From Rebecca billardiae RCC1528 (lineage: Eukaryota > Protista > Haptophyta): a stretch of 64,000 nucleotides of DNA. Made by a program: the position numbers and the translations under genes. Positions 1-64,000 of the stretch are shown here, one piece after another. How positions within the stretch are numbered: position 1 is the first letter of the stretch; every line of letters starts with the position of its first letter. The DNA is taken from positions 124,001 to 188,000 of the forward strand of contig OZ251240.1 in NCBI GenBank assembly GCA_965240325.2, given 5' to 3'. Below the pieces are notes generated by a model. The model ran no database searches and was not told the origin of the DNA. It was given only the letters and a program-made list of their open reading frames with translations.

Positions 1-841
1 ACTCCCTGGCCATTCTGACGAGTGGGTGGCTGCTTGGCCAGCTCTCCATGCTGGGCTGTGGTGCCATCCAGAGTGCGCATGTGCAGCAGCCCAGGTGGGT
101 GCAGCGAGGGGTGCGGCAGGCAGCAGTGGGTGGTCAGCTTGAAAATCCATGCAGGCCAGCCACCAGCAGCTAGGCTGCAGAGCTCTTGGCTGCACCAGCC
201 CCACTCCAGCCCCCTCAAGTCGGGTGGCTGGCCACCCTCGGGGTGTGTCAGCGGGTGCTGCTGCTGGCCTCCCAGTGCAGGGGAGCTGACCCAACTGGTC
301 CTTGCGCAGGTGGGGGCGCGGGATTGGGCACTGTGCCACAGCAGCTGCATCCCATGAGCTCCCCCCCAGGTGGCATGCAGCCCTCCCTAGGGGGTACCAG
401 ATCCACTGCCAAGCACAATTTAGGCCTGATCTGTGCGGGCACACGGCCCGCGACCAGTGACGACAAGCCTGCGGCAGGATCTGGCCCGAGCTGCGACAGG
501 CTGTACGCCTGCAGCCGCGTGACCTGCTGGTGTGCCCAACTCCAGCCCACGCGCGCTGGCGGCTGGGGCTGACGCGCTGGGTCGAAACCGTCGTGCACGG
601 GCAGTGGGGGCCGCCTGGATCAGCCCAGGGGGACAGGGTGAGCAGTGGCGTGCAGCTCAGTCAGAATGTGACGTTTAATTGTTGAGACCCCTGTATTGCC
701 CGATCCAAGTAGTACTGTACACGACTCGTCTCGGTCCGTCAGTCGTGGGGCCGCGCCCGGCGTGCGTAGTATACCGCCCGCGCGAGTCGAGACACGATGA
801 TGAGTGCCAGTGGTATGCACAGCGCGCACGCGTTCCACCAG

Positions 842-3800
842 TCAGCGGTGACTCGTCTTGATCTGGCTGGCAGACGGTCCGAGCGCGGAGGCGGACGAGA
901 GAGACGCGCCCGCCATCGCGCCGGACGAGCGCGTGGAGGCCAGGTGCCCGTGGAAGCGGTCCTGCTGCTCCACCTCTACGCCCCGCACGCGCGTCGCGTC
1001 GCGTGTGAGGACCCGTCGCGCGACGGTCGGCGTGCGGGGCGCAGCGCGGAGGCGGTGGCATCCGGAGGGCGTTACACTTGGCGCGCGTCAGCGGCGCAGG
1101 CGGCAGCAGCCGGGCGCGCGCACACGCACACGCGCGCTGGTCGTGCGGCGGGCGCCCGCGAGCGCGCACCGTCGGCCATCTCGTTGGCCACGTTGCGCAG
1201 CCGCAGCGCCAGCTCGCGGTTCGGGCTGAGGCGGCCGCTGGGGTCGGTCGTCATGCCTGCGCATCCGCGGCGCGCGGGCAGCACCGCACGCGCCGTCAGT
1301 CGGTGGTGGCGCGCATGCGCCGGGGCGGGCGCGCGCGGCGGCTGCGGCCGTGGCGCGTACCCGCGCGCTGCTGGTGCGCTGCCACGCGCGACGCCGCCCC
1401 CGGCGAGGCCGGCGGCGGGCGCAGCGACGAGTGCACCGAGGGCGCGGCCGACGTACGCGGCGGCGACAGGTGCCGCGAGCGCGCGTCGGCCACGCCCACG
1501 GTGCCCAGGCCGTGCCGCCGCGCGCCCGCGCTGCCGCCGCGCGCGCGCGCGCGGCGCTGGATCGCGCGCGCCGCGTCGTCGCGCGCGAGCCCCGGCGCGT
1601 GCTCCGCGCCCCTCTGCTGCGCGCGCTGCTGCTCGAGGTGCAGCTCGACGTACTCGGCCCAGCTGATCCGCCCGCTGCCGTCGCGGTCGGCGCGCGCGAA
1701 CGCGGCGTCGACCGCGCTCTGCGGCACGGCGGCGCCCGAAGCGCGCAGGCACGCGCCCAGCTCCTGCTTGGAGATGGCGCCCGAGCAGTTGGTGTCGTAC
1801 GCCTCAAACGTGCCGCGCAGCTCGCGCAGCCTGTGCGCGGGCAGGCCCGGCTGCGCGCGCGCGCGCGGCACCGCCGGCGGCGCGCCGTACCGCCTCGGCG
1901 CGCCGCCGCGCGGCGTGCCCGCGGGCGTGGCGCGCGCCGAGGCGGAGCTGCGCGGCGTGGGCGGCGCGCTCGGCCCGCGGCTGCGCTTGGCGCGCACGCG
2001 CGCGCGCGCGCGGGCCGGCGGGCGGGGAGGCGCGGTCGCGCGCGTCGTGAGACGACCGCGCTCGCGGTCGCGCGCGCGGGCGCCGCGGCCGCGGCGTGGC
2101 TCACCTGGAGCGGCGCGGCATGCCGTACGGGTGCGGCTGCAGCGGCTGCTGCTGCGCGTGCGGCGCGCCGAGCGAGGCGCGCGACGCGCCCGCGCGCGCC
2201 GCGCCGCCGGCGTCGATGAGCGTGCGCGCGTCCGCCATCGCGGCGAGGTCGACGAGCTCCGCCTCGAGCAGCGCCTGCCGCCGCTCGAACCCCTGCTGCT
2301 GCGCGCGCAGCTCGCCCACCTCCGCCTCGAGCTGGCCGGCGAGCACGGTCGCGGCCGCCGCGCGCCTGGCGAGCGCGGCCGCCTGCGCCTCCGCCTCGCG
2401 CCGCCTGTCCGCCTCGTCGTACAGCGCGTCGCGCGCCTGCCCGAGCTGCGCGCGCAGCTCGTCGGCCTCGCGCTTGCGCGCGGCCGCCTCCTTGCGCGCG
2501 CGCTCGGCGGCGGACACCTGCGCCTCCACGCGGCCGGCCGGCCGGCCGGGCGCGGCGCCGCCGGGCGCGGCGGCGGCGTGGTACCGCGGCGCGTGCGCGC
2601 CCGAGCGCGCGCGCAGCTCGGCGGCCAGGCTGGCCGCGCGGCCGTCGAGCGAGCCCGCGCTCACGCCCGCGCCGAGCGCGCCGCCCGTGCCGTGCAGCCG
2701 CTCGAGCAGCGTGGCGCGCTCGAGCGCGCTCGCCAGCTGCTCCTCCAGCTGGCGGCGCACCGCCTGCTCGCGCGCGAGCTGCGCGGCGAGCGCCGAGCGC
2801 TCGTTCTCGACAGCGCTCAGGTGCGCGCGCACGCTCGACGCGCCCAGGCCCGCGGCCGGGTGCGCGCGGCCGGCCGAGCCCGAGCGCCGGCTCGGCGAGC
2901 CGCGCCGCCCGGCGGACGCGCCGCCCGCGCCGCCGGCGCGCGCGTGCAAGCGGTTGGCCAGCTCGCGGAACTCTGCAAAAGAGACCGGGTGCCGCCCCAC
3001 GCCGCCGCTCGGCGGCGCGGGCCTCCCGAGCTTGGCGAGCGCGGCGGACACGGCGCGCGCGTCCGCGCGCACGCCGACGCCGCGCAGCGCGTGCGGCAGC
3101 AGCGACGCGTCCACGGTCCCCGCGCGCTCGAGGTCGTACGCGTCGAACGAGCGGCGCAGCCACGCCTCGGGCAGCGAGCCGCCATCGGCGCTCGCCGCGT
3201 TGGCGCGCGCGCCCGCGCTCGCCGCGCCGAGCGCGTGCAGCTCGGCGTACTCGGCAAAGCTCACCCGGCCGTCGCCGTCGCCGTCGGCCTTGGCGAACAC
3301 GGCGTCGACGGTCGGCCCGCTCGCGTCCAGGCCGGCCGCCTCGAGGGCGCGCCTCATCTCCTGCTTGCTGATCGAGCCAGAGCCGTCGCGGTCGTACTGC
3401 GCAAAGGACGCGCGCAGCTCGGCGAGCTTGGGCGCGCTCAGCCCGAGCACGGCGACGCGCGCGTCGTCGGACGGCGCCGAGCCTGCGCCTCGCGCGGCCC
3501 CGCCGAGCACGCTCAGCTCGGCGTACTCGGCGAAGCTGATCTTGCCGTCGCCGTCCGCGTCCGCCTTGGCGAACGCCGCGCTCACCGCCTCGTCGGCGGC
3601 CGACACGCCCTGCGCCTCGAGCGCGCGCCGCATCTCGGTCCGCGTGATCGAGCCGCTGTTGTTGCGGTCGTACCGGGCGAACGACTCGCGCAGCTCGGCC
3701 AGCCGAGAGCCGCTCAGCCCGAGCGCGGCGACGCGCTGCTCGTCCGTGCGGCCGGATGCCGCTCGCTGCCCGCCCACGGCGGGTGGCGGCGCCGACGAGG

Positions 3801-6800
3801 GGCCGCGCGCTCTGCCCAGCTCGCTCAGCTCGCAGTACTCGGCGAAGCTGATCTTGCCGTCGCCGTCCGCGTCCGCCTTGTCGAACGCCGCGCTCACCGC
3901 CTCGCTCGCGGCCGACACGCCCTGCGCCTCGAGCGCGCGCCGCATCTCGGTCCGCGTGATCGAGCCGCTGTTGTTGCGGTCGTACCGGGCGAACGACTCG
4001 CGCAGCTCGGCCAGCCGAGAGCCGCTCAGCCCGAGCGCGGCGACGCGCTGCTCGTCCGTGCGGCCGGGCGGCGCTGGCTGTGACGCTGCGATGGGCGGTG
4101 GCTGTGCCACTGCCGCGGGCTGCGGCGGAGGCGCAGGTGCCGCGGACGAGCGGGTAGCCTCGCCAAGCACGCTCAGCTCGGCGTACTCGGCGAAGCTGAT
4201 CTTGCCGTCGCCGTCCGCGTCCGCCTTGTCGAACGCCGCGCTCACCGCCTCGCTCGCGGCCGACACGCCCTGCGCCTCGAGCGCGCGCCGCATCTCGGTC
4301 CGCGTGATCGAGCCGCTGTTGTTGCGGTCGTACCGGGCGAACGACTCGCGCAGCTCGGCCAGCCGAGAGCCGCTCAGCCCGAGCGCGGCGACGCGCTGCT
4401 CGTCCGTGCGGCCGGGCGGCGCTGGCTGTGACGCTGCGATGGGCGGTGGCTGTGCCACTGCCGCGGGCTGCGGCGGAGGCGCAGGTGCCGCGGACGAGCG
4501 GGTAGCCTCGCCAAGCACGCTCAGCTCGGCGTACTCGGCGAAGCTGATCTTGCCGTCGCCGTCCGCGTCCGCCTTGTCGAACGCCGCGCTCACCGCCTCG
4601 CTCGCGGCCGACACGCCCTGCGCCTCGAGCGCGCGCCGCATCTCGGTCCGCGTGATCGAGCCGCTGTTGTTGCGGTCGTACCGGGCGAACGACTCGCGCA
4701 GCTCGGCCAGCCGAGAGCCGCTCAGCCCGAGCGCGGCGACGCGCTGCTCGTCCGTGCGGCCGGGCGGCGCTGGCTGTGACGCTGCGACGGGCGGGGGAGC
4801 AGCGGCAGTCGTCGGCGGCGGCAGCGCTGCCGACGAGGGGCCGCGCGCTCTGCCCAGCTCGCTCAGCTCGCAGTACTCGGCGAAGCTGATCTTGCCGTCG
4901 CCGTCCGCGTCCGCCTTGGCGAACGCCGCGCTCACCGCCTGGTCGGCGGCCGACACGCCCTGCGCCTCGAGCGCGCGCCGCATCTCGGTCCGCGTGATCG
5001 AGCCGCTGTTGTTGCGGTCGTACCGGGCGAACGACTCGCGCAGCTCGGCCAGCCGAGAGCCGCTCAGCCCGAGCGCGGCGACGCGCTGCTCGTCCGTCGA
5101 TGCAGATAGAATGGCCGGCAGCTGCTCGTGGTTCGATGCTGACGGCGCGGGCGGAGCGGCAGGAGCCTCGGCAGCGCGCACGCGCTGCAGAGCAGCGAGC
5201 GCGCGCACGCTGACGTGCAGTACGCCGGCGGCACGGTCGCGTTCGTCGAGGAGCTCGAGCGGCGCGCCGACGAGGTCGGCGCCGGTGCGGAGCAGCTCGG
5301 CCAGCAGGACCACGGCCTCGCCGAGCGGCAAGGCCGACGGTGCGCTCGGGTCGATGAGCGTGAAGCGCACGGCCGAGTCCGACTTGAGCGTGGAGCCGAG
5401 CGCACGTGCGAGCTTCGCCCATTCCTCGCTCGCCGGCTTGAGCTCAAATGTGGTGCTGAATCCGAAGGCCAGCTTGCGACGCGGCAGCAGCGCCCGCGTG
5501 CGTGGCGGCGGTGCGCGGAGCCCGACGGCATCCACGACGACCGCCACGCTGCCCGCGCGATCTGCACGCCGCCCCCGCTGGAGCGTGAGCTCGTCGACGC
5601 TGACGGACACGGCCGCGGCGCCCGTCTCGTGCGCCCCGGCCGGCGGGGGCTGGCCGGCTACGGCGGCACCACTCGCACCGGCAGCGCCTTGGCCTGCGAT
5701 GCGCTGCTGCACGTCGCGCAGCAGGGGCAGGGCGCGCAAGCCCACAGCCAAATCAGCAATCGGCGTGCCGAACGGGTCGACTAGCTCGATCGGCGAGCCG
5801 TCAGGCAAGTCCGCCCCTTTCGCAAGCATCGACTCAAGGTTGACGACGCCCTCGGCCACCAGGCCGCCATCCGGACGCGTGTCGCGCACAGTGAAGCACA
5901 CGTCCGAGTCGCTGTGCTCTGGGGTGCGCAGCGCCTTCTCGAGCAGCTGCCACGCGGCGCCGTCGCGCTCGACGGGCAGATGCGAGCTGAAGCCGAAGTC
6001 CACCTGCGCGCGCCCGTCGTCAGGGAGGCGGTGCGCCGGCGTGCTCAGGGCCGACTCACTGATGCCCATCACGTCCACATCCACCGCGACCTCACGCACG
6101 CCGTACGGAGGCGCCGTGCGCCAGGAAAGCCGGCCCACGGCGACGGAGACCGCCACGCCGGCCTTGGACAGGTACGCGGCATCCCGATCCCCCACAGCGG
6201 CGGGGCCCTGGGAGCTCACCGTTCCGGCCAACACCGAGCGCAGCGCGTCCACGGCGCGCACGCTCACCACCAGCTCGCCCAGCAGCCCGCCGCCGCCCGT
6301 GCGCTCGAGCTGCACCGGCTCGTCCTGCTTGTCGCGCCCGCGCTCGAGCAGCTGCTCCAGCACCACGCTCGCCTCGCCCAATGGCGCCGCCGAGCCCTCG
6401 CGGCTCGTGTCGAGCAGCCGGAAGCGCACGACCGAGTCGGCCCGCGTCGCCGAGCGCAGCGCGCGCTCCACCTGCGCCCACTCCGCGCTGCCGCTCGACA
6501 GCACCACGCCCGTCGAGAAGTCGAAGTTGAGCTTGCGCCGACGCAGCCGCGGCTCGGAGCGCGGCGCGGGCGAGCGCAGACCCATCACGTCCACCTCCAC
6601 CGCCACGCTGCGCACGCGCTCGCTCACGCCCGAGCTCGCGAGCGCGAGCGCGCCCACGCGCACGTCGATCTCGCCCGACTTGAGCGCCGGCGCCGACGGC
6701 ACGCTGCCGCCCTGCGCCTCGATCGACTGCTTGACCGCGCGCAGCAGCGGCAGCGCGTGCACGCCCACGCGCAGGTCGGCGAGCGCGACACCGGACGCGT

Positions 6801-9800
6801 CCACCAGCTCGATCGGTGTGCCGTCGGCGAGGTCGGCGCTGCTCGTCAGCATCGCCTCGAGGTTGACGAAGCCCTCCGCCACGATGCCGCCGTCCGGGTG
6901 CGCGTCGCGCACCGTGAAGAACACGTCCGAGTCGCCCGCGTCCGCCGTGCGCAGCGCGCGCGCGAGCATGCGCCACGCGCCGCCCTTGCGCGACACCGGC
7001 AGGTGCGCCGCGTACCCGAAGGCGACCGCCGCGCCGTCCGCACCCAGCGGGCGCACGGGCGACGAGAGCATCGACTCGCTCAGGCCCATGATGTCCACGT
7101 CCACCGCCACCTCGCGAACGGCCGCCGGCGGGCTCGAGCGCCACGTGAGCCGGTCCACGCTCACCGCCACCGCCTTGCCCTCGCTCGCGAGCTGCGTCGA
7201 CTCGCGCGGCGGCGCCACGGCCACCGACGCGGCCACCGAGGACGCGGGCGACGCGAGCACCGAGCGCAGCGCGTCGACGGCGCGCACGCTCACCACCAGC
7301 TCGCCCAGCAGCCCGCCGCCGCCCGTGCGCTCGAGCTGCACCGGCTCGTCCTGCTTGTCGCGCCCGCGCTCGAGCAGCTGCTCCAGCAGCACGCTCGCCT
7401 CGCCCAATGGCGCCGCCGAGCCCTCGCGGCTCGTGTCGAGCAGCCGGAAGCGCACGACCGAGTCGGCCCGCGTCGCCGAGCGCAGCGCGCGCTCCACCTG
7501 CGCCCACTCCGCGCTGCCGCTCGACAGCACCACGCCCGTCGAGAAGTCGAAGTTGAGCTTGCGCCGACGCAGCCGCGGCTCGGAGCGCGGCGCGGGCGAG
7601 CGCAGACCCATCACGTCCACCTCCACCGCCACGCTGCGCACGCGCTCGCTCACGCCCGAGCTCGCGAGCGCGAGCGCGCCCACGCGCACGTCGATCTCGC
7701 CCGACTTGAGCGCCGGCGCCGACGGCACGCTGCCGCCCTGCGCCTCGATCGACTGCTTGACCGCGCGCAGCAGCGGCAGCGCGTGCACGCCCACGCGCAG
7801 GTCGGCGAGCGCGACACCGGACGCGTCCACCAGCTCGATCGGTGTGCCGTCGGCGAGGTCGGCGCTGCTCGTCAGCATCGCCTCGAGGTTGACGAAGCCC
7901 TCCGCCACGATGCCGCCGTCCGGGTGCGCGTCGCGCACCGTGAAGAACACGTCCGAGTCGCCCGCGTCCGCCGTGCGCAGCGCGCGCGCGAGCATGCGCC
8001 ACGCGCCGCCCTCGCGCGACACCGGCAGGTGCGCCGCGTACCCGAAGGCGACCGCCGCGCCGTCCGCACCCAGCGGGCGCACGGGCGACGAGAGCATCGA
8101 CTCGCTCAGGCCCATGATGTCCACGTCCACCGCCACCTCGCGAACGGCCGCCGGCGGGCTCGAGCGCCACGTGAGCCGGTCCACGCTCACCGCCACCGCC
8201 TTGCCCTCGCTCGCGAGCTGCGTCGACTCGCGCGGCGGCGCCGCGGCCACCGACGCGGCCACCGAGGACGCGGGCGACGCGAGCACCGAGCGCAGCGCGT
8301 CGACGGCGCGCACGCTCACCACCAGCTCGCCCAGCAGCCCGCCGCCGCCCGTGCGCTCGAGCTGCACCGGCTCGTCCTGCTTGTCGCGCCCGCGCTCGAG
8401 CAGCTGCTCCAGCACCACGCTCGCCTCGCCCAATGGCGCCGCCGAGCCCTCGCGGCTCGTGTCGAGCAGCCGGAAGCGCACGACCGAGTCGGCCCGCGTC
8501 GCCGAGCGCAGCGCGCGCTCCACCTGCGCCCACTCCGCGCTGCCGCTCGACAGCACCACGCCCGTCGAGAAGTCGAAGTTGAGCTTGCGCCGACGCAGCC
8601 GCGGCTCGGAGCGCGGCGCGGGCGAGCGCAGACCCATCACGTCCACCTCCACCGCCACGCTGCGCACGCGCTCGCTCACGCCCGAGCTCGCGAGCGCGAG
8701 CGCGCCCACGCGCACGTCGATCTCGCCCGACTTGAGCGCCGGCGCCGACGGCACGCTGCCGCCCTGCGCCTCGATCGACTGCTTGACCGCGCGCAGCAGC
8801 GGCAGCGCGTGCACGCCCACGCGCAGGTCGGCGAGCGCGACACCGGACGCGTCCACCAGCTCGATCGGCGTGCCGTCGGCGAGGTCGGCGCTGCTCGTCA
8901 GCATCGCCTCGAGGTTGACGAAGCCCTCCGCCACGATGCCGCCGTCCGGGTGCGCGTCGCGCACCGTGAAGAACACGTCCGAGTCGCCCGCGTCCGCCGT
9001 GCGCAGCGCGCGCGCGAGCATGCGCCACGCGCCGCCCTCGCGCGACACCGGCAGGTGCGCCGCGTACCCGAAGGCGACCGCCGCGCCGTCCGCACCCAGC
9101 GGGCGCACGGGCGACGAGAGCATCGACTCGCTCAGGCCCATGATGTCCACGTCCACCGCCACCTCGCGAACGGCCGCCGGCGGGCTCGAGCGCCACGTGA
9201 GCCGGTCCACGCTCACCGCCACCGCCTTGCCCTCGCTCGCGAGCTGCGTCGACTCGCGCGGCGGCGCCGCGGCCACCGACGCGGCCACCGAGGACGCGGG
9301 CGACGCGAGCACCGAGCGCAGCGCGTCGACGGCGCGCACGCTCACCACCAGCTCGCCCAGCAGCCCGCCGCCGCCCGTGCGCTCGAGCTGCACCGGCTCG
9401 TCCTGCTTGTCGCGCCCGCGCTCGAGCAGCTGCTCCAGCAGCACGCTCGCCTCGCCCAATGGCGCCGCCGAGCCCTCGCGGCTCGTGTCGAGCAGCCGGA
9501 AGCGCACGACCGAGTCGGCCCGCGTCGCCGAGCGCAGCGCGCGCTCCACCTGCGCCCACTCCGCGCTGCCGCTCGACAGCACCACGCCCGTCGAGAAGTC
9601 GAAGTTGAGCTTGCGCCGACGCAGCCGCGGCTCGGAGCGCGGCGCGGGCGAGCGCAGACCCATCGCGTCCACCTCCACCGCCACGCTGCGCACGCGCTCG
9701 CTCACGCCCGAGCTCGCGAGCGCGAGCGCGCCCACGCGCACGTCGATCTCGCCCGACTTGAGCGCCGGCGCCGACGGCACGCTGCCGCCCTGCGCCTCGA

Positions 9801-12800
9801 TCGACTGCTTGACCGCGCGCAGCAGCGGCAGCGCGTGCACGCCCACGCGCAGGTCGGCGAGCGCGACACCGGACGCGTCCACCAGCTCGATCGGCGTGCC
9901 GTCGGCGAGGTCGGCGCTGCTCGTCAGCATCGCCTCGAGGTTGACGAAGCCCTCCGCCACGATGCCGCCGTCCGGGTGCGCGTCGCGCACCGTGAAGAAC
10001 ACGTCCGAGTCGCCCGCGTCCGCCGTGCGCAGCGCGCGCGCGAGCATGCGCCACGCGCCGCCCTCGCGCGACACCGGCAGGTGCGCCGCGTACCCGAAGG
10101 CGACCGCCGAGCCGTCCGCGCCCAGCGGGCGCACGGGCGACGAGAGCATCGACTCGCTCAGGCCCATGATGTCCACGTCCACCGCCACCTCGCGAACGGC
10201 CGCCGGCGGGCTCGAGCGCCACGTGAGCCGGTCCACGCTCACCGCCACCGCCTTGCCCTCGCTCGCGAGCTGCGTCGACTCGCGCGGTGGAACCGCGGCC
10301 ACCGAGGACGCGGGCGACGCGAGCACCGAGCGCAGCGCGTCGACGGCGCGCACGCTCACCACCAGCTCGCCCAGCAGCCCGCCGCCGCCCGTGCGCTCGA
10401 GCTGCACCGGCTCGTCCTGCTTGTCGCGCCCGCGCTCGAGCAGCTGCTCCAGCAGCACGCTCGCCTCGCCCAATGGCGCCGCCGAGCCCTCGCGGCTCGT
10501 GTCGAGCAGCCGGAAGCGCACGACCGAGTCGGCCCGCGTCGCCGAGCGCAGCGCGCGCTCCACCTGCGCCCACTCCGCGCTGCCGCTCGACAGCACCACG
10601 CCCGTCGAGAAGTCGAAGTTGAGCTTGCGCCGACGCAGCCGCGGCTCGGAGCGCGGCGCGGGCGAGCGCAGACCCATCACGTCCACCTCCACCGCCACGC
10701 TGCGCACGCGCTCGCTCACGCCCGAGCTCGCGAGCGCGAGCGCGCCCACGCGCACGTCGATCTCGCCCGACTTGAGCGCCGGCGCCGACGGCACGCTGCC
10801 GCCCTGCGCCTCGATCGACTGCTTGACCGCGCGCAGCAGCGGCAGCGCGTGCACGCCCACGCGCAGGTCGGCGAGCGCGACACCGGACGCGTCCACCAGC
10901 TCGATCGGCGTGCCGTCGGCGAGGTCGGCGCTGCTCGTCAGCATCGCCTCGAGGTTGACGAAGCCCTCCGCCACGATGCCGCCGTCCGGGTGCGCGTCGC
11001 GCACCGTGAAGAACACGTCCGAGTCGCCCGCGTCCGCCGTGCGCAGCGCGCGCGCGAGCATGCGCCACGCGCCGCCCTCGCGCGACACCGGCAGGTGCGC
11101 CGCGTACCCGAAGGCGACCGCCGAGCCGTCCGCGCCCAGCGGGCGCACGGGCGACGAGAGCATCGACTCGCTCAGGCCCATGATGTCCACGTCCACCGCC
11201 ACCTCGCGAACGGCCGCCGGCGGGCTCGAGCGCCACGTGAGCCGGTCCACGCTCACCGCCACCGCCTTGCCCTCGCTCGCGAGCTGCGTCGACTCGCGCG
11301 GTGGAACCGCGGCCACCGAGGACGCGGGCGACGCGAGCACCGAGCGCAGCGCGTCCACGGCGCGCACGCTCACCACCAGCTCGCCCAGCAGCCCGCCGCC
11401 GCCCGTGCGCTCGAGCTGCACCGGCTCGTCCTGCTTGTCGCGCCCGCGCTCGAGCAGCTGCTCCAGCAGCACGCTCGCCTCGCCCAATGGCGCCGCCGAG
11501 CCCTCGCGGCTCGTGTCGAGCAGCCGGAAGCGCACGACCGAGTCGGCCCGCGTCGCCGAGCGCAGCGCGCGCTCCACCTGCGCCCACTCCGCGCTGCCGC
11601 TCGACAGCACCACGCCCGTCGAGAAGTCGAAGTTGAGCTTGCGCCGACGCAGCCGCGGCTCGGAGCGCGGCGCGGGCGAGCGCAGACCCATCACGTCCAC
11701 CTCCACCGCCACGCTGCGCACGCGCTCGCTCACGCCCGAGCTCGCGAGCGCGAGCGCGCCCACGCGCACGTCGATCTCGCCCGACTTGAGCGCCGGCGCC
11801 GACGGCACGCTGCCGCCCTGCGCCTCGATCGACTGCTTGACCGCGCGCAGCAGCGGCAGCGCGTGCACGCCCACGCGCAGGTCGGCGAGCGCGACACCGG
11901 ACGCGTCCACCAGCTCGATCGGCGTGCCGTCGGCGAGGTCGGCGCTGCTCGTCAGCATCGCCTCGAGGTTGACGAAGCCCTCCGCCACGATGCCGCCGTC
12001 CGGGTGCGCGTCGCGCACCGTGAAGAACACGTCCGAGTCGCCCGCGTCCGCCGTGCGCAGCGCGCGCGCGAGCATGCGCCACGCTGTGCTGTCTGGCCGC
12101 ACCGCGAGCCGCGCCGCGTGCTCGAAGACGACAGGAGCGCGGCCGTCGCCGGTCGGCCGCGTCGGCGTCGTGATCAGCGCCGACGACAGGCCCATCACGT
12201 CCACGTCCACCTCGATCCGCTCAACCGCCAGCGGCACGTCCGCGCGCCACGTGAGGCGGTGCACAGCGATGCCGAGCGCGTCTTCGCCCGCGCCCGCCGC
12301 GCTCGCGGCGAGCGGCGGCTCGGGCGGCACGGACGCGCCGCTGGCCGCCACGCCTTGGCGCGGCGGTGGCGGGGCGCCAGTGCCCGCGCCGAGCGCGCCG
12401 CCGCCCGCGGCGGGCGCCGCCGCGCCGGCCTTGACCGCGCGCAGCGCGTCGAGCGCGCGCAGTGTGACGACCAGCTCTCCGACCGCCGAGCCGCGCGCGC
12501 TCACGAGCTGCAGGACCTCGTCCTCCTGGTCGCGGCCGCGCTCGAGCAGCTGCTGGAGCGCGGAGGCGGCCTCGCCGAGCACCGTCTGCTGCCCGCCGCC
12601 CACGTCGAGCAGCGTGAAGCGCACCTCCGACTCCGCCCTCGTGCCCGAGGTGAGCGCGCGCTCCAGCCTCGCCCACTCGGCGCTGCCGGCCGCGAGCTCG
12701 ACGGCGGTGTCGTAGTCGAAGCGCACGCGGCGGCGGCTGAGCACGGGCTCGGAGCGCGGCCTGGGCGTGCGCAGGCCCATCACGTCGATCTCGACCGCCA

Positions 12801-14010
12801 GCTCGCGCGCCGCGCCGTCGCGCGCGCCCGTCGCCCACGTGAACGCGCCGACGCCGACGCGCATGCGCTGCGTCGACACGCGCGGCGACGCGGGCACGAC
12901 GCCGCCCTGCCGCTCGATCGATGCCTGCACGGCGCGCAGCAGGGGCAGCGCGACGACGCCGCAGGACAGCTCGCCGATGGTCGCGCCCTCGAGGTCGTGC
13001 AGCTCGATCGTCGCGCCGTCCGCCATGTCGCGCGCCGACGCGAGCTGGTCCTCCAGGTTGACAAACGCCTCGCCCAGCACCGCGCCGCCGCCCGCGCGCG
13101 CCGTGTCGCGCAGCGTGAAGAACACGTCCGTGTCGGAGCGCTCGGGCGTGCGCAGCGCGCGCTCGAGCAGGCGCCACGCGCGCGAGCCGCTGGCCACGTC
13201 GATGTGCGACACGTACTCAAAGTACACCGAGCGCTCCTCCGCGCCCACCGCGCGCGGCGGCGTGGTGAGCAGCGAGTGCGTCAGGCCCATCACGTCCACG
13301 TCCACCGCCACCTCGCGCACGCCCGCCGGCGCGCGCGCGCGCCACGAGACGCGCGAGACGGAGACCTTGATGGCCTCGCCGGCGGCGGCGCGCGCGGCCG
13401 ATCGCTGCGCCGCCTCCGCGTCCGCGCCGCCCGGCCGCTTGCTCGGGTCGATCGGCTTGAGCGAGGGGAACGGCGCCAGCGGCTCGGGCGGCGCCGCGTC
13501 GGCCGCGGTGCGCGCGGGCGGCACGGCGAGCGTGGCGGCGGTCGTGCCCATCGAGCCGTTCAGCGCCCGAAGCGCGCGCACGCACGTGACGCTCACGCGC
13601 ACCTCGGCGATTGGCTGGCCGTGCGCGTCCTCAAACGTGAGCGGCTCGTCCACCATGTCGCGCTCGGTACTCAGGAGCGACGGCAGCGAGATGCGCGCGG
13701 AGCCGACGCGCTCGCGCTGCGCGGGCTCGCGCAGCGTGAGGACGACGACGAGGGCCGACCGCCGAGGCGTCGAGAGCCGGTGCGCCGCGTCGTTCCACGC
13801 GCTCGTCGCGGGCACGAGCTCGACCGAAACGCGGTGCCGGAAGTCGATCGGCGCGTCGGTGCGGTGCGGCGCGGACGGCGCGGGCGGCTCGAGGCCGGCG
13901 ACGTCGATCTCGACGAGCACGCGCTCGAAGAGCGACGAGATGTCCCGCGCGAAGTCGCCGAGCCAGCGGAGCTCGCCGGCGACGACGTTGATGCGCTCCG
14001 CCTCCGTCAT
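842..14010 (-). CDS. Giant (~4,248 aa) protein: ~17 tandem RPGRIP1 C-terminal (RID)-like C2 domains, ~8 EF-hand pairs, coiled coil, IQ-like motif. Exons 14010-2105, 1980-1361, 1256-1170, 975-842
   Basis: First ATG of the 4011-aa ORF is at 14010 (14136 is GTG). Three GT-AG introns (2104-1981, 1360-1257, 1169-976) splice in frame to a TGA at 844-842. The repeated domain V.VDVMGL...F.F...VRF.L.D...LGEA.V.LEQLLERGRD...LGELVVSVRA.DALR resembles RPGR1_C. Canonical EF loops DRNNSGSITRTE and DADGDGKISFAE. Confidence 0.85.
3500..5100. repeat. Five near-identical EF-hand-pair modules (312-348 bp period)
   Basis: taccgggcgaacgactcgcg recurs at ~3671, 3983, 4331, 4679 and 5021. Confidence 0.95.
6232..12085. 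repeat. Near-identical intragenic tandem array, ~5.7 units of 1014/1026 bp, each encoding two C2-like domains
   Basis: The agcatgcgccacg anchor recurs at ~6965, 7991, 9017, 10043, 11057 and 12071 (spacing 1026,1026,1026,1014,1014). Units differ by a few SNPs and a 12-bp indel. Confidence 0.97.
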
Positions 14011-14372
14011 GCTGGCGGCAAGGCGCCAAGGCGTGTGTTTTGGCCACTTGAACTCAGCCGTCGGCAGGCGGCAGGCAGACCGTCGTCGTTCCGCTCGCGC
14101 GCCGTGCCGCCGTCGTCGGCGCGACTCTGTGTTCACATCATTCTGATGACAGTCACGATGTCACTGTCATATGCACTGGGCCGAAATCCCTAATCGACGC
14201 GGTCAGTTGGGGCGCGCACTTCGCCCTATGATGACTGACGCACAGTGACGACGACAACAGCCGCGTCAGTTGCAGCTTTTTGGCTGCCACTTTCGCCGCC
14301 GCTGCTTGAAGCTGCAAGCGGGGGCTTGGGACAGCTGGTGCGAGGGCGCCTCGACTCGCCAGCGGCCCGGCG

Positions 14373-14835
14373 ATGGCGCAGCAGGGTGCCACGCTGCAGA
14401 ACTACAACAATGATCTCGTCAGATGTGCGTGCCGCGCGCGCGCGCGCTCCAGCCCCCGCCGCGCGGTCGTTGCGCGCCCCCGCGGCGGCGGCGGCGGTCG
14501 CGCTGACTCGCGGGCTCGCTCCCCGTCCGCCGTCCTCGCCGGGCCACTCAGGCATCGAGGACTTGCGGGAGAAGCGCGAGGAGGTGAACCGCGCGATCGC
14601 CGCGGACGAGGAGGAGAAGGCGAAGATCCAGAACGACCTTCGCATCCTCACCGAGAGGCTCTCGCGGCTAAACGACGGGCTGGCGCGCAAGATCTCCTCG
14701 CGCAACGAGTACGACCGCACGATCCAGGAGACGGAGGCGGCGTACCAAAAGATCTTAGAGAGCTCGCAGACGCTGCTGCACGTGCTCAAGCGCGAGAGCG
14801 TCAACCTCTCGAAGAAGAAGCAGGTCTCCTCCTGA
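14373..14835 (+). CDS. SSNA1: SSNA1/NA14/DIP13 microtubule- and basal-body-associated coiled-coil protein, 111 aa. Exons 14373-14424, 14552-14835
   Basis: Spliced product [28 protein letters not shown]...[32 protein letters not shown] matches the SSNA1/DIP13 sequence. GT-AG intron 14425-14551. Confidence 0.95.
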
Positions 14836-15683
14836 GCGGCCTGCGCAGCAGCGTGCGCGCGCCGCGGGCGCGCCTGGCTGCCGGGGGCGCCGCCGGGCGC
14901 GAGCGCCGCGCGGGGGGCGCGGCGGCCATGCGGGGCACCCGGCCGCTGGGGATGCCGAGCGGCCGCGCCGAGCGACGACGCACGTCGGCGCCGTGCGCGG
15001 GCTGCGAGGCCGGGGCTCGCGAGCCCGGGCGTGCCGGCGTGTCGCCATCGGCCAGCCGGATGGCTTTGGGGCGCGAGCCGGCTGAGCCGCCGCGCCGGGG
15101 CGGCCATCACCGCGAGCGCGTCGCGGCGCCAGCACATCAGCTTAGGACACCGTCGGCCGCGGAGCGCCCTCGGTGGCGCTCGGCGCATGGCCCATGGCCG
15201 GCCGGCTGGTTCTGGTGAGCTGCGCCGAGCTCAGCGTCGTGCGCTGCGGCACTGCCAAGGCCGCCCATTCAGCCGCTGATCGTGGCCGCGTGCCGCCCGC
15301 CGCACGGGCCGGGAGTGGTCGTCAAGCCGGCGGCGCCGCCGCCGGGCAGGCCACGGCACACGTGCGGGCCTCCGATGAACACTCGCCACTAAGTTGACTT
15401 AGTCGTCAGCATTGTACTGTAAACGTGGTCGCCCCCGGGGAACCGTCGTCGTGGTCGTCGTCGCGACCACTGCCCGCCCGGCGCCCGGCTTACTGTGCTG
15501 ATGTAGTATCATGTAGTACGTACTAAGGCTACAGTTTACTAAGAATAAGAGACGCACACAGTAAGCCGACTATCGTCAGCAGTCGCGGGCGAATATGCTT
15601 ATTTGCTGGCTCGCTCGCCCTGCGCGCGTACGGTACACCAACGGTGCCGACGGGCGGCTCGCGCGGCGGGCGCCATCGCCGCC

Positions 15684-18600
15684 ATGCGACCGCACGTGCC
15701 GCCGGCGCAGCCGGCGACGGCGGGGCTCGGCGCGGAGGCGATCGGCGCGTCGGGCACGGCGGACGACCCGATCGACCTGTCGCGCAAGAAGCGGCGGCTG
15801 TACGCCGCGCACGACGCGGCGCAGCCGGTGGGCGGCGCGCTCGGCGAGAGGGCGGCCGCCTCCGAGCCGGGCGCGCGCGAGTGCGGCGCGCACGGCGCGC
15901 GCGCGCACGGCGCGCCGGAGCCCGGCGGCGCGCCCGCCGCCCGCCCGCCGGACGCCGCGCCCCGCCCGCCCGCGCCGGACTGGAGCGCCGCGCAGTCCGC
16001 GCTGCTGCGCGTGGACGATCTGATAGGCCGGCTGGCCGAGTGGCAGCAGCGCGCGGAGCCGGGCCTGTACGGCGCGTGGGAGGCGCACCGCGCGGAGTGG
16101 CGCGCGCGGAGCCAGCTCGCGGCCTCGCACGCCGCGCTCGAGCAGCTCCTGCACCAGCTCGTCTGCGAGCGCCTCCCCCTGCAGCTGGCCGCGCGCGCCG
16201 TGCCCGCCTCGCTGCTGTTCGAGTCAGGCTCGCCGTGGGCGGCGATGCGCACGCCGCAGCAGGGGCTGGCGGGCGTGGTCGCGCTGGAGGAGGCGCTGCG
16301 GGCGTGGGCGGCGGAGCGCGCGCCGGGCGTGCTGCCGCCCGCGCCGCACCCGCCGCTGACCGCCGCCGTCCCGCCCGCGCCGACGCCGGAGCGCGCACGG
16401 CCCGAGGGCGGCGGCGCGCGCGCGGCCGAGCCGCCACCCGTGCGCGCCGACGGCCGCGGCGGCGAGCAGGCGGCGCGCGCGCAGCTCGCGCCGTCGCCCA
16501 CCACGCGGCTGGCGGCGGCGGCGGCCTCGACGCCGGCCCCTTCGCCGCTGGTGCAGCCGAGCGTCTCGGTCACGCCGCCGCCGCCCGCCGCCGCGCCGCG
16601 CGCGCCGCCGCCGCGCGCGCCGCCGCCCGCGCGCGCCGACGCGGCGCCGAGCGCGGCAGCCGCTGGCGGCGCGCGCGCCGAGGCGCCTGCGCGCCCCGAC
16701 GGCCGCGCCGGCGAGCAGGCGGCGCGAGCGCAGTTCGCGCCGTCGCCCACCACCCGCCTGGCGGCGGCCGCAGCGTCCGCCGCGCCGCCGCCACCGCCGC
16801 CACCGATCGCGCGGGCCGCGCCGCCGCAGCCGGCCGCGGCGGCGGTGGCGGTGGCGGCGCCCGCGCGCGCCGACACCGCGCCGCGCGCGGCAGCCGGCGG
16901 CGGCGGGCACGCCGACTCGCCCTCGCGCCCCGACGACCCCGCCGGCGCGCAAGCGGCGCGGGCGCAGCTCCCGCCGTCGCCCACACCGCGCCGCCTGGCG
17001 GCGCCGAGCGCGCCCGCCGCCGCGCGTCCGCCGTCACAGCCGCCGCCGGGCTCCGACCCGCCGCCGGCGCCGCGCTCGCCACGGCCGCCCGGCGCGGCGC
17101 CCGCGGCGGCTGGCGGCGCGAGCGCCGCGAGCGCGCCGGCCGTGGGCGCACCGGCCGCTGCCACGCCCGCCGGCGCGGCCGCCGCGCCCGCCGCGCAGAA
17201 CGCGCCCGCGCCGAGCGCGGCCGGCTGCGCGGCGGGCGGCGGTGCGCGCTGCTGCGGCGCTGCTTGCTGCAGCACCGCGCTGGTGCGCGCACCGCCCGGC
17301 GGCGCGTCGGGCGCGGCCCTGCCCGTGGCGGGCAGCCTGCCCGCGCGGCCCGCCCCCGCGGCGGCGCACGCCGCGGGCTCGAGCGCGGACGACGCCGCCG
17401 CTTGCGCCGCAGCCGCCGCGTACGCCCGGCTGGGGCTGCGCGTGCTCGCGCGCCGCCAGCTCTCAGCCAACTGGCTCAAGAAGCGCGTGGTGCTGCTGGG
17501 GCAGCAGGAGTGGCAGGCGCTCAGGCGGAGGGCAGGCGCGGGGGGCGGGCCGGGCGCGGCGGGGGGCGCGCTGCCGCGGCTGCTGCTGCGCGCGCTGGAC
17601 AAGGGCGAGCTCGAGCAGCCGTGCGCGCAGCCGCAGCCGCAGCCGCGCGACCAGCCGCCTGCCGGCGCGCCATCGGCTGGGCGGTGCGGCGGCGGCCCCG
17701 CGGCGCAGGCGTGGGCGCAGGAGTGGGAGGTGGCGCTCTCGCTCGGCTACCCGCGGCTGCACCGCGTCGGCCCGCTGCTGCACGGGCTGCTACACCGGGG
17801 CATGGGCGTGGGCGACTACTTCGTGCTGCTCTGCAGAGACGCCCAGCGCTGCCAGCACGAGCCAAGCGGCGCGGGCGGCGCGGCGGGCGGCGCGCCCGCC
17901 GCCCTCGGCTCGGGCTGTGCGCCGTGCGCCGAGCTGCTCGTCACGTGGGAGCGCGCGGCGCTGGTGGACGCCAACAGGCGGCTGGGGTACGGGCCTGCCT
18001 GTGAAGCGCAGGGGCAGCCGCAGGGGCAGCAGGCCGAGCACAGCAGCGCCGCGCTCCGGCTGCTGCTCGGACCGGCCGGCGGCGCGCCGCGCGCGCCGCG
18101 GCCGCGCGCCGCGCCGCGGCGCCGCGCGGCGGCGGGGGCCGTGGGCGGCAGCGGCAGCGGCAGTGCGCTGGCCACGGCCATGGCTACGGCCACGCCCCTC
18201 ACGGCCACGCCCCTCACGGCCACGCCCCTCGGCAACGACCACGCGGAAGCGGCGGCGGCGGCGGCGGCGTTCCCGCGCGCGGCGACGCGCGCGGTGGCGC
18301 GGCCGGCGGCGGCGAGGCCCATCGGCGTCGAGGGCGTCGAGGAGCTGGACACCGACTCGGACGGCTCGGACGGCGCGCCCTCCGCGCGCGCGCCCGCGCC
18401 GCCCGCGCCGTGGCGCTGCTCCGCGCTCAGCGCGCCCGCGGCGCGCGCCACGCCCGCCGCTCCGGCCGCGCCGCCCGCGCCTTACCAGCTCGAGTGGGCG
18501 GCGCAGCTGAGCGCGCGCGCGGCGCGGAACGACGCGTGGGGCGTGGCGCACGCGCTGTACACCATGCTGCGCGCGCAGCCCCCCGCCTGCCCCGCCGGCG

Positions 18601-19999
18601 CGCGCCCGCCCCCGCTGCTGCCGCTGCTGCTGCAGCTGATGCGCGCGCAGGCCGCCGCCGGGCGGCGCACCGCGCTCGAGCTGGCGGCGCGCGCGCACGC
18701 GACGGAGGCGGCGGTGGTGCTCGGCTCGGCGCTGGGCGGCGCGGCGGCGGAGGCGGACGCGCGCGCCGCGCAGCCCGGCGCGCAGCACACCGCGTGGGCG
18801 CGCGCGCTGCTCCTCCAGCTCGCCGCCTGCCCGGAGGTGCGCGCCCACGCGCGCACGGCGCGCGCGCTGCTGCTGGCCGCCCACGGCGGCGACGCGGGCG
18901 CCGTGCCGGCCGCGCTGTGGCCGCCGATGCCCCGGGCGGCGCGCTCGCGCGGGGAGCTGTCGGAAGACGTGGCGGAGGGCGCGGAGGGCGCGCACCTCGC
19001 CGTGGCCGCGATCAACGAGGTGGACGACGAGGTGCGCGCACGCCCTGCGCGCACGCCCTGCGCGCACGCCCTGCGCGCACGCCCTGCGCGCGGCGCCCTG
19101 CGCGCGGCGCCGCCGGCCTCGGCGCGGGACGCGCGCGCGCACACGCCGCCCCCGCCCGCGCGCGCCCGCGCGCGCCCGCGCGCAGCCGCTGCCGCGGTTC
19201 GTGTACGTGAGCGGCCCGCTGCCCTCCGCCTCCGTGCTCGGCGTCAATTGGGGCGCGGGGCCGCCGCCCTCGCGCACGCTCGGCGCGCGCCTCTGCCTCT
19301 TCCGCACGCGCGGCCGGGGCTGGGGCGTGCAGGCGGCGCAGCGCATCAGGTGCGTGCGCGGCGCGCTGTGCGCGCTGTGCGCGCTGGCGCCCGCGCGCCC
19401 CTGCTGCGCCCGCGCTGCTGCGCCCGCGCTGCTGCGCCCGCCGCCCGCCCGCCCGCCGCTTTGCCCACCCGGCGGCCCGCGCGCCGCTCGCGCGCGCACG
19501 GCCCGCGCGCGCGCAGCAAGGGCGAGTTCGTGTGCATGTACGCGGGCGAGGTGCTCGACCAGGACGCGGCGGAGGGCAGGGCGCAGAGCAGCGGCGCGTA
19601 CATCTTCGACGTGCGCCAGGGCCGCGACTGGCTCTGCGTCGACGGCTGCGCGCACCGCGGCGTCGCGTCGTTCATCAACTTTGGGTGCGAGCCCAACCTC
19701 AAGCCGGGCGCGGTGACGCTGCAGAGCGGGCGCACGCTGATCGGCTTCTACGCGCGGACGGACATCTACCCGGTGCGCGCGCGCGGCGCGCGCGCGGGGG
19801 GGGCGGGCGGCGCCGCGCGCCGCGCCGCCAAACCCGAACCCGCGCGCGCAACCGCCCGGCGCGCGCTCGGCGTGCGCGGCGGCTGTGCCGGCAGGGCCAG
19901 GAGCTCACGTACGTGCGCGACCCGGACGAGCGCGTGGGCAAGGCGGAGGGCGGGCTGCTGTGCTTGTGCGGCAGCGCCACCTGCAGAGGCACGTACTAG
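15684..19999 (+). CDS. SET-domain protein (SUV39/EHMT-like SET + post-SET) with a long low-complexity N-terminus. Exons 15684-19031, 19186-19349, 19517-19772, 19895-19999
   Basis: Splicing three GT-AG introns gives AINEVDDEPLPRFVY...LFRTRGRGWGVQAAQRISKGEFVCMYAGEV...YIFD...VDG...SFINFGCEPNL...FYARTDIYPGQELTY...CLCGSATCRG. Confidence 0.85.
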
Positions 20000-20135
20000 C
20001 TAGCCCGCGCTCCCCGCCTCGCCCGCGGGCGCACGCACGTCCGCGTGTCAGCGTAGCGTGGCGGCGCCGCTCAGCCGGTGTCTGTCGGCCGGCCTCTTCT
20101 GACGAACCTGCGGACGCGCCGACGATCGCTGATTG

Positions 20136-21656
20136 ATGGCCATGCCGTCGCTCGCGCTCGTGCTCGCCGCGGCGTGCTGCGCGCACGTCGCGCCGCCGCG
20201 CGGCGGCGGGGCGCCGTGGCGCTCGGCGGCGCTCGGCGGCGCGCGCGTCGCCGCGCCGCGCGGCCGCGTGCTCGGCTCCTCCGCGCGCCGGCCCGACGAG
20301 CCCGCCGCCACGCCCGCCGCGTGGCCGGCGGGCGGCGGCGACGCGTCGGCCGACGCGGGCGCAGAGACGTCCGTGCTCGGCGCGGCGGCGCTGGTGGCGG
20401 GCACGACGGTGGGCGCGGGGATCCTCGCCCTCCCCGCCGCCACGCTCGGCGCGGGCTTCCTCCCCTCCTCCGCCGTCCTCCTCCTCGCGTGGCTCTACAT
20501 GGCGAGCACGGGCCTGCTGATCGCCGAGGCGACCGTCAACGAGGTGTGCGCGGCGGGCACGGCCGGGCTGGGGCTGCTCGCGACGTCGGAGCGGGTGCTG
20601 GGCAAGGCGGGCGCGCGGCTGGCCGGCGCGGCCTACCTGCTCATCCACTACGCGCTGCTCACCGCGTACTGCGCCGAGGGCGGCGACAACCTGCTCGCGC
20701 TCGCCGGCTCGGCCGCGGGCGCGCTCGGGCTGCCCGCGCCGCCGCAGCTGCCGGCCGCGGCGGAGGCGGCGCTGTTCGCGGGCGTGTTCGGCGGCGGGAT
20801 CGCGCTGGCGGACGGCGCGCTGCTCGAGGCGGCCAACTCCGCGCTCGTGCTGCTCGTCGTCGCCTCCTTCGGCGCGCTCGTCCTCGCAGGAGCGCCGGGC
20901 GTGGACGTGGCGCGGCTGAGCGCGCTGCCGCCGGGCGGCGTCGGCGGCAGCGCGGGCGCCGCGTGGGCGTGCGTGCCGATCTGCATCCTCTCGCTGGTGT
21001 ACCACAACGTCGTGCCGCTCCTCGCGACGCAGCTGCGCGGCGACATGCGCAAGCTGCGCGCCGCCATCGTCGGCGGCTCCGCCGTGCCGCTGCTCATGTT
21101 CGTGCTGTGGAACGGCGTGGTGCTCGGCCAGCGCGCGCTCGGCGCGGCGGGCGTGGGCGCGGCCGGCGGCGGCGGCGCCGCCGCCGCCATCGACCCGATC
21201 GACGCGATCACGGCGGGCGCGGCGGCGGGCGGCGAGGCGGGGCTGCTGCCGCTGATCGTGCCCGTCTTCTCCGAGGCGGCCATCATCACCTCCTTTGTGG
21301 GCTTTGTCTACGGCCTGTACGACTTCTGCACGGACGCGCTCGGCGTGCAGCCGGGCGACCGCTCGCGCGACCCCTTGCTGTACGGCGCCATCCTGCTGCC
21401 GCCCGTCGCCGTGGTCGCGCTCGACCCGGACGTGTTCATGCGCGCGCTGGACACGGCGGGCACGTTCGGCATCTCGACGCTGTTCGGCCTCCTCCCCGCC
21501 GCGATGGTCTGGCGCCAGCGCTACGGCGGCCCCGAGCGCCCCGCCCCGGCGGTCGAGCCCGCGCTGCCGGGCGGCCGCGCGTCGCTCGTCGCCATCGTCG
21601 CGCTCGCGTGCGCCGTCATCGGCGAGGGCGCGCTCGACCAGCTCGGGCTGCTCTGA
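20136..21656 (+). CDS. TyrP/Mtr-family aromatic amino acid permease with a probable signal + transit peptide
   Basis: GAAALVAGTTVGAGILALP, YHNVVP and AIVGGSAVPL motifs; many hydrophobic helices; N-terminal hydrophobic signal followed by an Arg-rich leader. Confidence 0.88.
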   Translation: MAMPSLALVLAAACCAHVAPPRGGGAPWRSAALGGARVAAPRGRVLGSSARRPDEPAATPAAWPAGGGDASADAGAETSVLGAAALVAGTTVGAGILALPAATLGAGFLPSSAVLLLAWLYMASTGLLIAEATVNEVCAAGTAGLGLLATSERVLGKAGARLAGAAYLLIHYALLTAYCAEGGDNLLALAGSAAGALGLPAPPQLPAAAEAALFAGVFGGGIALADGALLEAANSALVLLVVASFGALVLAGAPGVDVARLSALPPGGVGGSAGAAWACVPICILSLVYHNVVPLLATQLRGDMRKLRAAIVGGSAVPLLMFVLWNGVVLGQRALGAAGVGAAGGGGAAAAIDPIDAITAGAAAGGEAGLLPLIVPVFSEAAIITSFVGFVYGLYDFCTDALGVQPGDRSRDPLLYGAILLPPVAVVALDPDVFMRALDTAGTFGISTLFGLLPAAMVWRQRYGGPERPAPAVEPALPGGRASLVAIVALACAVIGEGALDQLGLL

Positions 21657-23172
21657 GCCCGGGCGCGTGCAGGCCGCCGCGCGCGAGATCGGGCGCGTGC
21701 GCGTGCATGCGCATGGCTGCGGCACACAGCGGTCACGGGCGCGCAGCGAGTGGTGCGCACGGCTCTGTTTCGAATCGAGAGCCTGGTTCCGCTGCCAGCC
21801 TGGTGCCGGTGGGGTGGTGCCCACTGACCACATTGACACCAGCTGAAGACGAACGGCTGAGAGTCTTGAAGCGGCGGAAATACCGGCGGCCAGGTTTTTG
21901 ACTTTTTTCCGCCAATCGTGCTATTATAAAAATCGGAGCATCAGGCGGACGCGGACGATGGCTGCCGGTATAAAAAGTGTCAGCTGGCGCGAATCTTTGC
22001 TACAGCAAAGCGGACGGATGCCGGAATCTTGGAGGACCCTCGGCAGCGGAGGAATCCAACTTGGGAACTTGGGCAGGCACCCGGCGTGCATCTAAAAAAA
22101 GCGCAGCCTCGCGAAGCGTCGCGCTGGCCACACGCCGGCTTCAGCAGCGTCCAGCGGCAACGTCAACGCCCAGCCGCTGCCAGCCCCTTTCTCTCGCGAA
22201 CGCCACTGCCAGCTGATCACCCCCTCCCGGGAAAGCACCCCGCAACGCCGTCCGTCATGGAGCACCCGACCGAGCTTCTGCGCGTGGACAGCCTCTCGTC
22301 GAACGGCACGACCATCGTCCTCTCGTCGAGGCGAACCACATCCGAGCTCTCCGACTCGCCGCCGCGCTCCCCGGAGCACGGCATGCCCTTGGCCGGCGCC
22401 AGCCGCCCGTCGGAGCAGCCGGAGTCGCTGCGGCCGCAGCGCGCGGGCGCGCAGGAATGAGCGGACGAGCGTCAAGCACGTGCTCGCGCACTCCGGCCCT
22501 GACCGGCATGTACGTGTTCGACTCGCACACCCGTCTACCCACCCCCGCCCCAGCGCGACGACGGGCAGCGCGGCGGCGGCGGCCCCGAGAGGCACAAGGG
22601 CTGCGCGGCTCAGCCTGAGCGGCCGGCGTGGCTTCACACGCGTCGGCGGGGCTGCGCAGGCGGCGGCGTCGAAGCTCGCATGGCCTCTCGTGGCTGCCAC
22701 AGCCTGGTGCCGCTTGTCTGGACCGACACGCCGGCCCTCCGAGGCCGACTCGTCCACGGTACGCGCAGCAGCCGTGAGCGGCCCGAGGTTAACCCGGACT
22801 ATCCGGCGGGGCCTGGCGCAACGATGCCTCATTTGATCTTCAGCGACGGTATACAGCCACTACTCTGAGACGCGCGTTGGTGCTACCACAGCGCGGCAAT
22901 GTACATTATCAAACGTCCATCATATCTGCATTCACCTCGACGGCGGTGTCAAAGCAGTCATGTCGGTCAGCTGACTCGGGCGCGAGCCGGCGAGCGTAAC
23001 CTGCTTCACTACCCAACTGCTCCGCCCGCCGAATTCTGCACGAGCCGCCAGCTATGAGAAACGGCGGAGCGCGGATATTCGTTGAGCGGCTTTTTCCCGA
23101 CGATTGCGGCTCGAATTCTCACGCCAGCCGGGCGCCCGACGCTCCGCCTCGGCGCACCGCGCGCTCCGCAGG

Positions 23173-25299
23173 ATGGTGTCGCGCGCTCCGAGGCTCGCCG
23201 CCCTCGCGCTCGGCTGCGCGGCGGCGTGCATCGGCGCGGCGTCGGCGGCGGGCGCGGTCGTGCCGCTCAACTCGAGCACCTTCGACGGCTTCGTCGCCGC
23301 GCACGAGTCCGTCCTCCTCCTCTTCTACGCGCCGTGGTGCGGCCACTCGCGCGCGCTGCTGCCGCAGTTTGAGCACGCCGCGCGCCTCGAGGGCGCGGCG
23401 GGCGGGCGGCTGTGCCCGTTCGGCACGGTGGACGGGAGCGAGAACGACGACCTCGCCGCGCGCTTCGACGTGCAGGGCTACCCCACCGTGCTGCTCCTGC
23501 GCCGCGCGGCCGCCGCACCGCCCAAGGAGTACCGCGGCGCGCGCGAGGCGCGCGCGCTCGCGGCGTGGGTGGGCGCGCAGCTCGCGCCCGAGCTGGGCGC
23601 GGTGGGCAGCGCGGAGGAGGCGTGGCGTCTCGCGCGCACCGCGCGCGCCGCCGCCATCGCGCTCCTCCCCGCCGCCGCGCCGCCCACCCTGCGCGCCGCC
23701 GTGCTGCTGAGCGCGGCCGAGCTCGACGGCCTGGCCTGGGCGGAGGCGGCGGACGCGGCCGCGCTGGGCGAGGCGCTGGGCGCGGCGCCGCCCGCGGTGG
23801 TGGTGCTCTCGGCGCTGTCCGACGAGCCCGAGGTCTTCGACCTCGCCGCGCCCGCGCCCGACGCCGCCGACGCCGCCGACGGCGCGCAGCAGCGCGCGCG
23901 CGACGCGCACGGCGGCGCGCGCGCGGACGAGGGCGCCGCGGCCGCGCTCGCGCGCGCGCTGGTCGAGTGGACGGACGCGGCGGCGGTGCCGCTGCTCGCG
24001 CCGTACGCCGAGGAGCGCGCGGAGGCGCTGTTCGGCACGCGCGCGCAGTACCACGCCCTCCTGCTCCACGCCGACCCCGACCCGCCCGACGGCGCCGGCG
24101 CGCCGTCCGCGGCGCGCGCGGCGCTCGAGGCGTCGGTGCGCGCCGCCGCGCTCGGCCTGCGCGGGCAGTTCACGTTCCTCAGCGTGGCGCTGGCGCAGGC
24201 GGCGGAGCTGGGCGAGTACGTGGGCGTCGCCGCCGACGCGCCGCGCGGCGGCGGCGCCCTCCCGCCGCCCGCCCTGGCGGTGGTGGAGGCCGGCTCCGCG
24301 CGCAAGTGGCGGTACTCGGGCGCGCCCGACGACCGCGCGGCGGTGGCTGCCTTTTTGGAGCGCGTGCGCTTCGGCCTCGAGCCGGCGTGGCTGCGCTCGG
24401 CGCCGCGCGCCGCGGGCGCGCCGCCGTTCCCGCCGCCGCAGCCGGGCGCGGTGATCGAGCTGAGCGGCGCGGAGCTCGGCGCCCTGCTGAGCCAGCCGCA
24501 GGGGCCGGGCGGCGTGCGCTACCTGCTGCTGCTGCTGTACGCGCCCTGGTGCGGCCACAGCAAGCGCTTTGAGGCCACGTGCGCGCGCGCACAAGCACCG
24601 CAAGCAGCGCGAGCAGCGCGCGAGGCAGCGCGCACGCGCGCGCGCCGCGCGCCGCCGCGCCGCGCGCCCACACCGCGCCGCTGCCCCCGCCGCCGCCGCC
24701 GCCGCCGCCGCAGGTACGCGGAGCTGGCGCGAGAGCTGGCTGGCGCGGCACACACGATGGTGGCGCGCCTCGACGGCACGGCCAACGACCTGCCCGCCGC
24801 GGCCGCGCCCGGCGCCGGCGCCGGCTCCGCGCTGGGCGTGGGCGAGGTGGGCGCGTACCCCACGCTGCTGCTCTACGCGCCGCGCCCCTCAGCCGAGCTC
24901 GGCTGGGCGGAGGTGCGCGCGCGTGCGCGCGTGCTCGCGGCCCTCGGCGCGCGTGCGCGCCTGAGGGGCGCGGGGCGCGCGGCGCGTCGGTGCGGCGCGG
25001 CCGTTGGCTCAGGCACGCCCGCGCCTCGGGCCCGTGCGCGCCCCCTTGCGCGCGCGTGCGTCCGCCCCCGCCCCCGCCCCGCCGCCCCCCAGCCGGTCGA
25101 GTACACGGGCACGCGCGGGCGGGGGGCGGTGCTGCAGTGGGCGCTGGCGGAGATGGCGGAGGCGGACCGGCCGTGGCTGGGCGAGGGCGCGGCGCGCGAG
25201 GCGGAGGCGCCCGCCAGCGCGGAGGGGCCGGCCGGCGCAGGCGCGCGCCAGCCGCTGCACGGCACCGCCGACGCCGCCGCGCCCAAGCAGGAGCTCTGA
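23173..25299 (+). CDS. Protein disulfide isomerase-like protein with two WCGHS sites and C-terminal KQEL. Introns 24579-24713 and 24913-25092
   Basis: Signal peptide, FYAPWCGHS and LYAPWCGHS, DVQGYPT and GAYPTL cis-Pro loops, ARLDGTANDL, KDEL-like end. Both introns are in-frame GTGCGC...CAG. Confidence 0.9.
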   Translation: MVSRAPRLAALALGCAAACIGAASAAGAVVPLNSSTFDGFVAAHESVLLLFYAPWCGHSRALLPQFEHAARLEGAAGGRLCPFGTVDGSENDDLAARFDVQGYPTVLLLRRAAAAPPKEYRGAREARALAAWVGAQLAPELGAVGSAEEAWRLARTARAAAIALLPAAAPPTLRAAVLLSAAELDGLAWAEAADAAALGEALGAAPPAVVVLSALSDEPEVFDLAAPAPDAADAADGAQQRARDAHGGARADEGAAAALARALVEWTDAAAVPLLAPYAEERAEALFGTRAQYHALLLHADPDPPDGAGAPSAARAALEASVRAAALGLRGQFTFLSVALAQAAELGEYVGVAADAPRGGGALPPPALAVVEAGSARKWRYSGAPDDRAAVAAFLERVRFGLEPAWLRSAPRAAGAPPFPPPQPGAVIELSGAELGALLSQPQGPGGVRYLLLLLYAPWCGHSKRFEATCARAQAPQAARAAREAARTRARRAPPRRAPTPRRCPRRRRRRRRRYAELARELAGAAHTMVARLDGTANDLPAAAAPGAGAGSALGVGEVGAYPTLLLYAPRPSAELGWAEVRARARVLAALGARARLRGAGRAARRCGAAVGSGTPAPRARARPLARACVRPRPRPAAPQPVEYTGTRGRGAVLQWALAEMAEADRPWLGEGAAREAEAPASAEGPAGAGARQPLHGTADAAAPKQEL

Positions 25300-25348
25300 G
25301 AACTGGGCGCTGGAGGCGCTTAGCGCTGCGGGCGCCGCCCCCTGAGCG

Positions 25349-25442
25349 CTCCGAGCGGCAGCAGCGCCAAGGGGCGCTCACAGTCACAGCCATAGGCACA
25401 CAGCGCGCTGTGAGCGCCCCTTGGCGCTGCTGCCGCTCGGAG
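25349..25442. repeat. Perfect 35-bp inverted repeat with a 24-nt loop
   Basis: 25349-25383 ctccgagcggcagcagcgccaaggggcgctcacag is the exact reverse complement of 25408-25442. Confidence 0.95.
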
Positions 25443-26493
25443 TGGCCCGCGGCGGGCGGATCGAGAAGCCTCCGACTGCGTCAAGTCTGACTCATCTGCT
25501 GACGACTTTTGAGCTGCCATCGCAGCAGTCTTCCGCAACCGCGGCCAGTGTGAGTCGTGTGAGTCTGTGACCTGTCCGGCCGCTGCTCGCGGCGGAGTCG
25601 GCGGCGGGCGGGCCCTGGGCGTGGGCCTGGGCCTGTGTCTGTGAGTAGTCTGTAGTGTGACGAGTGTGAGTGTGACAGTGAGTGTGCGACTGCCGCCGCC
25701 GGGCTCACTACTATCATCACTATAGTCACTCGGCGACTGCGAGGGCCCGACTCCGAATGACCGAATATTAATCGTGGCGGCATCAGCGCGCGCGCCAATT
25801 TTCCATATATACTATTTATTTCCGCCGCAATCGACTGGGCCGGCGGCCAGGCCCAGTGGCACCGCGTCCGGGACTGTCCGGGACGCTCGCAACGCTGCGC
25901 CGGCGCATCACACTTTCACAGCGACGATGATGCGTGATGCCGCCGTCGTAGTAGTACGTGCCTGGCAGTCACGCGCATGCAGCGCGCAAGGTGGCAGTCG
26001 ACACAGTGTAGGCACCGGCCACCGCGCGCACTGCTGATCGTCCGACAGCGGAGCCGGAGAGTCCGACGCCCGCCGACGGCGCTTCGGAAGGTCGTTATTG
26101 TCTTCTGCCTGCAGGAAAAACTAATATTGCGCTGCTGCCGTCAAGCAAAACGAACATCTGCGCGCGATAAAAAGAAATTAAATCTTCGCCACCTTGCGGC
26201 CTCGTGCTGCGTGCTCCCGCGCCGATCACGGTGCGCCGCGGCGAGGGGGCGCGTGCACGCGCGGGCGCCGCGCCGCGCGGGGCTCCCAAGGATTCAAACT
26301 TTTCATCCAAACTAGCTACTAGACCGCAATCCCTGAGCGAGATTACTACGGGGATGAGGGAGCCAGCCGCGCGGGCGCTGGGGAGGAGGGCGCGCCGCCG
26401 CGCGCGCGCGCGCGCCCGCCCGTCTTTGCGCGCCGCGCCGCCCCTGCACGTATAATCAGCGGCCCCGCGGCAGCCCAGCCGCCCGCCGCCTTC

Positions 26494-27489
26494 ATGACGT
26501 GCGCACAGTGCTGCACGGCCCAAATTAGCGCCGCCGCCGTGCAATACGGCGCCGCGCGGCAGTCCTTGCCGCGCGCGCGCCGCGCTCCTGGCGCCGGCGT
26601 CAGTCAGCCGCGCCACACGCCACGCGCCACACGCCACGCGCCACACGCCACACGCCACGCGCGCACTGCCGCGCTGCCGCGCTGCCGCACGCCGCACGTG
26701 GGGCGGAGCCGCTCAGCCGTGCGCGCAACCCCCCCCCTCCCCGCGCGCTGCTGCATCCCTCCGCTTGCGCCAGGCTGCGCCCGCCGACGCCCGCCGCCGC
26801 AGCTGCTGCAGCCGCCGCAGCCGCCGCAGCCGCTGCAGCTGCAGCCGCAGCCGCAGGTGCGCAGCGCGCGCGCCCTCGCGCGCGCAGAGCACACGCGGCC
26901 CGCGGGATGGGGGTTTCACCGTCCGGGCCCTTCAGCCGGACGCCCACCGCAGCAGCAGCACTCCTCTTGCGACGGCCTGCGGCCTCTGCATGGCCGCGCT
27001 GGTCTACTACGGGAGTGCGAGAGGACGCGTCTCTGGCGCCACCCCGACTATTGCGCGGCGCGCGGCCCTCAGCGCTGGGAGCAGGGCTGGGGGCACGTGT
27101 GCGCTGCGTGCCGCAGAGGGGGGGCACGCACGCGCCGCGCGCGCGCACCGCCCGCGTGCGCAGTCAGCAAAAGCGCCGCCGTGGCTCGGCCGTCGCCACG
27201 GCGGTCGTCAACGCTCGACGAGAGCAGCGCCGCACCGCCTCAGCGCGCACGCGGCTGGCAGCATAGGAAGCGCCGTGGGCCCACTGCCACGCGCGCGTCG
27301 ATCGCGGCCCACAGCGCCGTGCGCGCCGCACGCGCGCCTGCCGTGCGGCTGCTGCGGTCGGGACCCGCGGCGCCCCCCGCCCCCTGCCTCTGCGCGCGTC
27401 GGACCTGCGGCTGCGCTCATCGCCGCGCGCGCCCGGCGGCGCCCGCGCGCGTGCGCAGCAGGGCCGCAGCCGCGCCGGAGCGCATCTGA
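26494..27489 (+). CDS. Possible small spliced hypothetical protein (structure unresolved)
   Basis: ATG-initiated ORF. Coding-like Cys/Trp-rich blocks (MTCAQCC...; RECERTRLWRHPDYC...WEQGWGHVCAAC) alternate with intron-like GC tracts. Confidence 0.3.
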   Translation: MTCAQCCTAQISAAAVQYGAARQSLPRARRAPGAGVSQPRHTPRATRHAPHATRHARTAALPRCRTPHVGRSRSAVRATPPLPARCCIPPLAPGCARRRPPPQLLQPPQPPQPLQLQPQPQVRSARALARAEHTRPAGWGFHRPGPSAGRPPQQQHSSCDGLRPLHGRAGLLRECERTRLWRHPDYCAARGPQRWEQGWGHVCAACRRGGARTRRARAPPACAVSKSAAVARPSPRRSSTLDESSAAPPQRARGWQHRKRRGPTATRASIAAHSAVRAARAPAVRLLRSGPAAPPAPCLCARRTCGCAHRRARPAAPARVRSRAAAAPERI

Positions 27490-29663
27490 CGGCGGGCGCG
27501 CCGCGCTGCTACTTGTCTCCGCCGCACCGCCTTTCCACCCGCCGGCGTCGCCGCCCGTCCATCGCTTCCCAGGGCACTCGCGCTGACGCTGCCGGCGGCA
27601 ATGGCGCCGTGCGAGTCTGCCTGTGGCGCCCGTCTACTGTACAGTGATGCCAGCGGATATGACGACGTCTGCGACTGCAGCTGTCTGACGACGCGGACTG
27701 TGACGGTCAGCGTCCGACGATTGACGACGACTCATTTTACACCGCCGACGATGTATCACGCGGCCGGGCGTACGCCAGACACATCACGACGACTCGGCCT
27801 GACCGTTATTCTTTATTATAATAATATTTATAATAATACAATAACTGAATTATTAATAATATATTTAACGACGTGGCAGCATCGGACAAGCGTCAGTAGG
27901 CTCAGAGTGCAGCAGACACATAGAATGCGTCCGCGCCTTCCGTCCAGGTCAGACAGTGCGCCACCCGCAGCCCTGCCCCCCTACGGGAGCGGGGCCGCCG
28001 GGGTCAGGGTGGAGCACCGCCTCGGCCTGGGGCACGCGGCGGCGACGGCAGATGCCGCCGCGGCCGAGCGCCTTCCGGAGCACTTGGATGAGGGTGAGGT
28101 CGTATTCGATGTCGCCGCCCGCCGACCTAGCGGCGAGTAGCTCCGGCAAGCGGCAGCCGCGGCTGTCGCCCCCGTGCGCCCGCGTGGGCGCCTGGATGAG
28201 GATGAGGTCGTAGGACGCGTCGCCGCGCGCCGGCCAAGCGGCGCGCAGCTGTCGCAGATGAAGAGGGGCTTGGAGAGTGAGCGCGCCGCCTTATATGTAT
28301 ATATACGACTTTTAGTTTTACTCACTGATATCGATTATCAAGATATATATATATATTATTTCACCGGACGTGATGGTAAGCTACGCTATGCAACGGGCAA
28401 GCGTCATCAGGCTCAAACTCAGAGTGGCAGCAGACACAGCATAGAATATGCGTCCGCGCCTTCCGACCAGGTCAGGCAGTGCGCCATTCCATGATTTTAG
28501 ACGATACGATATTCAGAAGATCTGCTCGACAGGAATGATGACATATTCAAGTGTTGGGTTCAAACGCGAGCAGTCCTGCTAAAAACTCACCGGCGCGTTG
28601 ACGGTGCGCCGTCGACGATGACGCCCACCGAGGCAATCTTCGTTCGCTCTTCGGATGAGCAAAGCTAATCCTCCCGCCGAGCCTTTTGGCTGCGGCGAGG
28701 TGACCCGGCGTTTGCGGCTCGGCTTCGGGGAATCTGTTACCTTCCCAAAACCCCGCTCCCGTGCGTCTGCCAATCGCAGGCGTTCCCGACGCACCGCCGT
28801 AAGTCCATCTTTCCCCCACGTATTCGGTATATATAATATGTCAATAGACGTGGGTAACCGATGATGATGCTGGTTGCACACGGTTCGTGATTGTGTGTGC
28901 ACGTTGAGTCCGGACGTCCTGGTCCATGAATGAAACGTTCGAGTCCAAAAGTCGTTCCTTGGACTCTCCCACGATGGCGCCGGGCCATGCCGTGCGGCGT
29001 GCCGCCATCGTACCGCGCTGCGCCGGGCCGTACCGCCCGCGCACGCTCCGCGCCCGTGCCGCTCTGCGCCCGCGCTGCCGCGCCCGCGCTCCGCGTCGAC
29101 GTCGCTCCGCGCCAGCGCTGCTGCGCCCGCGCTCCTGCCGCCGCGGTGCGCCGCGCCGCGCGCGCGGCCGCGCCAGCCAGCCAGCCACCGCTCCGTAGCT
29201 GCTGGCGCCGGCCCGCCTGGTGTGGCGCCGGCCCTGACGTCCCAGCGGCGACGCCATCTGCTGAGATGCGCGCCCCAGGCTGCGTCAGCTCAACATCAAT
29301 AATATTTAAATAGTTATTATTATAATTATCTATCTATATATACATATATATATATATATATACATAGGCGACGCCCACAGGCCGTCTCACTCTGAGTCTG
29401 ATTTAGATTTTAGGCCGGCACGGGTGCATGCCAACGGGCAGGCGTCAGCCGAGTCAGCAAGCGGCAGCAGCAGATCGGGCAGCATATGGGACGGGGCAGC
29501 GCTACTGGATCACTGAACCGTCGCGGGGCATGACACGGATGACGGGTTGCACGCCCCGTCTCAGACTCGAACCGTCGGACCCGACTCTGACTGAAACTGA
29601 GTTACTCGGGCCGACAACTGCGAGCGGTGCCACTACGGCCCGCTGGAAGGCGCCGCGCCCGGC

Positions 29664-30164
29664 TCATGGTGCGACGCGGACGGGCACGAGGCGGCGCTCG
29701 GTGAACAGCAGGCCGAGCAGGTTGAACGGGAAGAGGAACGGGCACGTGAGGATGCAGCAGAAGAGGCCGGCCGGGGAGACTGTCTCGTGCTCCACCAGCA
29801 CGTGCCCAGGCGGCGGGCTGAGGGTGCTGCCGACGAGGAGGACCTCGCGCTGGCGCCTCGGCCTGCGCCAGGAGCTGTGGGCGGGGCGCGAGTCCTCCTC
29901 CTGCTGCAGCTGCCGCGCGAGCTCCTCGTCTGTGAGTGGGCGCCCCGGCAGCGGCGGCGGCGGCGGCGGCGGCGGTGCGTCCTTGTCGGGCGCGGCAACG
30001 CGCACGACGTCGCCGCCGCGCACGTTGGGCGGCACCTCGACGCTCATCTGCACGCCGCCGACCTCGGCGAGGAATGATTCGCCGGGGCCGAGGCCGTCGG
30101 GCACGGTGACCTCGTACATCGTGGGGTCCTTGGTCGTCTCGGCGTGGGCGGTGGGGGGCGGCAT
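29664..30164 (-). CDS. Small protein: VPDG/VPPN beta module, polyPro, MIU/UIM-like DEELARQLQQEE, Cys-rich hydrophobic C-terminus
   Basis: ATG at 30164, typical codon usage, motifs visible in the translation (GLFCCILTCPFLFPFNLLGLL). Confidence 0.75.
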   Translation of the reverse strand: MPPPTAHAETTKDPTMYEVTVPDGLGPGESFLAEVGGVQMSVEVPPNVRGGDVVRVAAPDKDAPPPPPPPPLPGRPLTDEELARQLQQEEDSRPAHSSWRRPRRQREVLLVGSTLSPPPGHVLVEHETVSPAGLFCCILTCPFLFPFNLLGLLFTERRLVPVRVAP

Positions 30165-30291
30165 GGGCGCGGGAAGCAAGTTCTACGCGGCTTTCAGCGG
30201 CGGCGGACGGCCGGTTGGTCAGCACGCCGCCCGACTTTCGCGTCTTGGCTTTCCAGATCTGCGTACTTTCAAAGCAAATGCGCTTTGAGAA

Positions 30292-31206
30292 TAGTCCCCC
30301 TCGGGGCACGATGGCTGCCGGCAGTTGAGGCAAAAGCCTTGCCGCAAGGCTTTTGGTTCGTGATGGCGACCCGCTGCGTGCCAGTGCGGCACGACGCACA
30401 AGGGCCGAGGTATGGGAGGCATGAGAGTGCGGGCACGGCAGGGCGCGGGGGTTTGGTGGTCGTAGATGACTCTTCTTCAGGCCTTGGCATCGCTGGGCGA
30501 CTCGTATCCACCTCTCTCCAGCTCCTCTTGTCCCTGCTTCCGCATGGCCAGTGATCGACGTGCACGCCGACCGTGCACGGGCAAAGGCAAGTGCATAACG
30601 CCGGGGGAGGTCGGAGTTGTGGGTGGTGGATGCTTGCGTATCTTTCATGGAACGCCGTCAGCGCTCGCAGCTCGCCTGTAGCTTCGCTCGCCGCTCCAGG
30701 GCCGGCGTCTCCGTTCCCGTGGTAGTATACCAGGCATGACGGTGATTGCTTTTTGAATTGGGATTTTTCTGCAGCTTCTGTCGTGTATGGCTCTGGAGCT
30801 CTTCTTGGGGGTGTCTGCAAGGATCGGATGGGCTCGAGAGCTCGCGCACGCGCTGGCAGCCTCCCTCTGAAGGCTACGTGCACTGCTCACTTTCACCCAT
30901 CCAGGAGCGCAGGGTAAGAAACCGAGCAGGGAGCCGTGCGGGCAGGCGTCCGATCAAAGATCACAGCAGCGGTCGCTTGCACATGCCAAGCGACAGTGGA
31001 GGTAGATTGCAGGCGCCAATGTGCATAGATACCTCATGCACGTGCATGCCACACAACCCGTAACGCCACACGCGCCGTCGCGCCCGTGGTGTCCGGGTGG
31101 GCGCTCCCTCGTTGTGCGAGAGATGGCCCACGCTGGGAGCGATGGGCAGCCATCTCGCGAGCCGCGGCAAGGCTTTTGAGCCGGACTGGCGCCCCGAGGG
31201 GGACTA
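30292..31206. mobile_element. 915-bp non-autonomous TIR element (MITE) with 16-bp perfect TIRs and a 7-bp TSD
   Basis: TIRs tagtccccctcggggc (30292-30307) and gccccgagggggacta (31191-31206). TTGAGAA at 30285-30291 and 31207-31213. Subterminal inverted caaaagccttgccgc / gcggcaaggcttttg. Confidence 0.9.
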
Positions 31207-31404
31207 TTGAGAAGCGTTGACGCCGACCAAGGGAGAGCACCGACCAACGGAACGGGCCAACTCCAGGCGCGTGACAGGTCCGGACGTGCGCAGCGCGCCG
31301 GCGGCAGGGCCCGCTTGCGTCCGGTACCGGGCGTGAGAGCACTGCGAGCAAACTGGGCCATCCGGGGACCCGCAGCGGGCCGCGTGGCCAAAGCCCCCGC
31401 CGCG

Positions 31405-33309
31405 ATGGCGGCGTACGCGCCCGTGGCCGTGCGCAAGCCGCCGCCCTCCGGGCGCGAGCCGACGGCGGAGGCGCGGTACTGGCGCCGCTTCAAGCCGCAC
31501 GCGACGTTTCCCCAGCTCGCCACGCCCACCGCCATCGCCTTCTCGCCCACCGCGCCGCACCAGTTCGCCGCGAACGCGTCGGCGCACGTGCGCGTGTACG
31601 ACCTCGCGCCGTGCGCAGAGGCGCGCGCGCTCAACTGCTTCAAGAGCCAGGTGCACGCGCTCGCGTTCCGGTGCGACGGGCGGCTGCTGGGCGCGGGCGA
31701 CGACGTGGGCGACGTGCACATCCTGCAGCCCACCAAGCGCACCGCCATGGCCATCCTCAAGGGCGGGCACAGCCGCGCGGTGCACGCGCTCTGCTGGGCG
31801 GCCTCTTCCACGCAGCACCTCGCGAGCGCGGGCGACGGCGGCGAGATCGCGCTGTGGGACGTGGGCGCGCGGAGCATGCGCTCGACGCTCCGCGCGCACA
31901 CCGACCGCGTCCGCGCGCTCTGCGGCTACGACGACGGCGACGGCGCCCCGGGCGACGCGCTCCTCCTCTCCGCCTCCCACGACCACAGCGCCCGCCTGTG
32001 GGACGCGCGCGCGGGCGGCTGCGTGCTCACGCTGCAGCACGCGCAGCCGCTCGAGGCGGTGCTCGCGCTGCCCGGCGGCGGCGCGGTCGCGTGCGCGTGC
32101 GGCCCGTCGGTCTGCATCTGGGACCTCGTCGGCGGCGGCCGCCTCCTCGCCACCCTCTCCCCGCACGCCAAGGCGGTGCAGTCGCTCATGCTCGGCGCGG
32201 ACGGCGCGCAGCTGCTGAGCGCGGGCCTCGACGGCCAGCTCAAGGCGCACGACGCGCGGACGCACGCGGTGTGCGCGTCGATCAGGCTGACGGGGCCGTG
32301 CGTCGCCGCGGCGCTCGCGCCGCGCGACACGCACCTCGTCAGCGCGCACGTCGACGGCACCCTCGCCGTGCGCAAGCGCACGGACGGCGGCGGCGGCGGC
32401 GGCCGCGGCGGCGGCGGCGGCCGCGCGGCCGCGGCGGAGGAGGGCGGTGGCGCGGCCGTGCTGGGCGGCATCGGCGGCGTGCCCGGCGCGGTGGTGCCGC
32501 AGCAGCCGCGGCCGGAGCGCCACCTCGGCACCACGCCGGGCAGCTACCGCTACTTCTACCGCGGCGCCAAGCGCGCGCCCGCCGTGGAGGACCGCGTGGT
32601 GGCCGCGCCCAAGCAGCCCAAGCTCAAGCCGCACGACGCGGCGCTGCGCGCGTTCAGGTGAGACGCCGCCCGTGCTGCCGCCCCTGCTGCCGCTGCCGCC
32701 CCCGCCCCCGCTGCTGGGCTGGGCGGGCTGGGCCGGGCTGGGCGCAGAGGGCGGGGCGGCGGTGGGCGAGGCGCAGCACGCGCAGGCGTGCGGGGAGCAC
32801 GAGCATGTGCACGCACCGCGCCCCCGCCACCAGCCGCACCGACCACACCGCCCGGCGCGCGCGCCCCGGCGCCCCCGCGCCCCGCGCCCGCCCCGCGCCC
32901 AACCGGCGGCAGGTACCGCGAGGCGCTGGACGCGGCGCTCAAGGCGCACGAGCCAGCGACGGTGGTGGCGGTGCTCGAGGAGCTCGCCGAGCGCGGCGGG
33001 CTGCGCGCCGCGCTCGACGGGCGCGACGACGCCGCACTCGAGCCGGTGCTGCGCTTCCTCACGCGCAACATTGCAAAGCCGGCGCATGCGCGGCTGTGCG
33101 CGCGCGTGACCGGGCTGCTGCTCGCGCTGTACGACGAGTCGGCGTGGGGCTCGGAGCTGAACGCGGCGCTGCTGCTCAAGCTGCGCTCGGTGGTGGACGG
33201 CGAGCTCGCCGCGCAGCAGGCGCTCACGCGGCTGGCCGGCACCGTCGAGGCGCTGCTCGCCAACGCGAGCGCGGCGCCGCCGCCGTCCGACGCTCCTGGG
33301 GCGGCGTGA
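31405..33309 (+). CDS. UTP15: U3 snoRNA-associated protein 15 (WD40 + UTP15_C). Exons 31405-32657, 32913-33309
   Basis: EARYWRRFK N-terminus, FRCDGRLLGAGD, HTDRVR, SASHDHSARLWDAR, GSYRYFYRG, LRAFRYREALDAAL, VLEELAERGGLRAALDGRDD. Confidence 0.92.
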
Positions 33310-33929
33310 GGCGCGGAGGGAGGGAGAGGGGGCGCGGCGCGATGGTGCGGTGGCGAGGCGGCCGCACTGCGCACGCGCGCGCGCCCGGGCGCGCGCACGA
33401 AACGGGCCATCGGCCGACTCGGGGGCCGGCCGGCGGCGGTCGTGTGCCCGGCCGAGGCACGATGGCTCATGGCGCCTCAAGTCTGAGATGCGGCTTGAAA
33501 GCACCGGCCATTCGGCCAATGGGCAGCCGAATATAATATTCTGCGTCGGCCGCGAGCCGGCGTTGAAGCCCGAGTTCCCTTCAATCAATAATGATGCTGA
33601 TGAAAATAATATGAGCAACAGACCGCGACTTCGCGTGCACGAAGGGACACGCCGGGATCCAGGCAGCCAGGCGAGTCAGCGATTGGCCGGCCGACTCACC
33701 AGCACAGACCAGTCAAAAGACCAAGCGCGAATCGACGCGGCGCCACCAACGGAATAATGAAACGGGGATAGCGTTCGTCATAATCGAGCAGGAATCTTGG
33801 TCGCATCTTGAGGACCGGTTGCGCGCATCATCGCCTAAACGTCAAACCGCACGCGCTGTGACGCGGTGGTGTGCACCGTCCGACGCACGGCGCCCGCAAC
33901 TCCCGGCGGCGCTGACGAACGGCGCCGAG

Positions 33930-35201
33930 ATGCTCGCCAACTTCTTGCGCACGCGCGGGCCCGGCCTCGCGGCGTCGGCTGCGGTGGCGGGCGGCGCCGC
34001 CCTCGTCGCCTCCTCGCTCCCGCGCGAGTGGCACGTCTCCGCCGTCCCCGTCTCCATCGCGCTGGGCGCGGCCGCGGCGAACGGCCCGCTCGCGGCGTAC
34101 GCGCCCGCGCTCAAGCCGGGCATCTCGCTCGCGACGTCGACGGTGCTGCGCGCCGGCGTGGTGTGCGTGGGCGTGAAGCTCTCTGCCATGCAGGTCCTCT
34201 CCCTCGGCTGGGCCACGCTGCCCGCCGCCGCCGCCGCGGTGAGCGTGGGCATCTTTGCGATCCCGCGGATCGCGGCGGCCGCCGGGCTCGCGCCGCGGCT
34301 GGGCTCGCTGATCGCGGCGGGCACGTCGGTGTGCGGCGTCACGGCGATCGGCGCGGTGGCGCCCGCCATCGGCGCCTCCCAGGCCGAGGTCGCCATCGCT
34401 GTCGCCAACGTCGTCGCCTTCGGCTCGCTCGCGATGCTCGCGTACCCGCACCTCGCGGCCAGCCTGTTCGAGCGCGCAGACTCCGCGTCGATCGGGCTGT
34501 TCCTCGGGCTGGGCGTGCACGACACGGCGCAGGTGATGGGGGCGGCGGCGGCGTACGCCGAGCAGTACGCCGACGTCGCCGTCGTCTCCGCCGCCGCCGT
34601 CGCCAAGCTCACGCGCAACCTCGCGCTGGCGGCGGTGGTGCCGCTCATGGCCGCGCGGCACGCGGGCACCGGCGCCGCGCTGCCGGGCGCGAGCGGCGTG
34701 GGCTCGGCGCTGGCGAAGGCGGTGCCGGGCTTCGTCGCGGGCTTCCTGCTCATGGCGCTCCTCCGCTCCGCCGGCGACGCGCAGCTGCGCGCGGGCGAGC
34801 GCGCGCTCTTTGCGCTGGACGAGGCGCAGTGGAGCGCCGCGTGCGAGTTTGTGGGCGGCGACCTCGGCACCAAGGCGCTGCTGCCGACGGCGATGGCGGC
34901 GGTGGGGCTGTCCGTGCGCGCGGAGGCGTTCCGCGGCGTGGGGTGGCGCCCGTTCGCCGTCGGCGGGCTCGGCGCCGCGCTCGTCGGCTCGGCGGGCCTC
35001 GCGTGCGCGCTGCTGAGCGTGCGGCTGCGCGCCGCGCTCGAGCAGCGCGCGCCCGCGCCCGCGCCCGCGCCGACCGCCGACAAGGCGGCGCCGGCGGCGA
35101 AGCCCGAGCCGCTCGTCGAGGTGCCCGGCGGCGTGTCGACGCTTGTGCGCCGCGTGACAGAGATGAGCGCGTCAACCACCGCCGTGGCAGCCGCGGCCTA
35201 G
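33930..35201 (+). CDS. YeiH/UPF0324 (putative sulfate exporter family) membrane protein
   Basis: LIAAGTSVCGVTAI.AVAPAI.A, YP, GVHDTAQV, AKLTRN and AMAAVGL motifs; intronless. Confidence 0.88.
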   Translation: MLANFLRTRGPGLAASAAVAGGAALVASSLPREWHVSAVPVSIALGAAAANGPLAAYAPALKPGISLATSTVLRAGVVCVGVKLSAMQVLSLGWATLPAAAAAVSVGIFAIPRIAAAAGLAPRLGSLIAAGTSVCGVTAIGAVAPAIGASQAEVAIAVANVVAFGSLAMLAYPHLAASLFERADSASIGLFLGLGVHDTAQVMGAAAAYAEQYADVAVVSAAAVAKLTRNLALAAVVPLMAARHAGTGAALPGASGVGSALAKAVPGFVAGFLLMALLRSAGDAQLRAGERALFALDEAQWSAACEFVGGDLGTKALLPTAMAAVGLSVRAEAFRGVGWRPFAVGGLGAALVGSAGLACALLSVRLRAALEQRAPAPAPAPTADKAAPAAKPEPLVEVPGGVSTLVRRVTEMSASTTAVAAAA

Positions 35202-35567
35202 GCGTGGCGAGCTTGTCGTATCGGTCTGTCGGACAGACGACTGACCACGTCCACGGGACGGCGTAACAGACGCGTAACTCACGAACTCGGCGACCGGCTG
35301 CACGCCGCCGCCGGCTGAGGCTGAGCCCGAGCAGAGCAGTGTGCGTTTCTCAGACTTTTGTACATCATCTAAACTGGTCTTCTTGGTTTGAGCTGCACTA
35401 CCGGCCCAATGCACTATGCAGCTCGCCGGCTTGGCGGGCGCTTGGCCCGTGAGGGCGTTGCACCGGCAGGTGAGGTAGTGAGCCTTGTTGAGCACCGCGC
35501 CGGGCCCGGAAAAGTCCGGAGAGTCTGGTCCCAACCGTCTGCCGGCGCGCGTCAAGCCCCGCAAGCC

Positions 35568-36752
35568 ATGTTGCGCCGCGTCGCGATCGGCGCGGGCGCG
35601 TGCGGCGCGGCGTACGCGGCGTACACGTGCACGCGCCACGGCGAGCTGTACACGACGTTCAAGCAGCCCCTGTTCAAGGTGATCGACGGCGAGACCGGGC
35701 ACAAGCTCGCCGTCGCCGTCACCTCGCGCCCGTGGCTCGTGCGCGCGGCCGGCTTTGCCGACCCGTCGCCCGCCGACCCGCCGTCGCTGCGCACCAAGGT
35801 GTGGGGCCTCGAGTTCGCGAACCCGCTTGGCTCGGCGGCGGGGTACGACAAGGACGCCCAGTCGATCGACGGCCTCGCCGAGATGGGCTTCGGCCTCGTC
35901 GAGATCGGCTCGGTCACGCCGCAGCCGCAGCCGGGCAACGCCAAGCCGCGCGTCTTCCGGCTGCTCGAGGACGGCGCGGTCATCAACCGGTACGGGTTCA
36001 ACTCGGCGGGGATGGCGGTGGTGCGCGAGCGGCTCGAGCGATGGGCCGCCTCGCGCGCCTCCGCGACCCCCCGCGCCCAGGCCGTCGTCCTCGGCGTCAA
36101 CCTGGGCAAGAACAAGCAGACGGCGGACGCGGCGTCCGACTACGAGCTGGGCATGGCCGCGCTCGGCGAGCACGCCGCCTTCGTCGTGGTGAACGTGAGC
36201 TCGCCGAACACGCCGGGGCTGCGCGACCTGCAGGCGCGCGAGCAGCTCGAGGCGCTGCTCCGCCGCGCCGTCGCCGCGCGCGACCGCCTCGGCCGCTCGC
36301 CGCCGCCCCCGCTGCTCGTCAAGATTGCGCCCGACCTGAGCGACGCTGAGCTGACCGACGTGGCGCACGCGGCCACGGCGGCGCGCGTCGACGGCGTCGT
36401 CGTGAGCAACACGACGCTGGCGAGGCCCGAGAGCCTGCGCTCGGAGCACAAGGGCGAGACGGGCGGGCTCTCGGGCCGGCCGCTCACCGAGCCCTCCACC
36501 GAGGTGCTGCGCCGCCTGTACGCGCTCACCAAGGGCGAGCTGCCGCTCGTGGGCGTGGGCGGCATCGGCAGCGGCGCAGACGCGTACGCAAAGGTGCGCG
36601 CGGGCGCGTCGCTGCTGCAGCTGTACACCGCGCTCGCGCTCGAGGGGCCGCCGGTCGTGTGGCGCGTGAAGGCGGAGCTCGCCGCGCTGCTCGAGCGCGA
36701 CGGCTTCGCCTCCGTCGCGGATGCCGTCGGCGCCGACCACCGGGCAAAGTGA
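35568..36752 (+). CDS. DHODH: Dihydroorotate dehydrogenase (quinone), class 2, probably mitochondrial
   Basis: NPLGSAAGYDK, EIGSVTPQPQPGNAKPRVFRL, INRYGFNS, NVSSPNTPGLR, KIAPDL, GGLSG, GVGGI, QLYTA. Confidence 0.97.
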   Translation: MLRRVAIGAGACGAAYAAYTCTRHGELYTTFKQPLFKVIDGETGHKLAVAVTSRPWLVRAAGFADPSPADPPSLRTKVWGLEFANPLGSAAGYDKDAQSIDGLAEMGFGLVEIGSVTPQPQPGNAKPRVFRLLEDGAVINRYGFNSAGMAVVRERLERWAASRASATPRAQAVVLGVNLGKNKQTADAASDYELGMAALGEHAAFVVVNVSSPNTPGLRDLQAREQLEALLRRAVAARDRLGRSPPPPLLVKIAPDLSDAELTDVAHAATAARVDGVVVSNTTLARPESLRSEHKGETGGLSGRPLTEPSTEVLRRLYALTKGELPLVGVGGIGSGADAYAKVRAGASLLQLYTALALEGPPVVWRVKAELAALLERDGFASVADAVGADHRAK

Positions 36753-37494
36753 TGTGGCATGGCACAGAGTGCCGTCAATCCGGGGTGAGTCGGAGTCGGA
36801 GCGCTGTGACTGTGAGACTAGCAGGCGCCGGAATCCACCGTAGTGCTCTGCTGATCGGGCGCATCACGCCATCGGCATCGGCTGATTCGGCATCCGGCAT
36901 CCGCGAAGTTCCGGCGAAGCCTTCTGTCTTTATTCGATCTGCCGAGCATGCATCGTCAGCAGCACTCAGCAGTGCCCAGGCGCCCAGGCGGCCCGCGCCC
37001 GCGGCCCCGGCGGCCGGCCCGGCCGCCCGCGGGCCCGCGGGCGTGAGCCCGTGACTCGGGCCCGAGGCGGCCGAGGCCGAGGCGGCGAGTCGCCCGGCCG
37101 AAGCCTCGTACTTCATATAGCAGTAGTCATAGCCTGCCCCCCGGCCCCGACTCGAGCCGCCGCGAGTGGCACTGACGATACCGTGCGTACCAGCAGTACC
37201 GGCGGTACGCATGCCCGATCGCCGATGCCGCACTGGCACTTGGTCCACGGGCGCGGAGGCTGTCCGGCAGTTGATACTGGCCGGTGGCGGCGCCTCCGAC
37301 TCCTCCGAGGCGGCAGGCGGCAGGTGAGCACCCGCAGCAGGCCTGCGGACCGGCTGGGACTCCGGAGACCGCGCTCAATCTCAGAGTCAGACCGGTGGTG
37401 CCACGCGCGCACAGTTGGCAGCGAGGCGCGGCCGAGGCCAGCGCCGGCTGTGGGCGCCGGGCGCGCGGCCAGAGCCTCGGCGCGTGATGCTGGC

Positions 37495-39190
37495 TCAGTC
37501 TGACACCTTGAGCGCTGCCGCGCCCGCTGCGGCCTCATCCACCGCAGCAGCGCCAGCCGCGGACGGCTTGGGCGGCTCGCCGCCCTGCGCACCCGCGCCG
37601 TCTGCGCCCGCGGCCGCCGCCGCGAGGGCCGCGGCCTTTGCCGCCTTTGCGGCGCGCACCGCCTCCTCCTCCTCCTTCGTGGGCGGCGGCGGGGGCGGCT
37701 CCTGCGCGCGCGACGACAGACGGCACACACGCAGAGCGCGGCGCGCGCCCAGAGCGCGTGAGCTCCGAACGAGGGCGGCGCGCGGCGCAGGGCGCGGCCG
37801 CGTCGGGCGGGCGCGGGGCGCGGCACGCGCGGCGCGCACCGAGCGCGGCTTGGCGCCACCGAACGGGTCCGGCTTGCTCCCGCTCTTCTCCGCCCTGCAC
37901 GCAGCGCGCGGGGAGCGGGCGGGGCGGCTCAGCGGGCGGCGCCACGCGACGCGCTCCGCCAACACCGCGTCGCGCGCGCGGCGGGGCGCGCGCTCGCGCT
38001 CGCACGTGCGCGCACGGTGGTGGGGCTGGCGCGCCACCCTCCGCCTTCTCCACCGGCTTGGAGCGCGGCTGCAGCTTGAGGCGCGGCCGCCCGCCCTCGC
38101 CGCCGCCGCCGCCCTCGCCGCCGCCGCCGCCCTCGCCACGCCCTCGCCCGCCCTCCGGCCCGGCCGCGTACGCCGAGAAGTCGCGAGGCGCCGCGCGCGG
38201 GTCCTGGCTCCACTTGTCGTCCCCGCCCTCGCCCTCACCGCCGTACCGGCTGCCGCTGCTGCGCTCGCGCTCGCCGCCGCGCTCGCCGCCAAAGCCGCCG
38301 CGCTCGCCGCCAAAGCCGCCGCGCTCGCCGCCGCGCTCGCCGCCGAAGCCGCCACGCCCGCCGCCCCGCTCCATCTCGCCGCCGCCGCCGCCGCCGCCGC
38401 CGCGCGGGGCGGAGTAGGAGCTGAAGTCGCGGTCGCCCGCGCGCGGGTCGCGGTCAAACGGGTCGGGACGATCGTCGTACCGCTCGGGGCCGCGCGGCCC
38501 GTCGCGGTCGGCGAAGCCGCCGCGATCGCCGTCGCCGCCACGATCGCCGCCGCGCTCGAAGCCGCCGCCGCCGCCGCGATCGCCGCCGCGGTCGAAGCCG
38601 CCGCCGCCGCCGCCGCCGCTGCGCTCGAAGCCGCCGCCGCCGCCGCCGCCGCCGCCGCGATCGCGGTCGCCAAAGCCGCCGCGGTCGCCGCCGCCAAAGC
38701 CGCCGCGATCGCCGCGATCGCCGCCGAAGCCGCCGCGATCGCCGCGATCGCCGCCGAAGCCGCCGCGATCGCCACGGTCGCCGTACCCGCCACGGTCGCC
38801 GCCGAAGCCCCCGCGGTCGCCGCGGTCAAAGCCGCCGCCGCCGCCGCCGCCGCCGTACCGATCGCCGCCGCCGCCAAAGCCGCCGCCGCCGCCGCGGTCA
38901 AAGCCGCCGCCGCCGCCGCCGCCGCCGCCGCTTGGGCGCCATTGAGAGGAGTTGTCTGCAGCGGACTCGAGAGGCATGCGGTCACCACCCTCGTCGTCGT
39001 ACCGCCGGCGGTCGCCGAAGCCGCCGCGGTCGCCGTAGCGGTCGCCAAAGCCGCCGCGGCCGCCATAGCCGCCATAGCCGTCGCCGCCCGCGTCACCGCG
39101 CGGCGCGGTGGGCAGGTCGTCCTGGTTGGCCTGCGGGCCGAGGAACTCGCCCAGATTCATTGTCTTCCCCTTCACCTTCTTCGGCGCCAT
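37495..39190 (-). CDS. eIF4B-like (plant-type, no RRM seen) DRGG/RGG-rich protein. Exons 39190-38016, 37894-37840, 37701-37495
   Basis: [19 protein letters not shown], a long DRGG tract, [12 protein letters not shown] and [11 protein letters not shown] are eIF4B hallmarks. Two GTGCGC...CAG introns give a continuous frame. Confidence 0.82.
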
Positions 39191-39412
39191 GTCGCAAGCA
39201 GGAGGAGGCGCGCGTTCGAATGCAGCGGGGTGGGCGCGGACAGGGGCGGACGCTCCCTGCTTGTACGCGCGTGGCCCAGAATCCGGGTTCGAGTCTCCAC
39301 GTCGCCGAGCGAGCTCGCGCGCAGCGCTCTTGCCAGTGCGAAGCAGTCTGAATCTGAAGCTGGGTAAATCCGTCGCATTCGCCCGCCCTCGCCGTCGGGT
39401 CGGGCCTCGACG

Positions 39413-40693
39413 ATGGCGGCTCCCCCCGCGGACGACGCGGACGGCTCAGACGAGCGGCGGCCGCTCAGCCGAGGCTGCGTCCCGTCCGATGGGTTGGAGG
39501 AGCGCGCTCGCACGCGCGTGTGCGTCGTCTCGATCGACCAGCCGCCCCGCGGCCGCGCGTACATCGCCGCCGGCGCGCCCTCCACGCTGCTGCCGCGCGT
39601 GCGGATCAGGTGCGCGCCGCCGCTGCCGCCGCTGCCGCCGCTGCTCGTCGGCGCGATCGGCGTCTCGACGGTGCCGCTCGTCGTGAGCTTCTGGTGGATG
39701 TTCGGCGCGCACGTCTACCCGGGCTTCGTCCCGCGCGGCTCCTTCCCGATCATCGTCTTCTCCTCCGCGCTCGTGCCGATGGCCGCGCTCGCGCGCGTGC
39801 GGCTGCGCGCGCTCGGCGCCGCGCGCCGCGGCGAGCCGTTCAGCGGCATGTGCCTGCCGTTCGACGTGTCGTTCCCGTGGCCGCCGACGCTCGCGTCCGG
39901 CGCGGCCGTGAGCTACTCGCCCTCCCCCGCCAGCGAGATGCTCGCCCGCCTCCTCCTCTTCCTCCGCTACCGCGGCGCCGTCCCGCTGGTGGTCTCGGCG
40001 CTGTGGGCGGCCATTGTGCTGCTCAGCGAGGGGGGCGCGAAGAAGGCGCTCAGGCAGCCGCGGCCCGCGGGCTCGTTCGTGCCGGCGAGGAAGCCGGGCA
40101 TGCCCTCGACGCACGCGATGCTCTCCATGGCGCAGCTCGCCTACTTCCTCAGCCGCATCTACGCGTGGCGCTGGGCGCCGGCGCGCAGCCGCGCCGCGCC
40201 CGCCGCGCTCGACGCGTGCGCGCCAGGCAGCGTCTTCCACCCGGCGGTGGGCTGCGCGTACCACCTGGCGTTCGCGGACAACCTGGACGAGCCGTCGACC
40301 GCGGTCGCGCGCGACGGCTCGAGCTGGCCCGTGCACGGCGCGAGCCAGCCCGACGCGCTGCTCCGGCTCACGTGGGCCGCGCTCAACACCAGCATGTTTG
40401 CGCCGGTGCCGCTGGCGCGCGTGCTGCTGCGCGACCACACGCGCGCGCAGGTGGCGGTGGGCGCGGCGCTGGGCGTGCTGCTCGGCTGCGCGTGGGCGGA
40501 GCTCGCGCAGTGCGTCTTCTACCCGTACCTGCAGAGCCTGTGCGACTGGGAGGTGCACGACTGCTTCGTGCAGCGCCGCCAGCCGTGCGACTCGCACGAC
40601 CTGCTGCGGCACGCGGCGCGCGAGCAGGCGGCCGGCGGCGCGAGCCCACTCCCGGCGGCGTGCGCTCGCGTGCCGCCGTGGCCGCGGTCGTAG
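39413..40693 (+). CDS. PAP2-family phosphatase, dolichyl-diphosphatase (DOLPP1/CAX4)-like
   Basis: KKALRQPRP (C1), GMPSTHA (C2), [16 protein letters not shown] (C3), with hydrophobic helices. Confidence 0.82.
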
Positions 40694-41278
40694 CCGCATC
40701 GGCGGCGCGCCGCGCCGATGGCGGTGGGCGCGCCGGGGCGTGCGCGGTGGCAGCGCGGCGAGCCGGGTGCGCGGGCCGCTGCCGCCATGCTCGGATGGAC
40801 AGACTGGGACGAGTGCATCATCGCAGCACGGCGTACGTCCACGAGTCCCGCGCACGGCGGCGGACGGAGGCCGTGCTGAGCCTGAGGCCGTGTCCTGAGG
40901 CCGTGTCCGTGACGACTGACGGCGTGCTGGCGATCTGATCACGGATCCGGTGTGCGCGCGCGGCGAGGGCACGGCAGAATCACGCGCACGTGCTGATGTA
41001 CGGCGGCTACAAGGACGACTACAGAGTAGTGACAGTATGCAGTAGTGCAACAGTACGCGGTATATGCCTCAACGCTACAACTACATTGGCCAGCGCGGGG
41101 GGCTCCATCACCAATGATGCGATGATCAGCTTCGGTCCAACCCAGCGGGCTCATCAGTACTACGCGGTCAAGCCTCTCAGCTGTCGTCGCCGGTGCCGAT
41201 ATGATATTGGACGCGACAATATGAATAAGCGCCGCCGCGGGCTGGAGCCGCCGCGCGGTGTCATATTAGTTCGATATG

Positions 41279-41525
41279 ACTATATATATATATATATATA
41301 TGATGCTGATGCGTCATAGTATTTTCTCAGATCAGCGCACCATCATCGCGCATGCATAGAGAGTAAGAGAGAGAGAGAGAGATCGAGAGAGAGAGAGAGC
41401 GAGAGAGCAGAGAGAGAGTCAGAGAGTGAGAGCCAGACTGATCGAGAGAGAGAGAGAGAGTAGAGTGAGAGAGAGAGAGAAAGAGACGGAGAGCCGGAGA
41501 GCAGACGGAGATAGAGAGAGAGAGA
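41279..41525. repeat. (TA)n and degenerate (GA)n microsatellite tracts between convergent genes
   Basis: Directly visible. Confidence 0.9.
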
Positions 41526-41671
41526 TCGGCGGCGATCATCATCGTCTGCTGAAAATTATTCTGATGCGCGCTGATGCTGCTGATGATAAAGTCATACTCG
41601 TCGCTCGGGCTCGGCGGTCAGCGGCTGCTGCTTACCGCGCCGAGATCTGTGAGGAGGACGACCACTACGAC

Positions 41672-42985
41672 CTACGCGCGCGCGACCATCATGGCGGAGA
41701 GCAGGTCGTCCTCCTGCTGCGCGGGCGTGCGGTAGAGCGGCGCGTCCCCTCGGCCGCTCGCGCCCGCGTGCCCACGGCCGTCGGCCGGCGCGGCCGCCTC
41801 CGCGGCGCCGGCGGCGGGCGGTGCGTCGGCGGCGCGTGCGCGCCAGACGACGAGGCGGCGCGCGTCGCCCTCGCCGACCGAGCGCGAGCGCAGGCCGAGC
41901 TCCGTGGCGAGCTGGTGCGCGCTCGCGCGCGCGGCGGCGTCGAGGCTGCCCGCGGGGAACTCGAGCAGCGCCTCGGCCCGCGCGCCGCCCTCCGCGCCGC
42001 GCGCGCCCGCCCGCTGCTCGTCCGCAAACGCCTGCAGCCGCGCGCGCAGCTCGCGCTGGCTGAGGCAGCCAGTCGCGCGCGCGAGCCAGGCGTCAGCCGC
42101 GTCCGAGACGAGGGCGCAGGCGTGCAGCGTGTGCAGGCCGGGCTGGGAGGCGCAGAGCTGCTCCGCGTGCGGCATCAGCGCCGCGAGCCACGCGCCGCGC
42201 CGCGCGCCGCTCGCCACCTGCAGCGCGGTGCGCACCACGAAGCTGCCCTCCGTATGCCCAGCGAGCGCGAGCGCGCGCGGCAGCAGCGCGTCGAGCAGCT
42301 GCGCGCGCTGCCCCTCACCCGCGAGCTCGAGCGAGCGCTGCGCGACGAACGAGCCGCCCTTCTCGCGCGCGAGCGCCGCGAGCGCGCCCGCCTCCGCGCG
42401 CGGCCGCGGCTCCCTCTCGCCGCGCAGCAGCGCGGACACGAGCGCCTCGCGCTGCGGAGGGCGCGCCGCCTCCAGGCAGGCGCGCACGGAGTGCGCGCCG
42501 GGCTCGGTGCGCGCGAGGCGCAGCACGTGCGGCACGATCGCGTCGATCGCCACGCGCCGCGCCTCCGCGCCCGCGCGCGCCACGCACGCGCGCAGCACGA
42601 AGCTGCCGTACTTGTGCTCGGCGAGGGTGAGCGCGGCCGGCGCGAGAACCCGGCCGAGCGCCGCGCGCTCGGCGGGCGTGCCGAGCTCGAGGCAGTGCTG
42701 CACGAGGTGCGAGCCGACGACGTCGCACGCGAACGAGATCGCCGAGCCGCGCGCGCCACCGTCCGCCTCCTGCGCCGCCGGCGGCGCCGTGAGGCGCGCG
42801 ATCATCTGCGCGCGCTCTGCCGGCCGCTCGCGCAGCCGGCGCAGCCAGTGCTCGCGCACGACGGAGGGCGGCACGTGCTCGCGCAGCGTCTCGATCACGC
42901 TGCGCGACAGCGCGCCCCGCGGCACCTCGGGCAGCCGCGGCGGCGCCGAGGCCAGGCCGCGGCGCAGCCGCTGCACCGTGAGCAT
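41672..42985 (-). CDS. Pumilio/PUF-repeat protein with a C-terminal R3H domain, likely organelle-targeted (alternative ATG ~30 nt upstream)
   Basis: Six repeats such as ACDVVGSHLVQHCLE, AEHKYGSFVLRACV and AREKGGSFVAQRSLE. R3H motif LEFP..L...ARASAHQLATELGLRSRSVGEGDARRLVV. Presequence-like MLTVQRLRRGLAS. Confidence 0.82.
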   Translation of the reverse strand: MLTVQRLRRGLASAPPRLPEVPRGALSRSVIETLREHVPPSVVREHWLRRLRERPAERAQMIARLTAPPAAQEADGGARGSAISFACDVVGSHLVQHCLELGTPAERAALGRVLAPAALTLAEHKYGSFVLRACVARAGAEARRVAIDAIVPHVLRLARTEPGAHSVRACLEAARPPQREALVSALLRGEREPRPRAEAGALAALAREKGGSFVAQRSLELAGEGQRAQLLDALLPRALALAGHTEGSFVVRTALQVASGARRGAWLAALMPHAEQLCASQPGLHTLHACALVSDAADAWLARATGCLSQRELRARLQAFADEQRAGARGAEGGARAEALLEFPAGSLDAAARASAHQLATELGLRSRSVGEGDARRLVVWRARAADAPPAAGAAEAAAPADGRGHAGASGRGDAPLYRTPAQQEDDLLSAMMVARA

Positions 42986-43079
42986 CGCGCGCGGCGCCCA
43001 GCCAACGGGTGCCATCGCGTCCGCCGCCGTCGAAGGCGCCCGCCTCGACGATGCTCGCTTCGATGCCGTGCAGGACTGC

Positions 43080-45860
43080 ATGTTGCATCGGCGAGGCGCG
43101 GAGCCAGTGGGGACCGCCCGCTCGGCGCGCCCGCCCTTGGGGATGGCGGGCATCGAGGCGGAGGCGATGGTCGCGGCGGCGGAGCCAGCGGAGCAGGCGG
43201 CGCAGGCGCCCGAGCCGCTCGAGCCCATGACCGAGCCGCTCGAGCCCATTACCGAGCCGCTCGAGCCCGCGCCCGCGCCCACGCCGCGCGCGCACCGCGC
43301 GCGGTACGGGCTGACGGGCGTGGTGCAGTTCACGGCCGTGCTGGTCGCGGCGTACGGCAACCGCTTCCTCACCGGCGTGACGACGCGCGCGATCGGCGCG
43401 GTGCGCACCACGCCCGGCTGCGAGAAGCTGCTGCTGCTGTGGAACAAGCCGCGCGCCGAGCTCGACGCCGCGCTGCGCGACGCGTGGCCGCCGATGACGC
43501 TCGAGGCGGTGCAGGCGCAGGCGGGCGCGCCGCTGCGCGTGCTCTTCGAGAGCGTCAACTCGCTGAACAACCGGTACCGGCACCTGGAGGAGATCGAGAC
43601 GGAGGCGGTCGTCTTCTTCGACGACGACGTCAAGGCCTCGATGGTCCCCGAGCTCCTCCTCGGCGTGCTGCAGCCGTGGGCGCACGAGCGCACGCGGCTC
43701 GTGTCCACGTGCGCGCGCGCGATCGCGCAGCCGGGCTCCAAGCTGAGCAAGAAGGTGTGGGCGTACCAGGACATCCACGCGGCGTCGTACACGCGGGGGA
43801 ACATGATGCTGCCGCACGTGATGGCCTTCGACAAGGGCCTGCTCGAGCTGTACATGTCCGAGCGGTACGCGCCGCTGCGCCGCTGGGTGGACGAGGACGC
43901 GGCGCACTGCGACGACATCTTGCTCAACTTCGTGTACCAGTCGGAGCGCTCGGCGGGGGCGCTCTGGCCGTACGCGCCGGAGTGGTTCATGATCGTGCAC
44001 GACGACAAGGGCATCTCGACGCAGACCGGGCGCATGGCGCTGCGCGCGCGCTGCGCCGAGTACATTGCCACGCACCTGCCGCAGCCCGCGTCGGGCGCGC
44101 CCAAGCCCGCGTGGCTGCGGCCGGCGACGCGGCTGTGGACCAACTGGTCGCACGTGGTCACGCGGCAGATGGAGCGGCGCGGGCGCGACGTGCTGTACCG
44201 CTTCAAGCAGGAGTCCGCGCACTTCCCGCTCAACCTGCTCCCCGCCCTCCGCGCCACGGCCCCCGCCGTGCCCGTCCTCCCGTTTGGCAAGGAGACGACG
44301 GTGGCGCTGCTGTGCGCCGACGTGGGCGCGCCCGCCGTCTCGAGGGCGGGCGAGGGCGGGCCGAGCGCGCGGATGGTGGGGCGGGTGTTCCAGCAGCACC
44401 CCGAGACGGGGATCAAGCTGGTGTACGTGCTGGCGTGCGGCGCCGAGCGCACCGACGGCAAGGGCCGGCTGGCGGGCGAGACGGCCGTGCACGGCTGGCC
44501 GCTGGTCAACCTGTGTTCGTACAGCGAGGGCGCCACCTCGGGCACCGTCTCCACGGCGTGGGCGAAGGCGTACCTGCGCGAGCGGAAGGTGCGGCTCTTC
44601 ATCTTCGTCGACTACCGCCTCGAGTACATGCCCGCCGCGGAGAGCATGCCGGACGTGCCGATCATCCTCTGGGCGCGGGAGCCGCGCACGCAGGCGCAGC
44701 GCCACCGCATCGAGCACGTCGCGCTCCCGGGCGAGGCGCAGCCCGCGCAGGGCACGCGCACGGCCGACGCGCGCGGCGCGCGCGAGCTGTGGGCCCGCGC
44801 GGCGCGCGTGGGCGTGGGCATGGCGTACGAGCCCGCGATGTACAACCGCGTGCCCGAGGCGTACAACCTGCCGCGCGACGCGATCCGGCGCGAGCTGCCG
44901 GACGTGGTCGGCACGTGCACGGTGCACGGCCTCGCGCTGCAGCCCAAGCCGGCGGGGATGGAGGCGCCCACGCCGGAGGTGCTGTTCCTCGCGAGGCCCG
45001 ACCCGGTGACCAGGCCGTGGCTCCTCGTCGAGCTCGCGCGCGCCTTCCCGGAGGTCACCTTCTACGCGCTGGGCAAGCCGCGCTCCAGCGGGCCTGGCTG
45101 GTTTGAGCCTCCGCCCGCGGGCGCGGTGCCCAACCTCGTCTTCCTGGGCGCGCCCACGTCCGAGATGGAGAAGGCGGAGCGGCTCGCGCGCGCGTGGTTC
45201 GTGGTCAACCTGAGCGTGCACGAGAGCGTGCCCACCGCGTGGCTCGAGGCGTTCCACTGCCGCACGCCCGTGCTGGGCACCGTCAACCCGGGCGGGCTGG
45301 TGCGGCTGTACGGCCGGTACGCGGGCGAGTGGAAGGGCAACGGCCTCGCCGGGCTGCCGCGCATCAAGGCGGCCTTCTTGCAGCTGCTCACGAACCACAC
45401 GCTGCGCGCCGAGCTGGGCGTGGCCGCGCGGAAGCACGTGCTCGAGACGCACAACACGCCGCGCTTCGTGCGCAAGTTCGTCGAGCTCAGCTACCTCGTC
45501 GCGGGCGGCGAGCTCAACCGCTCGTGGTCGCACCACGGCGGTGACCACGGCGGGGGCGCGCACGGCGCGGGCGGCGGCAGCGGCGGCGGGGGCGCCAGCA
45601 GCAGCGGCATCCGCAGCGGCGGCAGCGGCGCCCACCCGAGCAAGCGCCCGCCCTCCCTCAGCGGGGGCTGGGCGCGCAAGCCGGCGTCCAAGCAGTCGAG
45701 CATGATCGCGCTGCTCAAGCTGCACGCGCAGCGCGAGAAGCTGGCGGCGAGGCATCGCGGCGCGCTCAGCTCGACGACGAGACGAGCCGCAGCAGGCCTG
45801 GCAGGGCGGCCAGCAGGCGGCCGGGCCCAGAGCCAGCAGCAGCGCCAGCGGCAGCAATAG
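43080..45860 (+). CDS. Fusion of a GT64 (EXTL2/exostosin C-terminal-like) domain and a GT4-like GT-B glycosyltransferase (start 43080 or 43143)
   Basis: GT64: FTAVL, LWNK, NSLNNRY...IETEAVVFFDDDV, HCDDILLNF. GT4: VLFLARPDPVTRP, NLVFLG, SVHESVPTAWLEAFHCRTPVL. Confidence 0.85.
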   Translation: MLHRRGAEPVGTARSARPPLGMAGIEAEAMVAAAEPAEQAAQAPEPLEPMTEPLEPITEPLEPAPAPTPRAHRARYGLTGVVQFTAVLVAAYGNRFLTGVTTRAIGAVRTTPGCEKLLLLWNKPRAELDAALRDAWPPMTLEAVQAQAGAPLRVLFESVNSLNNRYRHLEEIETEAVVFFDDDVKASMVPELLLGVLQPWAHERTRLVSTCARAIAQPGSKLSKKVWAYQDIHAASYTRGNMMLPHVMAFDKGLLELYMSERYAPLRRWVDEDAAHCDDILLNFVYQSERSAGALWPYAPEWFMIVHDDKGISTQTGRMALRARCAEYIATHLPQPASGAPKPAWLRPATRLWTNWSHVVTRQMERRGRDVLYRFKQESAHFPLNLLPALRATAPAVPVLPFGKETTVALLCADVGAPAVSRAGEGGPSARMVGRVFQQHPETGIKLVYVLACGAERTDGKGRLAGETAVHGWPLVNLCSYSEGATSGTVSTAWAKAYLRERKVRLFIFVDYRLEYMPAAESMPDVPIILWAREPRTQAQRHRIEHVALPGEAQPAQGTRTADARGARELWARAARVGVGMAYEPAMYNRVPEAYNLPRDAIRRELPDVVGTCTVHGLALQPKPAGMEAPTPEVLFLARPDPVTRPWLLVELARAFPEVTFYALGKPRSSGPGWFEPPPAGAVPNLVFLGAPTSEMEKAERLARAWFVVNLSVHESVPTAWLEAFHCRTPVLGTVNPGGLVRLYGRYAGEWKGNGLAGLPRIKAAFLQLLTNHTLRAELGVAARKHVLETHNTPRFVRKFVELSYLVAGGELNRSWSHHGGDHGGGAHGAGGGSGGGGASSSGIRSGGSGAHPSKRPPSLSGGWARKPASKQSSMIALLKLHAQREKLAARHRGALSSTTRRAAAGLAGRPAGGRAQSQQQRQRQQ

Positions 45861-46214
45861 CGGCACGCGCCAGCAGCGCAGCTGGCGGCTGTCGTCGCAG
45901 ACATCGCATCAGCTGCGCGCGTGACTATACGAGCAGCTGCTTGCCACTGCTATTACGGCGCGCGGTCGATAACGAGCGCAACCGACTACGACCGAGAAAC
46001 GGCGCGGCGGTCGTCGTCACCCGGACTATAGTGATGATTAAGGAGACTACACGCTGACGCGGCCGCGCCGTGGGCGTGAGTCGCCGTCGGCGGCCCGTCG
46101 CGCCGAGCGACGGCTTATAATTAATATATATATATATAATAATATGCGCGCTAAGCAGTATATATAATAAGCGCGGTACGTATCGTCGCGTCTACGACTG
46201 CCGCGCGCGCAGCA

Positions 46215-46500
<286 letters not shown>

Positions 46501-47279
46501 TGTTATTGGTACAATAACTGAGTGTGTACGAGCTGCGTGACGGCGGGGCTCGCCGTGTGGCCTCTCACTCTGTTGCACCCAGCTCGCAGAATTCGTCATG
46601 AACCTTCTAGTTCTACGGGTACACGGCTGGCTGCTGCATCACCTGGAGTGAGAGTGGCTTCTCGGGCGCCCCCGAGCCATTCCACTTCGTTCGGCAAGGC
46701 GAGCTGCTCTGGCTCTTGCCGCCTCGTCGGAGCCCCAAAAGGGGGCATTCAGCGGGCATCATCGGCGCGCACCTCGCTCCTCGATCCGCGCGAGGTAGGA
46801 CTCGGCAGCGCACAACAGCTGCGCGCCCGAGACACCTATCGCCTCGACCTCCAGCAGAGGATGCCCAACTCGTCTCAGCAAGCCGCTCGGCTGCGCGCCT
46901 ACCGCCGCACGCCCGAGCCGCGCATTGCCACGACCAGCAGCTGCTTTGTTTGGCCCGCCCTTCCCGCCCCTGTCTGTCTGCCTGTCTGGCTTGCCGGTCC
47001 TGCCAGCCAGAGGCCTGGTCATCAGTGGGCGCGCGGACAGCGCCATGCGGGTCCAGACCAATATATATATATATATATTCGCCGCCACAGGCGGGCAAGT
47101 GGCCCAGCCAGCAAGTGGCATCGGAACTCGGGCACAGTGCTGTCAGTGGCATCGGTCCCATCGTATGTCTTCAGTCGTCGATGTCGCTCCGGAGTCTCGT
47201 CCCCGGCGCCGCAGCGCGCGCCGCAGCCGCTGCCGAGATCGCTGCTCTCCTCGCCGAGATGGCGAGGGCGGCTGAGCTG

Positions 47280-47354
47280 CTAGCGGCGTGCGTAGCTGTG
47301 CCTGATGGCGAGCGGGTTGTCTGCAGACGTCTCGTTCGAGTTGGAGATGCCGAG

Positions 47355-47394
<40 letters not shown>

Positions 47395-47581
47395 AACGTG
47401 CCGGGGCCGGGCTGCGAGCAGCTGCTGCCAAACGCCACGCGGCCAGAGCCGGGCCGGCCGTACAGCCCAGCGGAGGGGCCTGGGTTGAAGTGTGCGCTGC
47501 GCGAGCCCCGTGTGTGCGCAATGAGCGGGTTGTCTGCGGACGTCAGGTTCGAGTTGACGATACCGCCGCCGCCGCCGCCAC

Positions 47582-47612
<31 letters not shown>

Positions 47613-47754
47613 AAAGCTGCCGGGGCCGGGCTGCGAGTAGCTGCTGCCGAAGGCGGGGCCGGGCCCGCCACCGCGGGAGCCTCGGCGGCCGGCGGCCGGC
47701 GCCCCGAACGAGCCTCCGGAGCCTCCGCTCAGCGGCCGGCCCGCGCCGCCGTAC

Positions 47755-47789
<35 letters not shown>

Positions 47790-48662
47790 TCCGTACGAGG
47801 CGGAGCCGGTGCGCGGGCGGCGCTCCGCGGGCGGCGCGGTGCCCTGCGCAAAGTTGACGGCGCGCGGCTCCGCGCGCGAACTGGGTGCCGCGCGCGCCCC
47901 GTAGCGCGACGCGCCGCCGCCACCGCCGCCGACCGCGGGCAGCGTGGGGCGCGCCGCGGCCGCGCGCGGCGGCGGGCCGGGCGCGCGCGACGGCCCGCCA
48001 AAGCGTCCGCCGCGCGGCGGCGCGCCGCGCGGTCCGGCGCGCGCGCGCGCCGCCGCGGCGTCCGCCAGGTCCATCTCCCGCGCGCCGCGCACCATCTGCT
48101 GGAACTCCTCGTGCTTCGAGCGCCAGTTGGAGTGCCACTGCGGAGGCGGGCCCCCGCGCGCGGAGGCGGTGGCGGAGGCGCGCGCGCTGCCCGCGCGGCC
48201 GCGGCCGCCGCGCCGAGCGGAGCGCGAGGCGGGGCCGAACGAGCCGTCGTCACCGCCCACGCGCTGCGCGGCGGACTCGAACCGCGGCCGCGGCTTGGAC
48301 ACCTTGGCGCACGCCTGCTCGTGCCTCGCGATCCTGTCTGGGACAAACGTGCGCCCGCACAGCCGGCACGCGACGAAGCCGAGCGGCGTGCCGCCGCCGC
48401 CGCCGTCGGCCATGTACGCGTCCAGGTCGGCGGCCGTCGTGCTCGGCCCGCTCCCACGCCGCGCCGGCCGCTCGTCGGCGAAACCGTCTGCGCGGCCGCC
48501 GCCCTGCGAGCCCTTGCGCGGCCGGCCCGCCGCCGAGCGCGCGAGCATGTTGGCGACGGTGGCCTCGTCCGGGCGCAGGGTGCACCGGTCGACGTGTATC
48601 TTCAGGCTCGCCGTGCCGTACTCCCGCCCGCAGAACGGGCACGGCCGCCAGCCCGGCGGCAT
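47280..48662 (-). CDS. ZC2HC1-like C2HC zinc-finger protein with a Gly-rich duplicated C-terminus
   Basis: CPFCGREYGTASLKIHVDRC, CRLCGRTFVPDRIARHEQAC.K...RPRFES..QR, NWRSKHEEFQQMVR. Confidence 0.85.
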
Positions 48663-48750
48663 GTCTGTCCCGAGGCGGCTGGCTGCTGCTTGGCTGCCCC
48701 GCGAGTCGGCGGCCAGCGCCGCTTGGTGCGCTGTTCATGACCAAGCAAGG

Positions 48751-49394
48751 TGACAAATCGGATGAAAACCCGTTTGCCGAGCGAGCTAAATCGGCTTGCG
48801 CAAGCCGATTTAGCTCGCTCGGCAAACGGGTTTTCATCCGATTTGTCATAACCGAGGTCACCTGGGGACACCCCGCGAGGGGCTGTTGTCCGTCCCAGTC
48901 TACCGACTCCGGATTTGTTGACGAGGTTGTTCCTTCCCCGCCCGGTCTGTCCCGGGTGTCCGCCCTGCGTGCTCGTCTGCGCTGTGTGGCTTCGTAGAGG
49001 CTCCGGCTTCTGTGTGAGTGTGGGCGGTGAGCCCTTCTGCGGCTGTGGCTTCTTGAGGCTCGTTGTTGTAGCGTTGTTGTTGACCCGGGTGTGACTCGCC
49101 CGGGGGCTGCGCTTTTCGTGGAGCCGTGCTCGTCTTCTGTCGGCGGTGGGTCGTTGTCCGATTTCTGTTCGATTCTTCGTCGTCTCCGGCTCGTCTTCCT
49201 CCCCCCTGGCCGTAAGGCTCTCGCGGGGAGCCGGAGAGCGGGCAAGAACTTTTTGTGGCACGTCGGTAGTGGGATTCGAACAGGCGACTTTAGTCCTGAC
49301 AAATCGGATGAAAACCCGTTTGCCGAGCGAGCTAAATCGGCTTGCGCAAGCCGATTTAGCTCGCTCGGCAAACGGGTTTTCATCCGATTTGTCA
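48751..49394. mobile_element. 644-bp insertion bounded by two identical perfect 98-bp palindromes, with TG...CA ends and a 5-bp TSD (CAAGG)
   Basis: Palindromes at 48751-48848 and 49297-49394 (centre ttgc|gcaa). CAAGG at 48746-48750 and 49395-49399. Confidence 0.92.
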
Positions 49395-50039
49395 CAAGGG
49401 CTTCTGTCACGCCCGGCTTTTTAGAGTGCTCTTTATTTCTTTGCTCGCACCCTTGCTCGCACCAAGGGGCCTCTCGCACACAGTTTCGTCCTGCGGAGCC
49501 GCGCCTGCAAGTTCAGTCCCGCTTCGTCCGGCCCCCGCCAAGACACTGACAAAGCATGGCCCTTGGACAAAGAGTGCCGCCACGCCTGGCGGGCTGTGGC
49601 ACACCGGGCGAGGACGCAGCAGGCGCATCAGCCGACTGAGTAAGCGCAGTAAGTGGGAGGGCGCGTGTGGAGACAACGGTGCAGGCGCGCTCGGGGAGAG
49701 CCGGAGAGTGCGCGACGCGTCGCAGCATCAGCAGACGGAGTGGGCGCCGGGGCCGTGACCACCATCATGTAGCTACGGCTAGTCCGCGGACGGGACCACT
49801 GGCACTGCCAAGTGCTACAGAGTACAGTAATATGTCAGTATGCAGTATATATTAGCTGATGACACTACGTGTGACGTGGTGGCCGCCTGAAGGGCTCCGG
49901 ACGGTGATGACTGATGAGCGGGCGAGCCTCGGCCGGGGCCGTCGGGCGGCTGCAAGTTATTATACCCCATCATCAGCATAATAATCGATATGTACAATAT
50001 TAATACATTACAATATATATATATATATTATGACTAAGC

Positions 50040-50240
50040 TATCTATGAGGGAGAGTCGAGAGAGAGCCAGCCTCGGAGGCGGAGAGACAGAGAGACGAGA
50101 GAGACCTCTTATAGATCCTCGAGAGAGAGTTAGTATTTTAGTCTCGGAGAGAGAGACTGGAGACGCGAGATACGGAGAGAGAGAGAGACGGAGTCGAGAG
50201 AGATGATCGAGAGTCTAAAGCAAGAGCAGATGGAGGGAAA
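50040..50240. repeat. Degenerate GA-rich microsatellite flanked by AT-rich tracts
   Basis: Directly visible. Confidence 0.8.
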
Positions 50241-50324
50241 TAATAATTGAATTAAATCAAAAGAATATATATATAACAAATGTGACGCGTCGTCTAATGA
50301 CTAAGGCTACTGCTAGCTACTCAC

Positions 50325-51236
50325 TCACGCATTAAGCCCATCGGTCATCTCAGCGCCACTGTGATGCCAGCAGTTCAGGGGCGGCGGAGCCTGGCGAACT
50401 CCTCGCGAATGTGCTTCACTGCCCCGATCGTATGCGCTCCACCAATGGGATACGTCGTCGAGATTTGCATCGAGAGGCGTGTCTGGGATGCCAGCCAGTG
50501 CCCACACCATCGCACGCGCCTGCCAGGGAGATGCGACGACGTTGGCAAACGGTACCTCGATGAGCCAGGGAGTGTGGTTCGCAAGCGTACTGCGCGCCCA
50601 CGCGTACCATTTGCGTTGCTCTCGCGTAAAACGCCGCGACGCATTCGCGGGATCGCATGGCGGGCGCGCTCGCCCGGTCCGGTTTTCGAACTGTGCATGC
50701 TCGTTCGGATGGTGGGACCAGTCGTTCGTGCGAGATGCCCAGTGAAATGAGCACTCGACCTGCGCTGCGGGTCGTTCGACGATCACAAAGCGCACACTTT
50801 TGACATGCGCGAGATCTTTAAGAACTGCTCCCGGCGCCGTGTGAGTGCGGAACAATTTGATGACCACGGTGCACTGCTGCGCGCACGCTCTGTTGGCCGC
50901 GAGCTTGCTGTAGTCCTGGCAAAGCGCACGGCGCGTGCCGAACAGCCGTTCCAACGGCGGTCGCGATGGGTCGAAATAGAGCTCGGGCACGATATACTGA
51001 GCAACAGCGCGCGGATGTTCCCTGGGGTGCACAAGGAAGCCCTGGTTGAAGAACTCGTCGAGCCCGATCACGCACGGATGGTACTGTAGCGCCGTCATGA
51101 AGGTTGTGGTGCCCGCGCGCATCGTCCCGACGAGGACGATGATGTCCGCAGGTGGCAAAGGCGAGCTAGAGGATGTGGAAGACGGTAGCAACACCGCAAG
51201 CAAGAGCCATCGTGCCCAGACCGCTTGCCTCGCCAT
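50325..51236 (-). CDS. Secreted/Golgi sulfotransferase-like protein
   Basis: Signal-like MARQAVWARWLLLAVLL; 5'-PSB-like IIVLVGTMRAGTT...LQYHP....EFF; VIKLF; IVER......S (3'-PB-like). Confidence 0.72.
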   Translation of the reverse strand: MARQAVWARWLLLAVLLPSSTSSSSPLPPADIIVLVGTMRAGTTTFMTALQYHPCVIGLDEFFNQGFLVHPREHPRAVAQYIVPELYFDPSRPPLERLFGTRRALCQDYSKLAANRACAQQCTVVIKLFRTHTAPGAVLKDLAHVKSVRFVIVERPAAQVECSFHWASRTNDWSHHPNEHAQFENRTGRARPPCDPANASRRFTREQRKWYAWARSTLANHTPWLIEVPFANVVASPWQARAMVWALAGIPDTPLDANLDDVSHWWSAYDRGSEAHSRGVRQAPPPLNCWHHSGAEMTDGLNA

Positions 51237-51495
51237 CCCTCCGAGCGAGATGCACAGCGCGGGTCCAGACGGGATTCTCATGAAGACGGGGTGCTCAGGC
51301 ATCCCAAGGGCGTTCCCGGGATCCTGCCACACGCTCGCGAAAAGCAAAGCCCCCCCTGGGGGGGCTTTGCCTTTTTCCGTATTCAATGTACCCGCTTCGA
51401 ATGGACGAAGCCCGTTCCAATAGGAAGACGGTTCAATTTGGCGTTGACCGATGCGGGGAACGCCCCTGAGGGTTTCAGATCGGCGGTGCCCGCGT

Positions 51496-52293
51496 TTACA
51501 TTATTACCGTACCGAATAACGAAACACATGCAAGGGCGCATTTCTTCGATCGAACCAAGGGCTTGCACGGCTTGCACCAAAGATTCGCTGGCGCCCGGCC
51601 TTGCGCGAACTCATGCCGGCCAGCCCCGCTTCGGCGTGCGCGTGCGCGCGCGCACAAACCTGCGCGCTGCACTTGTGCCGCGCGCGCGCGTGGCCTCGCC
51701 AGGCGCGCCTCCGTCGCTAGCGCCCGATCGCGTGTGCACGCGTCCGTGAGCGCGTGTTGCTGCTCGGCAACGGCACGCCGGCGTGCCACATCCAGCGCGC
51801 GTTGCGCGCGTGCGAGAACGTGATGCATGTGCGCGGGCACGGCGCGTGTGACGCGCTCGAGCACAGCAATCTGGGTGCCCGTCTCGTCGGAAGCGTCGAC
51901 ACCCGACAAATCGAGCCCGCGCGTCGCGCGCGGCTGTCGCCTAGCGGGCACCGGGCGGGGTCGGCCCTGCGCCTCGCGCAGCGCGCGCCAGACGCACGCA
52001 CGAGCGTTGGGCATGTGCGCGGGCGTGCAGCGCAGCGCGCGTGTGAACATGGCGATGTGCGTCTCCGTCGCGTCGAGGGGGTCGACGCCCGCCATGTGCA
52101 GCCCGCGCGTCGCGAGCGGCTCCGTCGGCATCCCGGCCGATTCACGCCGGACCACGCCACGAGCAAACGGAATTGCACGCTGGACCTTCTCTCGTGGGCA
52201 GTGCATCCACTCTGGGACGCAGGCCAACGTACGGCAAAGAGCTTCGAGGACAACCGCGGCTGGGCTCGGCGGCTTCGGCGGCTTTTCGGCCAT
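51496..52293 (-). CDS. Hypothetical protein with three ~55-aa helical repeats (3' end uncertain)
   Basis: ATG at 52293; repeats such as TRGL..AGVD..D.T.T.IA...R..R..PAHM......RAL. Confidence 0.55.
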   Translation of the reverse strand: MAEKPPKPPSPAAVVLEALCRTLACVPEWMHCPREKVQRAIPFARGVVRRESAGMPTEPLATRGLHMAGVDPLDATETHIAMFTRALRCTPAHMPNARACVWRALREAQGRPRPVPARRQPRATRGLDLSGVDASDETGTQIAVLERVTRAVPAHMHHVLARAQRALDVARRRAVAEQQHALTDACTRDRALATEARLARPRARAAQVQRAGLCARARARRSGAGRHEFAQGRAPANLWCKPCKPLVRSKKCALACVSLFGTVIM

Positions 52294-53012
52294 CGCGGCC
52301 ACCGCCGTTGCGCCGGCCAGGGTGGCCAAGGCCACACGTCTCGTCGTCAGCAAAAGCTCGGAGTTGTGGCCGCATGCACGCTTCGAACAGCGCCACACCG
52401 ATGACAAGGACGCTCGTGGTCGGTTCTCGAAGCGGCAAGGCGATCCGCACGACGACAGTACGAATGGCATATGCGAGTGAGTACGACTTCTCCATCCGCA
52501 CATTCCTGTCGTAGGTTGTCCTAGGCGGACGGTTATTATTTATTGTATCATGATGTTAATAATAAATAAGTCTACTATATATATATGCGATTTCTTCCCA
52601 CGTATATAGCTACATAATGAAGGTTGGACGCCTGCTGCTCGCGCGCGAACAATGGCGTCAATTAATGCGCGTCGTATTTGCAAATATATAGGGTAGACGA
52701 GTCGGTGGGGGGGCATCAGGTATTATTATAATAAATAATAAAAAAGTGTCGTGTTGTAGTGCGTCAAGTGCGTGCACGTCGGGACGACCGCGATTCACTT
52801 TCAACTTTGCGCGACTGCACCGGCGGGATGGAGGCCGAAGAGTCGACGCTCGCCCGGCCCCGGGCCCAGGGTGACCGTTTGGGCGGTGTCTACTGTCGGG
52901 CACCGCACGCACGACCGGCGCGCAGGCAGCCGAGGCGACTGGCGGCGTGACCCACGGTGCGGATCAGCGAGGGGCGCCGCCACGGGCCTCACTTGGCGGC
53001 GCCCTACGGGCC

Positions 53013-54848
53013 TCACTTGGCGGCGCCCTGCTCGGGCGGGCGGCAGCACTCGAGGCGGTGCGCATGCCACGCGCGCCGTTGGCACGCCTTGCTGCCGCCG
53101 CGGCGCGCGCACCGGGCCACGGGCGCGCGGGGCGCCCACGCGCCCGCGGCCGGGTCGCGAGTCAGCTGGCGCGCGCACTGGCCCGCGGGCCGCGAGCGGT
53201 GCTGCACGCGCTCGCACGGCGCACGGCGCGCGCAGCACCTGCAGTACACCGCCGCGCGGCACTCGCGGCACAGCCACGCGCCCGCGCGGCCGCACGCGGC
53301 GCACGGCGGCCTGCGCTGCGCGCGCTGCACGGCGCGCGGCAGGACGTGGGCGAGCCACACGTGCTGCAGGGCGCAGCCGTGCGCGCCGCCGAGGCGCGGG
53401 CTCGCGGCGAGCTGGTACCCCAGCAGGAGCAGCTCGACGGCGCGCGCGCGCGCGGCCGGCGCGAAGAGGCGGTGCGTGCCGGGCGACCACGGGCCGGCCG
53501 CGCCCACCAGCGCCGCGGCCGCGCGGTGTTCGGGCGAGGCGGCGAGGAGGGCGCGCGCGAGGCCGAGGGGAGAGGAGGCGTCGTCCTCCGCGCCGAGCGC
53601 GTCGAGGCTCGCGCCCGCGTGCAGCTCCGCGAGCACCTCCGCCTCGCTCAGCAGCTCGACGTGGTGCAGGGCCGTCGGCCAGCGCGCCGCGCGCCGCAGC
53701 CAGTCGGCCAGCGCCGCGCCGCCTCCCGGCCCCTGTCGCGCGCCGAGCGCGCTCGCGTGCCGTCCGAGGGCGTCGCGGAGCTCGAGGTCGGACTGGCGGA
53801 CGCCGCGCAGCGCCTGCGCCCTGCACAGCAGCTGCACCACGCGCAGCCGCTCGGCGGGCGTGTGCGCCTCGCGCTCGGCCGGCGTGCCGAGCGCAGCCAT
53901 GTGCAGCAGCGGCTGCGCGCGCCACGCGGGCGCGGGCTCGTGCGCGCGCGCGTCCGCGCGCGCCACCCAGCAGTGGCCGTCCACGTCCGCGCGCGCGTCG
54001 AGGAGGAGGCGGACGCACGACTCGCGCAGCTCGTGCACGGCGAAGCCGAGCGCCGTGTGCCGGTCCGCGCCGGCGATGTCCACGTGCACGCCCGCCTCGA
54101 GCAGCAGCGCCGCGCAGCGCGCGTGGCCGCGGCAGCACGCGAGGTGCAGAGCGCCCGCGCCCGAGGGACCGCGCACGTCGGCGCGCGCGCGCAGCAGCAG
54201 CGTGGCGAGCGCGGCGTCGCCCTGCGCGCAGGCCAGCGTGAGGGGCGTCGAGCCGAGCGTGAGCGCGCACTCCACGTCGGCGCCCGCCTCCAGCAGCTCG
54301 CGCGCGCACGCGAGCGCCCCGGCGGCGGCCGCCAGCTGCAGCGGCGTGAGGAACGCCGCGTTGCGCTGCTGCGCGGACGCGCGCGCGCGGAGCAGCAGCC
54401 GCACGCACTCGGCGTGGCCCTGCGCGCAGGCGACGTGGATGGCGCACGAGCCGTACGCGCGCGGGCGGGCATCCGCCGCGGCGAACGGCGCCGCGCACGG
54501 CGCGCGTGCGTCGGCGCGCGCGCGCGCGCCGAGCCGGGTGCCCGTCGCCGACGCGCACGGCGCCCGGCTGAGCTTGAGCCGCAGGGCGGTGGTGTGACTG
54601 CGCGCGCATGCGTGGATGATCGCGCTTGCTCCCGACGCCGCCAGCTCGGCGCGCGCCGGCGCATCCGCCTCGAGGAGTAGCTGCACGCACGGCGCGTGGC
54701 CGAACGCGCATGCGGTCAGCAGCCCCGCCTCGGCCGCGCACGCGGGGCGGTCGACGTCGACGCCGGCGGCGAGGAGCGTGTGTAGGATGCGGATGTCGGC
54801 TTCGGCGCATGCCTGCTCGGCCTCCTGCAGCTGCTCGCGCAGCATCAT
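53013..54848 (-). CDS. Ankyrin-repeat protein with a C-terminal MYND zinc finger. Intron 53238-53092
   Basis: Multiple ankyrin repeats (TPLQLAA, TPLTLAC, ALHLAC, GHAECVRLLL). Removing the 147-nt intron gives CAAC...CREC...YCSKACQRRAWHAHRLEC. Confidence 0.88.
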   Translation of the reverse strand: MMLREQLQEAEQACAEADIRILHTLLAAGVDVDRPACAAEAGLLTACAFGHAPCVQLLLEADAPARAELAASGASAIIHACARSHTTALRLKLSRAPCASATGTRLGARARADARAPCAAPFAAADARPRAYGSCAIHVACAQGHAECVRLLLRARASAQQRNAAFLTPLQLAAAAGALACARELLEAGADVECALTLGSTPLTLACAQGDAALATLLLRARADVRGPSGAGALHLACCRGHARCAALLLEAGVHVDIAGADRHTALGFAVHELRESCVRLLLDARADVDGHCWVARADARAHEPAPAWRAQPLLHMAALGTPAEREAHTPAERLRVVQLLCRAQALRGVRQSDLELRDALGRHASALGARQGPGGGAALADWLRRAARWPTALHHVELLSEAEVLAELHAGASLDALGAEDDASSPLGLARALLAASPEHRAAAALVGAAGPWSPGTHRLFAPAARARAVELLLLGYQLAASPRLGGAHGCALQHVWLAHVLPRAVQRAQRRPPCAACGRAGAWLCRECRAAVYCRCCARRAPCERVQHRSRPAGQCARQLTRDPAAGAWAPRAPVARCARRGGSKACQRRAWHAHRLECCRPPEQGAAK

Positions 54849-55060
54849 TGCCTCCGCGTGTGTCGGCGGCCCCGTGCTCACCCGCCGCGACTTGGCGCGA
54901 GCGCTTGCGGAATTCGCGCCAACGGCTTTGGCGCCAAACGCCAAGTGAGTAAACGGAGGCGGCAACCTCCATCATGTTTCGTTTCAAGGTCAATTGGCTC
55001 TCCAAATAATTCGCCGGCGGCGCCTTGGCGTCGCTACTCGGCCGCGGCGTCTGGAGCAGC

Positions 55061-56725
55061 ATGCGGGCCCGACACGCGGCGCTGGCGCTGGCGCTGGTGC
55101 TGGCGGCACTCGCGCCGGGCGCGCGGGCGCACGCGCGGCTGGGCCTGCCCGCGCACGCCGCCCGTCGGCTCGCCCTGCCGCCCGCTCGCCGGCCCAGGCT
55201 GGGCGCGCGCGTGACGGCGGACGGCGTGCCTCCGCCGCCGGGCCCGCCCACCGCGCCGCCCTCGGCGGCGAAGCGCGCGTGGCCGCCGTGGCTCGACCCG
55301 GCGGACCGGCGTCGCATGCGCGAGCGGATGCGCCTCGGCCAGACCGCCGGCACGATCGGCCGCGTGATCGTCCCCTCGATCGTCTGCGCCATCCTGGGCG
55401 TGCTCTACTTTGACAACATCTCCAACCTCGTGATGAAGTCGCTCGACGCGGGCGGGCTGGTGATGGTGATGCAGGACGAGTCGCAGTTCATCCAGAACTT
55501 CCTGACGGTGATCGGGCTGCTCTTCTCCATCCTGGCGGGCAACGCGTACTCCTCGCTGTACACGCAGCAGGAGACCATCTACTTTGCGCTCTTCAACGAG
55601 GTGTCCGAGGCCAAGTCGCTGCTCGAGCAGGCGACGCTCGTGTGCCAGGGGCGGCCCTTCTACCCGGCGGTGCTCGCGCAGTTCGAGAAGTACGTGTCGC
55701 AGGACCTGCGCCGGCTCGACCTGCCCCCCGCCGCGCTCCTCTCCGCCCGCCCCGCCGAGGACCCCCTCGAGTCGATCATGTACATGACCTCGGTGGGCGT
55801 GCCCTCCGTCATCTACGAGACGGTCAAGTCGCTGCGGCAGGCGCGCGGCTACCGGCTCGGCGCGTGCCAGCGCAAGTTCCCCACGCTGGGGATCGCGCTG
55901 CTGTACGTGCTCGCGGCGCTCGAGCTGGTCGCGTTCCCGCTGCTCGGCGCGGGCACCGCCACCGTCTCCAACCGCGTGCTCAACCTGCAGTCCTCGCTGT
56001 TCGGGCTGCTGTGCGGCGCACTCGTGATGGTGCTGCGCGTCATCCAGGAGCTGCGCCTCTCGAGCGGCGGCGTCTTCACCGTGGACCTCGTGCTGCGCCA
56101 GATGGTGTCCGGGCTGGAGATCGAGCTGGAGCAGCGCAGGCGCGCGGCGGCGATGCCGCCCGGCGGCACGCTCGTGCCACCGCCCACGGCCGCGCCCGCC
56201 GCGCCCGGCGTGCCCGCGCCGCCGGTCGCGGCGCCGCTGCCGGTGCCGCAGCCAGCGCGCGCGGGCAGCACGCGCGCGGGCAGCACGTCGGACATGGGCG
56301 CTGACCGCGACGCGTGGCTGCCGTACACGCCGCCGCCGGACAAGCCGCCGCCGCCGCCGCCGCCGCCGCGCGGCGGCGAGTCGGAGCTGGGCGCGCAGGA
56401 GCCGCCGGCGGACGGCTGGGGGGGCGTGCGCATGGGGGGCGCGGCGCGCGCGCCGGCCGCGCAGGCGGCGGCGGCGGCGGCGGCGGCGGACGAGCGCGCG
56501 GCAGCCGCGCGCGCGGCCGAGCAGCCGCCGCTCGAGCACTGGCAGCGCGTCTTTGACGACGACCTCGCCGGCCCGCTGTCCGCGGCGGCGAAGCGCGACC
56601 AGCTCCTGGCCGAGGCGGAGCTCGAGGCCGAGCAGGAGCTCATCCGCACCGCGTCGTCGCCGTGGGCGGCGGTGCAGGCGTTTGCGATCACGGCGGTCGC
56701 CGCATGGCTGCAGCGGCCATCATGA
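55061..56725 (+). CDS. DUF4239-like (bestrophin-related) membrane protein with a signal + transit-like leader
   Basis: FLTVIGLLFSILAGNAYSSLY.QQE.IY.ALFNEVSEAKSLLEQ, two further TM helices, then ELR....GVF.V. Confidence 0.65.
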   Translation: MRARHAALALALVLAALAPGARAHARLGLPAHAARRLALPPARRPRLGARVTADGVPPPPGPPTAPPSAAKRAWPPWLDPADRRRMRERMRLGQTAGTIGRVIVPSIVCAILGVLYFDNISNLVMKSLDAGGLVMVMQDESQFIQNFLTVIGLLFSILAGNAYSSLYTQQETIYFALFNEVSEAKSLLEQATLVCQGRPFYPAVLAQFEKYVSQDLRRLDLPPAALLSARPAEDPLESIMYMTSVGVPSVIYETVKSLRQARGYRLGACQRKFPTLGIALLYVLAALELVAFPLLGAGTATVSNRVLNLQSSLFGLLCGALVMVLRVIQELRLSSGGVFTVDLVLRQMVSGLEIELEQRRRAAAMPPGGTLVPPPTAAPAAPGVPAPPVAAPLPVPQPARAGSTRAGSTSDMGADRDAWLPYTPPPDKPPPPPPPPRGGESELGAQEPPADGWGGVRMGGAARAPAAQAAAAAAAADERAAAARAAEQPPLEHWQRVFDDDLAGPLSAAAKRDQLLAEAELEAEQELIRTASSPWAAVQAFAITAVAAWLQRPS

Positions 56726-56978
56726 CTGCTACATTCTGATATACGACGACGATGACCGCTTACCTATATACGTATCATATATATTTGCATGCGAACGATA
56801 TTCGTAGTTATCATTCGCAGCAGCTGCTACTAGCAGCCGGCGCAGTATTAATTATTATTATTATTTTAGTATATATATTATTCGCATATATATATGTTAA
56901 TATTATATAATACGCTGCTGATGATGAATGAACATCATATACATATACATATATATATATATTAATATACATTATAGC

Positions 56979-58568
56979 TTAGTGTAGCAGTGTTGCAAGC
57001 GTGCTGTCCTCGCAGACCATCTGCCTCGCATGATCAGCGGCACGGCCCGTTGCTGCGGTCGTGGAGCTGGCGCCGCCGACATCGTCGGCAGCACCACCGT
57101 GCCCGTGGTCCGTCGACGCGACAGACGCGACAGGAGCATCGGCTGTCACACCAGCGGCACTGCGAGCGTCCGAGCGCACCGCCGACTCACGTAGCACTGG
57201 TACTTGATAATCGCCGACGACAGCCATGCCGGCGGCGTGTACATCACGAAGGCTGGCGCGCGCCTGGCGCCAGGCTGTAGTGCCATTGAGGAAGAGCCGA
57301 GACAGCTCCAGCTTGCTCATTCGATAGAGCACGCCCTTACCAGCCCACCCACTCGCATGCAGGAATGCTGGTCGTGTTGTCGGTGGGGGCGCGGCTTCTC
57401 CAGAGGCTGCCGAATGCACGCTCGCCCCGAGCTCCTTGCGCTCCCCGAGTGAGTACGACGGGCCAAGCATGCCCACCGGCGCGGGTCGATACACCAAGCC
57501 CTTGGACAGGCCTCCCTTCAGCAGCCGCGATGGCACGTAATTGCGGATCGGCCGGCACCTGTGTTTGCGCAGCTCGATGGCTGCGCTGCCGTTGCTGGGC
57601 TCGTTGCACTCGAAGAGGTTGAGGAACAGCCGGGAGTGCTCGTCGAGCGTGGCTGGTGGGAGCGGTGGCGGCACAGCGCCAGGCTGCGCCGTGCTGCTGG
57701 GTAGGCTGAACTCGTGCCTGCGCGTCCCACTCAGCGCGAGATAGACCGCGGACATGAGCCCCTGCTCCGTCACGCGCACTCGTCTGCTGAAGGCCGGCAG
57801 TCGCCGCCCGTTGCCCTTGTACGGCGCTAGCATCGCCGGCTGCTCCACCACGCCCGGCTGGATGTGCAGATACTTGCTGCGCTTGTATAGCCCGTGCACG
57901 TACGCCCCGAGCCTTCCTAGCGCGCCCGCGTGCCCGGCGTACATGCCCGCGTTGCGGTAGCACGTGGCCGAGCCGCCGGCAGAGCGGCGCGTGCACCGCC
58001 AGAAGGCCTCGCGCGTCATTCGGCCGATGGGGTCGGAGCTGCGCGAGCCATACAGTGGGCACAGAATGTTTGGGTAGCTGTTGCACTCCGCGCTGAACAC
58101 CACCTGCCCGGCCGGCTCGGCTTCAGCTCCACCGCCCTTCGCCCTCCCCGCCAGAAGCGCGTCGAGCGCCCGGGCGGCCGTGGGCACGCCCGCAGTCACG
58201 AGCGTGTCGAGCCCATCGAGCAGGACGAGTCGCTGCGCGGGGTGGAAGAAGAGAGGCGCTGCGAGGCCCATCAGGCGTTGCTTGGTTCTGATCGTGCCCT
58301 CCCACTCGGAGCCCTTGCCGATGAGGACCAGAGGCATCCCGTGCGCAGCGGCTGTGAGGCCGAGCGACCACAGCCGCGGACTCCCGCCCCTGGGCATGTG
58401 AGTCAGGATCGTGGTGAGCACGAAGGGTGGCGCGTCGGGGGCGTCGGGCTGGTGCATCCAGCGGCGCAGGTCGGCGCAGGTGATACCCGCGCTCCTTCCG
58501 CGCCACGCCGCCGCGGCCGAGGATGAGCACGCCATCATGAGCAAGGGTGTCATGATGCGCGCCGCCAT
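56979..58568 (-). CDS. Secreted PLOD/procollagen-glycosyltransferase-like GT-A protein
   Basis: Signal peptide; G.G..WEG....K, LVLLDGLD, VVFSAECNSYP, YRNAGMYAG, LDEHSRLFLNL, PAFLHASG. Confidence 0.75.
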   Translation of the reverse strand: MAARIMTPLLMMACSSSAAAAWRGRSAGITCADLRRWMHQPDAPDAPPFVLTTILTHMPRGGSPRLWSLGLTAAAHGMPLVLIGKGSEWEGTIRTKQRLMGLAAPLFFHPAQRLVLLDGLDTLVTAGVPTAARALDALLAGRAKGGGAEAEPAGQVVFSAECNSYPNILCPLYGSRSSDPIGRMTREAFWRCTRRSAGGSATCYRNAGMYAGHAGALGRLGAYVHGLYKRSKYLHIQPGVVEQPAMLAPYKGNGRRLPAFSRRVRVTEQGLMSAVYLALSGTRRHEFSLPSSTAQPGAVPPPLPPATLDEHSRLFLNLFECNEPSNGSAAIELRKHRCRPIRNYVPSRLLKGGLSKGLVYRPAPVGMLGPSYSLGERKELGASVHSAASGEAAPPPTTRPAFLHASGWAGKGVLYRMSKLELSRLFLNGTTAWRQARASLRDVHAAGMAVVGDYQVPVLRESAVRSDARSAAGVTADAPVASVASTDHGHGGAADDVGGASSTTAATGRAADHARQMVCEDSTLATLLH

Positions 58569-58958
58569 GACGATGACGATGCACTGAAGGGGTTGACGTT
58601 ACTACCGGCCTGTACAATATCAGTCCAGAGATGAGTCTGTAACCGTTTTGTAGCAGTACTGGCATTCTATGATCGCGTTAATAACGACGTCGACACATGA
58701 TGTATGAGGTAGGATGACGCGGGTCTCCTGAGTACTGTACACGTACCTCAATACTATACGTTTTTTAACGCGCAGGGCCACCCCGGCTGACGGGCAACCT
58801 CCGGGCAACACGACGCGGAGCAGTGCTTCGACGACTACACATGTGCTTGGGGAGGTGCGCGGCGGGGGGCGCGGGGGCTGGCGTTGCCAGTGCGGCAACT
58901 TTTGGTTCCGGATGAAGTGAACGCCTCAGCAGCCTGCGGCGCGAGGTTCGGCCGTGAC

Positions 58959-59681
58959 TCACATGATCCCCATGAAGCGGAGCACGGCGAGCGTGGTGTA
59001 CACCACCCAGAGGGAGCCGAGGAAGGTGGCGCTCGCCCACTTGGAGGCGGGCGGGCCGCCCAGCTCGCCGCCCACCACAAAGCGGCGGTAGAGGATCAGC
59101 ATGGTGCCCACGACGCACACGGTGCAGAACACGCCCACGGAGAAGCCGAGGTCGCCGCCGAGCACGACGTACTGCGGGCGCAGCGTGCCCAGGTCGGCGC
59201 CGTCCCACAGCCGCGCCGCCACCTCCGGGTAGCGCGCCGCCCACGCCGCCTTGGCCTGCTCGTCCGCGGTGGTGCCCCAGTAGAGCGAGGCACACAACCA
59301 TGGCAGCCCGAGCCCGAGGAAGACGTTCACCGAGTTGGAGCCCGTCACGTTGGTGACGGACGCGTCGGCGGTGGGCTCGGTCTTCGCCGCGATCATCGAG
59401 GCGAACGTGTCGGGCAGCGACGTGCCGAGCGCCACCAGCGTGATCGCAGTCACCGGGTCGGGGATGGAGAGCACGCAGCCCAGGATGCCCGCCACGTCCG
59501 CGACCAGCGCCGTGAGCAGCCCGATGTGGCCGAGCGCGACGGCGAAGGTGGGCAGCCCGCCGAGCCACGCGGCGGGCGGCACGCTGAGCGCGTACAGCAG
59601 CTGCCACGGCAGGAAGACGAGGTGCAGCGCCCACGCGCCCGCGCCCGGCCCCGCCCTGCCGCCGGGCGCCGCCTCGGCCCT

Positions 59682-59716
<35 letters not shown>

Positions 59717-61439
59717 TTGGCGTCGAGCTGTCCCTCCGGCCGAGGCTGTGGGACTTGGACTGGTCGTCGTCGTCGTCGTCGGGCATGCCGTCGGAGGTGG
59801 CGCCGCCGCCGAGCACGCTGCCCGCCCCGCCCGCGTCCACCACCTCCTGCTCCTCCTCCTCCTCCGTGTGCGGCAGCAGCGCGTCCCACAGCTGCGCGCG
59901 CCACGCCGCGCCCAGCTCAAACGGCTCGGCGCCCTCGCCCTCGGCGGGGCCGTCGATAGTGACGGTGGGCGCGCGCGGCGCGGGGGCGCGCGCGTCCGAG
60001 CGCGGCGCGTCCACCGGGAGCAGCGCGCCCCGCTTCTCGTCCACGCCCGAGCGCGTCGGGCGGCGCGCGGGCGGCGGCGCGAGCGCTTGCGCCTGCTGCT
60101 GCAGCCGTGCGCGCTCCTGCGCCTCCACGCGCTGCCGGAATCCCTCGCGCTGCAGCCGCTTGGCGCGCCTGCGCTCGCCGCCGGGCAGCCGCTCGAGCAG
60201 CTTGTCGAGCAGGCTCGGCCCCACGCGCTTGCGCCGGCCGATCCCCTGCGCGACCAGGTACTCCTCCCGCCGGATCCGCTCGCGCTCCTTGGCCCACGCC
60301 TTCTCGCGCGCGCGCCGCGCCTCGTACGCGGCGACAGACTCGCCCTCGCGCGGGCCCTTGTGCGCGGCGCGCGGCTTGGGCGTCTTGGTCGACGGGTCGG
60401 CGTACGCGCCGACGCTCACGGGGAAGAGGAACGCGATCGACTCGGTCGCCACCTTCTTCACCTTGCGCCGCAGCGCGCGCCGCCGCCTCCGGCCGCCGTA
60501 CCCGATCCGGTAGGTGGCAATGGACGTGTGCGGCGTGAGGCCCATGTCCGCCGCGGCGATCGAGACGAGCTGCTGCTCGGTGAGGAGGCCCTGCGGGTCG
60601 TGGGTCTTGCGCACGCGCTCCATCTGCACGTGCAGCGCCTCCTCCACCTCGTGCATCTCCGCCGGCCCCACCACGCCGTGCGACGGCCGCCTGCTGTGCA
60701 GCCACGGGCTGGGTGCCGCGCCGTGCGCGCCCGCCTCGAGCCCGCCCTCGTCGGCCGAGCCGCCGCCCGCGTCGCCGTTGAGGCCGAAGGTGCCGATGTC
60801 GGCGTGGTAGCCCGTGTACACGAGGAGCGGCAGCCCCGCGAACGTGATCAGCGCCTCCGCCACCGTCACCACGTCCGGCGTCCACACGCTCACGCACAGG
60901 TAGAGCCAGAAGTAGGCGAGCAGCGACCACGCGGTCGTGACCACAAACGTGGCGAAGGAGCGGATGCGGCGCTCCTCGCCCGCGGGGACGGCGACGATGC
61001 AGACGGCGATGATGATGAGGAAGTTGAACGCCGCCGAGCCCACGATCGTCGAGGGCCCCAGGTCGCCCGCGTAGTACCCGTGCCCGACGACCTCGACCAC
61101 GTTGAGCATGATCTCGGGCGCCGACGAGCCGAGCGCCATCAGCGTGAGGTTGGCGACGGTGTCGTTCCACACGCGCACCTTCTCGACGAGCGGCTTGCCC
61201 TCCGCGTCCGTCTGCCCCTCCTGCACCACCTCCTTCTCCGCGCTCGTGATCTCGTCGATCGCCTCCATGAAGGTGTCGGCGATCACCGAGATGCCGCAGA
61301 ACGAGTAGAGCAGCGCGACGAGGTAGAGGAGCGCGCGGAGCCAGACCGGCCAGGCGTCCTCGACCTCGTTGGGCAGCAGGGGCAGCACCAGCCCGCCCGC
61401 GCCGCCCGGCTTGCAGATCGTCGACGGGGGCAGCCCCAT
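58959..61439 (-). CDS. Na+/Ca2+ exchanger (NCX family) with no recognisable Calx-beta domains
   Basis: VWNDTVANLTLMALGSSAPEI (alpha-1), LGPSTIVGSAAFN, ITLVALGTSLPDTFAS (alpha-2), NVTGSNSVNVFLGLGLPW, RR...GGELGGP. Confidence 0.93.
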
Positions 61440-62143
61440 CGCCGCGGGCACACCCTCGCTGGGGCCAGCGCCACCCCGGTGCTCGCGAAGTCGGCCAGCT
61501 GATCTGCTCGAGAGTCGAGAAGCGGGGAGAGGGGCGGGCTGGGCTGCCGGCTGCACACGTGCGATGCCGGTCGTGCGCCGCCGGTCGGCGAATGCTCAAA
61601 GTTGAAAGTAGAATGATCTGAAAGTCTGCGGTGCTCGCAATCATCTTTCGGACACGGAGTTGAGGCCGGTGCTGCTCTGGCTGCTCTCACTTTTGGCCCT
61701 TTCGGGCTTTTCCCGCCTCGGGAGAGTTTACTCACCGGCCTTTCGCGGGCGGAAAGAAAGCCGGAAACGGACAAGCTGTCCACTCCGAGGGGAGGGCATG
61801 ACCGCATAGCTCGCGACCGGGCTGCAACTACAGTTCTATGCGAGCAGCTGGGCCGCAGCGCGCAGACAGTCACACGCGCTGAGGCGAAGCCAAGCAGCGT
61901 GCAGTTGACTTTGGCAGCGGCGCAGCTGAGCGGGCGCCGGCCATCGGCTCAACTATCAGATTGCGTAGTTGCTCCCTACGCCCGGCGCCGTCAACCGTGC
62001 GTCCCGTGGCGTCGCGGCCACCGTTGTGGCAAGTACTTAGTGCATGTGCAGCCACAGCAGGCAGAGCGACACTACTACTACTCACTACTGTCAATATTGT
62101 TACACTTACTACAGTCCAGCCGTCAGCAGGCCGCGATCTACAT

Positions 62144-62864
62144 TGACACTGCGCCAGAAGGCCGGGGGCGTCCAAAATTGTCCCCGCCGACGGCTCGATG
62201 GCTGCCGCACTTGCGTGCCCCGCGTGCCTTGCGCGTGTACGTGCACCGGGTAGGGCGCCCCGACAGCGAGGGCGGGGTGGCGCAGATGGTCTCGTGGGAG
62301 GTGTGCCAGTGTGCCGGAGACGCTTCGACACCTTGGTGCCGTGCCCACACCTCCGTCCTTGTGCCCACACCTACGCCCGCGCCCGGCAGGACCTTGTGCC
62401 CACACCTCCGCCCGTCCACCATGACAACACTGAACACGTCGTGGGTTCGAGTGCACGGCTTGGGATTGATGCACGAGAGCTACTACGACGGCGGCAGAGA
62501 GCCGCATAGGGTGGGACTACCCGCACGCGCACTCACTACGGCTCGATCCGCCCGACATTGGCCTTGCACGCGCAGGCGTGCTCTCAACACGGCTCGGGTC
62601 GAGCACGCAGCAGGCAAGCGGCGACAAGGAGAGGTGTCTGGTATGGGCACGCCACCAAGGTGTCGAAGCGTCTCCGGCCACATTCGGGGCTCGGGCGCAC
62701 CGCTCCCACAAGACCATCTACGCCACCCCGCCCTCGCTGTCGGGACGCCCTACCGTGCACGTACACGCGCAAGGCACGCAGTCGCGGGGCACGCACGTGC
62801 GGCATCCATCGAGCCGTCGGCGGGGACAATTTTGCCTCCCCCCCGGCCTTCTGGCGCAGTGTCA
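62144..62864. mobile_element. Foldback/Mutator-like non-autonomous element with ~200-bp imperfect TIRs
   Basis: 62144-~62351 is the diverged reverse complement of ~62640-62864. Ends TGACA...TGTCA. Flanks gatctacat / gttctacaa match at 7 of 9 positions. Confidence 0.7.
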
Positions 62865-63709
62865 GTTCTACAAGTACAAGGGGCACAAGGCAGTCAAGGG
62901 CGGCGCGGTCGTCCGGTCCGAGGGCAAGCGGGCAAGGACACGGGAGGCATAGCCGGGCTCCGGCTATCGCTGTTGGCAAGGATAGTAGAGCGCTTCCGTC
63001 CGTCGTGGAGCGGACAGGAACCACCCGGCCGAGTTAGCCGACGGCGGCACGGAGGTGGCAAGGGCGGTCGAGGTGCCGCCGCGCCTGCCGAACCTCCCGA
63101 GGGACGCATGTCTCTGATTCTTAGTAAACTGTAGATATTCAAGTACTTGTTACCCGGGTTGAACTCTACGGCCATATGTCATAGCCATCTATATATAATA
63201 ATAGTACTCATCATCTACCCCACCCGTCAGATTCAAAGAGAACCCGCCAATAATCAGAGCAGCGACCAGGTCGTAAAATTCCGAGGGCGCAGATATGTAT
63301 ATATATATATGTGATGATGATCTACAATCGCGCGCGAGGCGGTCAAATTTTGCACTCCGCCCAAATCGCCCATGGCTGCGCCGAGCTGCTTTTCGAACTT
63401 TTGGAAGCTGCATGATATCATCAAGTCATCAGCTGACCCGCCTTGATGCCCTGATTATCATACTACTTTTATGGCCGGTACTCCTGGATACTGCGCCCGG
63501 GAAGGGCCACCCCCAAGCGGCGTGACTTCCAAAAGCCGCTCTTCGCTCCCAGTCCGGCGCACGTTTGCGACGACACGCGACTTCCCGACGACGACAGGCG
63601 GCGGGGAGGCGGCGCTAACGTTGCAGTAGTAGGCTGTAGGGCGGACCCCACCGCCGGGGCAGGCACCCTCCGCCACCGCCCCCTGGGACGTGCGCGCGCG
63701 CGCCGAGCC

Positions 63710-64000
63710 ATGGGCGTGTGGACGCGGCGCACGCCGCCGCGCACCGAGATCGACGAGGAGGAGGCGGTCTCGACGAGCGTCTCGACCACCGCCGACGACG
63801 ACGCCTCGTACGAGGACGTGCTGCTGCAGGGCTTCCTGCCGCCAAAGCAGCGCGAGCCGCGGCTCACGCGCGAGCTGCGCCGGCTGCTCTGGGCGGCGAA
63901 CCCGCCGCTGGAGAAGCTGGTCTTCGTGACCGCCGCCGAGCTGCGCCGACTCGAGCGCACGCTCGTCGACGAGGGCGTCCGCCGCGCCACCATCTCCTCC
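63710..64000 (+). CDS. 5' part of a hypothetical protein running off the window
   Basis: ATG at 63710, open frame with typical codon usage: MGVWTRRTPPRTEIDEEEAVS...LLQGFLPPKQREPRL... Confidence 0.65.
   Translation, partial: MGVWTRRTPPRTEIDEEEAVSTSVSTTADDDASYEDVLLQGFLPPKQREPRLTRELRRLLWAANPPLEKLVFVTAAELRRLERTLVDEGVRRATISS

What the first reader, a model, noticed from the sequence alone, without database searches (positions are those of the whole stretch)
842..14010. 4,250-aa protein built from ~17 RPGRIP1-type C2 domains and ~16 EF-hands
Seen: one N-terminal domain, eight alternating A/B pairs of a ~150-aa beta domain, seven EF-hand pairs (the last degenerate), a coiled coil, an eighth EF pair and an IQ-like AARAIQRRAR. 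Known: the RPGRIP1/RPGRIP1L C-terminal C2-like domain normally occurs once, in ciliary transition-zone scaffolds. Inference: a polymeric RID fused to a calmodulin-like array is an architecture I do not recognise. It could be a Ca2+-responsive filament or membrane-microtubule linker of the flagellar base or, in a haptophyte, the Ca2+-responsive haptonema.
Basis: partly seen in the sequence, partly recalled or inferred. Interest (0 to 1): 0.85.

Follow-up and report, generated by a model that had tools for sequence, protein, structure and literature searches.

The report
Giant C2-array, EF-hand algal protein
A very GC-rich pavlovophyte (haptophyte) alga really does encode one roughly 4,250-residue protein with 17 copies of the protein-binding C2 domain of the ciliary-gate protein RPGRIP1 followed by eight calmodulin-like EF-hand pairs. 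The design is undescribed but conserved in related algae, and its location in the cell is untested.

Summary
On the minus strand, one stop-free exon (14010..2105) plus three short GT-AG-spliced exons ending at 842 encode about 4,248 aa.

- **C2 units:** there are 17 homologous units of about 150 aa, one N-terminal unit and eight A/B pairs. Both A and B model with high confidence, and their best solved-structure match is the RPGRIP1 RPGR-interacting domain (4QAM_B, Z 17.7, versus about 13.5 for ordinary C2 domains).
- **EF-hands:** eight pairs carry 14 canonical Ca2+ loops. A helical region and a conserved AARAIQ motif follow.
- **Tandem array:** the central A/B pairs are a 1,014/1,026-bp DNA array at 99.3-99.9 % identity, so they amplified recently.
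- **Relatives:** the architecture is not unique. A metagenome contig and Pavlovales sp. CCMP2436 carry smaller orthologues (hypothetical or auto-named proteins). True RPGRIP1L-type proteins of other haptophytes also carry 3-14 such domains.
- **Earlier scan notes:** other arrays of this domain were reported elsewhere in this genome.
- **Membership:** it is not an RPGRIP1/RPGRIP1L orthologue, because the N-terminal C2 modules are absent.

A role at the flagellar base is inferred only. No RNA runs were listed, and the head-to-head SSNA1/DIP13 neighbour is not conserved in Diacronema lutheri. I classify it as a new variant of a known kind.

The parts
2105..14010 (-). Exon 1 (11,906 nt, 3,968 codons plus 2 nt). 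It holds the start ATG at 14010-14008, all 17 C2 units, EF pairs 1-7 and the helical region.
   Evidence: Stop-free translation; Pfam RPGR1_C and EF-hand families
13549..13995 (-). N-terminal divergent RID-type C2 unit (aa 6-154)
   Evidence: Unit HMM hit; Pfam RPGR1_C 18.9 bits, below the cut-off; hhalign to the B profile 98.3 %, E 1.6e-14
5167..13374 (-). Eight alternating A/B pairs of RID-type C2 units (aa 213-2948). Linkers of 16-47 aa within the array are rich in Ala, Pro, Ser and Gly; a 58-aa linker joins the N unit to A1.
   Evidence: B units score 26-32 bits to PF18111 (cut-off 22.9) and A1 scores 22.5. AlphaFold2 pLDDT 93 and 95. 4QAM_B is the top match at Z 17.7 for both B and A.
6202..12321 (-). 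Tandem DNA array of six 1,026/1,014-bp copies, each one B unit plus the adjoining A unit. Copies 2-5 are 99.3-99.9 % identical to one another, copy 1 is about 98 % and copy 6 about 91 % identical to them.
   Evidence: the repeat finder; pairwise counts
2926..5058 (-). EF-hand array (aa 2985-3695): six canonical pairs, partly a 348-bp tandem repeat at about 95 % identity, plus a degenerate seventh pair
   Evidence: A single pair matches the calmodulin C-lobe at E about 1e-17.
2209..2841 (-). Helical, probably coiled-coil region (aa 3724-3773 and 3827-3934)
   Evidence: Pro/Gly-free stretches and a crude heptad count; 44-56 % identical to the equivalent parts of L001 and L005. No coiled-coil predictor was run.
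1981..2104 (-). Intron 1 (124 nt, CAG|GTGAGC ... GCGCAG|C), phase 2. The in-frame TGA at 2103-2101 lies inside it.
   Evidence: Sequence; frame check; a donor at the homologous position in L001
1361..1980 (-). Exon 2: EF pair 8 (1626-1844, two canonical loops) and the AARAIQ motif (1527-1574)
   Evidence: Pfam EF-hand_7 E 1e-10; colinear homologous exons in L001 and L005
1257..1360 (-). Intron 2 (104 nt, GT-AG)
1170..1256 (-). Exon 3, encoding the conserved peptide RELALRLRNVANEMAD
   Evidence: the same peptide lies downstream in L001 (RELALRLRNLANDMAEG) and in L005 (RELTLRLYNIANEMAQ)
976..1169 (-). Intron 3 (194 nt, GT-AG). This boundary is the least certain.
   Evidence: It is the only in-frame AG acceptor among the positions tried (1000-961).
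842..975 (-). Exon 4 (EVEQQDRFHG... to the TGA stop at 844-842)
   Evidence: VESQDRFR is conserved at the end of L001
14373..14835 (+). Divergent neighbour SSNA1/DIP13 (exons 14373-14424 and 14552-14835, 111 aa). Its ATG lies 362 bp from the giant gene's ATG.
   Evidence: Exon 2 is 99 % identical to JGI/MMETSP SSNA1 (E 3.6e-46) and 97 % identical to the Diacronema lutheri and Pavlovales sp. CCMP2436 proteins.

Best explanation
**Shown.** This is one real nuclear gene of a pavlovophyte haptophyte, encoding a protein of about 4,248 aa with no hydrophobic run of 19 or more residues. It consists of 17 RID-type C2 beta-sandwiches joined by flexible linkers, seven calmodulin-C-lobe-like EF pairs plus one degenerate pair, a helical region and a conserved tail. 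The A/B di-domain predates the split from its relatives. The central five or so pairs arose by very recent tandem duplication.

**Inferred.** The RID-type C2 is known only as a Ca2+- and lipid-independent protein-binding module of transition-zone scaffolds. The array therefore most likely acts as a long multivalent docking scaffold at the flagellar base or transition zone. It would be held or dimerised through the C-terminal helical region. Ca2+ binding to the in-cis EF lobes would change its conformation or its partners, possibly through the AARAIQ helix.
For: - **One gene:** the ORF runs without a stop from the RID units into the EF-hands. The same order is seen in P0002, in P0023 across the B-unit to EF junction, and in L005.
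- **3' exons:** they are colinear in L001 and L005, with a donor at the homologous site in L001.
- **RID identity by sequence:** PF18111 scores 223 bits. The unit profile hits only 4QAM_B in the PDB (E 2.3e-6). A 143-unit family profile gives 4QAM_B at E 2.2e-16, with dysferlin C2A next at E 0.004.
- **RID identity by fold:** VIA-align gives Z 17.7 for both A and B. ESM Atlas puts fantom/RPGRIP1 clusters at the top.
- **Property of the RID:** it is a protein-protein module that binds neither Ca2+ nor phospholipid (PMC4519163).
- **Precedent:** EF-hands are attached to transition-zone C2 scaffolds in other protists (PMC3495828, PMC7093003).
- **EF-hands:** 14 canonical loops, and a single pair matches the calmodulin C-lobe at E about 1e-17.
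- **Neighbour:** the gene shares a 362-bp divergent promoter region with SSNA1/DIP13. By general knowledge this is a basal-body and axoneme microtubule protein.
- **History of the units:** the unit tree shows old A and B clades and species-specific recent copies.
Against: - No expression, localisation or binding data exist. No RNA run was listed.
- The protein lacks the coiled-coil, C2-C2_1 and PKC-type C2 part of RPGRIP1/RPGRIP1L. By general knowledge that part mediates their transition-zone interactions.
- The SSNA1 pairing is not conserved in D. lutheri.
- C2 folds serve many non-ciliary roles.
- The AARAIQ motif does not meet the full IQ consensus, and Pfam IQ gave no hit.
- Copy number rests on a single assembly of near-identical 1-kb repeats.
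Confidence: 0.42

Rival explanations
1. It is a Ca2+-responsive elastic or contractile fibre component of another microtubular structure, such as the haptonema or flagellar roots, rather than of the transition zone.
For: The protein is giant, modular and carries many EF lobes. Giant scaffolds work with Ca2+-binding proteins in ciliate contraction (PMC9946354, seen; abstract only). Haptonema coiling depends on Ca2+ (PMC6398456, title and abstract).
Against: Among the 187 family proteins examined, the RID+EF members that could be placed were Pavlovales or Pavlovales-like. The one other, P0125, is an unlabelled ENA fragment. None came from Chrysochromulina or Prymnesium, which by general knowledge have the long coiling haptonemata. 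Nothing links RID domains to microtubule binding.
Confidence: 0.13
2. It is a non-ciliary cytosolic Ca2+-regulated scaffold, for example cortical or trafficking-related. On this view haptophytes have recruited the RID-type C2 domain as a general protein-binding module.
For: In haptophytes the domain occurs in several other contexts. Prymnesium P0081 combines LRRs with units. P0017 has units alone. Unchecked scan notes report arrays with LRRs or an NPHP1-like tail in this genome. The gene evolves fast: its nearest relatives are 44-53 % identical, while the neighbouring SSNA1 is 97-99 % identical.
Against: The characterised or Pfam-defined carriers of PF18111 that I know of or met here (RPGRIP1, RPGRIP1L and the haptophyte RPGRIP1L-type proteins) are of the transition-zone scaffold type. 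The partner domains noted in the scan (NPHP1-like, CEP104-like) are themselves ciliary.
Confidence: 0.3
3. It is partly an artefact. Either the unit count is inflated by mis-assembly of near-identical repeats, or the 3' exons belong to a separate gene.
For: Copies 2-5 are 99.3-99.9 % identical over 1 kb. The CCMP2436 orthologue is broken by N gaps in exactly this kind of sequence. No transcript data are available.
Against: The copies differ by specific SNPs and a 12-bp indel (1,014 versus 1,026 bp) in an ordered pattern, and the frame is kept throughout. The exon order EF7, helical region, EF8, RELALRLRN is the same in three genomes.
Confidence: 0.1

Closest known systems
RPGRIP1 / RPGRIP1L (fantom, NPHP8), C-terminal RPGR-interacting domain (PF18111; PDB 4QAM chain B)
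   Same: Every unit is a homologue of this type II C2 domain. Sequence profiles hit only or overwhelmingly 4QAM_B. Models of A and B superpose on it at Z 17.7, rmsd 2.4-2.5 A, over 154-156 residues.
   Different: The animal proteins have one RID preceded by a coiled coil, C2-C2_1 and a PKC-type C2. This protein has 17 RIDs, none of those N-terminal modules, and a C-terminal EF-hand array.
Haptophyte RPGRIP1L-type proteins with multiplied RID: Prymnesium parvum KAL1530447.1 (2,984 aa), Diacronema lutheri KAG8468148.1 (1,546 aa) and the Tisochrysis-cluster protein P0164
   Same: They carry tandem arrays of the same domain (12-14, about 3 and about 6 units). The Prymnesium array also shows recent in-gene amplification.
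   Different: They keep C2-C2_1 (and, in P0001 and P0164, a PKC-type C2), have no EF-hands and show no A/B alternation. Their units form a separate clade (97/98 support).
Unnamed orthologues: P0002 (JGI metagenome 3300036591, contig Ga0400246_002811) and Pavlovales sp. CCMP2436 KAJ1621945.1 / KAJ1621946.1 (partial models)
   Same: They have A/B-type RID units followed by EF pairs, a degenerate pair, the helical region, EF pair 8, the AARAIQ-like motif and the RELxLRL motif. Identity is 38-53 %.
   Different: They have fewer units (six in P0002) and fewer EF pairs. L001 has an extra intron in the helical region. The CCMP2436 locus is broken by gaps and shows EF pairs between blocks of units.
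Paramecium RPGRIP1L with C-terminal EF-hands; NPHP1 and NPHP4 with EF-hands in some eukaryotes
   Same: These are transition-zone C2 scaffolds coupled in cis to EF-hands (PMC7093003, PMC3495828).
   Different: In Paramecium the EF-hands replace the RID rather than follow it, and they were dispensable for Ca2+-induced deciliation (PMC7093003).
Multi-C2 proteins (extended synaptotagmins, ferlins)
   Same: They are strings of C2 beta-sandwiches and appear among the Foldseek matches.
   Different: Their match to single units is clearly weaker (Z 12-13.6). By general knowledge they are Ca2+- and lipid-binding PKC-type C2 domains with membrane anchors. Pfam C2 (PF00168) does not hit this protein, and no hydrophobic run of 19 or more residues was found.

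Membership tests
RPGR1_C / RID-type C2 domain (Pfam PF18111) | Sequence match to the family model above its gathering score | tested here: met
   The whole protein scores 223.4 bits against a cut-off of 22.9, with 10 stretches. Scanned alone, the three distinct B units tested score 26-32 bits, A1 scores 22.5 and the N unit 18.9 (both under the cut-off), and A2, A3 and A8 gave no hit. The A and N units are tied to B by hhalign at 99.6 % and 98.3 %.
RPGR1_C / RID-type C2 domain (Pfam PF18111) | Type II C2 beta-sandwich closest to the solved RID (4QAM_B) | tested here: met
   The A model has pLDDT 95 and the A-B model pLDDT 93. 4QAM_B ranks first at Z 17.7 for each, about 4 Z units above generic C2 domains. 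C2 topology type was not checked separately.
RPGR1_C / RID-type C2 domain (Pfam PF18111) | Binds a protein partner (the RPGR RCC1-like propeller) and not Ca2+ or phospholipid | not testable with these tools
   The property is known for human RPGRIP1 (PMC4519163). The partner and ligands of these units are unknown.
RPGRIP1 / RPGRIP1L protein family (orthologue) | N-terminal coiled coil, C2-C2_1 (PF11618) and a central PKC-type C2 (PF00168) | tested here: not met
   Neither family appears at E up to 1. Both are found in the haptophyte RPGRIP1L-type proteins P0001 and P0164, and C2-C2_1 is found in P0184.
RPGRIP1 / RPGRIP1L protein family (orthologue) | Localises to the ciliary transition zone | not testable with these tools
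   No localisation or proteome data were found.
EF-hand / calmodulin-like Ca2+ sensors | Paired helix-loop-helix motifs with canonical 12-residue loops | tested here: met
   Pfam EF-hand_7 scores E 1.8e-92, and exon 2 scores E 1e-10. There are 14 PROSITE-pattern loops. One pair matches the calmodulin C-lobe at E about 1e-17. The seventh pair lacks the loop ligands.
EF-hand / calmodulin-like Ca2+ sensors | Binds Ca2+ and changes conformation | not testable with these tools
   This needs a biochemical assay.
IQ calmodulin-binding motif (PF00612) | IQxxxRGxxxR consensus | tested here: not met
   Pfam IQ gave no hit on exon 2 at E up to 1. The sequence IQRRARARGGS keeps I, Q and R6 only. The AARAIQ core is conserved in L001 and L005, so it is a conserved motif of unproven kind.

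The most novel reading that the evidence does not exclude
Haptophytes have rebuilt their flagellar gate around polymerised RID domains. RID arrays of variable, rapidly evolving length occur on the RPGRIP1L orthologue, on this EF-hand protein and, by unchecked scan notes, on an NPHP1-like protein. They would act as multivalent tethers or rulers for a repeated ligand. This pavlovophyte version adds seven calmodulin-like lobes that would make the tether switchable by Ca2+, for example in flagellar shedding or gating.
Probability: 0.2. Interest if true: 0.8.

Novelty: new variant of a known kind. Interest (0 to 1): 0.58.

Why it matters
The RID is studied as a single-copy, disease-relevant docking domain of the ciliary gate. 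Finding it multiplied 3- to 17-fold shows that it can work as a repeat module, and that array length changes quickly. The multiplication occurs in several haptophyte proteins: once fused to a calmodulin-like array, and in true RPGRIP1L orthologues. That gives cilia biologists a natural experiment on valency in transition-zone scaffolds, and a candidate direct link between Ca2+ and the gate. It also warns annotators that such genes are split or truncated in current assemblies, as in CCMP2436.

Tried and rejected
- **Word-indexed protein searches.** The whole C2 part and one A-B pair found nothing. This probably reflects the length window and low-complexity GC-rich words. The exhaustive profile search did find the family.
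- **RNA evidence.** No run was listed, so read laying was not used and transcript structure is untested.
- **Synteny.** In D. lutheri, SSNA1 is head-to-head with an 842-aa LRR gene. Nothing else matches this window. The shared promoter is therefore only weak support for a ciliary role.
- **ESM Atlas feature search.** A query spanning the C2-EF junction gave only generic EF-hand or C2 clusters with scores under 0.9.
- **Spurious Pfam hits.** CDI, Dockerin, RHS and similar matches are repeat or low-complexity noise.
- **Ordinary Ca2+/lipid-binding C2 array.** Rejected, because PF00168 gives no hit and the RID match is much the best.
- **RPGRIP1L orthologue.** Rejected, because the N-terminal modules are absent and a separate RPGRIP1L-type clade exists.
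- **Limit of the survey.** Only the best 150 of 361 family hits, plus cluster members, were examined for EF-hands.
Full report
**Observation.** The feature is on the minus strand. Translation of 14136..2101 is open for 4,011 codons, and from the ATG at 14010 there are 3,969 codons without a stop. The DNA is 72-83 % G+C here, and other frames, including the antisense strand, are open for thousands of codons. ORF length is therefore no evidence in itself. The frame is established by domain content. Pfam finds RPGR1_C (PF18111) at E 2e-66 (223 bits, 10 stretches). It also finds the EF-hand families at E 1e-45 to 1e-92.

**The C2 units.**
- A conserved anchor motif (xVxVDVMGL) occurs 17 times.
- An HMM built from the units delimits 17 domains of about 150 aa. 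These are one N-terminal unit and eight A/B pairs, joined by Ala/Pro/Ser/Gly-rich linkers of 16-58 aa.
- Scanned alone, the three distinct B units tested pass the Pfam cut-off (26-32 bits against 22.9). A1 is just under it (22.5) and the N unit scores 18.9. A2, A3 and A8 gave no hit.
- Profile-profile comparison ties the types together. A versus B gives 99.6 % probability (E 5.6e-25, 32 % identity over 146 columns). The N unit versus B gives 98.3 % (E 1.6e-14).
- A profile of ten units hits a single entry in the whole PDB, the RPGR-interacting domain of RPGRIP1 (4QAM_B, E 2.3e-6). A 143-unit family profile raises this to E 2.2e-16, with dysferlin C2A next at E 0.004.

**Fold.** AlphaFold2 was run on an A-B pair with 73 aligned rows, giving pLDDT 93.0 and pTM 0.61. 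The result is two confident beta-sandwiches with a less confident linker. An A unit alone, with 143 rows, gave pLDDT 95.1 and pTM 0.90.
- Foldseek returns tandem-C2 proteins and 4QAM_B.
- With VIA-align, 4QAM_B ranks first for the B unit (Z 17.7, rmsd 2.4 A, 156 residues). It also ranks first for the A unit (Z 17.7, rmsd 2.5 A, 154 residues).
- The next matches are generic C2 domains at Z 13.6 or below.
- The ESM Atlas shape search puts fantom/RPGRIP1L and RPGRIP1 clusters first.

**EF-hands and tail.**
- Exon 1 carries six canonical EF pairs and a degenerate seventh pair. The next exon carries an eighth pair.
- Fourteen loops fit the PROSITE EF-hand pattern.
- A single pair matches the calmodulin C-lobe at E about 1e-17.
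- Between pairs 7 and 8 lie two Pro/Gly-poor helical stretches (aa 3724-3773 and 3827-3934). I checked these only with a crude heptad count.
- The 'IQ-like' AARAIQRRARARG is present. It fits only part of the IQ consensus and gets no Pfam IQ hit.
- I found no hydrophobic run of 19 or more residues.

**Gene model.** The TGA at 2103-2101 lies inside a CAG|GTGAGC donor. Splicing to GCGCAG|C at 1981 (124 nt) continues the frame into EF pair 8. The total is 4,248 aa. Comparative data support this model.
- In the metagenome contig L001, the homologous ORF (P0002) is followed, in the same order and strand, by a helical-region exon.
- A GTGAGC donor sits at the homologous position.
- Next come an exon with an EF pair and ...ARVIQQR..., then RELALRLRNLANDMAEG, then VESQDRFR.
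- Pavlovales sp. CCMP2436 (L005) shows the same order and the peptides AARAIQEQ and RELTLRLYNIANEMAQ.
- The joined protein was assembled only inside a local script, to check frame and length, and was not sent to any search or fold.
- No RNA run was listed for this DNA, so the transcript is unverified.

**Recent amplification.** Six copies of 1,026 or 1,014 bp tile 6202-12321. Copies 2-5 are 99.3-99.9 % identical to one another, copy 1 is about 98 % and copy 6 about 91 % identical to them. The copies differ by a few SNPs and a 12-bp indel that keeps the frame. The EF pairs also form a 348-bp array at about 95 % identity. The ordered differences argue for real copies, but the count rests on one assembly.

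**Relatives.** An exhaustive profile search of 1.84 billion representative proteins found 361 proteins at E up to 1e-3. Many have several units.
- RPGRIP1L-type, named hits:
  - Prymnesium parvum KAL1530447.1 has 2,984 aa, with C2-C2_1, C2 and 12-14 RID units.
  - Diacronema lutheri KAG8468148.1 has 1,546 aa, with C2-C2_1 and about 3 RID units.
  - A member of the Tisochrysis lutea cluster (P0164) has 2,062 aa, with C2-C2_1, C2 and about 6 RID units.
  - Chrysochromulina tobinii KOO35408.1 is partial, with 8 units.
- Polymerised RID is thus a haptophyte theme that includes true RPGRIP1L-type proteins.
- Among the 187 family proteins I held, four others also carry EF-hands after units:
  - P0002 (1,430 aa; pattern b-A-B-A-B-B plus three EF pairs; 44-49 % identical).
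  - The adjacent CCMP2436 partial models KAJ1621945.1 and KAJ1621946.1.
  - One ENA fragment, P0125.
- A maximum-likelihood tree of 60 units separates this clade from the RPGRIP1L-type clade (97/98 support). The clade also includes the EF-less Prymnesium P0017. The tree recovers an A clade (96/95) and a B clade (87/90), each containing units of P0002, P0007 and P0009. The central copies of this gene, and units 4-12 of the Prymnesium protein, appear as separate, species-specific bursts.
- The nearest relative is only 53 % identical, so this gene itself is not in the protein collections.

**Organism and neighbourhood.** The divergent neighbour at 14373-14835 is SSNA1/DIP13 (111 aa, two exons). 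Its second exon is 99 % identical to JGI/MMETSP sequences. It is 97 % identical to the D. lutheri and Pavlovales sp. CCMP2436 proteins. The genome is therefore a Pavlovales haptophyte close to, but distinct from, those two. The two start codons are 362 bp apart. In D. lutheri the head-to-head partner of SSNA1 is an unrelated 842-aa LRR gene, and nothing else is syntenic. The pairing is therefore weak evidence for co-function.

**Mechanism.**
- What is shown: a long string of protein-binding-type C2 modules, followed by calmodulin-like lobes, a helical region and conserved tail motifs, all in one reading frame, and conserved in at least three pavlovophyte-like genomes.
- What is known from the literature:
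  - The RID is a type II C2 domain that binds RPGR rather than Ca2+ or lipid, and was proposed as a cilia-specific interaction module (PMC4519163).
  - Transition-zone C2 scaffolds carry EF-hands in several protists (PMC3495828).
  - Paramecium RPGRIP1L has C-terminal EF-hands in place of the RID (PMC7093003).
- What I infer: a multivalent docking scaffold, modulated by Ca2+, most likely at the flagellar base. I put this at about 0.4.
- The rivals are a non-ciliary scaffold (about 0.3), a haptonema or root fibre (about 0.13), and a partial assembly or annotation artefact (about 0.1).

**Novelty and earlier notes.** No paper in the library holds both 'RPGRIP1L' and 'haptophyte'. Database relatives are 'hypothetical', 'C2 domain-containing' or 'Ca2+-binding EF-hand superfamily' proteins. 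The scan had already noted other RID arrays elsewhere in this genome: 12 units plus an NPHP1-like tail, six units plus LRRs and EF-hands, and a mosaic scaffold. I did not check those notes, except that a Prymnesium protein combining LRRs with units exists. I therefore rate this as a new variant of a known kind. It is of real interest to cilium evolution, but it has no functional evidence yet.

Noticed in passing
window 14373-14835 (+): A two-exon SSNA1/DIP13 gene lies head-to-head with the giant gene, with the two ATGs 362 bp apart. It is 97-99 % identical to Pavlovales homologues, which identifies the lineage of the genome.
   Followed up: yes
window 1-20000, both strands: At 72-85 % G+C, non-coding frames stay open for thousands of codons. 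One example is the antisense ORF 2096..12715 (+) of 3,539 aa. Mechanical ORF lists are unreliable in this genome. The stretch 16-19 kb reaches 83-85 % G+C and was not examined.
   Followed up: no
P0001 (Prymnesium parvum KAL1530447.1), aa 1417-2890: Nine RID units of this RPGRIP1L-type protein are identical or nearly so. This is an independent recent in-gene amplification of the same domain in another haptophyte.
   Followed up: partly
L005 8640-16600 (Pavlovales sp. CCMP2436, MU631718.1): N gaps split the orthologue into three gene models, at least two of them labelled partial. The visible order is B, EF, EF, A, B, B', EF, gap, EF pairs, helical region, EF8. Either EF pairs are interleaved with C2 units in that species, or the scaffold is mis-ordered.
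   Followed up: partly
L002 14497-14826 (-) (Diacronema lutheri JAGTXO010000011.1): A 2,980-aa gene about 4 kb from the D. lutheri SSNA1 gene has a weak RID-like match near its C-terminal end (35 % identity over 104 aa, E 1.6e-5). It is not the orthologue of this gene.
   Followed up: no
L001 4293-4444: The metagenome orthologue has an extra GT-AG intron inside the helical region. This genome has none there.
   Followed up: partly
P0081 (Prymnesium parvum KAL1507798.1, 3,744 aa): This protein combines about five RID-like stretches with leucine-rich repeats. It echoes the scan's note of an LRR-containing RID array in this genome.
   Followed up: partly
window 5167-12867 (-), B units: Pfam CDI (cyclin-dependent kinase inhibitor) scores 52 bits on the whole protein, but only because a short RRRKLNFDF-type stretch recurs in the B units. 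A single unit scores 14 bits, so the hit is spurious.
   Followed up: yes

Follow-up and report, generated by a model that had tools for sequence, protein, structure and literature searches.

The 64-kb window (the whole stretch of DNA analysed here) carries a 644-bp non-coding element that is bounded on both sides by the same 98-bp perfect palindrome. The structure is real and unusual, and its layout can be explained by known transposon mechanisms. Terminal repeats usually separate retroelements, where they are direct, from DNA transposons, where they are inverted; an element whose repeats are direct and inverted at once defeats that rule, and programs that search for LTR or TIR elements would misfile it. 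The chances seem about evenly balanced that this is a young, non-autonomous DNA transposon of the terminal inverted repeat (TIR) type, that relies on an external DDE transposase or integrase and has end modules that act in the manner of a composite transposon; its main rival is a TRIM-like retroelement.

The element and its surroundings

The DNA of the window is nuclear and eukaryotic, has a GC content of about 73% and contains long AT and GA microsatellites. Its genes, which include PUF/R3H, SET, thioredoxin, PAP2 and zf-C2HC_2 genes, have 92-98% GC at third codon positions, and no tRNA genes (ARAGORN, default settings) or Rfam families at gathering thresholds are present in it. The features of the element and its host neighbour are as follows (unstranded unless a strand is given).

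47280-48662, minus strand: zf-C2HC_2 gene (two fingers), host neighbour; start codon 88 bp from the element
48746-48750: target-site duplication, left copy, CAAGG; identical to 49395-49399 and abutting the element
48751-48848: left terminal module, a 98-bp palindrome, TG...CA, 51% GC; its own reverse complement
48849-49296: non-coding core, 448 bp, 63% GC, low complexity; no codon-position bias, family match or homolog
48849-48883: sub-terminal weak inverted symmetry, left; pairs with 49262-49296
49262-49296: sub-terminal weak inverted symmetry, right partner; pairs with 48849-48883
49297-49394: right terminal module, identical in sequence to the left one
49395-49399: target-site duplication, right copy, CAAGG; identical to 48746-48750

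A script comparison bears out what a first-pass annotation had read from the letters, namely that 48751-48848 and 49297-49394 are identical and that each is its own reverse complement; every 98-bp palindrome consists of two 49-nt arms with a spacer of 0. The first bases of the 644 bp are TG and the last are CA; owing to its symmetry, each palindrome has these same TG...CA ends, as that annotation also had it. CAAGG directly abuts both the TG... end and the ...CA end and constitutes the 5-bp target-site duplication that had been described; such exact bracketing would arise by chance about once in 1000 cases. On their inner sides the modules are flanked by TAACC and AGTCC, which resemble neither each other nor CAAGG. 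The clean duplication and the non-coding core agree with the earlier view of a young non-coding insertion.

A coding core can be ruled out, in keeping with the annotation's ~450-bp core without recognisable coding: its GC content is flat over the three codon positions (0.61/0.62/0.65, versus 0.92-0.98 at the third positions of host genes), the one core open frame compared with Pfam gave no match, and two core open frames have no relative among the 5.8 billion clusters or 1.84 billion representatives of the protein libraries. There are only 41 A residues on the plus strand of the core; the minus strand is accordingly poor in T, which leaves two core frames open there. The palindromes (51% GC) and the core (63% GC) are both AT-richer than the host (~73-80% GC). 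The heptamer AAATCGG occurs twice in each arm at a spacing of 33 nt, and nine of its ten copies in the window lie inside the element; these pairs could resemble paired protein-binding sites, a likeness to which little weight is given. Short words common to the arm and the core are not more frequent than in shuffled versions of the core.

When the 49-nt arm was sought with up to 3 mismatches, only four matches were found in the 64-kb window (0 expected), and all four are the arms of the element itself; sensitive self-BLAST found no further fragment of it in the 64 kb. As far as seen, the element is thus single-copy, which here means single within 64 kb. When the window was scanned for paired inverted repeats that have TG..CA ends and a 5-bp duplication, the hits were this element and six GC-rich pairs whose arms are only 11-15 nt long, which are taken here as chance matches.

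A distance of 88 bp separates the element from the start codon of the minus-strand zf-C2HC_2 gene (47280-48662) downstream of it, and at this short distance the insertion is in the promoter or 5′ leader of that gene; it may affect the promoter. On the plus strand, its junctions display GT at 48750-48751 and AG at 49397-49398, and removal by splicing from GT to AG would excise the element together with one copy of the duplication and restore the uninterrupted site exactly. The same junction trick is used by the algal introner MITEs, small MITE-like elements that are GC-poorer than host exons (PMC9860276). By a hand estimate, about 2% of random 5-bp duplications would permit such an exact restoration; the GT..AG arrangement is found on the plus strand only, where no gene is present at the element, and it is recorded as a lead only. 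The element is like introners in being small, GC-poorer than its host and non-coding and in having repeats, a short duplication and GT/AG junctions, but it is intergenic, upstream of a minus-strand gene, and has no known family of copies, whereas introners are sense-strand introns of genes and have many copies.

Proposed outer-end mobilisation and the retroelement alternative

According to the preferred explanation, a miniature composite TIR element, each 98-bp module would be a 49-bp terminal inverted repeat fused to its mirror image, in effect a minimal MITE without an interior, and every module would carry one left-type and one right-type end. A trans-encoded DDE transposase or integrase would bring together the outermost pair of ends and mobilise the 644 bp jointly, cutting the target with a 5-bp stagger whose repair would give the CAAGG duplication. 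The ends might have become doubled through two solo 98-bp insertions followed by joint movement, or through a doubling of the end, and the data fit both; we infer these origins of the doubled ends, as we do that the enzyme is provided in trans. One 5-bp duplication surrounds the entire unit and neither module has one of its own, as is characteristic of composite elements and macrotransposons. This single duplication shows that the 644 bp entered the site in one piece, and inner flanks unrelated to CAAGG are as expected if the last move used only the outer ends. The element is also small and non-coding, with terminal inverted repeats and a target-site duplication, as MITEs are. MITEs further have many near-identical copies in a genome, and of this element one copy is seen in the 64 kb and none in the collections searched.

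Both halves of this explanation have precedents, which by analogy lend it some support. MADE1, a human mariner-derived MITE of 80 bp, is a near-perfect palindrome with a 6-bp spacer that occurs solo (PMC1784062). It resembles the modules described here in consisting of two terminal inverted repeats with almost no interior and in forming a stable hairpin when transcribed; they differ from it in that they are 98 bp long and have no spacer, and in that an identical pair of them surrounds 448 bp, with a 5-bp duplication around the pair. Two closely spaced Ac elements in maize can form a macrotransposon, whose outer ends mobilise the intervening DNA (for composite transposons and Ac macrotransposons, see PMC9910405, PMC4270019). 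There too the outer ends of two copies are used jointly and a single duplication flanks the whole, but the modules of such composite or Ac-derived units are full or fractured elements of kilobase size with 8-bp duplications, whereas those of the present element are 98-bp palindromes that are putative as solo elements. The lower GC content of the element relative to its host may likewise be compared with that reported for small MITE-like elements.

Because the repeats are palindromic, they cannot by themselves tell a direct from an inverted arrangement, and the adjoining bases were tested instead. Gapped local alignment detected no significant inverted symmetry there (score 12 versus a shuffle mean of 10.1, with 352 of 2000 shuffles scoring equally well or better), and a control in the direct orientation also scored 12. 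When the two sides were compared without gaps from the palindrome boundary inwards, about 18 of 35 positions matched (P ~0.007-0.017 under two null models). A continuation of inverted symmetry for ~35 nt beyond the palindromes is thus a borderline, weak signal, and the first-pass annotation, which had noted weak symmetry here and favoured TIRs over LTRs, overstated it.

Its other ground for that preference, the lack of a clear primer-binding site or polypurine tract, stands for both orientations. The first TGG on the plus strand lies 15 nt inside the left repeat, and none occurs in the first 30 nt on the minus strand, in a test for which the window offers no tRNA gene for comparison and which an unusual primer would escape. 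Purines make up 16 of 30 and 14 of 30 bases beside the repeats in the two orientations, and no purine run exceeds about 5. That the arm and the inner right end derive from a tRNA-like or Pol III-type sequence was rejected, the resemblance being noise: ARAGORN finds no tRNA-like sequence at its default and 90% thresholds, at 80% it reports 49261-49341 on the minus strand at a setting that gives about 245 matches in the window, and Rfam gives no tRNA match in the element at E<=10. MicroRNA precursor families (mir-5985 and others, Rfam) were rejected as well; the best match, 52.9 bits against a gathering threshold of 100, reflects base pairing alone.

The TIR explanation is supported by the single clean 5-bp duplication and by the absence of a primer-binding site, polypurine tract and tRNA-like sequence beside the repeats. 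The inverted similarity past the palindromes (P ~0.01), which an LTR element would not predict, and the AAATCGG pairs in each arm, arranged like paired binding sites, point weakly in the same direction. Counting against it, TG..CA ends with a 5-bp duplication are the classic LTR signature, and no solo 98-bp module, longer relative or transposase was found in the 64 kb or in the collections searched. In addition, the four arms show 100% identity to one another and the bases next to them no more than about 50%, a combination for which one round of reverse transcription is the more economical source.

These last points are the strength of the TRIM-like alternative, in which the element would be a non-autonomous LTR retroelement, the palindrome would be its LTR, both copies would have been regenerated from one template, and integrase would have inserted the product with a 5-bp duplication. 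This is a rather unlikely reading. In its favour are two identical 98-bp direct repeats, each TG..CA, a duplication that falls within the 4-6 bp (mostly 5 bp) of LTR elements, a total length of 644 bp, and the fact that a single step would explain identical repeats beside non-identical neighbouring bases. The element is like TRIMs in being <1 kb long and non-coding, in lying near genes and in its short identical direct terminal repeats with TG..CA ends and a 5-bp duplication; it is unlike them in having no primer-binding site by the 5′ repeat and no polypurine tract by the 3′ repeat, and in having repeats that are perfect palindromes. In neither orientation does a TGG-initiated site or a purine tract adjoin the repeats, and the tRNA-like appearance at the right repeat is noise, as ARAGORN reports it only at the 80% threshold. 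No precedent for a palindromic LTR was found in the literature, and weak inverted symmetry inside the repeats is unexpected for a retroelement.

The enzyme that moved the element would, to judge from its TG..CA ends and 5-bp duplication, probably belong to the retroviral-integrase group of DDE enzymes. This group, with TG..CA termini and duplications of 4-6 bp, serves LTR elements, Ginger1 (4 bp), Ginger2/TDD, Polinton (6 bp) and IS3/IS481. Ginger2/TDD elements have inverted repeats of 50-180 bp, 4-5 bp duplications, TGTNR termini and an integrase-like transposase (PMC2836005, PMC10045372), and the present element resembles them in its 98-114 nt inverted repeat, its 5-bp duplication and its TG..CA-type ends. 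The two differ in that the terminus here is TGACA and not the defining TGTNR, in that Ginger2 prefers AT-rich targets and this element lies in CAAGG, and in that no integrase-like gene was found in the window. The earlier proposal of integrase mobilisation thus holds in so far as the ends and duplication fit LTR elements and Ginger2/TDD, but it does not extend to the Ginger terminus. In foldback elements, too, inverted symmetry dominates the ends, but these are long, consist of sub-repeats and account for most of the element's length; the inverted repeats here span only 98-114 bp of the 644 and contain no tandem sub-repeats. Known mechanisms suffice for the structure, and no described family fits it on the features tested.

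Palindromic ends, hairpins and relatives

A less probable proposal, and a doubtful one, is that an undescribed integrase-mobilised family uses the spacer-less palindrome itself as its functional end. In such a family one sequence would serve as solo element, as LTR-like repeat and as TIR-like repeat, and the arms would be kept identical by hairpin-templated correction and not by youth alone. If it were true, the family would have an architecture between those of LTR and TIR elements, and its GT..AG junctions could let it create introns. That the family is undescribed, as the first-pass annotation suggested, agrees with the finding of nothing similar in viral, metagenome and prokaryote collections, in protein databases or in the literature, and it holds only for these. 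Exact terminal 28-mers and 24-mers and a two-anchor pattern had no match in the viral, metagenome and prokaryote collections, a full-text search of papers with the element sequence gave only chance primer matches, and the literature on palindromic LTRs and on palindromic termini with duplications contained no matching architecture that could be found. No locus for the neighbouring zf-C2HC_2 protein was found in the metagenomes, and hence no empty site was obtained. The longer copies encoding integrase, reverse transcriptase or the like that the annotation had proposed to look for are absent from the 64-kb window, and none of the 29 window ORFs scanned against Pfam is an integrase-like transposase.

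Still less probable, and very unlikely overall, is that the palindromes work as hairpin or cruciform ends, priming a linear DNA intermediate or protecting it until an integrase inserts it. Each end can indeed form a loop-less 49-bp hairpin, and the single strand has a predicted folding energy of -215.7 kcal/mol (z = -28 relative to shuffled versions), but any abutted inverted repeat folds in this way, so that the structure is no evidence of function, and the predicted fold pairs the two palindromes with each other as readily as each with itself. The element encodes no replication or resolution protein, no such protein was detected among the 29 window ORFs scanned against Pfam, and an ordinary DDE enzyme suffices for the 5-bp duplication. 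The annotation's suggestion of a replicative or priming role for hairpin ends finds no support in any test, and the element codes for no initiator or resolvase.

It is highly improbable that the sequence is not mobile at all and is a fold-back assembly artefact or a local duplication that resembles an element, since, even though long perfect palindromes are a known weak point of assembly, a fold-back would mirror its flanks and the palindrome flanks here are unrelated, two identical copies are bracketed by an exact 5-bp duplication (chance about 1 in 1000), and a short-read contig from run ERR14847151 is 100% identical over 2474 bp to the assembly at 25413-27886, away from the element, where the assembly is sound.

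As a single copy, the element is a curiosity. Should this genome contain a whole family of them, the family would illustrate how minimal palindromic MITEs acquire host DNA and carry it along, and it could also supply small RNAs from perfect hairpins close to genes. Each module, if it is transcribed, would give a 49-bp perfect hairpin, which is likely to be a substrate for small-RNA processing.

Other repeats and genes of the window

The contig from Logan run ERR14847151 mentioned above (L001) contains the ORF at 26494-27489, and its 100% identity indicates that the same organism was independently sequenced with short reads. In exact look-ups of the window ORFs in Logan, 1 of 34 distinct sequences is on record (in ERR14847151), which suggests that this run covers the genome thinly or that gene calls are sparse; among the sequences without a match were frames expected on contigs that would stop at the palindrome, and versions with alternative start codons. 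L001 starts within an imperfect hairpin at 25333-25458, which has 51-nt arms at 86% identity (35 nt perfect) and a 24-nt spacer. Two direct repeats of ~90 nt (27879-27963 and 28390-28486; 81% identity, 511 bp apart), each following an AT-rich stretch, enclose a GC-rich segment that itself contains a 108-bp duplication; the end of L001 at 27886 suggests that further copies exist elsewhere in the genome.

Positions 62144-62864 hold another non-coding element with inverted repeats; it is 721 bp long, and its arms of ~220 nt are ~87-90% identical. Its termini are TGACAC...GTGTCA, and the end pentamer TGACA is common to both elements. The flanks, GATCTACA and GTTCTACA, match at 7 of 8 positions with a 1-nt offset on the left, which suggests an 8-bp duplication; kinship with the 644-bp element was rejected on account of this apparent 8-bp duplication, so that the second element probably belongs to another superfamily. 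It lies inside a long plus-strand ORF (61899-63134) that has no Pfam match.

At about 5300-13400 there are some seven tandem units of 1026 or 1014 bp with 99-100% identity; on each strand they fall within very long ORFs, such as the minus-strand one at 2101-14136. The ORF beside this array (1088-5422) has no family match. Positions 3209-5097 contain 276-bp and 348-bp tandem repeats (3.7 copies at 95%), and the minus-strand translation of these looks by eye like calcium-binding EF-hand loops. An AT dinucleotide repeat of ~200 bp runs into a GT repeat at 46220-46500, and AT-rich islands lie between very GC-rich genes at 29290-29370, 41260-41310 and 49990-50030. The minus-strand ORF at 50325-51302 resembles, by eye, a membrane-anchored sulfotransferase and has no Pfam match; its third-position GC of 0.70, as compared with 0.92-0.98 in its neighbours, may point to a recent foreign acquisition. 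Finally, long GCC/GGC-rich repeats at 38200-38950 and 47300-47850 encode glycine-rich, low-complexity protein segments.
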